A DNA stretch of 24,000 nt from Candidatus Nomurabacteria bacterium (GTDB lineage Bacteria > Patescibacteriota > Minisyncoccia > Phycocordibacterales > UBA9973): contig JADZCK010000015.1 of the NCBI GenBank assembly GCA_020851595.1, positions 1,047 to 25,046 on the forward strand. Direction: 5' to 3'. Positions 1 to 24,000 of the stretch are shown here, piece by piece. Numbering within the stretch: the stretch's first letter is position 1; the number at the start of each line of letters is the position of its first letter. Made by a program: the position numbers and the translations under genes. The notes under the pieces are model-generated. The model worked only from the letters and a program-made list of their open reading frames with translations. It did no database searches and was not told where the DNA came from.

Positions 1-126
1 CTAAAGGCGAACTAAAATTAATCTAATAAACTTAGATTTATATTAGCATTTTTGATTCAAAATGCAAAAAGTTTAACTTTTATTTAACCGTTATTTTTTA
101 ATTTTTGATTTGCTTATTTATGTTAA

Positions 127-210
127 ATACAACCTCATCCCCCGCCTTCCCCTGAAATGGGAAGGGGCTAAATTCCCCCTCTCCTTTCAGGAGAGGGTTG
201 GGGGTGAGGT
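127..210 (+). repeat. Structured GC-rich repeat, copy 1 (5' flank of DUF559 gene)
   Basis: atacaacctcatccc...ggggtgaggt recurs at 610-700 in direct orientation. The outer stem acctcatccc/ggggtgaggt (one G-U) encloses two hairpins, ccttccc/gggaagg and ccctctcct/aggagaggg. Confidence 0.8.
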
Positions 211-264
211 TTTTTGAATCTGGTTTAGGGCGAGATTTTTTAATTTAAAGTATATAATCGAGTT

Positions 265-690
265 ATGCCTAGAATAGTAAATAATTTCAAAAGAAAAAAA
301 ATTAGAAAAGAATTGCGAAAAAATCAGACTCCACAAGAAACGATTCTTTGGTCTAAACTCCGAAACAATCAAACAAAACAAAAATGGCGAAGACAGGTTA
401 GTATTGGCCCATATATTGCAGATTTTTATTGCGCAAAAAAACTTTTAGTAATAGAAATAGATGGTTCCCAACATTTAGATAATGAAGAATATGATAAAGA
501 TAGGGAGCAATATTTTTTAGATCTTGGAATAAGAACTACAAGATTCTGGAATAGTGAAATAAATACAAACATTGATGGGGTTTTTAAAATAATTATGGAA
601 AAATTAGAAATACAACCTCATCCCAGCCTTCTCCTGAAAGGAGAAGGGGCTAATTCCTCTTCCCCCTCTCCTTCTCAGGAGAGGGGTTAA
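265..690 (+). CDS. DUF559 / Vsr-like endonuclease-domain protein
   Basis: 141-aa ORF. A basic N-terminus is followed by ILWSKLRN...FYCAKKLLVIEIDGSQH...REQYF...GIRTTRFWNSEI, typical of the DUF559 family. The last ~25 codons (PHPSLLLKGEGANSSSPSPSQERG) are read-through of repeat copy 2, so the true C-terminus is uncertain. Confidence 0.8.
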   Translation: MPRIVNNFKRKKIRKELRKNQTPQETILWSKLRNNQTKQKWRRQVSIGPYIADFYCAKKLLVIEIDGSQHLDNEEYDKDREQYFLDLGIRTTRFWNSEINTNIDGVFKIIMEKLEIQPHPSLLLKGEGANSSSPSPSQERG

Positions 691-700
691 GGGGTGAGGT
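610..700 (+). repeat. Structured GC-rich repeat, copy 2 (3' flank of DUF559 gene)
   Basis: Same architecture as 127-210. Hairpin 1 is ccttctcc/ggagaagg here versus ccttccc/gggaagg in copy 1, a compensated change. Hairpin 2 is cccctctcc/ggagagggg. Confidence 0.8.
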
Positions 701-717
701 AAAAGTGAGGTGAGTTT

Positions 718-1227
718 TTATTTAACCCCCATCAAGTATTTTTTAGGATTAGCAGAAAGGTCCACAAAGTCATCTACTGCTTCGCGAAGCTTGCCTGAAG
801 TTGATTTGCCAAAAGAAGCCACTTCTACTTGCACGCCGATAGTCTGTAGATATTCAACAAGAGGCACAAAGTCCCCGTCCCCAGACACAATAATCACAGA
901 ATCCAAACGAGGTGACATCTTGATGGCATCAACAGCGAGCCCCACATCCCAGTCTGCCTTTTTTGCGCCACCAGCAAATATTTGTAAATCTTTTGTTTTT
1001 GTTTCAATGCCGAGTTTGGAAAGAGCTTCAAAAAAATTCTTTTCATCCCCCGCTTCTGTGGTGATGACGTATGCTACAGCGCGCACGAGCTTGCGCCCTG
1101 CAACTGCATCTTTTAAAACCGCGCCGAAATTTACTCGCGCATTGTATAAATTGCGAGCTGAATGATATAAGTTTTGAGTATCAATAAAAACCCCAACCCT
1201 TTGTTCTTTATGTTTTATAACTGTCAT
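718..1227 (-). CDS. NYN-domain (LabA/DUF88-like) protein
   Basis: 169-aa ORF with VGVFIDTQNLYHSAR ... IIVSGDGDFVPLVEYLQ ... VEVASF, the pattern of NYN/LabA-like predicted RNases. Confidence 0.8.
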   Translation of the reverse strand: MTVIKHKEQRVGVFIDTQNLYHSARNLYNARVNFGAVLKDAVAGRKLVRAVAYVITTEAGDEKNFFEALSKLGIETKTKDLQIFAGGAKKADWDVGLAVDAIKMSPRLDSVIIVSGDGDFVPLVEYLQTIGVQVEVASFGKSTSGKLREAVDDFVDLSANPKKYLMGVK

Positions 1228-1275
1228 ATGTTATAGTATAGCACCAAAAACAAAACGGGGCATCGCCCCATTTTG

Positions 1276-1539
1276 TTAGACCAATTCTATTTTCTTCAAG
1301 AGCGCAGTATACCTAGTTTTATCCTTACGTTCCAAATATTTCAAATGGGTTCGTCTGTCAGCCACCATCTTGATAAGACCGCGACGAGAATGATTATCTT
1401 TTTTATGTTTCTTTAAATGCTTTGCGAGTGCATCGATCTGTGTAGACAAAACAGCCACTTGCACTTCTGGAGAGCCTGTGTCTTTGTCGTGAATTTGACT
1501 TTTCTTGATAATTGCTTGTTTTTTCTTTGTTGCTAACAT
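1276..1539 (-). CDS. rpsO: 30S ribosomal protein S15
   Basis: 87-aa ORF with DTGSPEVQVAVLSTQIDALAKHLKKHKKDNHSRRGLIKMVADRRTHLKYL, the canonical S15 sequence. Confidence 0.95.
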   Translation of the reverse strand: MLATKKKQAIIKKSQIHDKDTGSPEVQVAVLSTQIDALAKHLKKHKKDNHSRRGLIKMVADRRTHLKYLERKDKTRYTALLKKIELV

Positions 1540-1545
1540 ACCTAT

Positions 1546-1574
1546 ATATTAGCATAAACTCGTAAAAAACGCAA
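1546..1574 (-). promoter_or_regulatory. Putative rpsO promoter (TTGCGT-17 nt-TAATAT) giving a leaderless or near-leaderless mRNA
   Basis: On the minus strand the -35 is at 1574-1569 and the -10 at 1551-1546. Only 6 nt separate the -10 from the ATG at 1539, and there is no SD. Confidence 0.5.
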
Positions 1575-1604
1575 GTAGGGCTTTACGGGCAAAAGAAAAC
1601 CGCC

Positions 1605-1823
1605 CTAAAGCGGTTCATAGAACTGTTCATAATATTTTGGAAACCATTGAGACTTAGTAAATTTTTCAATAACACTAACCCTTGGAAGAACTTCCCTGTT
1701 TTTATATTTATTTATTTCTTCCATAAAGTCAGCCAATTGTTTCTCCTCTTCAGCGGAGAGAGGCTCATTGAGAGCTTTGTATTTATTGACCCCGATTTTT
1801 ACTTTTCTCCTGAGAGTTTTCAT
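1605..1823 (-). CDS. Hypothetical small protein (72 aa)
   Basis: Start chosen at the internal ATG (MKTLRRKV...), which is preceded by GAAAGGAGAG 5 nt upstream, rather than the longer track ORF (to 1895). The stop overlaps a terminator-like hairpin (aaccgc/gcggtt followed by a U-run on the minus strand). Confidence 0.6.
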   Translation of the reverse strand: MKTLRRKVKIGVNKYKALNEPLSAEEEKQLADFMEEINKYKNREVLPRVSVIEKFTKSQWFPKYYEQFYEPL

Positions 1824-1926
1824 TTTACTCTCCTTTCTTTCTGTTTTTACTATACACAAAATAAACAGTTCTGTCAAAGTAATTGTGTCGCACAATCTTT
1901 TTGATAATTATGATAAAATATAAAAT

Positions 1927-2856
1927 ATGTCATCTTTGAAACAACTCAAAACACAATTCTTGGAGTATATAGAAATAGAAAAAGGAAGATCTTTAAAAAC
2001 AGTAGAAAATTACGATCGCTACCTCACCCGCTTTTTGGGTTATATAAAAAATGATGATCCAGAAAAAATAACAGATACGGTAGTACGCGAATTTCGTTTA
2101 TGGTTGAACCGCCAACCTCTGCAAAATCTAGGAAAGCCAGATCAGACTCTCGGCAAAAAAACACAAAATTATTACTTGATAGCTATCCGCGCTTTTTTGA
2201 AATATTTAGCTCGACAAGAAATACGAACTTTACCCGCCGAAAGAATTGAGCTTGCCAAAGTACAAGAAAGATCTCTCGACTTGATCACAAATGAAGAATT
2301 GAAAAAATTGATGAGCATTCCAAACTCAAATGATTTGAAAGACTTGCGTGATCGCGCAATTTTAGAATTATTATTTTCTACCGGGCTTCGTGTATCTGAA
2401 CTGTGTTCCCTCACGAGAGACATAGATCTGAATTCTGATGAACTTTCTATACGCGGAAAAGGAGGAAAAGTGCGCGTAGTTTTTATTTCAGATTCAGCCA
2501 AAAAATTCTTACGACAATATTTATCACAAAGAAAAGATATGGATGATGCTTTGTTTATAAAAATTGGAAAAAATTCTCCGAAGACGATGGCCGCGAAAGG
2601 CAAGAACCTCGGCGTTACAAAAAGGACGATAGAGAGGGTCATCAAACAACTCGCAACCAAAGCCGGCATTTCAAAAAAAGTCACACCGCACGTAATGCGC
2701 CACATGTTCGCAACAGACCTACTCGGCAATGGCGCCGACCTGCGTTCAGTACAAGCAATTCTAGGACACTCAAACATAGGAACCACTCAAATATATACAC
2801 ACGTAACCGATAAACATTTACGCGATATCCATAAAAAGTTTCACAATAAGGGATAG
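1927..2856 (+). CDS. Tyrosine recombinase, XerC/XerD family
   Basis: 309-aa ORF. It has an N-terminal SAM-like core-binding domain and C-terminal catalytic motifs ...LLFSTGLRVSEL..., HVMRHMFATDLL, LGHSNIGTTQIYTHV. Confidence 0.9.
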   Translation: MSSLKQLKTQFLEYIEIEKGRSLKTVENYDRYLTRFLGYIKNDDPEKITDTVVREFRLWLNRQPLQNLGKPDQTLGKKTQNYYLIAIRAFLKYLARQEIRTLPAERIELAKVQERSLDLITNEELKKLMSIPNSNDLKDLRDRAILELLFSTGLRVSELCSLTRDIDLNSDELSIRGKGGKVRVVFISDSAKKFLRQYLSQRKDMDDALFIKIGKNSPKTMAAKGKNLGVTKRTIERVIKQLATKAGISKKVTPHVMRHMFATDLLGNGADLRSVQAILGHSNIGTTQIYTHVTDKHLRDIHKKFHNKG

Positions 2857-2891
2857 ATTATTAAAAATGTAAAATAAGGTATAATAATATT

Positions 2892-3536
2892 ATGAGTTAT
2901 CTAGAACACAAAAAACATTTCGGGGTCGCATACAGAACAGGCACAGATAGTTGGACTCACCCACCGACAGAACTCGAAGGACTAAAACTCACCGAAAGGC
3001 TTTTGCCTGGAGCAAAAGTTTTGGACATCGGCTCTGGCCGTGGTTTTTTTGCGAAACATTTAGCAGAGATGGGTTTTGATGTTACAGGCATCGATTTTGA
3101 AAAAGACATCGTAGAAAAAGCACATGAAAATGTAAAAGATTGGGGGCTTGAAAATAAATTAAAATTTATAGAAGCGGACGCTTTGACTTTACCGTTCCCT
3201 GACCAAAGTTTTGATGCTGCTTGCGACTTCGGACTATTCGAAACTTTATATAAAGAAGATTGGCCAGTATATGCAAATGAAGTCGCTCGCATACTAAAAC
3301 CTGGAGGATTTTATTTGAACGTTTCACTTTCGCGCGAAACTCAACATTTCTTTGAATTTTTACCAAAAAAAGACATGGAAGGAGAATTTGAAAAATACGG
3401 AATTCATTATCATTTTTTTGAGAAAAGTGAAATAGAAAATATTTTCAAAGATAAATTTGAAATAATCTCAGAAGAGACAACTCCTTCTCACAGAAAAGTT
3501 GTTTTACTCGAAACACTTTTCCAAAAACATAAATAA
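2892..3536 (+). CDS. Class I SAM-dependent methyltransferase
   Basis: 214-aa ORF with motif I VLDIGSGRGFFAKHLAEMGFDVTGIDF and the post-I/II pattern FIEADALTLPF...FD. Confidence 0.8.
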   Translation: MSYLEHKKHFGVAYRTGTDSWTHPPTELEGLKLTERLLPGAKVLDIGSGRGFFAKHLAEMGFDVTGIDFEKDIVEKAHENVKDWGLENKLKFIEADALTLPFPDQSFDAACDFGLFETLYKEDWPVYANEVARILKPGGFYLNVSLSRETQHFFEFLPKKDMEGEFEKYGIHYHFFEKSEIENIFKDKFEIISEETTPSHRKVVLLETLFQKHK

Positions 3537-3545
3537 GAAAAAATA

Positions 3546-4325
3546 ATGAAACTTGTTTCATGGAATACAAACGGATTACGCGCAACGGCAAAACAAGGAT
3601 TTTTTACCCCCCTATTTACAGAGGAGAGAGTAGATATTTTGTGTTTACAAGAAACAAAAGTTGAACCAGAGCAGTTACCCGAAAATGTGAGAAACATAGA
3701 AGGATATTTTTCTTACTTTTCACATCCTAAAAACAAAAAAGGTTATAGTGGGGTCGCTATTTATACAAACGAAAAACCAGACGAAGTTTTTTATGGAATG
3801 GGAATAAAAAAATTAGATGACGAAGGAAGGTTGATAGGAATAAAGTATAAAAATAAAAAAAGAAATTTTACTCTCATAAATATTTATTTTCCAAACGGAG
3901 GACAAGGCCCGGATAGATTAAAATATAAATTAGAATTTTACGACGCGTTTTTGAAATTTATTTTGAAACTTCGCAAAGCTGGCGAGAATGTTATTTTCTG
4001 TGGCGATGTAAATACGGCGCACGAAGCTATCGACCTCGCTCGTCCAAAAGAAAATGAGGAGAATACTGGTTTCCTTCCTATCGAGCGCGCATGGCTTGAT
4101 AAAGTTGTAAAAAATAATTTTGTGGATGTTTGGAGAAATTTTAATCCAAACAAAAAAGATATGTACACGTATTGGGATCAAAAAACTCGCGCTCGTGATC
4201 GTAATGTAGGTTGGAGAATAAATTATTTTTTTGCCGATAAAAAAATTTTAGATAAAATAAAAGATGCCGGTATGATGACAGATTATTACGGATCCGATCA
4301 CTGTCCAATCTGGTTAAAAACATAA
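3546..4325 (+). CDS. xth: Exodeoxyribonuclease III (AP endonuclease family 1)
   Basis: 259-aa ORF with MKLVSWNTNGLRA..., LCLQETK, INIYFPNGG, FCGDVNTAHEAIDL, YTYWD, GSDHCPIWL. Confidence 0.92.
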   Translation: MKLVSWNTNGLRATAKQGFFTPLFTEERVDILCLQETKVEPEQLPENVRNIEGYFSYFSHPKNKKGYSGVAIYTNEKPDEVFYGMGIKKLDDEGRLIGIKYKNKKRNFTLINIYFPNGGQGPDRLKYKLEFYDAFLKFILKLRKAGENVIFCGDVNTAHEAIDLARPKENEENTGFLPIERAWLDKVVKNNFVDVWRNFNPNKKDMYTYWDQKTRARDRNVGWRINYFFADKKILDKIKDAGMMTDYYGSDHCPIWLKT

Positions 4326-4406
4326 CAAAAACACTTAATTTGTATTTACATTGACAAACGCTGAAAAAGATCTATTCTTATCAGAATGATGTTCTTTTAG
4401 AGAAAA

Positions 4407-4464
4407 TTCGCCTTAGTTTCTTGGAGTACAAAAGAAATTTTGTAAATTAAGAAACTGAGGCGAA
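4407..4464 (+). promoter_or_regulatory. Long 5'-UTR hairpin upstream of the 4491 ORF
   Basis: 16-bp outer stem ttcgccttagtttctt/aagaaactgaggcgaa, with one U-G pair that works only on the + strand. The inner 7-bp stem tacaaaa/ttttgta is capped by a GAAA tetraloop. A TTGACA box lies at 4352-4357 upstream. Confidence 0.55.
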
Positions 4465-4490
4465 CAAACGCCCAGTAGAAAGGATTCATT

Positions 4491-4949
4491 GTGGAACGAT
4501 ACAAGGAAGAAGAGGAAGAAGAGATAATCTTAAAAACTCTGTGCTCTGGTATCATCGGCCCGACCGATGGAAGTCTAATAATAAAACAGACATCGTGGGT
4601 GGTGGATAAATATCTTGAAAATCTTAAAGAGTCCACACCCACGGAAAAAACCGATGTAAGAATCGATACGAATGGAGGAGTACCTGCAACAATCTCTCTC
4701 ATATTCGGAGCCTATGAAAAAGATTTTCGTCAGATATGTCTGACACAGTCTCAGATTGTAGAACTGTGTATAGAGAAACCTTCGTTTATCATAAAAAACC
4801 TTCCTATTTTTACGGTGCTCCCCACAAAACAGAATGACTTTTCTGTGGTAAGCTTTACAATGAGTGCGGGTGGGGTATGGTTTTTCCGCTCAATATATTG
4901 GTGGTCATTTGAAGTGTTTCGCGATATCCACCTGTTGGTAAAGGCATAA
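4491..4949 (+). CDS. Hypothetical protein (152 aa, GTG start)
   Basis: Track ORF. AAAGGA lies 7-8 nt upstream of the GTG, and an intrinsic terminator follows. No family recognised. Confidence 0.5.
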   Translation: MERYKEEEEEEIILKTLCSGIIGPTDGSLIIKQTSWVVDKYLENLKESTPTEKTDVRIDTNGGVPATISLIFGAYEKDFRQICLTQSQIVELCIEKPSFIIKNLPIFTVLPTKQNDFSVVSFTMSAGGVWFFRSIYWWSFEVFRDIHLLVKA

Positions 4950-4965
4950 CAACAACCGTACTCAA

Positions 4966-5000
4966 AGAAAAACCGCTTGGAGGACGGTTTTTCTTTTTTA
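4966..5000. terminator. Bidirectional intrinsic terminator between convergent genes
   Basis: aaaaaccg-cttggagga-cggttttt, flanked by an A-run on one side and a T-run on the other. It sits between the 4491 ORF (+) and murI (-). Confidence 0.7.
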
Positions 5001-5034
5001 TTGGTTTTTTTCTTAGTCTATCATATATGATATA

Positions 5035-5856
5035 TTAAGAATTAAGAATAATGAGTTTTGGTTTAATATTCTTTCCGAACCATTTTTCAGAAAGTTTCTG
5101 TATATTTTTTGTCATATCAGTAACGAGGATTTTTGTTGTGTGTTTACGAGAAAGATTCTTGGCAACTTCCGGATGTCGCAAAAAATAATCTTTTAATTTT
5201 TTGGGAACTATTTCGTCTTGAGAAATTATTTTCCCTTCTACGCCAAGGCTTCGAAGGGTAAGTTTTATTTGTTTTTTGAAAATAGGATAGTGTGTACACC
5301 CTAGCACAATCGCTTCTGTGTTTTTATCTAAAATTGGTTTCAAATATTTTTGAATAAAAGGCAATGCAAGTTTGGCCTCCCCTTCTTCTGCCAAGGGCAC
5401 GAGCATAGGCGCAGAGTTTTGAATAACTTTTATTTTTGAATTTAGTTTATTTATTTCCATAGGAAAAGTATCAGAAGCGACAGTCCCCTGGGTAGCAAGC
5501 ACTCCTACCTTTTTATATTTTACACATTCTTCAGCTGCAGGAATTAGGACCCCTAAAACTTTTCTCTGAAATTTATCTTTAGGAAAAATTTTTGGTAAAT
5601 ACTCTTGTTGTATTTTTCGGAGCGCTCGAGCTGAAGCAGTGTTGCAAGCGACAATAACGATCGCGCAATTTTCTTTTTTAAAAAGATAATCAACTGCTTC
5701 TTTTGTAAATTCAAAAACAGTTTCATGTGAACGATTACCATAAGGCACTCTCTTTGTGTCTCCTAAATACACATAATCATATTCCGGCATTTTTTTTACA
5801 ATCGCTCTCGCAATAATGAGCCCACCCAACCCAGAATCAAAAATTCCAATTCGCAT
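5035..5856 (-). CDS. murI: Glutamate racemase
   Basis: 273-aa ORF with IGIFDSGLGGL, VVACNTASA, VLGCTHYP. Confidence 0.92.
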   Translation of the reverse strand: MRIGIFDSGLGGLIIARAIVKKMPEYDYVYLGDTKRVPYGNRSHETVFEFTKEAVDYLFKKENCAIVIVACNTASARALRKIQQEYLPKIFPKDKFQRKVLGVLIPAAEECVKYKKVGVLATQGTVASDTFPMEINKLNSKIKVIQNSAPMLVPLAEEGEAKLALPFIQKYLKPILDKNTEAIVLGCTHYPIFKKQIKLTLRSLGVEGKIISQDEIVPKKLKDYFLRHPEVAKNLSRKHTTKILVTDMTKNIQKLSEKWFGKNIKPKLIILNS

Positions 5857-5878
5857 AATTGTATAGTATACTATTCCT

Positions 5879-6541
5879 ATGAATCATACTAGATTAGATC
5901 AATTGTCAGACAGCATCTTTGCAATCGTAATGACAATTCTTGTTTTTGAATTAAAAGTTCCAGGTATTTGGGGGCCGGTAGATAATGCAGGTCTATGGCT
6001 TGCAATAAAAAATTTACTTCCGGTTTTTTTAAGTTATATATTAAGTTTTTCTTTATTGTTCACATATTGGAGAGCGCATCATTTTTTTGTTTCAATTTAT
6101 GCAAAAAATGTAGACTCAAAACTTATAAACATAAATGCGCTTTTTTTCATGTTAATAAGCTTGATTCCATTTTCTGCAAATCTTTTAGGTCAATACAGTA
6201 GTAACGAATTGTCTATAGTTATATTTGGAATACATATTATTCTTATCGGACTTTCATTATATTGGATGAGAAGATATGTCCTTTATTCAACAAACATACA
6301 AAACCCAGAAATCACAAAAAGAGAGATACGTGGTAGCACCGTGCGCACACTTGTACCAGTAGTATTTGCTCTTATAGCTATACCGCTCAGCTTTTATAAT
6401 ATAAAATTATCACTGACTATCCTTACTTTCATAGTAATATTCAATCTTTCGTCATATAGTACTAAAATATTTGAAAACATACTCAAAAAAACACACCATT
6501 TTTTGTTTGGCGAGGACACAAAAGGTCATTTTGCAGACTAG
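5879..6541 (+). CDS. TMEM175/DUF1211-family membrane protein (putative K+ channel)
   Basis: 220-aa ORF with the N-terminal signature RLDQLSDSIFAIVMTILVFEL and about 6 hydrophobic helices. Confidence 0.75.
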   Translation: MNHTRLDQLSDSIFAIVMTILVFELKVPGIWGPVDNAGLWLAIKNLLPVFLSYILSFSLLFTYWRAHHFFVSIYAKNVDSKLININALFFMLISLIPFSANLLGQYSSNELSIVIFGIHIILIGLSLYWMRRYVLYSTNIQNPEITKREIRGSTVRTLVPVVFALIAIPLSFYNIKLSLTILTFIVIFNLSSYSTKIFENILKKTHHFLFGEDTKGHFAD

Positions 6542-6545
6542 TTGA

Positions 6546-8048
6546 TTATAAAACTCCGTGTTTCTCGTGAAGCTTAGCCACCTCTTCTTCTTCTAACTCT
6601 TCCTTCTTTTCTTTACCACGCTCTCCTAGTGTCCTTAATTCTGCGTCGCCTAGCATATTTAACGATTTTGTAAGCTCAGATAGGTGTTCTACGGTGTTTT
6701 TCTCTGGCGCATCGAGGACTTCTTCGAGTAACGCATTCAAAATCCAGCCCATTCTAGGACCCGGATTGATGTCCAATTGATTTATCATATACTCCCCGTT
6801 TATCTTTAGCTGTCCGACAGAGATGGGGTCCCTTAGAGCTTCCTCGATCATCGCAAAGTATTTTCGTAAACGATAAGGTGCTTCTTTTTTCTTCATACCG
6901 ACTCTGTCACATTCACGTACATTCATAAGTGGCCAAATATTTTCTTTTCCAACTTTTGTAATAATTCTTCGTACAGCAGAAAGAGTTATGAGTTCTGTGT
7001 CAGAAAAGAACATATGGTTACGCACCAATTTTTCGACTAAGTCAATCTCTTTTTTTGAGAATTTTAATCTTTCCATGATTTTTTCAATCATTCTCGCTCC
7101 GATAACTTCGTGCCCATAAAAAGTATATTTCTTTTTTGCGCCACTTGGAGCTACGCGCCTGGATCTTGGTTTCCCGATATCATGAAAAAGCGCAGAAAGT
7201 CTTATTTCTAAAGGCCAATTCTTGTCTGCGGCATGTTGCAAAGCCATAAGCAAATGATTCCACACGTCGTATATATGTTCGCCTCCTTGCTCGCAACCTA
7301 TCCCCTCTTCTAATTCAGGAATTATATTTTTTAACAAATTAAATTTTTGTAACATCAAAATTCCACTTGCAGGATTTTTCGATAAAATTATTTTTACAAA
7401 TTCATCACGAATTCTTTCAAAAGAAATTTCTTTTATTAATTCAGAATTTTTTAAAATACTTTCCGTAACTTCATACGACACAGAAAAATCTAATTGACAA
7501 GCAAAGCGAATAGCGCGCAACATTCTAAGCGCGTCTTCTTTAAACCTATCATCTGCATGTCCTACAGCCTTTAATGTTTTATCTTTTATGTCTTTTAAAC
7601 CATTAAATAGATCAATAAGCTGTCCTTTAGAATTTAAAGCCAGTGCATTTACCGTAAAATCGCGTCTTTTAAGATCATCTTCTATGTTATCACTAAATTT
7701 AACCTCGTCAGGATGCCTAAAATCGCTATATTTAGCCTCTATTCTATAAGGAGTAACCTCTATAATCATATTTTCTGAAGTTCCTGCCTGCGCAGACAGG
7801 TCATGTGTAACAACCACCCCTACTGTTCCAAAACTATTTTCATATATAGTCTTCTCAAATAGACCCATAATCTGCTCAGGCTTAGCGTTTGTAGTAATAT
7901 CCCAATCTTTTGGTTCCCTACCCATAATAAGATCACGAACACAACCACCTACCAAATACGCCTCAAAACCAGCGCCTTCCAAGGTGTTTGTTACATGTGA
8001 AACTTCTTTGGGTATCTGAGATATTAAATTTTTAAGATTTTTTTCCAT
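6546..8048 (-). CDS. cca: CCA-adding enzyme / tRNA nucleotidyltransferase with HD domain
   Basis: GGCVRDLIMGREPKDWDITT nucleotidyltransferase motif, RRDFTVNALA, and HD motif LFHDIGKP. The start is moved to the ATG at 8048 (MEKNLKNL) because the longer track ORF (to 8117) runs through a tRNA gene. Confidence 0.88.
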   Translation of the reverse strand: MEKNLKNLISQIPKEVSHVTNTLEGAGFEAYLVGGCVRDLIMGREPKDWDITTNAKPEQIMGLFEKTIYENSFGTVGVVVTHDLSAQAGTSENMIIEVTPYRIEAKYSDFRHPDEVKFSDNIEDDLKRRDFTVNALALNSKGQLIDLFNGLKDIKDKTLKAVGHADDRFKEDALRMLRAIRFACQLDFSVSYEVTESILKNSELIKEISFERIRDEFVKIILSKNPASGILMLQKFNLLKNIIPELEEGIGCEQGGEHIYDVWNHLLMALQHAADKNWPLEIRLSALFHDIGKPRSRRVAPSGAKKKYTFYGHEVIGARMIEKIMERLKFSKKEIDLVEKLVRNHMFFSDTELITLSAVRRIITKVGKENIWPLMNVRECDRVGMKKKEAPYRLRKYFAMIEEALRDPISVGQLKINGEYMINQLDINPGPRMGWILNALLEEVLDAPEKNTVEHLSELTKSLNMLGDAELRTLGERGKEKKEELEEEEVAKLHEKHGVL

Positions 8049-8060
8049 TTTGGAAAAATG

Positions 8061-8131
8061 TGCGGCCAGAGAGAATCGAACTCTCGTCTCATCCTTGGCA
8101 AGGACGTGTTCTACCACTAAACCATGACCGC
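8061..8131 (-). tRNA. tRNA-Gly (anticodon GCC)
   Basis: Manual cloverleaf: GCGGUCA acceptor, GUUU/GAAC D stem, CGUCC-UUGCCAA-GGAUG anticodon arm, GAGAG-UUCGAUU-CUCUC T arm, discriminator A. No encoded CCA. Confidence 0.9.
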
Positions 8132-8186
8132 GTTATTAAATTTTAATAAACTACATTGACTTATAATGGCCTTATTGACACGATAA

Positions 8187-8209
8187 ACCACTAAACCATG
8201 ACCGCGTTA
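8187..8209 (-). repeat. Duplicated 5' fragment of tRNA-Gly(GCC)
   Basis: The 23 nt accactaaaccatgaccgcgtta are identical to 8113-8135, which is the first 19 nt of the tRNA plus 4 nt of upstream flank. The two copies are 51 nt apart. Confidence 0.85.
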
Positions 8210-8333
8210 GTTAATATTAATTTTCTAACCGTTCAATTATAATATTTTATTTAATATAATGCAATTTATAATTTAATCCTTAAAAAACAATCATATTTTG
8301 ATAACAAGATAAAATAATGTATAATTTATAAAT

Positions 8334-8405
8334 GCACCCGTAGTGAAATGGATATCACAACAGTCTTCGGAACTGTCGTTGGGGGTTCGAATCCCTCCGG
8401 GTGCA
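8334..8405 (+). tRNA. tRNA-Arg (anticodon UCG)
   Basis: GCACCCG acceptor, GUGA/UCAC D stem, ACAGU-CUUCGGA-ACUGU anticodon arm, GGGGG-UUCGAAU-CCCUC T arm. An extended -10 (TGTATAAT) lies just upstream. No encoded CCA. Confidence 0.9.
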
Positions 8406-8659
8406 CACGAGAAAGCAAAATACCAACTACTCAGTAGTGTCCAATACAATTTACCTATACAGATTATAGTTTATGCACAATTATGTTAAATATGTGGATA
8501 ACTGTGTTGGTAATGTTTATAAAGGACACTTCTAATAACAGTCTTTTGGAGTCATTTTTGTAGATTATATGTTGTTAAATAAAGATATTTTAATAAAAGA
8601 CACTAAAATTAAGCTTATTGTTTCACGTGAAACTTTTTAATATATGTTACATATGAAAC

Positions 8660-9070
8660 ATGCCTAAAGTATTTACTTCTAAGACTCAAAAAACAGGAGA
8701 AATAGGAGAAAATATAGCTGTGAAGTTTCTCATGAAACAAGGTTTTTCGATATCAGATAGAAATTACACTAAAAAATGGGGAGAAATAGATATAATTGCT
8801 GAAAAAGGGGGAAAATTGCACTTTATAGAGGTAAAATCAGTATCAAAACCAAATTTAAACATTGTTACACATGAAACTCTTGATCAATACCACCCAGAGG
8901 ATAATATGCACCCCTGGAAGCTTAAAAGACTCTCAAGGACAATTCAAACTTATCTCTTGTCCAATAAGATTCCAGATGATAGGGCATGGCAAGTCGATCT
9001 AATGGTTGTTTTTCTTGATATCACCAGCAAAAAAGCAAGAATAAAAATAGTCAGCGATATTATTTTGTAA
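8660..9070 (+). CDS. YraN-family (UPF0102) endonuclease-like protein
   Basis: 136-aa ORF with GENIAVKFLMKQGFSISDRNY...GEIDIIAEKGGKLHFIEVKS. Confidence 0.8.
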   Translation: MPKVFTSKTQKTGEIGENIAVKFLMKQGFSISDRNYTKKWGEIDIIAEKGGKLHFIEVKSVSKPNLNIVTHETLDQYHPEDNMHPWKLKRLSRTIQTYLLSNKIPDDRAWQVDLMVVFLDITSKKARIKIVSDIIL

Positions 9071-9090
9071 AAAATAGTTTAATTTTTCTG

Positions 9091-9161
9091 TGCGGGATAC
9101 CGGAGTCGAACCGGTCACCACAGTTTGGAAAACTGTTATTTTACCGATAAACTAATCCCGC
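9091..9161 (-). tRNA. tRNA-Gly (anticodon UCC)
   Basis: GCGGGAU acceptor, ACAGU-UUUCCAA-ACUGU anticodon arm, ACCGG-UUCGACU-CCGGU T arm. No encoded CCA. Confidence 0.9.
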
Positions 9162-9165
9162 AATG

Positions 9166-9236
9166 TCGGGCTGCTGGGAGTCGAACCCAGCCTAAATGCT
9201 CCCAAAGCACTTGTACAACCGATATACTACAGCCCG
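9166..9236 (-). tRNA. tRNA-Pro (anticodon UGG)
   Basis: CGGGCUG acceptor with the C1:G72 pair typical of bacterial tRNA-Pro, AGUGC-UUUGGGA-GCAUU anticodon arm, CUGGG-UUCGACU-CCCAG T arm. Confidence 0.9.
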
Positions 9237-9349
9237 CGGTTATTTATTGACTGAATTATCTTAACATAAAAAATTTAAATATTCTACTCTGTTTTGTGTT
9301 TGACAAAAAACTTAATAGTTATAATGTTTAAATAGAAAGGAGATGTAGT

Positions 9350-9493
9350 ATGTCTACACAAGAAGAGAGGAAACTGCCAGGGAGAGACACAGGGATCATA
9401 TTCCCGTTAATCATCATAATTCTGATTGGGGTTTCTGTCATCATCGGAGCATTTTACTCCGATCAGATCGCGACCTACTTGAGCCCGCACTAA
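9350..9493 (+). CDS. Small membrane protein (47 aa), not in the ORF track
   Basis: MSTQEERKLPGRDTGIIFPLIIIILIGVSVIIGAFYSDQIATYLSPH. It is preceded by AAAGGAG 8 nt upstream and by TTGACA(9299)-15 nt-TATAAT(9320), and followed by a perfect terminator. It has one clear TM helix. Confidence 0.65.
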   Translation: MSTQEERKLPGRDTGIIFPLIIIILIGVSVIIGAFYSDQIATYLSPH

Positions 9494-9515
9494 TGTGGGC
9501 AGGAGAGGACGTTAA

Positions 9516-9567
9516 GGCAGGAAAAGTGAGTTTCCATCTCACTTTTCCTGCCTTTTCTTTTTTTAAC
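9516..9567 (+). terminator. Intrinsic terminator
   Basis: 15-bp perfect stem ggcaggaaaagtgag/ctcacttttcctgcc with a 7-nt loop, followed by ttttcttttttt. Confidence 0.9.
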
Positions 9568-9610
9568 AATATTTTGCAAACTATTTTTATTTAGTATAAG
9601 ATAAAAACAA

Positions 9611-10360
9611 ATGATGACTACATATATTTATGCATTTGTTAGTGTTGTCGCTGTAAGCTTAGTGTCTCTTGTTGGGGTATTTTCGCTTTCAGCCAGAGAA
9701 GAAATTATAAAAAAATACATTAGCCTTTTCATAAGCCTTGCTGTAGGCGCGCTTTTGGGAGACGCTTTTATACATTTGATACCTGAAGCTTTTGAGAAAT
9801 ATCCAAGCCACACATTGGCTAGTTTGTTTATTATTGTTGGTATTATTTTATTTTTTGTAATAGAAAAATTCCTTCACTGGCACCACCACGGCGAAGACCA
9901 AGAGGAATCAAGCATCCACCCAGTAGGGAAGTTGCTACTTTTCACTGACGGTTTTCACAATTTAATAGACGGAATAATTATCGGGGTAAGCTTTTTGGTA
10001 AGTGTCCCCGTAGGCATAGCCACCACCATAGCTGTAGTTTTACACGAAATACCTCAAGAAATAGGAGATTTTGCTGTATTAATTCATTCTGGATATGAGA
10101 AAAAAAGGGCTTTGTGGTTAAATTTCATTTCAGCCCTTACTTCTATTTTTGGAGTTGGTATCGCCTTGGTTTTTGGTAACATAGCAGGCAATTTTACTTC
10201 CTGGATATTACCGATATCTGCTGGTGGTTTTATTTATATAGCTGTCGCAGACCTTATCCCCGAACTACACAAAACAAAAGAATTAAAATATTCTGTACTA
10301 CAAATAATAGCCGTCCTTACTGGCGTATTGGCTATGCTAGCTCTAACTTTGTTGGAGTAA
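9611..10360 (+). CDS. ZIP-family divalent metal (zinc) transporter
   Basis: 249-aa polytopic ORF with HHHGEDQEE loop and the ZIP signature HEIPQEIGDFAVL. Confidence 0.85.
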   Translation: MMTTYIYAFVSVVAVSLVSLVGVFSLSAREEIIKKYISLFISLAVGALLGDAFIHLIPEAFEKYPSHTLASLFIIVGIILFFVIEKFLHWHHHGEDQEESSIHPVGKLLLFTDGFHNLIDGIIIGVSFLVSVPVGIATTIAVVLHEIPQEIGDFAVLIHSGYEKKRALWLNFISALTSIFGVGIALVFGNIAGNFTSWILPISAGGFIYIAVADLIPELHKTKELKYSVLQIIAVLTGVLAMLALTLLE

Positions 10361-10400
10361 TGTTTACATAAAACAAAACTAACTTGTATAATGTATTAAT

Positions 10401-11600
10401 ATGAAATTCGAAAATGAACCTTCGCCAAACAGCAAGGGAATCAATGAGTTAGAAGTTATAAAAAATAATATCATTAATTTATACGGGCAAGAAATTGCCA
10501 ATAAAATTTTTGCTAAATATTCAGAAATAATTTATGCCGCTGATAATATTGAAGAATATCTAAAATCTATCACAAAAGAATCAAAACCTGACAAGATTTT
10601 AATTAATCAAATAGGAACAAATTTACTTAAAAGAGTACAGCAATTACTTTTATCTGTAAAGCAAGGATTATCTGTTGAAGATATAAATAAAAATTTAGAA
10701 AATATTCAATCTTCAATTTTACTTTTTGGTTCTGTCATTAAAAACCTAAGGAAACAAGGGAAGGTTATTGAATTAAAAGATTTTGTAGATGTTGAATTTA
10801 TTGTTGATGAAAGTGTTCTTGAAAATGAAGCAGAACAAATGCGAGAAATTTATGCTCGCAATTACAAAGATACTCCAGAATTTCAAAAGGAGCTTTTAGA
10901 AAACTTCGATCACAGCATTGGAACAAGAGGCGAACGTAGTTATGGAGACGGAGATAATATGTTTTATTTATTAAAAGTCATAGGCAGAGTTGTGGCTTTT
11001 TGCAGATTTCACGAAGACTGGGAAACGGGAATTATTATAAAAAAGTTTGGATTTTTTAATGTTGACCAAAATTATCAAGGATTTCAGTTGGGAGAAATAA
11101 TGATGGAACAATCTTTAGATTTGGAAGCTAAAAATTCAATATTACAAGCCACTTGCACTGCCACAGCAAGTATAGCTGAACGTTATATTCAAAGAGGTTT
11201 TATTGGTACCCGATTTATCCCTGATTACAAAGGAATTCCAGATTTGTACATCGAACGAAACGACATAAAAAATAAAGAATATCCAAGTAAAAGTTTAAGG
11301 GAAGAAGAAATAATATCGAAACTAGGATCTTCAACTGAACATGACTTTAAAATTAATGACACTGAAATAAAAATAATTTCTTTTAACGAGAGTGATCCAT
11401 TACCTTTCGGATTAACCAATGAAGGTTGGATTTTGACTCAATATTTTTCAATAGGAAAGAAAAAATATACAGTTTTTGAAAAAATGAAACACGAAGAAAA
11501 ATTTGAATATGGAGAAGATTATGAAAGATTCTTAGGAGAAATAAAAAATGTTACAGAAAACAGAAAAAATAATAATACAGAGCCCCCTTACATATTCTAA
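10401..11600 (+). CDS. Hypothetical protein, possible GNAT-like central domain
   Basis: 399-aa ORF. The segment VVAFCRF...FNVDQNYQGFQLGEIMMEQSL...AERYIQRGF resembles the acetyl-CoA-binding core of GNAT folds. The match is weak. Confidence 0.45.
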   Translation: MKFENEPSPNSKGINELEVIKNNIINLYGQEIANKIFAKYSEIIYAADNIEEYLKSITKESKPDKILINQIGTNLLKRVQQLLLSVKQGLSVEDINKNLENIQSSILLFGSVIKNLRKQGKVIELKDFVDVEFIVDESVLENEAEQMREIYARNYKDTPEFQKELLENFDHSIGTRGERSYGDGDNMFYLLKVIGRVVAFCRFHEDWETGIIIKKFGFFNVDQNYQGFQLGEIMMEQSLDLEAKNSILQATCTATASIAERYIQRGFIGTRFIPDYKGIPDLYIERNDIKNKEYPSKSLREEEIISKLGSSTEHDFKINDTEIKIISFNESDPLPFGLTNEGWILTQYFSIGKKKYTVFEKMKHEEKFEYGEDYERFLGEIKNVTENRKNNNTEPPYIF

Positions 11601-11604
11601 AAAC

Positions 11605-12357
11605 TTAAATCTGGCTCCAGAGAAATTCGTAAATATATTTATGCATTCTGTATATAATGGGATCTTCAATAATAACTCCAATCATTTTATTTGGCGATAA
11701 TGTAATATATGATATTTTATCATCATAGATCTGCATAATGCTTTCAAAAGATAGCGCATCTTGCTTCATAAATTTATTTTCTGTTATTTCTGAATGATAA
11801 TCTGTTAGAAGCTGCCTTGCCTCTGGCGTATCAATAAAAATTCCTTTTTTCTTTAATTTTAATTTTTCTCTTTTTGCAACATATTCTTTATTTATTTCAG
11901 GTATATATTTAAAAATTGCTTCAATATCAGAATACGCGTATATTTCAGTTTTTGAAGTCAACGTATCTGCCAATACTTTTTTAATTCCATCTTCCCCCTC
12001 AAAGAACTGAACATTGGGCTTACCAAGAATTAAATTATATTTTGAAGATAAAGATCCTATAGAACTTAGTAATATTTCTTTGTTCAACGCTATTTCTTTT
12101 TCTTTTCTTTCTATATTTGAAAGTAGCAGGCTCGGATGAGCAGGGGAGAATGTAGCCACAGTACCAATTCCTCCATTTTTAGACACCAAACCCATAGATT
12201 CCAGCTGTTCTAAGACTTTATAAATAAGCCCTCGTTTTATACCAGTCCATTTGGACAAGTCGCTAGCCCTTTGAGGCCCTTTATCTAGCAGAGCTTGATA
12301 GACGAGTGACTGTTCTTCTGATAAACCTGCTTGCATTAAAATATTTTCTTCTTGCAT
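11605..12357 (-). CDS. TrmB-family transcriptional regulator
   Basis: 250-aa ORF. The N-terminal winged HTH is LSEEQSLVYQALLDKGPQRASDLSKWTGIKRGLIYKVLEQLESMGLVS. It is divergent from the island promoter. Confidence 0.8.
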   Translation of the reverse strand: MQEENILMQAGLSEEQSLVYQALLDKGPQRASDLSKWTGIKRGLIYKVLEQLESMGLVSKNGGIGTVATFSPAHPSLLLSNIERKEKEIALNKEILLSSIGSLSSKYNLILGKPNVQFFEGEDGIKKVLADTLTSKTEIYAYSDIEAIFKYIPEINKEYVAKREKLKLKKKGIFIDTPEARQLLTDYHSEITENKFMKQDALSFESIMQIYDDKISYITLSPNKMIGVIIEDPIIYRMHKYIYEFLWSQI

Positions 12358-12468
12358 ACATAAAGCATATCATATTTGTTTTTGTCACACAAATATGACA
12401 AGGTAAATAACAAAATGTATTGTAAATAAAGGATATTTTACTATTTACAGAATCATATTTATGTTACA

Positions 12469-12497
12469 TTGACATTTTAATTTAATTATGCTATAGT
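12469..12497 (+). promoter_or_regulatory. Strong sigma70-type promoter of the GC-rich operon
   Basis: TTGACA (12469-12474), a 17-nt spacer ending in TG-c, then TATAGT (12492-12497). It is followed by a ~135-nt structured leader and the SD AAGGAGG (12626-12632). Confidence 0.7.
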
Positions 12498-12638
12498 ATC
12501 TGCAGAGTTAATAAGTTCATTGATAGCTAGCAAGTTAATTTTTTCCGAAGATTTTGTGGGTGGTATTGTGGATATGAGATATTTCGTATCTAAAATACCG
12601 TCTGCAAATGCAACGGAAAAATAAAAAGGAGGAACGTC

Positions 12639-13055
12639 ATGAGTTATAAGCTCGTCGACGGTTCCCGGGGCAAGGCGCCCCGATTCGCGATCACGATGGG
12701 ATTGCAGGAGGGCTACGGCCCGACTGCAAAAAAACACCAGGTTGACGAGGTCGTCGACCTCGTCGAGGCATTTCTCAAGGCGGCCGCAGCCGCCGGGCGC
12801 CCGTACCTTACGGGATCCGTGACCACCGGAGTAGTGGTCTACGCTTGGCCGGAAGGACCCGGTCAGGCTGGCGGGGGGCACGAGCCCCAGGCCACGTACA
12901 GCGGGGAAGTGAACCCGTTGTACAACTCGGGGATGGCTGAGGGAGCCATCGTCGAGTTTCTTAACTCCCTCGCCTCGGTTCTAGGGTCTGCACTCGGGCA
13001 GACTCGGGTCTATGTCGTCTTCGCGGGCGACATGTGGATCCTCCAGGCCGAGTAG
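12639..13055 (+). CDS. Island ORF1, hypothetical protein (138 aa), GC-rich
   Basis: ATG lies 6 nt after AAGGAGG. Third codon positions are strongly G/C-biased. No family recognised. Confidence 0.7.
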   Translation: MSYKLVDGSRGKAPRFAITMGLQEGYGPTAKKHQVDEVVDLVEAFLKAAAAAGRPYLTGSVTTGVVVYAWPEGPGQAGGGHEPQATYSGEVNPLYNSGMAEGAIVEFLNSLASVLGSALGQTRVYVVFAGDMWILQAE

Positions 13056-13130
13056 TCCTCGGCCACACCGACAGGAGAGACGGTGTAATTTCTCTCCAAT
13101 CGAAAAAGGGGATAAGACTTTTCAAGTCAC

Positions 13131-13184
13131 GTCCTCTCCATTTTTCAGACCACAAAGAAATTTGCTGTCTGAATGGATGGAGTT
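13131..13184 (+). repeat. Element A, copy 1 (54-nt hairpin)
   Basis: 52/54 identical to 13961-14014. It folds as CUCCAU/AUGGAG + UUCAGAC/GUCUGAA + CAAA-GAAA-UUUG. Both differences fall in the apical tetraloop. Confidence 0.85.
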
Positions 13185-13211
13185 TGTTTCCTTGAAAAAT
13201 AAATAAACATC

Positions 13212-13265
13212 GTTTCCAGCGCAGAGTTTCTAAATTAATTTTTGGAAATTGTGTGCTGGAAACAG
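13212..13265 (+). repeat. Element B, copy 1 (54-nt hairpin)
   Basis: 52/54 identical to 14958-15011. It forms a ~20-bp stem gtttccagcgcagagtttct/ggaaattgtgtgctggaaac with three G-U pairs that work only on the + strand. Both differences are in the loop. Confidence 0.85.
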
Positions 13266-13317
13266 CAAAAAAAAGCAACACAAACCCACCTAGAAGGTGC
13301 GGGTTGAAGGAGAAAAC

Positions 13318-13860
13318 ATGAACGAAACTTTTTTTCTTGCGGTCATTTTGGCCATCGCAGTTTCTTTCCTTCTGAGGATCGTCCTCGGCGGGAAAAAAAC
13401 GATGGACATGCCGACCAAGTGGGCTCCGATCCCAAATCCTCCCGAAACCGAGGAGGAAAAAAAGAGAAAGGAGGTGAAAAAGCTCTTCGAGTTGGCGGAC
13501 GATATCGCCAACTACTTCGGGTGCGTGCTCTCAAGCAAGTTCTATGGTTCACCCTGGGGGTATGTTCATACCTCCAGGTACGAGGTCGTGGTGGGGGGCA
13601 ACAAGTTTGCCCTCTACCACAATATGGGGAAGAGAATCTGTCTTCTCGCAACCGGGGGAGAGGTTGAGCTCGGGGAGCAGGAGCTCCTCGACTCAGGGGT
13701 CATTGGACCCTTGGTCGAAGCCCTTGAAAAAGAGCTCGCGGTCCTCACGGAGGACCGTGACAAAGAAAGAAAAGAAGAAGAAAGAAGAGAAGAAAGAAAA
13801 AAAGAGGAAGAAGAAAGGAGAAGGGCGACTTGTGCCCTTCTCCGGAAAACTTTTTTATAG
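13318..13860 (+). CDS. Island ORF2, hypothetical membrane-anchored protein (180 aa) with KE-rich C-terminus
   Basis: ATG at 13318 lies 5 nt after GAAGGAG; the track's GTG at 13297 has no SD. It has an N-terminal TM helix FFLAVILAIAVSFLLRIVLGG and the C-terminal run DRDKERKEEERREERKKEEEERRR. Confidence 0.7.
   Translation: MNETFFLAVILAIAVSFLLRIVLGGKKTMDMPTKWAPIPNPPETEEEKKRKEVKKLFELADDIANYFGCVLSSKFYGSPWGYVHTSRYEVVVGGNKFALYHNMGKRICLLATGGEVELGEQELLDSGVIGPLVEALEKELAVLTEDRDKERKEEERREERKKEEEERRRATCALLRKTFL
13817..13856 (+). terminator. Terminator-like hairpin embedded in the last codons of ORF2
   Basis: 10-bp stem ggagaagggc/gcccttctcc (13817-13826/13834-13843), then ggaaaac and T6 (13851-13856). 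The stop codon is at 13858. Confidence 0.5.
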
Positions 13861-13960
13861 ACAAAACTTCTCTTGCGTGCCGTGACCACGCAGGTTTCAA
13901 TTATCTAGTTGATGTTACGGATCAACTCACAACGAGAGGATAAAAAGCTTTCATGCCTAA

Positions 13961-14014
13961 GTCCTCTCCATTTTTCAGACCACAAAATAATTTGCTGTCT
14001 GAATGGATGGAGTT
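13961..14014 (+). repeat. Element A, copy 2
   Basis: See copy 1. Here the apical loop is AUAA instead of GAAA, and all stems are retained. Confidence 0.85.
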
Positions 14015-14024
14015 CTTTAAAAAA

Positions 14025-14077
14025 GTTGATTCTGGGAATTTGTACATAAAATTTGCGTGCATATTCCCGGAATCAAC
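14025..14077 (+). promoter_or_regulatory. Element C: 15-bp hairpin preceding ORF3
   Basis: gttgattctgggaat / attcccggaatcaac, with one U-G pair that is valid only on the + strand, and a 23-nt loop. It occupies the same slot as element B in the other spacers. Confidence 0.7.
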
Positions 14078-14161
14078 AAGATAGAAAGGAGAGAAATTAA
14101 CTGCGTTTTTGTTTGGAACTCAGGAGCTTGAGGGAAGAACATTTACGCAAAAAAAGAAAAA

Positions 14162-14692
14162 ATGAAAAAAGTTTTTTCTTTTGACGCAGAGACCAACGGT
14201 CTCTGGGGCCAGGCTTTTGCCATCGGCGCGCTCGTCTATGACGAGAATGGCGTCGAGATAGCTCGATTCGTCGGACGGCTTCCCGAAACGGAAGTCAAAG
14301 ACGAATGGGTGAGGGCGAATGTCCTGCCTCAGTTGACCGCAGTCCCGGTCACCCACACGGATTACGCATCCTTGTTGGCCGACTTTGCTAAGTTCTACTT
14401 GGCAAATAAAGCTGACGCGGATATCGTAGTTCACATGGGAGTTCCTGTCGAGAGCAAACTGCTCATCGACATGCACTCCAGTGGGCTGATCGGCGACTGG
14501 GATGGTCCCTATCCGCTCTGCGACGTCGCGGGCAATCTCCAGCAGGCTGGGGAAGACCCGACGTCCGTAGACGGATACGTGCGCAAGCACGGGCTCGAAG
14601 TGCCGGAATTTGGTACGACGCACAATCCGCTGTATGACAGCGCGGTTGCCGCCGTAGCTTATCGGCATCTCTTGAGCCGTCGGACCGTCTAA
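14162..14692 (+). CDS. Island ORF3, DEDDh-type (DnaQ-like) 3'-5' exonuclease (176 aa)
   Basis: Exo I motif FSFDAETNGL (D8, E10) and Exo III motif HNPLYDSAVAA (H-x4-D). It is small and single-domain. No SD is present, only an A-rich leader. Confidence 0.75.
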   Translation: MKKVFSFDAETNGLWGQAFAIGALVYDENGVEIARFVGRLPETEVKDEWVRANVLPQLTAVPVTHTDYASLLADFAKFYLANKADADIVVHMGVPVESKLLIDMHSSGLIGDWDGPYPLCDVAGNLQQAGEDPTSVDGYVRKHGLEVPEFGTTHNPLYDSAVAAVAYRHLLSRRTV

Positions 14693-14868
14693 CGGTCGAC
14701 GCGTCAATCACTGGACCAGCAGTAAACTGGGAAAGCTCTCGGTAGAGTTGTAATGGTGGATACTAGAGCAGAAATCTGCGGAAGCTACTCCGAGAAAGAC
14801 CGCCCACTAAGCTTTGCTTTTGTGCTTTGAACAAAAGTTAATCACGGGGCTTGTGCAAAACGAGCCCC

Positions 14869-14931
14869 AACCGTCCACAGATATGTGTCTGTGCTGATGA
14901 GTCCTACGTTTACACTCAGGACGAAACGGTT
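14869..14931 (+). ncRNA. Hammerhead self-cleaving ribozyme, type III
   Basis: AACCGUC|CACAGA-uaugug-UCUGUG-CUGAUGA-GUCCU-(12 nt)-AGGAC-GAA-ACGGUU. All invariant core nucleotides are present. Stems I and II are capped and stem III is open. Predicted cleavage is after C14875. Confidence 0.9.
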
Positions 14932-14957
14932 AAGTTCTTTAAAATAATAAATAAAAT

Positions 14958-15011
14958 GTTTCCAGCGCAGAGTTTCTAAATTTGTTTTTGGAAATTGTGT
15001 GCTGGAAACAG
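14958..15011 (+). repeat. Element B, copy 2
   Basis: See copy 1. It lies 26 nt downstream of the hammerhead and 53 nt upstream of the ORF4 SD. Confidence 0.85.
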
Positions 15012-15077
15012 TAGAAAGCCCGTAAATCCTGACTTTCTGTTTTTTACAGATAAGCAGGTGGGCAAAAGGGAGAAAAA

Positions 15078-15899
15078 ATGTTCAGGATCAGAGAAAAGTT
15101 TGTTTTTGACGAGTCAAGATGTCCCGCTCTTTACGAGTGGAAGTACCCCCACTCGTTCCTTGCCGGCACAATCGCCGGCTGGTCCATCTTCTATCTGAAG
15201 ACCGGGAGGAATGCGGGGAATCGAGCGTTGATTGCTCGGTCCCCTGAAGGACTTTGGGGCTGGGCCCCGAAGCTCCACGATAACGTCCTCCTTGCCCTCG
15301 GAGAGGAGCTGGAGAGTGTAAAAGGAACCCTCCGCCTTCTGGCCAATTGCCAGGAGGCAGAGAAGCTCTGGGACATCAAAGATGTCCCGGGGTTCTCCAG
15401 CACCGATTCTGATTCATTGACGTATCACCATGATAAGTGGTATACGTCATCGTTGGTGGCGGCACCGTTGCCGCCACCGTCCTGGGCACCTGATGCCCAG
15501 GCTTGGTCCATCCGCGAGGGCGTATACATCGCCTTCCCGGATGATTCGTTCCGACTCGCGCGTGGACGCGAGTATCACGGGTTCCCCTTTGAGGGGAAAC
15601 CGGTCGCCCGACAGGGTGACTGCCTGATCTTCAGCCAACCTGAGGGGTGGGAGGCTCCGGTCAACCCTCTCACCAAAAAGTTTGATCGGTGGCAGGACAT
15701 GCTGGTGTATGACGGCGAGTTCACACTCGACCGCCACCACTTCGAGCCCGTAGAGGGCACTCAGGAATGGGTTTTGACCCATCCTGAACACAAAACTCTA
15801 AGAGTCCAGGCTCCAGAGCCTGGGCTTGGCACTACGTTCTGGGCAGCCCTTGTGCCTGGAACGTCGCGACCTTTCGGCAGTGGAGAGAATCTGGATTAA
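15078..15899 (+). CDS. Island ORF4, hypothetical protein (273 aa), GC-rich
   Basis: ATG lies 5 nt after AAGGGAG. The first codons are AT-rich and the rest is GC-rich. No family recognised. Confidence 0.7.
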   Translation: MFRIREKFVFDESRCPALYEWKYPHSFLAGTIAGWSIFYLKTGRNAGNRALIARSPEGLWGWAPKLHDNVLLALGEELESVKGTLRLLANCQEAEKLWDIKDVPGFSSTDSDSLTYHHDKWYTSSLVAAPLPPPSWAPDAQAWSIREGVYIAFPDDSFRLARGREYHGFPFEGKPVARQGDCLIFSQPEGWEAPVNPLTKKFDRWQDMLVYDGEFTLDRHHFEPVEGTQEWVLTHPEHKTLRVQAPEPGLGTTFWAALVPGTSRPFGSGENLD

Positions 15900-15933
15900 A
15901 AACCAGAGATTCTTCACAAAAGGTTGAATCCAA

Positions 15934-15977
15934 TACCCCTCCGACCTAGGTCGGAGGGGTATTTTTGTTTCTTTTTT
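15934..15977 (+). terminator. Strong intrinsic terminator closing the island operon
   Basis: 12-bp stem tacccctccgac/gtcggaggggta around a ctag loop, followed by tttttgtttctttttt. Confidence 0.9.
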
Positions 15978-16005
15978 CATGTTTTTGTGCTATCATATGT
16001 GATAT

Positions 16006-16146
16006 ATGAAAAGTATTTTGCAGTTTTCAATTTCAAAAGGTGAGAAAAATTATATAGCCCAAGCGGTAGACTTTCCTATTTTTACTAAATCATCTATTTA
16101 TATTTCTGAAAAAGAATTAAAGGAATATTTCTATACTGAAAATTAA
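16006..16146 (+). CDS. Possible small ORF (46 aa), faint HicB-antitoxin-like N-terminal pattern
   Basis: MKSILQFSISKGEKNYIAQAVDFPIFTKSSIYISEKELKEYFYTEN. It has no clear SD and may be a gene remnant or non-coding. Confidence 0.25.
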   Translation: MKSILQFSISKGEKNYIAQAVDFPIFTKSSIYISEKELKEYFYTEN

Positions 16147-16159
16147 ATAAGCTTCTTTT

Positions 16160-17275
16160 TTAGTCTGCCCAAGAACGGTCAGCTCCGGGATTTTTGGCAC
16201 CATAAACTTCAAAGTGTAAGTGTGCACCGTTGCCACCTTTTGCAGCTCTGACGCGCCCGCTGTTCCCGACGTATCCTATCACTTCACCTTGAGAAACACT
16301 GGCTCCTGTAGATGTGGCTAGTTTAAACAAATGGCTATATAAAGTCTTTGTGCCATTTGGATGTTGAATAATAATCATATTTCCATAGGCTCCATTCCAA
16401 CCCATACGAGCGAGTAACACTGTACCGGATGCAGCAGCGTAAATAGGAGTACCAATAGGCGCAGCGAGATCTACGGCATTTTTACCGTGTAAACCTTGCG
16501 TCTTAATATATCCAGGAACTGGGTTTATAAAATACCCAGCAATATTTTTAAGAGAAGTTTTTGGATAATAATTTTTTGGTTTTGAAGTAGAACTAGTGTT
16601 TTCAGATGGACCGTCTACAGATATCTCGCCATCAGGGATGATGAGCTCGTCACCAACAGCAAGTGTTGCGTTTTCTGCCAAATCATTAAAATCAGCAATA
16701 TCTGTTATGTCCGCGTTGTATTTTTGAGCAATGCTTTTTAGAGTCTGGCCTTTAGTTACAATGTGTTTTACCCCAGAAACAGGCAAAATAATCAAAACCT
16801 GCCCTTCTTTTAAGGCATCTCCCTTTTTTATATCGTTCGCCCAAAGGATAGTGTTTACCGATACATCAAACATGTTTGCTATACCAGAAAATGAATCTCC
16901 TTTCCGTACAACATATACACTAATCTGATCGTAAGAAGAATCGGAATTTTTGGAAGTACCATCAGAAACTCCCAGGGGGCCGACAGAAGAAGAAAGAGCG
17001 CTATCCGCAACCACTTTGTCTGTATTATCATCTTTAACATCTATATCTTTATTCTTTTCATCTTTCTTTTCTAAAACTGACGCAGAAGAAACATTTGCCT
17101 GTAAAAGGGAAATGTTTTGAGAATTTGTCCCTGCTCTAGGAACCGCAGAGGTACTTGTATCAGTTTCTGCCTCTGCATGAGCCTGATCTCCTGTTCCAAA
17201 AAGAGAAGAAAGAAAACCAGCCTGCACCGAATGGGCGGGAACCAAAAGAGTCCCAAACAACAAGAAAAAGGACAA
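16160..17275 (-). CDS. Secreted LysM-domain M23 family metallopeptidase
   Basis: Two LysM repeats (YVVRKGDSFSGIANMF...ILP and HIVTKGQTLKSIAQKY...IIP) and a C-terminal M23 core (...GKNAVDLAAPIGTPIYAAASGTV...GYVGNSG...GAHLHFEV). The TTG start is uncertain: the frame stays open upstream and encodes KLKFKILRS, which would complete a signal-peptide n-region. Confidence 0.88.
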   Translation of the reverse strand: MSFFLLFGTLLVPAHSVQAGFLSSLFGTGDQAHAEAETDTSTSAVPRAGTNSQNISLLQANVSSASVLEKKDEKNKDIDVKDDNTDKVVADSALSSSVGPLGVSDGTSKNSDSSYDQISVYVVRKGDSFSGIANMFDVSVNTILWANDIKKGDALKEGQVLIILPVSGVKHIVTKGQTLKSIAQKYNADITDIADFNDLAENATLAVGDELIIPDGEISVDGPSENTSSTSKPKNYYPKTSLKNIAGYFINPVPGYIKTQGLHGKNAVDLAAPIGTPIYAAASGTVLLARMGWNGAYGNMIIIQHPNGTKTLYSHLFKLATSTGASVSQGEVIGYVGNSGRVRAAKGGNGAHLHFEVYGAKNPGADRSWAD

Positions 17276-17339
17276 AACAGATCTTAAAATTTTAAATTTG
17301 AGTTTTATAAAACAAACTAAATATCGCGAGATTTCCTTT

Positions 17340-17468
17340 TCTAGCCTTTTAATGTAAGGATAGAATTACAGGACGACCATAAGGTTCTGCAAAACAAAGG
17401 TTCTCACGATGGTTACTGTCGGTCCCGAAAAGTCAGTCATTTAACATCCATACCCCTATTCAGAAGAT
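17340..17468 (-). promoter_or_regulatory. Long structured 5' leader of the peptidase gene; possible ydaO/c-di-AMP-type riboswitch
   Basis: Minus-strand RNA contains CCGACAGUAACCAUCGUGAG (17422-17403). This resembles the conserved 3' core CCGnCAGCUAACCnCGnAAG of ydaO RNAs as I recall it. AAUAGGGGUAUGG lies upstream. The gene context (cell-wall hydrolase) fits. Not verified by a covariance model. Confidence 0.3.
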
Positions 17469-17474
17469 GCCCTA

Positions 17475-17503
17475 ATGATAGCCCAAAAGGGGCCAAAAGT
17501 CAA
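17475..17503 (-). promoter_or_regulatory. Putative promoter of the peptidase gene (TTGACT-17 nt-TATCAT)
   Basis: On the minus strand the -35 is at 17503-17498 and the -10 at 17480-17475. This would give a ~190-nt leader. Confidence 0.55.
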
Positions 17504-17506
17504 TCT

Positions 17507-17550
17507 GGCAAGTTTTGACTGTGGATAACTTCTGGCAGTCAAAACTTGCC
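17507..17550. promoter_or_regulatory. Perfect 15-bp inverted repeat between divergent promoters
   Basis: ggcaagttttgactg (17507-17521) / cagtcaaaacttgcc (17536-17550), with a 14-nt spacer. It directly abuts the -35 of the peptidase promoter. Confidence 0.6.
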
Positions 17551-17578
17551 CAAAACCCCCCGAAATCCACCCAAAATT

Positions 17579-17607
17579 TTGTTGAAAACAAACTTGTGGG
17601 GTATAAT
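17579..17607 (+). promoter_or_regulatory. Putative promoter of the 17619 gene cluster
   Basis: TATAAT at 17602-17607, with TTGTTG 17 nt upstream. The ATG at 17619 is only 11 nt downstream, so the mRNA is near-leaderless. Confidence 0.5.
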
Positions 17608-17618
17608 ACTTGCACAAC

Positions 17619-19178
17619 ATGAAAGAAAAGTCTCCTGAAAATTATATTAATACTAGAAAAATAACCGACGAGGAGGCTTTGTATTTTGTAGAACACTTAA
17701 CAGAAGGACAGGAGATATTTAGTGGTAAAGAAAGGCTTGTTTTTGTTAAAAACATTTCAAATGGGAAAAAAGTCGTTTTGATTGACCCAGAACATTTAGA
17801 CAAAAATGGTAAGCCCCCAAAACATACCTTTTTAAAAGAAATACTCGTAGACATAATCAAACAAAACCCTATAAATATTCAAGATTTTGGAGCAACAGTC
17901 AAAAAAAGCGACCCAGAATTAGAAGAATTCAGAAAAGCTCAGAAAAAAGCAGTATTGTTGGAAAAGATAGGAAAAGAAGGCCTGCCTTTTATAGAAACAC
18001 TATCGGTAAGTGAAATAAAAGACAAAGACGTAGCCAAAAAAATAGCAGAGGTGAAGAAATTTGCAAAAATCGGGGAAGAGTCTCCTTACGGAAAATTGTC
18101 TATAAAAGAAATAAAAGAAAGAGCACTAAAAAATAAAGGGGGAAAAGTAAAAGCTCCGCAACAAATAGAAGCAAAAGAATCTTGGACAGAAAAAATATTA
18201 AAGAAGGTTGAAGAGAAAAGAAAAAAAGTTTTAGAAACATTTGTAAAAAAAAGTGGGTATTATGGAAAACTCGTACTTAAGGGAGCTACAGCTCTAGTAG
18301 CGTCTGTGGGTATTTTGCACGGAGAACTTGGAAGAAACACAGAAATATACACCTCTGCAAACACAAAAGTGGAAGAACCTGCGCCAAAACAAGAAACAGC
18401 AGAGGAAATATTAAAAAAAATAGAAGGACAGTTTGCAGAAAAAAATAATCGAGCAGAACAAATCAGAGAAGAATATGAAGAAAGAGAGGATTTTGCACAA
18501 AATGCTTTTAGAAAAGGAGAGGTGTCTGCAAAAGAAGCATTTGAAAATCCTATTTCGGGACAAACAGTAAAAAAAGAGGAAGGCTCGACAGAAGCCCCTG
18601 TATTTGAAACAGTTTACCCTTTGGAAATAAATCCAGAAAAAGATTTGGAGTTAAGAAAACAAGCAGAAGAGGAAGCAATAAAAGACTATTTAAAAAGTCT
18701 TGAGAACGGACAAACCGTAACAAACGAAACTAATGAAAAAGAAGAAGGAGTGCAAGAACTTTCTGCCCCAACACCCGAGCAAGTATATGAAGCAGAATCT
18801 ACCCCAACAAAAGTAGAAGAAGAAATCATTCCAGAACCTGAACCAGTTTCACCAAAAGAACAAGAAGAAATAAAACCAACACTGGTGGAATACCACCCCC
18901 TAACCCCCGAAACAATAAAAAATAAAGAAGATTTGATAAGTTACGTTTGCGAAAATGAATATGATCAAGAATTAAGATGGGGTCAATTGAAATATCTTAA
19001 GGCTGATGAAGTCATAAAACACAAAGGAATATCTAGTGTTGACCCAGCTTTTGAACGTTTGGCAAAATGTTTAAGAGAATTTAGAAAAAAAATAGGTGAA
19101 CCAAAAAGAAATTTATTGGGTATGCGTGATACCGTAGAGTCTTATGTTAACAAATGGATAAAATCTTTTAAAAAATAA
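17619..19178 (+). CDS. E/K-rich hypothetical membrane protein (519 aa)
   Basis: Track ORF trimmed to the first ATG. It has one hydrophobic segment, GKLVLKGATALVASVGILHG, and long low-complexity E/K/P stretches. Confidence 0.7.
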   Translation: MKEKSPENYINTRKITDEEALYFVEHLTEGQEIFSGKERLVFVKNISNGKKVVLIDPEHLDKNGKPPKHTFLKEILVDIIKQNPINIQDFGATVKKSDPELEEFRKAQKKAVLLEKIGKEGLPFIETLSVSEIKDKDVAKKIAEVKKFAKIGEESPYGKLSIKEIKERALKNKGGKVKAPQQIEAKESWTEKILKKVEEKRKKVLETFVKKSGYYGKLVLKGATALVASVGILHGELGRNTEIYTSANTKVEEPAPKQETAEEILKKIEGQFAEKNNRAEQIREEYEEREDFAQNAFRKGEVSAKEAFENPISGQTVKKEEGSTEAPVFETVYPLEINPEKDLELRKQAEEEAIKDYLKSLENGQTVTNETNEKEEGVQELSAPTPEQVYEAESTPTKVEEEIIPEPEPVSPKEQEEIKPTLVEYHPLTPETIKNKEDLISYVCENEYDQELRWGQLKYLKADEVIKHKGISSVDPAFERLAKCLREFRKKIGEPKRNLLGMRDTVESYVNKWIKSFKK

Positions 19179-19183
19179 TTTTC

Positions 19184-19423
19184 ATGAACAAAACAGGACA
19201 AAATACAGATGTTTCAGCACGTTTAAATAAATTAATATTTGAAGCGGTATTGATGCGTGTTTTGCCGATGCTCTCCGAAGAAAATCTTACAGAGTACGAA
19301 AAAATAATTGATTCAAAAGAAGTAGGCGAAGTGCTTTGGAATTTTTTAAAATCAAAAGTTCCGAATTTTGAAAATATAGTAAAAGAAGAGGAAGAAATTT
19401 TGAGAAAAGAATTGGAAAAATAA
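19184..19423 (+). CDS. Small helical protein (79 aa), resembles small proteins common in Patescibacteria (possibly DUF5663-like)
   Basis: The pattern LNKLIFEAVLMRVLPMLSEENLTEYEKII....EVLWNFLKSKVPNFENIVKEEEE resembles that family. The family name is from memory only. Confidence 0.6.
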   Translation: MNKTGQNTDVSARLNKLIFEAVLMRVLPMLSEENLTEYEKIIDSKEVGEVLWNFLKSKVPNFENIVKEEEEILRKELEK

Positions 19424-19485
19424 ACCGAAAAAGTTTGTTTAAATAGCGTTTAAAATTTAAAAGGGATATAATCTAAATAATTTAT

Positions 19486-20737
19486 ATGCCAAGAGAAACC
19501 TTAAAAATAATAGGGAGAAAAGTTCCCAAAAAAAAACACCGAGTTAAATGGTATCGTTTCTGATCAAAACAAAAACTCTTATAAAAAATCTCACAAAGAG
19601 AACTTTGATATTAGTATAAATAATCTAAAAAATAAATACCCATCAAGAAATATCCAGAAAACCAAAGAGAGCGTTGCTAAAAAAACAAAAAAAACTGTAG
19701 TAGAAAAACCAATTCCAGTAAAAATTGAAACACCTCCTCAAACTGAGGAAGAAATAGTAGACACTATCGTAGAACCTCGAGTTATAAAAGAAGAATTTAA
19801 CACACCTGAACCTATTACAGAAAACAGTGAAGACGTGTTTGGAATAGAGAACAAACCAATTGATTTAAAGGCACCTGACCAAGAAAATATTTTTGGCGTG
19901 GAACCCACACCAATAGTTAAAGAAGAAGATAATGTTGCAAAAAAAATAGCAGAAGTAAAAAAAAGACTTGCGGAGATAGAAAAATTAAAAGCAAAAAGTC
20001 TAAAAATACCAGAACCAGTAAACCTTGAACCAACCGAAAAACCTACAGAGTACGCACCAGCTGTTTCTGTGCCACCTTCGGTTTCCGAAGAAGCTCCTGC
20101 GCCCATAGAAAAAGAAAAAAATGAATTTGTTGTAGGACAAGTTGTAAAAATAAAAAGATCACCAAGCTCTGGTGGGCAAATTGAAGATGGTTGGATTGTC
20201 TCTGGTTTTACCGAAGATGGCAAGGTTATTGTCCGCGGAAAAACAATCGCAAAAGAAGGCGGAGTAAATGAATATCAACAAAGAACAGTGACACAAGAAA
20301 CACTTATTAATTGGCAAAAACTTGAAGCTGAAATAGATATAAGAGAAACAAACAATAAAGAGGAAGAGAGTTCTGAAAAGGATGATGTACTTAAGACAAT
20401 CGTAGGTGCAAGACACAGACTAGAAGATTTAGAGAAAGCAAAAAAAGCAGCATTGGATAAAATGGAGAAAGAAAAGAAAGAAGAGATGGTAAAAGCAACA
20501 CTAGAAATAGAAAGATTATCTCGAGAAAAAAGTGCTTTAGATAAAAAAATTTTTTTATTAAACACAGAATATCAAAAATTACAAAAAAGAAATGACTCTT
20601 TTTGGTCTAAAATAACCTTTGGAATATTTGTCGATGAAGAAAAAATGATGGAGCTTTCAGATGAAATAGCAACTCTAGAATCACAACAAAATACATTAAA
20701 AGAAGCGATAGAAAAAACGAGCAGATTATTAAATTAA
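19486..20737 (+). CDS. E/K/P-rich hypothetical protein whose frame is split at an A9 tract (19528-19536)
   Basis: ATG at 19486 (frame 1) gives MPRETLKIIGRKVPKKK..., stopping at 19561. Frame 2 is open from 19514 through 20737, that is 107 stop-free codons upstream of the track's GTG at 19835 in an AT-rich genome. The two frames overlap only around the A9 run. Confidence 0.55.
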
Positions 20738-20763
20738 TTAAATAATTAATTTACAGAAACAAT

Positions 20764-23700
20764 ATGACAATGGATCAACCACCAAAAAACGGAGAAGAAA
20801 TAAAAAACGAAAAAATTCTTTTAGAAATTGAAGAAACCTTGAAAATTATTGAGAAAGCGAAAGAAGAAGCTATTTGGCAATTGTCGCAAAGACAAGCAAT
20901 AATAAACCCTAATGACGAGGAAAGAATGGCAATAGCTGATTTTAAAGAACAAATAGAATTTTTTGAAAGAGAAAAAAGAAATCTAGAAAGAAGAAAAGCT
21001 GAAATTTTAAATACACAAAACGAAAGCCCCACACCAGAACCTGAAAAGCAACCACAAGAAGCAGAAAACCCCGAAGATGTTTTTGGGTTAGGGGAAGAAA
21101 CACCCGCTAATTTACAACCTGAATTAGAGATAGAACCTGAGTCTACTACTAAAATTTTACCAACAGAGACACCACAAGCTGTTGGAGAACAAACCCAACC
21201 AGAGCAAGAAAAACAACAAGAAAAAACAGAAGAATTAAAAGGTGAGATAAAAACATTTGTAGAAGAATTAAAACTAGAAGCCCTTTTGCCAAAAGAATTT
21301 AATAAGTTAACCGAAGCTCAACAAACAAAAGTAATACAAGATTTAAAACGTAGAATTGTCGACATTGTAAAATCAGATGCACAGACTCAGTATGCAGAAA
21401 AATTAAAAGATAGAGCTCTGTGGAATTCTGGAATACTAAAAATATTTGAATTTGTAGAAAAAGCACAAAATGCTTTATACAAAAAAGAAAAAGATTTACA
21501 AAATACAGAAAATGAAATTTTTACGAGATTTATAAAACAAAACAGAACAACTAATGAACTAATAAAACAAGATTTAGAAATACTAACAGCTAGAACAAAA
21601 GGAAGAGATGTGGTAGTAGAAAACGGAAAAGCTTATTTTAACTATTTTACAGGTAGCTCTGTGCTAATGGCAGGAGAACCAAATGTGCATAATTTTAACG
21701 AGAAAACTCATGGTTTTGTAAATATGCCTTATGAATGGGGACAAGAAAAGAGTGGTAAAAATAAAAAAACTTATGATAATGCAAAAAGAGAATACGAAGA
21801 AACGAGGAAAATAATACTAAAACAGGAAAATATAACACCAAAAGAAAAAGCAAGATTAACACAAAAAATGCTAGAAACAGACAACCTTGTAAAAATGGAA
21901 CAACTTTTGAATACTCATCCTGAGTTTGAAAAAGCTTTAAAAGATTTTGGAGAAAGTGCAAAAGGGCTAGAATTAATTAAAACTGGTAAAAAATTCTTGA
22001 AATCAATAACATTAGAACGAGAAAAACTTATGACTGCCAAAACAAAAACCAGATGGAGCACCAAAGCTGCAGCAATGTTTGTGGGTGGTACGATAGGAAC
22101 CACTATTACAGCTATAGCAGCGCCTGCTATCGGTGGAGTGGTTGGTTATTATAGAGGCAGAATGCGCGCAAAAGAAACTCTTACAGAAAGACAAATAAAA
22201 GCAAGACATGGAGAAAAAGACGAGAGCGAAGAAGCGACAAACACAGAAGACGTAGAAAAATTAAACAAAAGAATGGAAGGTATTTTGGAAGCTTTCGAAA
22301 AAGCTGGCACAGAAGAAGAAAAAGCAAAAAAACTTGATCAAATCAAAAGAAGAATAGAATATACCCAAAATAAAATAGAATCTAAACTTGTAAATTTTGG
22401 AGATTCTAAAAATGCGTTAAATAATCAATTTAATTTGGTAAACAATTTAAATAAAGCTTTGATAATTGCAGCTAGCTTAGAACAAACAACACGAAAAGAT
22501 ATAGATGCTAGACTAAAACAATTTCTTTCTTATAAAACAAAAAATATAAATGAGGTCCAAACTGTGTTTATTAAAAAGCAAGCAAGAAATAGCGCTCTGT
22601 TTGGGGCTGGATTTGCAACTGCTGGTTATATTGCGCGTTGGGCCGGAGAACATTTCGGCTGGTGGGAACGCACTGATAAAATAAAAACAGAAACACCAAA
22701 AATCACAAAAGAAGTAAAGCCAGAATTAGAGAAGACTGATAACTCTATAAAGCAAGAGATAATCCCTTCAAAAACACCAACGCCAAAACTCACACAGACT
22801 CCAAACCCAACAAATACACCAGAAATAAAGACCGTAGAAAAAATAAAACCTGAAGTACCCATAGAAAAAGAAATAGTAGCTCCGGTAGGAAAAGTAGCTG
22901 AAGTTTTTAAAGAGGAAAGTATTACTTTTAATAAAGGAAGTGGTGGTATTCAAGGAATAATTGACTTGAGGAGCCAAATAAAAAATCACTATAAAGGAGA
23001 TTATTCTGGTGCGCCACAAAGCGTACAGGAATTTATGAAAGAAAAGAATGTGATGAACTTGGCGAAAAAGCTTGGGTTCTTTGATCCTGATAGAAGAGAC
23101 GGAAAAGAGAGTGCTCTTATACAAGAAGGGTCGGTATTAAAATTTGACGAGAAGGGTAATCTTTTATTTGGAAAACCAGATGCGAATGGTAATGTTCCGG
23201 TATTAGAGAAATATCACGGAAAAATGTTTGATTCAGATCATAACGCAACAGCAAGTGAAAACACAGAAATAGCAGAACAAAATAATACAAAAACACATAC
23301 AATTGGATTAAAAGAAGAAACCTTCCCAACAAAAGAAGGACATCTAAACCCAGGAACAGCAGAAAATATATACGCTCCAAAAAAACATTCATTGGGAACA
23401 GGGGAAGAAAAATCATTTTTTGCTGATAAAATTGAAAAAATAAAAAATTTAAAAGAACAAATAGAAGCAAACATAGACGCAGAACGAACGGAAGGGTTGT
23501 CAGTTGATGAAAACTTAACTCCGACCGACAATTCAATTAATGAAACTTATAATAATACTATAAATAGCATTTTTCGAGAAAGCAAAAATGGAAACTGGGC
23601 GACAATAAGAGATGTGGGAACAAACCACTTTCTTCATAGTAATAATTATAATGAAGAAAATTATATAAATCTTAAAAATTATATAAATAAACTAATAGAA

Positions 23701-23811
23701 ACAACACACCAGAAACCCAAAAACGGAATATTTGGGTTTCTAGCTGAAACAAACGAAGAATATATAAAAAGGGCGATAAAATATGCCACTGAACACAATA
23801 TTGAAATGTAA
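20764..23811 (+). CDS. Large E/K-rich membrane protein (1015 aa)
   Basis: Coiled-coil-like N-terminal part. Hydrophobic segments are AAAMFVGGTIGTTITAIAAPAIGGVVGYY and ALFGAGFATAGYIARWAG. No family recognised. Confidence 0.75.
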   Translation: MTMDQPPKNGEEIKNEKILLEIEETLKIIEKAKEEAIWQLSQRQAIINPNDEERMAIADFKEQIEFFEREKRNLERRKAEILNTQNESPTPEPEKQPQEAENPEDVFGLGEETPANLQPELEIEPESTTKILPTETPQAVGEQTQPEQEKQQEKTEELKGEIKTFVEELKLEALLPKEFNKLTEAQQTKVIQDLKRRIVDIVKSDAQTQYAEKLKDRALWNSGILKIFEFVEKAQNALYKKEKDLQNTENEIFTRFIKQNRTTNELIKQDLEILTARTKGRDVVVENGKAYFNYFTGSSVLMAGEPNVHNFNEKTHGFVNMPYEWGQEKSGKNKKTYDNAKREYEETRKIILKQENITPKEKARLTQKMLETDNLVKMEQLLNTHPEFEKALKDFGESAKGLELIKTGKKFLKSITLEREKLMTAKTKTRWSTKAAAMFVGGTIGTTITAIAAPAIGGVVGYYRGRMRAKETLTERQIKARHGEKDESEEATNTEDVEKLNKRMEGILEAFEKAGTEEEKAKKLDQIKRRIEYTQNKIESKLVNFGDSKNALNNQFNLVNNLNKALIIAASLEQTTRKDIDARLKQFLSYKTKNINEVQTVFIKKQARNSALFGAGFATAGYIARWAGEHFGWWERTDKIKTETPKITKEVKPELEKTDNSIKQEIIPSKTPTPKLTQTPNPTNTPEIKTVEKIKPEVPIEKEIVAPVGKVAEVFKEESITFNKGSGGIQGIIDLRSQIKNHYKGDYSGAPQSVQEFMKEKNVMNLAKKLGFFDPDRRDGKESALIQEGSVLKFDEKGNLLFGKPDANGNVPVLEKYHGKMFDSDHNATASENTEIAEQNNTKTHTIGLKEETFPTKEGHLNPGTAENIYAPKKHSLGTGEEKSFFADKIEKIKNLKEQIEANIDAERTEGLSVDENLTPTDNSINETYNNTINSIFRESKNGNWATIRDVGTNHFLHSNNYNEENYINLKNYINKLIETTHQKPKNGIFGFLAETNEEYIKRAIKYATEHNIEM

Positions 23812-23832
23812 ATTTTGTGTTATATTTGATTG

Positions 23833-24000
23833 GTGACAAACCGAGAAGAACACTTAAGGGGTCTAAATAAACAACAAAAAGAGGCGGCGCTTCATATGGA
23901 GGGTCCGCTTCTTGTTGTGGCAGGAGCTGGAGCAGGAAAAACAAAAACAATCACACATAGAATAGTAAATTTAATAAAAAATGGCATAACTCCAGATAAA
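23833..24000 (+). CDS. UvrD/PcrA-family ATP-dependent DNA helicase, 5' fragment (runs off the window)
   Basis: The translation is [56 protein letters not shown]. It contains the Q-motif-like LNxxQxxA and Walker A GAGAGKT. The start is GTG 23833 or TTG 23830. Confidence 0.85.

Follow-up and report, generated by a model that had tools for sequence, protein, structure and literature searches.

Enzymes that degrade immune signals are normally encoded by single accessory genes within CRISPR type III loci. Defence hotspots are well documented in bacteria (PMC10250203). Hammerhead punctuation and a shared platform promoter, both present in the locus type presented here, are not known as features of the hotspots described so far. 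A precedent for ribozymes located beside variable genes, as in the array described below, is given by prophages, in which variable genes such as the anti-restriction gene ardA are flanked by hammerheads that process long transcripts in vitro (PMC3088659).

The window analysed here comprises 24,000 nt of a Candidatus Nomurabacteria genome. Its region 12639-15899, together with the platform in front of it, represents one copy of a locus type widespread in the ultra-small CPR/Patescibacteria, which has apparently not been described so far. With moderate confidence, we consider the whole best explained as a regulator-anchored array of laterally exchanged conflict genes, whose single transcript would be cut into separate mRNAs. 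Its features are given below, where L035 denotes the closest related locus.

11605..12357, − strand: TrmBL2-like wHTH regulator, conserved anchor of the locus type
12370..12401, no strand: probable operator, overlapping palindromes TCATATTTGT/ACAAATATGA and TTGTCA-N8-TGACAA
12469..12497, + strand: platform promoter TTGACA-17-TGcTATAGT, 11/12 positions, extended −10 TG
12540..12621, + strand: long 5'-leader hairpin directly 5' of the ORF1 Shine-Dalgarno (SD) site
12639..13055, + strand: ORF1 (cassette 1), SAM/SAM-AMP lyase-like PII-fold protein with in-frame TAG, frame running to 13088; GC 0.63, GC3 0.76
13131..13184, + strand: element A, copy 1, bulged hairpin of ~15 bp; z −2.8
13212..13264, + strand: element B, copy 1, imperfect 23-bp hairpin; MFE −32.4, z −8.9
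13282..13317, + strand: ORF2 leader hairpin with SD (GAAGGAG), 91-94% identity to L035 4143-4187
13318..13860, + strand: ORF2 (cassette 2), putative coding, N-terminal TM helix, KE-rich tail, strong SD; GC 0.51, GC3 0.61
13872..13894, + strand: weak terminator-like hairpin from the terminator scan, left edge of the ORF3 cassette
13961..14014, + strand: element A, copy 2, 96% identical to copy 1; z −4.2
14027..14075, + strand: hairpin C; MFE −24.9, z −6.3
14162..14692, + strand: ORF3 (cassette 3), DEDDh-fold 3'-5' exonuclease; GC 0.56, GC3 0.66
14693..14847, + strand: ORF3 trailer, 94% identity to L035 5210-5363, moving with the cassette
14846..14932, + strand: GC hairpin (14846-14868) and type III hammerhead (14868-14932)
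14957..15010, + strand: element B, copy 2; z −9.3
15078..15899, + strand: ORF4 (cassette 4), phage-linked, invariant motifs WAPDA, RQGD, HPEH and PGTSRPF; GC 0.57, GC3 0.65
15932..15973, + strand: intrinsic terminator at the array end, perfect 14-16-bp stem followed by a T-run; z −5.4

Results and Discussion

The regulator matches Pfam TrmB (E 4e-13) and, over its full length, the TrmBL2 profile (5box, E 5e-6), while its HTH also matches Csa3/CasR models. We found 437 metagenomic relatives and analysed the loci of the best 80, so that the sample is biased towards relatives of this TrmB; in ten genome loci (L002, L004, L009-L011, L014, L015, L025, L032 and L035), relatives of ORF1 or ORF3 are preceded by a TrmB homologue in divergent orientation. 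The ~150-nt control region (12358-12520) recurs with 61-80% identity in ~40 of the 80 related loci, whereby the TTGTCA-N8-TGACAA block and TTGACA-N17-TGnTATAnT, and with the latter the −35 and extended −10 of the promoter, are nearly invariant. The palindrome block at 12370..12401, which is likely to be bound by the TrmBL2-like regulator, is the most conserved part of the control region among ~27 aligned loci and is kept in L032 and L035. As initially annotated, the promoter is the sole strong match within 12300-16200. It had been taken for a host signal fitted to foreign genes and the regulator for a mere neighbour; as the promoter belongs to the conserved platform of regulator and control region, the TrmBL2-like gene is instead the anchor of the locus. 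The leader between promoter and ORF1 (12500-12638) folds with −42.4 kcal/mol (z −5.4), and in L035 this position is taken by another hairpin. The three SD sites claimed before precede ORF1 (AAGGAGG), ORF2 (GAAGGAG) and ORF4 (AAGGGAG), and none was found close to the ATG of ORF3. The terminator (15932-15963, with a T-run behind it) was also correctly described, except that its stem is longer than the 12 bp first given.

Base composition changes abruptly behind this platform, as GC in 300-nt windows rises from 0.28 (12301-12600) to 0.62 (12601-12900) and returns to 0.33 at 15901-16200. The GC-rich, G/C-ending coding style noted earlier for the four ORFs was reproduced per ORF, with GC3 values of 0.61-0.76 versus 0.19-0.40 for the window's remaining 19 ORFs (host value ~0.27). 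The start of each gene is AT-rich over about eight codons, the first 24 nt of ORF1 to ORF4 having a GC of 0.46, 0.33, 0.21 and 0.33, respectively, versus 0.51-0.64 for the remainder. The spacers have exactly the lengths originally reported (262, 301 and 385 nt; GC 0.38-0.43) and are indeed long when compared to the median host intergenic length of 40 nt in the window.

The same arrangement is found at sister loci. Same-strand ORFs that are enriched in GC and differ between genomes lie behind the platform in 35 of 43 low-GC loci, while the other eight have no GC-enriched neighbours. Of the + strand ORFs located up to 3.5 kb from the platform, 47% have a GC3 at least 0.15 above background, compared to 3% of the ORFs on the other side (platform side versus other side, Mann-Whitney p 5e-21). 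Together with ORF1 to ORF4, the enriched ORFs of the 80 loci amount to 81 sequences in 52 clusters, 33 of them singletons, although these counts may be inflated, since ORFs were called crudely by greedy choice of the longest one and GC-rich DNA gives rise to spurious ORFs. Cargo turns over at a fixed site: TrmB (76%) as well as the SpoU gene located downstream (78%) are common to L035 and L051, but their cassettes are different. L035 keeps only the ORF3 cassette, with homology starting at its left edge (13874) and ending at 14847 with the trailer, which has no significant structure (z −0.2). The ORF3 coding sequence is 97% identical in nucleotides to that of L035, whereas the adjacent TrmB coding sequence reaches 75.6%, which bears out the proposal that the genes are compositionally foreign and horizontally acquired.

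The ribozyme and the strongly folding hairpins seen between the genes in the initial annotation are present. Rfam Hammerhead_3 detects the hammerhead with 41.4 bits (E 8e-7), under the curated gathering score of 48.5; it has complete core nucleotides and a GUC site, its MFE fold gives a three-way junction of stems I, II and III (z −4.3), and cleavage is predicted after C14875. In L051 the module of hairpin and hammerhead is 89% identical and lies between unrelated cassettes. The metagenome loci contain 11 distinct type III hammerheads, which without exception lie beside TrmB and on the strand of the island (P ~7e-8) and five of which are confirmed by Rfam (E 3e-5 to 2e-4), and further hammerheads adjoin ORF1 or ORF3 relatives. 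The repeated elements of the window have folding z-scores of −2.8 to −9.3. Element A also occurs in L035 (98%) and L051, where two base-pair changes are compensatory; hairpin C is missing from the otherwise homologous L035 spacer, and the L035 copy of the ORF2 leader precedes an unrelated 86-aa ORF. Element B, which may be cut by a double-strand RNase or protect 3' ends, was found in no other locus searched. The conservation stated initially for the hairpins is, for elements A and B, limited to close relatives; each locus has its own punctuation, with locus-specific repeats at cassette spacing in L051, L088, L081, L049, L042, L004 and L011.

An activity can be proposed for two of the four products. 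ORF1, first listed as an unrecognisable 138-aa protein, has 103 homologue clusters, and its AF2 model (pLDDT 96) adopts a SAM-lyase fold with phage SAM lyase (6zm9/6znb, E 2.5e-5) and SAM-AMP lyase (9gab) as top Foldseek matches. The family profile matches 9gad/9lqd (E 0.005), and E82 and Q121 align with the catalytic E71 and Q108 (PMC12255297). As a correction to the initial annotation, the gene is cut short by the in-frame TAG, with the family's conserved C-terminal motif encoded just past it, WILQAE(stop)SSATPTGETV(stop). The assignment of ORF3 as DEDDh 3'-5' exonuclease agrees with its AF2 model (pLDDT 93), for which Foldseek matches RNase T, RNase AS/Rv2179c, ExoX, Pol III epsilon and DexA; it also matches phage exoribonucleases, and D8, E10, E97, H154 and D159 are invariant. 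ORF3 has at least 740 homologue clusters (57-98% identity), mostly from Patescibacteria; there is no Pfam match, phrog_2259 matches weakly in 25 of 27 family members, and GC3 of its relatives is above the host median in 26 of 28 loci. ORF2 indeed remains matchless, as it finds itself alone among 1.84 billion representative proteins and is without a match in Pfam, PHROG, NCBIfam and IMG/VR. ORF4 has ten homologues (31-37% identity) and neither a Pfam nor a PDB sequence match. The phage connection suggested before is strengthened by its relative P0002 on phage-like contigs with GC 0.62, adjoining HNH, DnaB, Dam and Phage_zn_bind_8 genes, by an ORF4 relative on one IMG/VR contig and by ORF3 relatives on IMG/VR contigs.

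Cargo proteins are mostly without annotation. Among 65 enriched ORFs taken from sister loci without selection, we recognised the ring nucleases Csx3-AAA (four members, best E 1e-58), Csx20 (three), Csx16 (two) and STIV_B116-like (two), furthermore DHH_CorA (NrN-like DHH hydrolases; three, best E 1e-41), SAVED (two), E1-E2 (one) and bpMoxR (three). Many of the imported genes resemble enzymes destroying immune alarm molecules. SAVED-TM, E1-E2, MoxR-VWA and helicase cargo is more like defence effectors than signal degraders. The defence or anti-defence role considered at the outset is plausible.

The locus could also be an ordinary CPR defence island, in which the cell would keep antiviral effectors, sensors and off-switches of its own, with the GC offset merely reflecting frequent import, as it does at defence hotspots elsewhere in bacteria. 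SAVED-TM, E1-E2 (Cap2-like), MoxR-VWA, helicase and ResIII domains among the cargo and the position in a chromosomal hotspot with conserved flanking genes are consistent with this. We nevertheless regard it as doubtful, as signal degraders dominate the recognisable cargo, the retrieved 6-7 kb flanks contain neither cas10 nor a cyclase nor any known system in complete form, and CRISPR-Cas is, according to PMC6509639, rare in CPR genomes; the hammerheads and the platform promoter also set the locus apart from described hotspots.

An integron-like capture platform, with boundary hairpins as attC analogues, an unlinked or unknown recombinase and the promoter in the role of Pc, would account for the hypervariable, co-oriented cassettes, in which own promoters were not detected, behind one platform promoter, for boundary repeats that are uniform inside a locus and different between loci, and for homology breakpoints coinciding with boundary elements. 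It is unlikely, since the island is without RYYYAAC...GTTRRRY attC cores and no tyrosine recombinase adjoins any of ~110 loci. Action at the RNA level is, moreover, suggested by several boundary modules, as these are ribozymes or leaders with an SD.

The self-contained four-gene system of the initial annotation, or a prophage or mobile-element remnant, which a high-GC donor would have contributed in a single event and which would then have been supplied with host-type signals, fits the GC3 contrast to the host, the single promoter and terminator, and the ORF3 and ORF4 relatives on viral or phage-like contigs. This is very improbable and largely refuted, because the genes are not linked: ORF1 to ORF4 were never found together elsewhere, ORF2 has no detectable homologue and L035 retains the ORF3 cassette alone. 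In dozens of genomes with other cargo, TrmB is accompanied by the conserved promoter and operator, the recurrence of GC enrichment at the platform across dozens of genomes speaks against one donor, and neither the island nor its borders were found to contain an integrase, an att site or a structural gene. A joining of high-GC DNA to a low-GC contig by chimeric assembly or by contamination during binning, which the abrupt GC shift at both borders might suggest, is practically excluded by the separate Logan assembly L001 (SRR11294022), 100% identical across the left border (11952-13165), by L035 and L051, which repeat the low-GC/high-GC/low-GC layout from TrmB to SpoU, and by the AT-rich, host-like spacers inside the island.

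Conclusion

In the reading we prefer, a regulator-anchored and laterally exchanged array, the chromosomal TrmBL2-like regulator and its control region with operator and extended −10 promoter form a fixed platform, behind which lies a hypervariable, one-directional array of GC-rich gene cassettes that are laterally exchanged. The window has four of these, coding for a SAM/SAM-AMP-lyase-like protein that is truncated, for a membrane protein without known relatives, for a DEDDh exonuclease and for a phage-linked protein. Transcription would start at the single platform promoter, be controlled by the regulator and end at the terminal terminator. The hammerhead would cut this polycistronic RNA, leaving 5'-OH and 2',3'-cyclic phosphate ends, and the long hairpins probably provide additional cut sites for a double-strand RNase, which would result in monocistronic mRNAs capped by hairpins. 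The conserved punctuation modules may furthermore serve as portable homology or boundaries in cassette exchange, although the analysis found neither a recombinase nor other machinery for such exchange. On balance, the cargo appears to consist of biological conflict genes that chiefly destroy nucleotide-based immune signals or cofactors such as cyclic oligoadenylates, SAM-AMP and SAM. Such signal quenching would either switch off the bacterium's own immunity or blunt that of another cell.

Results and Discussion

The GC-rich block of the window is read on the + strand behind a divergently oriented regulator gene and comprises the following features.

11605–12357, − strand, TrmBL2-like regulator
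12469–12497, sole strong promoter
12639–13055, + strand, ORF1
13131–13184 and 13961–14014, element A, two copies
13212–13264 and 14957–15010, element B, two copies
13318–13860, + strand, ORF2
14027–14075, hairpin C
14162–14692, + strand, ORF3
14868–14932, type III hammerhead
15078–15899, + strand, ORF4
15932–15963, sole strong terminator

In 300-nt windows, the GC content jumps at 12.6 kb, from 0.28 to 0.62, and returns to 0.33 past 15.9 kb, a low-GC/high-GC/low-GC pattern that is repeated in related loci. The GC contents at third codon positions (GC3) of ORF1–4 amount to 0.61–0.76 as compared to 0.19–0.40 for the 19 other ORFs of the window, and each of the four opens with 24 AT-rich nucleotides. 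The spacers between them measure 262, 301 and 385 nt against a host intergenic median of 40 nt. The analysis bears out the initial annotation in its account of composition, spacers, promoter, terminator and hammerhead. Since the spacers stay at a GC content of 0.38–0.43 and the offset sits mainly at third codon positions, biased gene conversion or another purely regional process at the DNA level is disfavoured as its sole source. A housekeeping operon with expression-linked codon bias is rejected, as the GC3 offset is far too big and the content variable. An assembly chimera is rejected in view of two close relatives (L035 and L051) and of an independent Logan assembly (L001), which is 100 % identical over 11952–13165 and thereby spans the left GC border.

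The flanks of the block are chromosomal and of host composition, with genes for S15, a CCA-adding enzyme, tRNAs, ZIP and LysM/M23. Four tRNA genes are found at 8060–9236, and a DUF559 endonuclease-like gene, a NYN-domain gene and a XerC/D-type recombinase gene at 265–2856. Three large + strand ORFs (522, 300 and 1015 aa) at 17610–23811 have no Pfam match and a strongly positive AT skew (0.3–0.47).

Long spurious antisense ORFs arise in the GC-rich cassettes, such as 14120–14707 (−) and 12486–12881 (−) in the window and 4151–4660 (−) in L035, where the public gene call took the antisense ORF instead of two real small + strand ORFs. ORF1 and ORF4 carry the NCBI tags IT399_00805 and IT399_00820. 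An exact look-up of ORF4 returned no called gene, yet an identical NCBI entry exists, and the exact window sequence of ORF3 is absent among the database matches listed, the best of which reaches 98 %. Automated annotation of such islands is unreliable, missing ORFs and calling antisense ones.

The regulator matches the TrmB-type winged helix–turn–helix (wHTH) model PF01978 in its N-terminal part (49 bits), and its family profile aligns to TrmBL2 (5box/5bpd) over residues 9–251 with an E value of 5e-6. A TrmB homologue lies divergently upstream in many loci that hold ORF1 or ORF3 relatives, and an alignment search with the regulator yielded 437 metagenomic relatives, of which the best-scoring 80 (the top fifth) were analysed. 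The 150 nt between regulator and array are 61–80 % identical in about 40 of these 80 loci, and a TTGTCA-N8-TGACAA palindrome, an operator candidate, and a TTGACA-N17-TGnTATAnT promoter are nearly invariant across related loci. Because control region and promoter are conserved together with TrmB, the promoter belongs to a conserved platform and is not, as had been supposed, an adaptation of imported genes to their host. The proposal of a self-contained four-gene system is not supported either, as loci with ORF1 or ORF3 relatives never hold the other three ORFs. The constant part of the locus is the regulator, not the gene set.

Two further observations concern this platform. In four loci (L065, L068, L092 and L107), a second, more divergent TrmB-like paralogue of 22–40 % identity is encoded a few kb from the first. 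In addition, about 50 of the 80 TrmB loci have, downstream of the platform promoter, a conserved leader RNA with a length of about 200 nt or more, for example at L043:3786–4045(−), L049:2474–2733(−), L100:1836–2095(−) and L103:6567–6826(−). It begins with AAGTTCATT and contains the invariant block GAGGAGAGAGU, a helix xxxCAC/GTGxxx that appears to covary (TGTTTAC/GTAAACG; TCTTCAC/GTGAAGA), and variable inserted hairpins whose lengths are not multiples of three. The leader has no Rfam match; RNAalifold returned no consensus structure on its gappy alignment, and an automated search for helices gave noisy results. The window and L035, with their short leaders, lack this RNA, which could represent a novel structured element that governs the arrays.

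The compositional offset recurs beside the platform. Calling an ORF enriched when its GC3 is at least 0.15 above background, we find an enriched + strand ORF among the first four beside the platform in 35 of 43 loci with a background GC3 below 0.5. Of the + strand ORFs within 3.5 kb of the platform, 47 % are enriched, as compared to 3 % of the ORFs beyond TrmB (Mann-Whitney p 5e-21). In 26 of 28 loci the GC3 of the ORF3 relative is above the host median, with a mean offset of +0.21 and a slope against host GC3 of 0.5 (r 0.48). This fits a mobile GC-rich gene pool partly drifting to host composition and is also compatible with selection for GC-rich coding sequence.

The cargo itself turns over rapidly. 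The enriched ORFs together with window ORF1–4 (81 sequences) fall into 52 clusters including 33 singletons, where ORF calls in related loci stem from a greedy longest-ORF procedure that gives spurious ORFs in GC-rich DNA. L035 and L051 have TrmB (76 %) and the downstream SpoU gene (78 %) in common, but not their cassettes. Between the window and L035, the ORF3 coding sequence is 97 % identical at the nucleotide level and its non-coding flanks 90–94 %, as compared to 75.6 % for the adjoining TrmB coding sequence; the homology ends at 13874 and 14847. As flanks and coding sequence thus exceed TrmB in identity, the comparison indicates a recent lateral exchange of the ORF3 cassette, flanks included. 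Horizontal acquisition, which the initial annotation had proposed, is thereby supported for this cassette, but not for a single linked set of four genes, since the ORFs were not found together.

The same leader hairpin, Shine–Dalgarno (SD) sequence and first codons (ATGAAC) stand before two unrelated ORFs at window 13282–13326 and L035 4143–4187, and in L049 an SD-ATG-AAAAGG block recurs ahead of three cassettes, which suggests exchange junctions located just within the 5' end of the coding sequence. No tyrosine recombinase or IntI was found beside about 110 related loci, and the only integrase-like gene of the window is the XerC/D-type gene at 1927–2856, 10 kb off. A regular-expression search of both strands of the island for attC cores (RYYYAAC-N35-125-GTTRRRY) likewise found none. 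The simplest reading is cassette exchange via homologous recombination between shared punctuation modules.

The modules include hairpins and a hammerhead ribozyme. The promoter has 11 of 12 consensus matches and an extended −10 TG. Element A is present in two copies of 96 % identity, and element B forms a 23-bp imperfect hairpin. Compared with shuffled controls, both elements, hairpin C and a leader hairpin form much more stable folds (z −2.8 to −9.3), and an Rfam search with elements A, B and C assigned no family, returning only chance matches to miRNA hairpin models. The type III hammerhead is complete, with the core segments CUGAUGAG (14894–14901) and CGAAAC (14921–14926), which include the CUGAUGA ... 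GAAA signature, and the cleavage triplet GUC (14873–14875). According to the Rfam alignment and the minimum free energy (MFE) fold, stem III (6 bp) is open, while stem I (7 bp) and stem II (5 bp) are loop-closed hairpins; the MFE fold reproduces the three-way junction (z −4.3). Its Rfam score of 41.4 bits (E 8e-7) is below the curated gathering score of 48.5, because larger loops cost score. At the gathering threshold, Rfam reports only tRNAs, one rRNA fragment and one DUF805b match in the window and 26 related loci, so the hammerheads surface only via E-value thresholds or a regular expression. Twister, pistol, hatchet and other ribozyme classes in Rfam were not found.

In nine genome loci, a type III regular expression detects hammerheads beside the relatives of ORF1 or ORF3, with partial confirmation by Rfam (E 3e-5 to 2e-4). 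Among the metagenome loci, 11 distinct hammerheads were detected, all of them on the island strand and 0.7–6 kb from the TrmB start, a region that makes up 22 % of the strand-bases searched (P ~7e-8). Almost all islands with several cassettes possess a repeat family of their own, mostly hairpin-forming, at cassette spacing. L088, L081, L049, L042, L004 and L011 each have boundary repeats of their own, unrelated to that of L051. The cassette-end repeat of L051 consists of a small hairpin with GAAAGGGTTAGGGTTAA (two TTAGGG units) behind it and occurs three times on the + strand (630–677, 1869–1916 and 2558–2585), one copy after each of three cassettes and the last just ahead of the terminator.

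Within the lineage of the window, L035 has element A at 98 % identity, L051 has it with compensatory changes in two base pairs, and the module of GC hairpin and hammerhead recurs in L051 at 89 % identity. In distant loci, a BLAST search with the spacers showed elements A and B not to be conserved. As the modules are common to genomes of this lineage while the ORFs differ, the punctuation represents a lineage-level 'grammar' and the ORFs exchangeable content.

The ORF1 family comprises 103 clusters. Its AF2 model (pLDDT 96) adopts a ferredoxin-like beta-alpha-beta-beta-alpha-beta fold, for which Foldseek retrieves the phage SAM lyase Svi3-3 (6zm9/6znb; E 2.5e-5, TM 0.66–0.72) and the type III CRISPR SAM-AMP lyase (9gab; E 9e-4). 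The family profile also matches lyase PDB entries over the full length by sequence (E 0.005). SAM lyase and SAM-AMP lyase share just two residues, E71 (the catalytic Glu of the C. botulinum enzyme) and Q108 (PMC12255297). In the HMMER alignment, Q108 is opposite the invariant Q121 and E71/E72 are opposite H81/E82, E82 being nearly invariant, in a register uncertain by one residue. The family is thus predicted to be SAM/SAM-AMP-lyase-like, a class of PII-like trimers. Window ORF1 stops at an in-frame TAG (13053–13055) where homologues have Glu, and past it the nearly invariant C-terminal SSATPTGETV, which holds the TPTGETV tail of the 147-aa homologues, continues in frame to a TAA (13053–13088). 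L001 has the same TAG, and TAG is an ordinary stop in three other host genes of the window. The interruption could be a very recent nonsense mutation, a case of stop-codon read-through or the mark of a pseudogene.

ORF3 is the most widespread piece, with at least 740 clusters of 57–98 % identity in many CPR (Patescibacteria) lineages. No match was found in Pfam, NCBIfam, PADLOC or, by profile, among PDB sequences; an hhalign comparison with E. coli Orn was negative, and sequence searches gave only a weak phrog_2259 match and one Rv2179c-like match (E 0.24). It was structure prediction alone that resolved the putative fold: the AF2 model (pLDDT 93) shows an RNase H-like/DEDDh exonuclease fold, and Foldseek retrieves RNase T, RNase AS, ExoX, epsilon and DexA (E 2.5e-5 to 1e-3, TM 0.55–0.69). 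D8, E10, E97, H154 and D159 are invariant in the family, and the Exo II position, assigned from the alignment instead of a superposition, appears to be the invariant E97 and not an Asp.

Homologues of ORF3 with 59–70 % identity are also present on contigs binned as a Pacearchaeota archaeon (L020), Clostridium sp. CAG:921 (L028) and Gammaproteobacteria (L021), labels that are unreliable for metagenome-assembled genomes. L020 carries two type III hammerheads. These contigs represent either mis-binned CPR contigs or a spread to DPANN archaea and other lineages. In L026, an Rfam DUF805b RNA motif (1366–1400; 51 bits, above its gathering score) lies directly upstream of the ORF3 homologue.

For ORF2, an exhaustive HMMER search of 1.84 billion representative proteins finds only ORF2 itself. 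ORF4 has neither a Pfam match nor a PDB sequence match; its 10 distant homologues share the invariant motifs WAPDA, RQGD, HPEH and PGTSRPF. The best-documented homologue is located on contigs of GC 0.62 beside HNH, DnaB, Dam-like and phage zinc-binding genes, and one relative is found on an IMG/VR contig. ORF3 (14162–14190) and ORF4 (15078–15113) both begin M-K/F-x-x-F-x-F-D and have the nucleotide string AAAGTTTnTTnTTTTGACG in common. The F-x-F-D motif is invariant in both families, which are otherwise unrelated, and this shared start may be a coincidence or a common N-terminal module.

A scan of an unselected set of 65 GC3-enriched ORFs returned the matches listed below.

Table. Models matched by the GC3-enriched cargo ORFs
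Csx3-AAA and other Csx3 models: up to 4 members, best E 1e-58
DHH_CorA (NrN-type SAM-AMP hydrolase family): 3 members, best E 1e-41
Csx20: 3 members
Csx16: 2 members
STIV_B116-like (AcrIII-1/Crn2 fold): 2 members
SAVED/SAVED-TM: 2 members
E1-E2: 1 member
bpMoxR: 3 members

About three quarters of the cargo families have no assigned function, including ORF2, ORF4 and the ORF3 exonuclease. The annotated minority is, judging by these model matches, almost entirely conflict-related. Counting the ORF1 and ORF3 families, its dominant recognisable activity is the predicted degradation of nucleotide immune messengers or SAM. No cas10 and no complete known system were found in the retrieved flanks.

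Comparison with known systems

The acr-aca operons of phages and mobile genetic elements combine a strong promoter with small, rapidly exchanged counter-defence genes and an adjacent HTH regulator (PMC7648647, PMC13551039). An HTH regulator adjoining a strong promoter and variable genes is found here too, and among the cargo families are enzymes known or proposed to counter type III CRISPR, namely the B116/AcrIII-1 fold and SAM-AMP lyase. In contrast, the regulator described here is a TrmBL2-like wHTH protein of host composition, divergent from the array and chromosomally conserved, the arrays are longer and carry RNA punctuation, and any anti-defence activity is putative. Instead of a mobile element, chromosomal genes of host composition surround the locus.

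Type III CRISPR systems employ accessory off-switch enzymes, including the ring nucleases Csx3/Crn3, Csx16, Csx20 and Crn2/B116 as well as NrN and SAM-AMP lyase (PMC12255297). The cargo matches their models, with Csx3-AAA and DHH_CorA as the strongest cases, and ORF1 shares the predicted lyase fold and the Glu/Gln pair, within the uncertainty of its register. However, there is no cas10 or effector complex nearby, several degraders are stacked in variable arrays, window ORF1 is truncated, and ORF3 is predicted to be of DEDDh type, whereas NrN is a DHH enzyme.

In prophages, several type III hammerheads lie between genes or short blocks of changing identity, among them the anti-restriction gene ardA, and cut long transcripts into gene-length pieces in vitro (PMC3088659). 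Hammerheads separate variable genes in both cases, but here they alternate with non-ribozyme hairpin modules on a fixed chromosomal CPR platform with a dedicated regulator and promoter, with a strong GC offset of the cargo and no integrase or prophage nearby.

The early operon of phages T3 and T7 starts with host-type promoters followed by an anti-restriction gene, which is a SAM lyase as the first gene of T3, and RNase III cuts its intergenic hairpins to yield stable monocistronic mRNAs. The anti-restriction role of the T3 SAM lyase is documented (PMC12255297). Unlike this operon, the locus is not part of a phage genome, its gene content is variable, and a putative self-cleaving ribozyme replaces or supplements the RNase III sites.

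Integrons likewise unite a platform promoter with co-oriented promoterless cassettes of hypervariable content, bounded by repeated imperfect palindromes that are homogeneous across one array. The present arrays share the platform promoter, the co-orientation of cassettes with no strong internal promoter detected, locus-homogeneous boundary repeats and hypervariable content, but their boundaries include ribozymes and translation leaders and lack attC core motifs; with no adjacent IntI either, a classical integron is rejected. Defence hotspots also have some features in common with the locus. A prophage is dismissed, as neither integrase nor att repeats, nor structural or replication genes, were found within the GC-rich block.

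The combination of a TrmBL2-type anchor on the chromosome, a promoter and operator that are conserved, GC-offset cargo and punctuation by ribozymes and hairpins is seen in none of these systems, and the literature searched, with incomplete coverage, held no published description of this locus type.

Proposed mechanism

From the anatomy, recurrence and turnover of the locus and the predicted folds, we infer that the regulator would control the single promoter and that transcription of the whole array would run to the terminal terminator. The hammerhead would cleave 3' of C14875, so that the ORF4 mRNA would start with a 5'-OH and the ORF3 mRNA would end in a 2',3'-cyclic phosphate. Elements A, B and C, which are long AU-rich hairpins, could act as double-strand RNase sites and/or end protectors, much as RNase III sites do in the early operon of T3/T7. 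The products of the array would then act in immune conflict, where the degraders may switch off the cell's own signalling, serve selfish mobile elements, or target the immunity of the episymbiont's host cells.

A far-reaching version of the last option, which we regard as rather improbable, is that CPR episymbionts (and perhaps DPANN archaea) keep an integrase-less, ribozyme-punctuated anti-immune arsenal against the signalling of their host cells. CPR genomes are described as rarely having CRISPR-Cas (PMC6509639), and hosts carry many CRISPR spacers against an episymbiont genome according to Esser et al. 2023, as cited in PMC12612501. Such an arsenal would have ring nucleases, SAM-AMP/SAM lyases, NrN-like hydrolases and DEDDh nucleases as its exchangeable stock, would be switched on by the TrmBL2-like regulator, and would quench type III CRISPR or CBASS-type signalling of host cells in the manner of phage acr loci. 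The ribozyme and hairpin modules would double as mRNA processing and stabilising signals and as boundaries for cassette exchange.

Conclusion

The CPR/Patescibacteria account for a large share of bacterial diversity and are mostly obligate epibionts with tiny genomes, mostly without CRISPR-Cas. Despite these tiny genomes, they give a conserved, regulated locus to fast-changing imported genes. The recognisable cargo is predicted to degrade cyclic-oligoadenylate or SAM-AMP alarm signals, which points to an unexplored layer of conflict that would be with phages, mobile elements or host cells. What bacterial hammerheads do in the cell is a long-standing question, for which the locus offers a tractable and recurrent context, the punctuation of a defined polycistronic array, and it can furthermore be used for guilt-by-association gene discovery.

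What the first reader, a model, noticed from the sequence alone, without database searches (positions are those of the whole stretch)
14011..14944. The hammerhead occupies the same modular slot as element A (shared AGUUCUUUAAAA junction)
The 12 nt immediately 3' of element A copy 2 (agttctttaaaa, 14011-14022) are identical to the 12 nt starting 2 nt after the hammerhead (14933-14944). Copy 1 of A has the related agtttgtttccttgaaaaa. Every spacer therefore reads the same way: a 3' module (A, A or hammerhead), then an AU-rich linker, then a 5' hairpin (B, C or B), then the translation start. This interchangeability suggests that A and the ribozyme perform equivalent jobs, namely generating or marking a transcript boundary. 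It raises the possibility that A directs cleavage by another route.
Basis: inference. Interest (0 to 1): 0.65.

Follow-up and report, generated by a model that had tools for sequence, protein, structure and literature searches.

The report
Hammerhead and hairpin precede boxA leader
The 12 bases shared by the two junctions exactly match boxA, the RNA signal that loads anti-termination (Nus) factors onto RNA polymerase. A self-cleaving hammerhead ribozyme or a plain hairpin can sit just in front of it at the start of each gene cassette in a small operon of an ultra-small (Patescibacteria) bacterium.

Summary
AGTTCTTTAAAA occurs exactly twice, at 14011-14022 and 14933-14944, against 0.04 expected. 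One copy abuts element A copy 2 and the other lies 2 nt after a type III hammerhead.

The 12-mer does not belong to A or to the ribozyme. Its core GTTCTTTAAAA matches the published boxA consensus GYTCTTTAANA perfectly and equals a tested Legionella boxA.

In related Patescibacteria loci and an unbiased metagenome sample, the same motif lies 0-6 nt after hammerheads: 4-5 of 13, and 6 of 87 against 0-1 for control words. It also follows terminator-like hairpins and sigma-70 promoters, usually ahead of a long hairpin, ribosome-binding site and ATG.

The "slot" is therefore real. It is whatever lies just upstream of the boxA that opens a cassette's leader.

The hammerhead is well supported: intact core, and 14 of 16 pairs covary. 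It lies at the 5' edge of a cassette absent from a sister genome.

Element A is a lineage-specific long hairpin with a U-rich tail. Nothing suggests it cleaves.

Function in this phylum is untested. The hammerhead-boxA pairing appears undescribed.

The parts
12469..12497 (+). Sigma-70-type promoter of the island (TTGACA-17-TATAGT with TG). It is the only strong promoter match in 12300-16200.
   Evidence: The region is conserved at 88% in the sister locus L058.
12515..12525 (+). Degenerate boxA-like word GTTCATTGATA, about 18 nt after the -10 box.
   Evidence: Read. L058 has AGTTCATTGTAAAA at the same place. This is an inference.
12639..13055 (+). orf1 (138 aa), GC-rich cassette gene of unknown function.
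13108..13184 (+). Element A copy 1. It has a short stem P1 (GGGGAU/GUCCUC) and a long hairpin (13136-13182) closed by a GAAA tetraloop, followed by UUUGUUUCC.
   Evidence: (D7).
13186..13198 (+). Degenerate boxA-like stretch GTTTCCTTGAAAA. Aligned without a gap, its core differs from GYTCTTT at two positions.
13212..13264 (+). Hairpin B copy 1.
   Evidence: (D2).
13318..13860 (+). orf2 (180 aa from ATG 13318, with GGAG 8 nt upstream). It has an N-terminal hydrophobic helix.
13934..14014 (+). Element A copy 2. It has P1 (GAGGAU/GUCCUC) and a long hairpin with an AUAA loop.
14011..14022 (+). Shared 12-mer AGTTCTTTAAAA. The core 14012-22 (GTTCTTTAAAA) is a perfect match to the boxA consensus GYTCTTTAANA. 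It is single-stranded in the centroid fold.
14025..14077 (+). Hairpin C. It is optional: a clean indel of about 55 nt spanning it is absent from L058. A homologue follows a hammerhead plus boxA in L025.
14162..14692 (+). orf3 (176 aa), with a DEDDh 3'-5' exonuclease fold.
14846..14868 (+). GC-rich hairpin abutting the hammerhead. It would form the 3' end of the upstream cleavage product.
14869..14931 (+). Type III hammerhead ribozyme. Stem III is 14869-74/14926-31, stem I is 14876-93, the core CUGAUGA is 14894-900, and stem II is 14901-22. Predicted cleavage is after C14875.
14933..14944 (+). Shared 12-mer AGTTCTTTAAAA, second copy. The boxA core is 14934-44. It is unpaired in the fold.
14958..15009 (+). 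Hairpin B copy 2.
   Evidence: (D2).
15078..15899 (+). orf4 (273 aa), function unknown.
14845..15917 (+). Cassette present in the window but absent from sister locus L058. It comprises the GC hairpin, hammerhead, boxA, hairpin B, leader, orf4 and a short tail.
15932..15973 (+). Strong intrinsic terminator closing the operon (14-bp stem, 8 GC pairs, T-run).
   Evidence: It is orthologous to the terminator after orf3 in L058.

Best explanation
The island 12469-15973 is most likely one operon of four exchangeable gene cassettes in a Patescibacteria chromosome. Each cassette leader opens with a boxA-type RNA element: GUUCUUUAAAA, exact in spacers 2 and 3 and degenerate after the promoter and in spacer 1. 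A long hairpin, a ribosome-binding site and the start codon usually follow.

By analogy with rRNA operons, lambda nut sites, suhB and CRISPR leaders, boxA on the nascent RNA would recruit NusB/NusE (S10) and the other Nus factors. This would keep RNA polymerase processive through the 260-385-nt untranslated, structured spacers. This step is inferred.

The position immediately 5' of boxA holds a boundary element for the upstream cistron. In spacer 3 it is a GC hairpin plus a type III hammerhead that cuts after C14875. Cleavage would release orf3 mRNA ending in a hairpin. The ribozyme, boxA and orf4 would stay on the still-growing transcript, so a cis-linked boxA is present again after the cut (inferred). 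In spacers 1 and 2 it is element A, a stable hairpin with a U-rich tail. A most likely acts as a leaky terminator or 3'-end protector, or as an rrn-style boxB-like hairpin. It is probably not a catalyst.

The 12-nt identity therefore reflects selection on boxA, not kinship between A and the ribozyme.
For: Shown:
- The exact 12-mer occurs twice against 0.04 expected.
- GTTCTTTAAAA fits GYTCTTTAANA, the consensus of Baniulyte et al. 2017 (PMC5725501). It is identical to the L. pneumophila Lens CRISPR boxA, which raised array transcription about 10-fold (PMC7862264).
- Extended boxA words are enriched 4-7-fold over dinucleotide shuffles on the gene strand of 57 related loci, for example GYTCTTTDAAA at 16 observed against 2.5 expected.
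- The Y position varies between orthologous sites: L004 GCTCTTTAACA against L280 GTTCTTTAACAA.
- The motif follows hammerheads within 0-4 nt in the window, L010, L025 and L015, with a near-match in L018.
- In an unbiased metagenome sample of this hammerhead subfamily, 6 of 87 have the motif starting within 6 nt of stem III, against 0-1 for eight same-composition control words. Long hairpins and an RBS follow it.
- It also lies 5-16 nt after sigma-70 -10 boxes (L021, L043-45, L034) and just after terminator-like hairpins (L004, L015, L025, L014).
- It is unpaired in centroid folds between two stable structures.
- There is one strong promoter and one strong terminator, and no promoter match in the spacers.
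- Across 13 hammerheads, 94.7% of cells are paired and 14 of 16 pairs show compensatory change. No shuffle of 500 reached the observed percentage paired or covariation score.
- The hammerhead cassette is an insertion relative to L058.

From the literature: rrn operons carry boxB-boxA-boxC in that order and a second set before 23S, and boxA is necessary and sufficient (PMC10250234).
Against: - No protein binding or RNA ends were measured.
- Presence of nusB, and use of the same motif in this organism's own rRNA leaders, were not checked. No rRNA is in the fetched DNA and a tblastn for NusB in about 0.5 Mb was uninformative.
- The bare 7-mer GYTCTTT is barely denser between genes than inside them (3.5e-4 against 2.9e-4 per nt). 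Near-matches are not enriched within this window.
- Other related arrays (L059-62) lack the motif entirely.
- Only about 7% of hammerheads of this subfamily are followed by it.
- A boxA placed after a terminator-like hairpin cannot help polymerase past that same hairpin.
- rrn-type complexes are known mainly to counter Rho, not intrinsic terminators (my recollection of the literature).
Confidence: 0.55

Rival explanations
1. The 12-mer is only the U-rich tail of transcription-stopping structures. On this view hairpin A plus UUCUUU is an intrinsic terminator, and the hammerhead's closing helix plus the same tail acts likewise. The identity would reflect terminator function, not a protein-binding site.
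For: The motif directly abuts the A hairpin, and its first G closes the stem. In L004, L015, L025 and L014 it lies just after canonical terminator-like hairpins. It is U-rich.
Against: The same word lies 5-16 nt after sigma-70 -10 boxes, where a terminator tail makes no sense. G1, C4 and the A-rich 3' half are conserved, and position 2 varies only between C and T, as in boxA. The simple terminator scan does not call A, whose loop is 16 nt in that scan's terms. No promoter is found downstream of A to restart transcription.
Confidence: 0.12
2. The identity is a by-product of recent duplication and recombination of spacer modules within this genome and has no function of its own.
For: A (96%) and B (84%) are clearly recent duplicates within the window. 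Cassettes and hairpin C come and go between close relatives.
Against: The sequences flanking the two 12-mers are unrelated on both sides: A against the hammerhead upstream, and C against the AU-rich linker plus B downstream. The motif recurs at the same place next to highly diverged hammerheads in other genomes and metagenomes.
Confidence: 0.1
3. The motif acts at the DNA level, as a recombination or insertion site for cassettes or as an operator for a regulator such as the adjacent TrmB-family protein.
For: It lies between exchangeable cassettes. The island is always next to a TrmB-family gene in the window, L058 and L059-62.
Against: The cassette and hairpin-C indel boundaries against L058 do not coincide with cassette-flanking copies of the motif. 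The motif is not palindromic in most variants. It is oriented with the downstream gene (16-18 on the gene strand against 6-8 on the other). It does not fit the integron core GTTRRRY; that consensus is recalled from memory and was compared by eye.
Confidence: 0.08
4. Element A is itself a cleavage element, either a new self-cleaving RNA or a dedicated RNase site, functionally replacing the hammerhead.
For: A occupies the same position as the hammerhead relative to boxA, and a homologous downstream module follows a hammerhead in L025. From my own recollection, new ribozyme classes have been found before by looking near hammerheads (Weinberg et al. 2015). I could not retrieve a paper to confirm this (searches failed).
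Against: A folds as a plain, nearly continuous hairpin. It has no conserved internal loops or junctions. Its three known copies differ in the core only in the tetraloop (GAAA, AUAA, GCAA), plus two one-sided changes that keep the flanking P1 stem paired. It matches no Rfam ribozyme at E<=10. No relatives were found in 56 genome loci, 120 metagenome loci or viral contigs, so no comparative support exists.
Confidence: 0.05

Closest known systems
boxA of Nus-factor antitermination sites (rrn leader and 16S-23S spacer, lambda nut, suhB 5' UTR, CRISPR-array leaders)
   Same: The 11-nt core GTTCTTTAAAA fits the consensus GYTCTTTAANA and equals the tested Legionella CRISPR boxA. It lies in a transcribed leader, is single-stranded, and occurs more than once per operon, as in rrn. 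It often has a hairpin just upstream, like the rrn order boxB-boxA.
   Different: Here it precedes ordinary protein-coding cassettes and is repeated at every inter-cistronic spacer. It is in some cases fused to a self-cleaving ribozyme. The host phylum has no experimental Nus biology. Binding and antitermination are untested.
Type III hammerhead ribozymes that flank single genes in prophage and mobile regions (Perreault et al. 2011, PMC3088659)
   Same: It has the same catalytic core and three-helix fold. It lies between variable genes on the coding strand, as in the described arrangements thought to cut long transcripts into gene-length mRNAs.
   Different: It scores below Rfam's gathering cut-off. 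It belongs to a subfamily with a 6-bp stem I closed by a UGYRUR loop and a 4-bp stem II with an NAAA loop. In a subset it is immediately followed by boxA, an association I did not find in the paper library.
Rho-independent (intrinsic) terminators and 3'-end stabilising stem-loops, as a comparison for element A
   Same: A is a stable hairpin (-20.7 kcal/mol) followed directly by a U-rich run (UUUGUUU or UUCUUU). It lies downstream of a stop codon.
   Different: The stem is long, AU-rich and irregular. It was not called by the consensus scan. No promoter follows it, so it cannot be an efficient terminator if orf2-orf4 are expressed from 12469.

Membership tests
Hammerhead ribozyme, type III | Conserved catalytic core (C3 U4 G5 A6 N7 G8 A9 ... 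G12 A13 A14), an A15.1-U16.1 pair, and a cleavage triplet NUH. | tested here: met
   CUGAUGA is at 14894-14900, GAA at 14923-25, A14926 pairs with U14874, and the triplet is GUC with C14875.
Hammerhead ribozyme, type III | Three helices around the core, with stems I and II closed by loops and stem III open, supported by covariation. | tested here: met
   Across 13 members, 94.7% of cells are paired and 14 of 16 pairs show changes on both sides. No shuffle of 500 reached the observed percentage paired or covariation score. Slid controls gave 32-53% paired.
Hammerhead ribozyme, type III | Score at or above the Rfam RF00008 gathering threshold. | tested here: not met
   41.4 bits against 48.5, at E 4.9e-7. 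None of the related hammerheads passed gathering either.
Hammerhead ribozyme, type III | Site-specific self-cleavage. | not testable with these tools
   This needs in vitro transcription or RNA-end mapping.
boxA (NusB/NusE-binding antitermination element) | Match to the boxA consensus GYTCTTTAANA. | tested here: met
   14012-14022 and 14934-14944 are perfect matches and are identical to a tested boxA.
boxA (NusB/NusE-binding antitermination element) | Lies on the transcribed strand, in a leader downstream of a promoter and upstream of the RNA it serves. | tested here: met
   It is on the same strand as the genes. The only strong promoter match is at 12469-97. Related loci show it 5-16 nt after -10 boxes. 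The gene-strand bias is 16-18 against 6-8.
boxA (NusB/NusE-binding antitermination element) | The same motif is used in the organism's own rRNA operon leader or spacer. | not tested
boxA (NusB/NusE-binding antitermination element) | The genome encodes NusB (NusE is ribosomal protein S10). | tested here: inconclusive
   A tblastn with E. coli NusB (sequence recalled from memory) against about 0.5 Mb of fetched Patescibacteria DNA found nothing. That sample is far too small to decide.
boxA (NusB/NusE-binding antitermination element) | Binds NusB-NusE and confers read-through of terminators. | not testable with these tools
   This needs binding and reporter assays.
Intrinsic terminator (element A) | GC-rich stem, short loop, and a run of U immediately 3'. 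| tested here: inconclusive
   A is a stable hairpin with UUUGUUU or UUCUUU directly after the stem. It was not reported by the consensus scan, which needs a loop of 3-8 and at least 3 GC pairs in a simple stem.
Known self-cleaving ribozyme classes (twister, twister-sister, pistol, hatchet, hairpin, HDV-like, among others) for element A | Match to the family covariance model. | tested here: not met
   No ribozyme family other than the hammerhead was found at E<=10 in 12900-15200.
Integron attC / cassette recombination site (for hairpins B and C and the 12-mer) | Imperfect inverted repeat bounded by RYYYAAC ... GTTRRRY, with an integron integrase nearby. | tested here: not met
   B and C begin GTT... 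and end ...AAC, the reverse order. GTTCTTT is GTTYYYY. These were compared by eye against the consensus as I recall it. The only integrase in the window is a Xer-like gene 10 kb away.

The most novel reading that the evidence does not exclude
Patescibacteria cassette islands may use a composite RNA module in which a self-cleaving hammerhead is fused to a boxA Nus-loading site. The ribozyme would sever the finished cistron, leaving it hairpin-capped. The boxA, retained on the nascent 3' fragment, would re-arm the antitermination complex for the next cassette. This would directly couple ribozyme processing to processive antitermination. Terminator-like hairpins such as A, or promoters, would be interchangeable alternatives in the same position.
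Probability: 0.3. Interest if true: 0.7.

Novelty: new variant of a known kind. Interest (0 to 1): 0.5.

Why it matters
Bacterial hammerheads have lacked a clear biological role beyond a general idea of transcript processing. Here a subset lies a fixed 0-6 nt upstream of a recognisable transcription-elongation signal, at the 5' edge of mobile gene cassettes.

If the motif works as boxA, three things follow. Nus-type antitermination would operate on ordinary mRNAs in an uncultivated phylum. There would be a mechanistic reason for where the ribozyme sits and which side it cuts. And "ribozyme + boxA + hairpin + RBS" would be a portable expression unit that lets foreign GC-rich genes work inside an AT-rich genome.

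The idea is directly testable with short RNAs and reporters. For annotation, it warns against reading the shared 12-mer as part of either flanking element.

Tried and rejected
1. Rfam at gathering found only tRNAs. At E<=10 only the hammerhead is credible; the hits to hairpins B and C were chance miRNA-like matches.
2. BLAST of the spacers against 56 genome loci and 120 metagenome loci found no copy of A or B outside this lineage. Only the boxA-plus-hairpin-C unit in L025 and hammerhead similarity turned up.
3. A viral-contig scan for A found 0 hits.
4. Viral-contig scans with a loose pattern of hammerhead core plus motif gave 71 hits, against 105 and 36 for control words. Most hits were not real hammerheads, so this test was uninformative and was dropped.
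5. The bare 7-mer GYTCTTT is not clearly enriched between genes, nor at one mismatch or fewer within the window. Only the extended motif and its position carry signal.
6. An integron attC reading of hairpins B and C and of the 12-mer was rejected by eye, because the motif orientation is wrong and no integron integrase is present.
7. orf1, orf2 and orf4 are not syntenic with orf3 in any of the 56 loci, so orthologous junctions could be compared only in L058.
8. Pfam, PHROGs, PADLOC and PDB sequence searches gave no function for the four proteins.
9. A NusB tblastn and a search for rRNA in the loci were both negative and uninformative.
10. Paper searches found no natural hammerhead-boxA link and nothing on hammerheads or Nus factors in Patescibacteria.
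11. Two attempts to read the pistol ribozyme paper failed.
Full report
**What the window is.** The window has about 34% G+C. It carries cellular genes: a Xer-like integrase, a methyltransferase, the CCA-adding enzyme, a ZIP transporter, a TrmB-family regulator, an M23/LysM peptidase and four tRNAs.

Between 12639 and 15899 lies an island of about 55% G+C with four same-strand ORFs. These are orf1 (12639-13055), orf2 (13318-13860), orf3 (14162-14692) and orf4 (15078-15899). They are separated by AT-rich spacers of 260-385 nt that fold far better than shuffled sequence, with z-scores of -6 to -8.7.

The only strong sigma-70 match is at 12469-12497 and the only strong terminator is at 15932-15963. 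No promoter match lies in the spacers. The island therefore reads as one operon.

orf3 homologues number more than 740, at 70-98% identity. The named ones are almost all Patescibacteria MAGs.

**Checking the observation.** AGTTCTTTAAAA is exact at 14011-14022 and 14933-14944 and nowhere else. That is 2 observed against 0.04 expected, and no shuffle of 100 gave 2. The repeats A (54 nt, 96%) and B (81 nt, 84%) are as described, and hairpin C is at 14025-14077.

The hammerhead at 14869-14931 has an intact core and a GUC cleavage triplet. Rfam scores it at 41.4 bits (E 4.9e-7), below the gathering score.

I built a covariance model from eight relatives. It finds 13-14 hammerheads in related loci, all on the gene strand. 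Their three helices covary strongly: 94.7% of cells are paired and 14 of 16 pairs show compensatory change. No shuffle of 500 reached the observed pairing or covariation score.

One correction is needed. The 12-mer overlaps the last four bases of the A repeat, and its G closes the A hairpin.

**What the 12-mer is.** The core GTTCTTTAAAA is a perfect match to GYTCTTTAANA. That is the boxA consensus Baniulyte et al. used to find Nus-factor targets (PMC5725501). It is letter-for-letter the boxA of the Legionella pneumophila Lens CRISPR array, which raised transcription through a repeat array about tenfold (PMC7862264). The variant GTTCTTTGAAAA, seen in related loci, begins the standard PCR primer used for mycoplasma detection (PMC3019172). 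From memory, that primer targets the 16S-23S spacer.

In rRNA operons the elements run boxB hairpin, boxA, boxC. A second set precedes 23S. BoxA alone is necessary and sufficient for the antitermination complex (PMC10250234).

**Does the motif recur where it should?** I fetched 56 loci with orf3 homologues from species-representative genomes, sister loci and 120 metagenome loci.

- Extended boxA words are enriched 4-7-fold over dinucleotide shuffles on the gene strand. GYTCTTTRWAA is 18 observed against 2.8 expected, and GYTCTTTDAAA is 16 against 2.5. The opposite strand has only 6-8.
- Variants include GCTCTTTAACA, the E. coli rrn form as I recall it. Orthologous sites differ only at the Y position (L004 against L280).
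- The bare 7-mer is not informative by itself.

Position is the stronger evidence.

- The motif starts 0-4 nt after hammerhead stem III in the window, L010, L025 and L015, with ATTCTTTG in L018.
- I drew a metagenome sample with a hammerhead-only pattern. Six of 87 distinct valid hammerheads have GYTCTTT starting within 6 nt of stem III. Eight control words of the same composition gave 0-1.
- In those six cases where enough sequence remains, a long hairpin usually follows, and an RBS and ATG are visible in some.
- The motif also lies 5-16 nt after clear -10 boxes (L021, L043-45, L034) and immediately after canonical terminator-like hairpins (L004, L015, L025, L014).
- In both window copies it is unpaired between two stable structures.

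- In L025, a hammerhead is followed by tAGTTCTTT and a homologue of the window's hairpin C (73% over 79 nt). In the window that unit follows A.
- In L010 one linker, GTTCTTTTAAAAAATAAATATT, follows a hammerhead at one spacer and a plain hairpin at another.

The slot is defined by the downstream boxA, not by a property shared by A and the ribozyme. Promoters occupy the same slot.

**Cassette structure.** L058 is a sister locus: orf3 is 98% identical, it has the same TrmB neighbour and the same promoter.

- It keeps A, the 12-mer and orf3.
- It lacks hairpin C, through a clean indel of about 55 nt.
- It lacks everything from the GC hairpin before the hammerhead to the end of orf4 (window 14845-15917). 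The flanks align on both sides.

The hammerhead is therefore the 5' edge of an inserted cassette. Upstream, L058 has different ORFs between conserved leader and trailer segments, which indicates cassette replacement. In none of the 56 loci do orf1, orf2 or orf4 accompany orf3.

Hammerheads flanking variable single genes have been described in prophage regions. They were proposed to cut long transcripts into gene-length mRNAs (PMC3088659).

**Element A.** A folds as a short stem plus a long, nearly continuous hairpin of -20.7 kcal/mol. The hairpin is capped by a tetraloop and followed by UUUGUUU or UUCUUU.

The three known copies (two in the window, one in L058) differ in the core only in the tetraloop: GAAA, AUAA and GCAA. 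Two one-sided changes in the short stem keep it paired.

A matches no ribozyme family at E<=10. No relatives turned up in any collection searched. Nothing therefore supports catalysis.

A looks like a leaky terminator or 3'-end protector, or an rrn-style boxB-like hairpin. Hammerheads of this subfamily also tend to have a stable hairpin abutting their 5' side. This holds for 43 of 83 against 20 of 83 control windows, with mean MFE -10.4 against -7.7 kcal/mol (p=0.003). Both kinds of boundary module would thus leave the upstream RNA hairpin-capped. That is the sense in which A and the ribozyme may do a similar job.

**Proposed mechanism.**

Shown:
- the sequence identities;
- the consensus match;
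- the recurrence and position of the motif;
- the hammerhead fold;
- the cassette indels.

Inferred:
- the motif binds NusB/S10 and keeps polymerase going through long untranslated spacers;
- the type III hammerhead cuts near its own 5' end, so boxA remains on the nascent RNA after cleavage and the complex keeps a cis-linked boxA;
- A attenuates transcription or stabilises the upstream mRNA.

Untested:
- whether this lineage has nusB or rho;
- whether its rRNA leaders use the same word;
- whether any RNA ends form at these sites.

Counter-points:
- related arrays in L059-62 have other modules and no boxA;
- only about 7% of such hammerheads carry the motif.

**Novelty and verdict.** The parts are known kinds: a hammerhead, a boxA and a hairpin. 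The library holds no natural hammerhead-boxA association and nothing on either element in Patescibacteria.

I rate the finding a new variant of a known kind, of moderate interest. The "same slot" reading is supported. The suggestion that A cleaves is unsupported.

Noticed in passing
window 12639-15899; L058 3500-5450; L059 3316-9250: A GC-rich (about 55%) four-gene island lies in a 34% GC genome, next to a divergently oriented TrmB-family gene. Sister genomes carry different numbers and kinds of cassettes at the same place, sometimes between conserved leader and trailer segments. The locus looks hypervariable and cassette-exchanging.
   Followed up: partly
window 14162-14692 (orf3): orf3 has no Pfam hit. 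It carries the DEDDh motifs (D8, E10, H154, D159 invariant) and a confident model (pLDDT 91.5). The model matches RNase T, ERI and Pol III epsilon exonucleases at TM 0.6-0.68. It has more than 740 homologues at 70-98% identity across many Patescibacteria, and the gene stays at about 55% GC even in 33% GC hosts.
   Followed up: partly
window 14025-14079 against L058 4598-4600: Hairpin C lies within a clean presence/absence difference of about 55 nt between sequences that are 95% identical. A 73% similar hairpin occurs in L025 in another gene's leader. It behaves like a small mobile palindromic module.
   Followed up: partly
L277 559-670; L278 1380-1490; L279 1008-1120: A conserved element of about 110 nt lies directly after the stop codon of orf3 homologues. 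It reads GUCGAAYUGCCAGCG...CCGGCGAAAUCGGGGAGG...GGCAACAGAA. Several stems show apparent compensatory changes, for example UGCCAAU/AUUGGCG, UGCUAGC/GCUAGCG and UGCCAGC/GCUGGCG. It has no Rfam match at E<=0.1. It may be an undescribed structured RNA.
   Followed up: partly
83 metagenome hammerheads (L281-L400) and window 14846-14868: Hammerheads of this subfamily tend to have a stable hairpin ending within 3 nt of their 5' side. This holds for 43 of 83 against 20 of 83 control windows.
   Followed up: yes
L015 4559-4613; L034 4571-4635: Two hammerhead matches carry CCGAUGA instead of CUGAUGA (U4 to C) in an otherwise good fold. They may be inactive or tolerated core variants.
   Followed up: no
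L041 1170-1250, 2356-2436, 5326-5406: An element of about 57 nt is repeated three times. It reads GGGAUUGCGGCGGGAGAGAUUGUUUGGCUAUCGCAUAGCCAAGYGAAAACUCCCGAGA. Each copy is directly followed by GTTCTTT (GTTCTTTAA in two, GTTCTTTGA in one). This is another lineage-specific module in the pre-boxA position.
   Followed up: no
window 4349-4402: A housekeeping-side leader also shows a promoter-like TTGACA...TATTCT followed 12 nt later by GTTCTTTTAGAG, about 100 nt upstream of ORF 4491-4949. The boxA-like word may not be restricted to the island.
   Followed up: no
window 8113-8147 and 8187-8221: A 35-nt direct repeat at 91% identity (D15). The first copy overlaps the 5' end of tRNA-Gly(gcc) on the minus strand. 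It may be a tRNA-fragment duplication left by an integration event.
   Followed up: no
L280 1963-2472: A gene two positions downstream of an orf3 homologue has a weak Pfam hit to Gad2, an anti-defence protein as I recall. This hints that some cassettes may have defence or counter-defence roles.
   Followed up: no
window 20940-20950 (-): A third exact GTTCTTTAAAA lies antisense inside the Lys/Glu-rich 1015-aa ORF. The context is low-complexity and the match is probably chance.
   Followed up: yes

Follow-up and report, generated by a model that had tools for sequence, protein, structure and literature searches.

A type III hammerhead ribozyme, genuine as far as its sequence can tell and predicted to cleave itself, lies in the spacer between the third and fourth genes of a four-gene block (about 12500-15960) on a Candidatus Nomurabacteria (CPR) contig. 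It is likely that this ribozyme, which belongs to a CPR lineage, self-cleaves co-transcriptionally and thereby uncouples ORF4 from ORF1-3. The analysis covered a 24-kb stretch of the contig (24,000 nucleotides, hereafter the window), and the features discussed are collected in Table 1. The analysis shows the motif and its significance, its covarying conservation, the strand and place in which it lies, and the repeated occurrence of such ribozymes near genes of the ORF1 and ORF4 families. The finding adds a Patescibacteria/CPR lineage to the hammerhead census and ties hammerheads to a recurrent neighbourhood, the SAM-lyase-like ORF1 cassette and the ORF4 family; what is known of hammerhead chemistry is unchanged, and no new kind of element is involved.

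Table 1. Features of the window and of the sister loci (positions without a locus prefix are those of the window)
Feature	Position	Strand	Remarks
Type III hammerhead ribozyme	14869..14931	+	full-length Rfam alignment, MFE fold, own descriptor, own covariance model, covariation in homologs
Stem III	14869-14874 with 14926-14931	+	6 bp, open to flanking RNA
C17	C14875	+	predicted cleavage between 14875 and 14876
Stem I and loop	14876-14893	+	
Core CUGAUGA (C3 U4 G5 A6 N7 G8 A9)	14894-14900	+	
Stem II and 12-nt loop	14901-14922	+	stem II 5 bp
GAA (G12-A13-A14)	14923-14925	+	
GC-rich 9-bp hairpin	14846..14868	+	GGGGCUUGU-GCAAA-ACGAGCCCC; abuts 5' edge of stem III
D3 copy 1	13131..13184	+	54-nt extended hairpin; spacer 1, slot equivalent to that of the hammerhead
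D3 copy 2	13961..14014	+	spacer 2; 96% identical to copy 1
Hairpin B, spacer 1 copy	13212..13264	+	differs from spacer 3 copy only in the loop
Hairpin B, spacer 3	14957..15010	+	long, imperfect, 24-nt arms; between ribozyme and ORF4 ribosome-binding site
Promoter, near-consensus sigma-70 type	12469..12497	+	TTGACA, 17 nt, TG-TATAGT; 11/12 matches; upstream of ORF1
ORF1	12639..13055	+	138 aa; SAM-lyase-like fold (AF2 pLDDT 96)
ORF2	13297..13860	+	187 aa; membrane protein, N-terminal hydrophobic helix, Lys/Glu-rich tail
ORF3	14162..14692	+	176 aa; putative DEDDh-type 3'-5' exonuclease
Shine-Dalgarno AAGGGAG	15066-15072	+	
ORF4 start ATG	15078-15080	+	
ORF4	15078..15899	+	273 aa; NCBI protein IT399_00820
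Intrinsic-terminator-like palindrome	15932..15963	+	perfect, 16 nt, then TTTTGTTTCTT; downstream of ORF4
L026 type III hammerhead	84 nt after ORF1 homolog	ORF1 strand	
L036 type III hammerhead	before DEAH-type helicase gene	ORF1 strand	
L041 type III hammerheads, two copies	one closing each 600-nt direct repeat	ORF1 strand	
L045 type III hammerhead	L045:3071-3160, 50 nt after ORF1 homolog	ORF1 strand	core CCGAUGA (U4C)

Motif, fold and database score

Read on the plus strand, positions 14869-14931 are AACCGUC/CACAGAUAUGUGUCUGUG-CUGAUGA-GUCCU(12-nt loop)AGGAC-GAA-ACGGUU, the slash marking the predicted cut. The initial annotation had read the element as a canonical type III hammerhead and had placed it after ORF3 and ahead of ORF4, on the coding strand; when the window was re-read, its quoted sequence, its core coordinates and its placement of the element were all correct, and the class assignment is upheld by a full-model Rfam alignment and by five homologous ribozymes with compensatory changes. 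The pairs adjoining the core are present, namely A14926:U14874 (15.1:16.1), G14901:C14922 (10.1:11.1) and C14876:G14893 (1.1:2.1), and the cleavage triplet GUC (G14873-U14874-C14875) satisfies the N-U-H rule, with H17 not G. Stems III, I and II are 6, 7 and 5 bp long. Stem I had been described with 6 bp, 14876-14881 with 14888-14893, all of which pair as described; a seventh can be added through U14882:G14887, a U:G pair common to all six related ribozymes. The topology is that of type III, since stems I and II end in loops while stem III opens onto the flanking RNA, and the type III model (HH3) is the best-matching Rfam member of clan CL00010.

How well does this RNA fold into the expected shape? 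The minimum free energy (MFE) structure of the 63-mer is the exact three-way junction, and the hammerhead fold is still the MFE structure when 30 nt of context are added on each side (P 0.41). When the full spacer is folded, the hammerhead lies at most 0.3 kcal/mol from the MFE, and the flanking hairpins fold independently. The folding z-score of the isolated 63-mer is only -1.6, so the evidence consists of the motif and its conservation and not of thermodynamic stability alone. Fast cleavage at physiological Mg2+ requires a tertiary contact between loops I and II, for which the only candidate seen, by eye, is a possible pairing of 3-4 bp between G14885-G14887 and C14913-C14915. Unlike the window copy, the sisters at loci L026 and L036 have stem II capped by a GAAA tetraloop.

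Rfam Hammerhead_3 (RF00008) describes type III hammerheads of viroids, satellites, eukaryotes and bacteria. Its positions 1-54 align in full with the window copy at 41.4 bits, with an E-value of 8.6e-8 over 401 nt and of 8e-7 when 3.75 kb are searched. The window copy shares with the model the invariant core (C3-A9 and G12-A14), A15.1:U16.1, G10.1:C11.1, the GUC triplet, the capped stems I and II and the open stem III; it falls short of the curated gathering score of 48.5 bits through 5 extra nucleotides in loop I, its 12-nt loop II and the unpaired state of the outermost model pair. Because 41.4 is below 48.5, standard annotation overlooks the element: a default Rfam scan of the window at gathering thresholds returned four tRNAs only, and the hammerhead became visible in E-value mode alone. 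The initial annotation had listed a sub-threshold covariance-model score among the grounds for refutation, and the score is formally of that kind. We do not take it as a refutation, since the E-value is about 1e-7 and all of the sisters miss the threshold likewise; the figure missed is a database cutoff for annotation, not a biological criterion. A further Rfam search for other known ribozyme classes found none in the GC-rich block or in 17 related CPR loci.

Our own descriptor, which allows all three hammerhead topologies, has exactly one match in the 24-kb window. A relaxed version of it, with stems of at least 4, 3 and 3 bp, produced 4 matches in 300 dinucleotide shuffles of the window, or about 0.013 per window, and on this frequency chance is excluded for the motif. 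With our own covariance model the window copy scores 75.6 bits.

Sister ribozymes in other CPR genomes

Five sister type III hammerheads occur near ORF1 homologs, and on the same strand as these, in other CPR genomes: one each at L026, L036 and L045, and two at L041. Every sister is below the HH3 gathering score; all six copies, at 32-45 bits against 48.5, imply that CPR hammerheads are probably under-counted. Together these putative ribozymes are a CPR (Patescibacteria) hammerhead lineage that Rfam's HH3 threshold has missed. The invariant core is present in the window copy and in four sisters, hence in five copies out of six, with L045 as the exception. Loss of core nucleotides at homologous loci had been proposed as a sign against the motif; the core is kept in four of the five sisters, and the U4C change of L045 implies that some copies may be decaying. 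The L045 hammerhead is orthologous to the L026 copy and combines U4C with a long insertion in stem II, and it may be weakened or in decay.

Alignment of the six sequences with a covariance model built from five of them gives 94% paired cells, and both sides have changed at 10 of 17 pairs; since a structure-based descriptor and model had a part in choosing the sequences, some of the pairing near the core is built into these figures. None of 500 shuffles matches the observed pairing, and slid controls drop to about 30-44% paired. Invariant across the six are A15.1:U16.1, G10.1:C11.1, C17 and the apical U:G of stem I. The compensatory changes, with the core invariant in five of six, indicate selection on what would be the catalytic fold. 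The cleanest evidence of such selection, as judged from sequence comparison, is the pair L026 and L045, in which the spacer flanks are near-identical and stems I and III are fully compensated. All six ribozymes also have in common a motif, WTCAYRG ... CAAAA, about 40 nt upstream (14836-14868 in the window), so the conserved module is larger than the ribozyme itself.

The distribution of hammerheads is sporadic, with one or more present at about 5 of the 22 loci of the ORF1 family and at 2 of the about 14 of the ORF4 family, and no hammerhead was found at the nearest ORF1 relatives, L043, L044 and L046. The second ORF4-family case is of another topology. At L007 a type II hammerhead (L007:485-553; 41.1 bits against a gathering score of 37) lies exactly between an upstream gene and an ORF4 homolog (36% identity), 30 nt from the start codon of the latter. 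Other ORF4-family loci have mostly spacers of 10-60 nt without a ribozyme. The ORF4 family is thus preceded by hammerheads of two topologies in unrelated loci.

Might the hammerhead be present merely by descent, carried on a mobile noncoding spacer module (hairpin, hammerhead, AT-rich linker and long hairpin) that spreads and shuffles between cassettes, of no benefit to ORF4 expression and perhaps inactive or weakly active? The sporadic occurrence among ORF1 and ORF4 loci fits this explanation, as do the U4C variant, the shared upstream motif, the hammerhead-ended direct repeats of L041, and the duplicated and recombined spacer modules of the block itself, in which D3 and the hammerhead sit in equivalent slots and are followed by the same AGTTCTTTAAAA. 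Compensation at 10 of 17 pairs and a core invariant in five of six copies speak instead of selection on the catalytic fold, and the two topologies found before ORF4-family genes argue for a function tied to the downstream gene. We therefore consider carriage without function unlikely, and keep to self-cleavage that uncouples ORF4 as the preferred reading.

The arrangement at L041, an Adlerbacteria MAG, deserves description for itself. Two direct repeats of about 600 nt, 92% identical (L041:1500-2100 and 6725-7310) and each ending in a hammerhead, flank 5.2 kb with the ORF1 homolog and a gene for a viperin-like radical SAM enzyme, and a third, partial copy of the repeat follows the first. Two ribozymes of the same sense could release a defined 5.2-kb RNA.

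The four-gene block and its spacers

The coding parts of the block have 50-56% GC, against about 30-35% in the spacers and promoter of the block and in the host flanks, the latter at about 33%. A comparable contrast is seen at the ORF1 loci of other low-GC CPR genomes (L038, L034), which suggests a common, laterally moving gene pool, and the block was probably acquired laterally. A chimeric assembly as the source of the GC jump was rejected, since the synteny of a TrmB gene with ORF1 is found again in other CPR MAGs, as is a similar contrast in GC. No convincing direct repeats or att sites bound the GC-rich block, a megablast of the block against phage genomes gave no match, and prophage structural genes are absent. 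The flanking genes are ordinary CPR chromosome genes. Further off in the window, a cluster of four tRNA genes (8061-9236) adjoins a gene of the CCA-adding enzyme / poly(A) polymerase family. The latter ORF, listed as 6546-8117, runs into the tRNA at 8061-8131, and it probably has its true start further downstream than listed. On the other side, 17610-23811 holds large plus-strand ORFs (522, 300 and 1015 aa) with a very strong excess of A over T (AT skew 0.3-0.46), and those of 300 and 1015 aa have no Pfam match.

None of the four ORFs of the block has a match in Pfam, NCBIfam or PADLOC. The best structural match of the ORF1 model is the phage SAM lyase 6ZNB (E 2.6e-5, TM 0.67/0.73), and the CRISPR-associated SAM-AMP lyase 9GAB is also among the best. 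Its family comprises more than 100 CPR proteins, up to 78% identical and without a Pfam model, is GC-rich relative to its low-GC hosts, and is absent from IMG/VR. We recovered 17 loci of the family from diverse CPR genomes; as in the window, a divergent TrmB-like regulator often lies upstream, and the other neighbours vary (NDK, a DEAH helicase, a viperin-like radical SAM enzyme, an HD domain protein, MoxR). ORF1 anchors a CPR-wide cassette family. ORF2 has no family match in Pfam, PHROG or NCBIfam searches. ORF3 had been labelled an exonuclease; the basis for this putative assignment is the DEDDh-like motifs FDAETNG and HNPLYD, seen by eye, and a weak PHROG match to 'RNase H' (E 2e-4), and ORF3 had no match in Pfam, NCBIfam or the PDB. 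Relatives of ORF3, about 50% identical, occur on IMG/VR viral contigs. ORF4 belongs to a rare family with the motifs WAPDAQAW, RQGD, HPEH and PGTSRPF, which occurs for the most part on contigs of phage-like character that also carry DnaB, HNH and phage zinc-binding genes. The search yielded about 14 separate loci of the family, and GTDB representative genomes lack it. As to its function, the AF2 model has a pLDDT of 65, Foldseek against the PDB reached a TM of at most 0.15, and Pfam, PHROGs, NCBIfam and PADLOC returned no match.

The ribozyme thus lies between co-directional genes in a setting with phage links: a phage SAM-lyase fold in ORF1, and relatives of ORF3 and ORF4 on viral or phage-like contigs. 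A consensus scan of the ORF3-ORF4 spacer (spacer 3) found no promoter-like site with at least 9 of 12 matches, to be read with the caution that CPR promoters are poorly known and that internal promoters in AT-rich linkers are possible. A weak terminator-like site follows ORF2. The predicted promoter before ORF1, the terminator-like palindrome after ORF4 and the promoter-free spacer would fit a single four-gene transcription unit, and we infer co-transcription from them.

Spacer 3 is 385 nt long and highly structured (z = -7.5). All three intercistronic spacers follow a common plan, in which a module is succeeded by GTTCTTTAAAA or AATAAATAA, a long hairpin and a Shine-Dalgarno sequence; the module is D3 in spacers 1 and 2 and the hammerhead in spacer 3. 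The AGTTCTTTAAAA that comes after D3 copy 2 is also found after the hammerhead. Neither D3 nor hairpin B has further copies in the window or a match in Rfam, and hairpin B has no match among viral contigs. Both could possibly be RNase III sites. D3 was rejected as a second ribozyme, being a plain extended hairpin without Rfam match and, by eye, without a hammerhead core. The spacer hairpins were likewise rejected as integron attC sites: the RYYYAAC / GTTRRRY core sites are absent by eye, and the nearest tyrosine recombinase gene (1927-2856), the only one in the window, is 10 kb away.

The plan shared by the spacers invites a broader and speculative idea, which we hold to be distinctly improbable: that the three spacers act as modules of an RNA-processing system peculiar to the phage-host-conflict cassettes of CPR genomes, with a cleavage module (hammerhead or D3), an AT-rich linker, a long hairpin and a Shine-Dalgarno sequence before each cistron. 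D3 would then be the equivalent of the hammerhead, either a site of the RNase III type or a self-cleaving motif not previously described. If this were so, processing would leave each gene on a separate mRNA, stabilised individually.

The GC-rich hairpin at 14846-14868 would stand 7 nt from the 3' end of the predicted upstream product, the last 60 nt of which have a z-score of -3.9. The hairpin has no U-tract and so is not an intrinsic terminator. Could the ribozyme serve mainly as a terminator substitute that gives the ORF1-3 (or ORF3) transcript its 3' end, with ORF4 transcribed from a promoter of its own in the AT-rich linker? The position of this strong hairpin, immediately 5' of the ribozyme, agrees with such a role, and -10-like hexamers such as TAAAAT can be seen by eye in the linker at 14932-14956, the same linker that follows the D3 hairpin in the other spacers. 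Nevertheless we judge it very unlikely that 3'-end formation is the main role, given the outcome of the promoter scan of spacer 3 and given L007, where 30 nt between the type II hammerhead and the start codon leave no room for a promoter. Conserved protection of the upstream product by a 3'-terminal hairpin was also rejected: the hairpin is significant in the window and in none of the five sister loci, which makes it a local feature and weighs against the terminator substitute too.

Predicted processing and known systems

If, as we prefer, cleavage uncouples ORF4 from the preceding genes, how would this come about? A hammerhead leaves a 2',3'-cyclic phosphate on the upstream product and a 5'-OH on the downstream product. 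While the polycistronic RNA was being made, the ribozyme would fold and cut after C14875 by internal transesterification. The upstream product, with ORF1-3, would end in the cyclic phosphate 7 nt beyond the stable GC-rich hairpin, and the downstream product, with ORF4, would begin with a 5'-OH at C14876, a nucleotide paired in stem I. In its 5' region the ORF4 RNA would carry first the ribozyme body, then hairpin B and then the Shine-Dalgarno sequence. Expression of ORF4 would in this way probably be uncoupled from that of ORF1-3, through a different stability and a defined 5' UTR. As with co-transcription of the four genes, we infer cleavage in vivo and the effects on RNA stability and translation, including their direction for ORF4.

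That direction could in principle be the opposite one. No self-cleaving ribozyme of bacteria other than glmS is known to have an established influence on what becomes of its mRNA. Like glmS, the window hammerhead would be a cis-acting self-cleaver in an mRNA leader, and in glmS the 5'-OH product sets the stability of the downstream mRNA; glmS differs in ribozyme class, in its requirement for a metabolite and in its location in a 5' UTR, and the window copy shows no evidence of ligand control. In Bacillus subtilis the 5'-OH product of glmS cleavage is reported, in work by Collins and colleagues from 2007, to decay in an RNase J1-dependent manner. On this precedent, and with an RNase Y gene on the related CPR contig L046, cleavage might destabilise the ORF4 mRNA by exposing a 5'-OH product to RNase J or RNase Y, so that the last gene is tuned down. 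Such an outcome seems to us very improbable, because the new 5' nucleotide, C14876, would be base-paired in the 7-bp stem I, an obstacle to a 5' exonuclease that can start only from an unpaired end, and because the long hairpins downstream suggest protection. Uncoupling with a defined ORF4 leader is the reading that we retain.

The layout is reminiscent of RiboJ, reportedly made by Lou and colleagues in 2012 as a synthetic insulator from the type III hammerhead of sTRSV and a hairpin upstream of the ribosome-binding site. The order of parts is the same (type III hammerhead, hairpin, ribosome-binding site) and is also found at L036, and in both systems cleavage, here predicted, strips off the RNA that precedes the element and gives the remainder a structured 5' end. 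In RiboJ, a compact engineered part, the 23-nt hairpin adjoins the ribosome-binding site, whereas 146 nt separate the ribozyme from the ORF4 ATG in the window, including the 54-nt hairpin B and about 55 nt more. The initial annotation had drawn this parallel and treated the layout as an apparently natural counterpart; the analogy is fair, and natural hammerheads before start codons and between prophage genes were already on record (PMC3088659).

Perreault et al. described hundreds of bacterial hammerheads near prophage genes in 2011 (PMC3088659). Those ribozymes flank single genes or short gene blocks, polycistronic constructs of about 2 kb cleave in vitro, and for a halovirus hammerhead (HHphage), situated 13 nt ahead of a start codon, the 5' end has been mapped (PMC3088659). 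The window hammerhead resembles them in its position between co-directional genes, in a block with phage links that was probably acquired laterally, and in the role proposed, which is to cut a long transcript into gene-length mRNAs. It differs in that it is single, where those are several and flank the gene or genes (spacers 1 and 2 have D3 instead, and L041 has two hammerheads), in its CPR host, and in lying within modular, duplicated structured spacers. Ribozymes in such positions have been known in bacteria and phages since 2011, and the window is a new example and not a new phenomenon; our literature search found no paper connecting hammerheads with Patescibacteria. Processing of polycistronic RNAs by hammerheads was still a suggestion in need of more work in a 2019 review (PMC6765202), and the block offers a concrete system for testing this long-standing and unproven idea that bacterial hammerheads process polycistronic mRNAs and set the relative expression of neighbours.

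Arrays of hammerheads were also seen on viral contigs. Four IMG/VR contigs (L022, L023, L024 and L025) carry tandem arrays of 4-6 type I hammerheads on one strand, about 300-800 nt apart, a multi-ribozyme phage arrangement of the sort already described in 2011 (PMC3088659).
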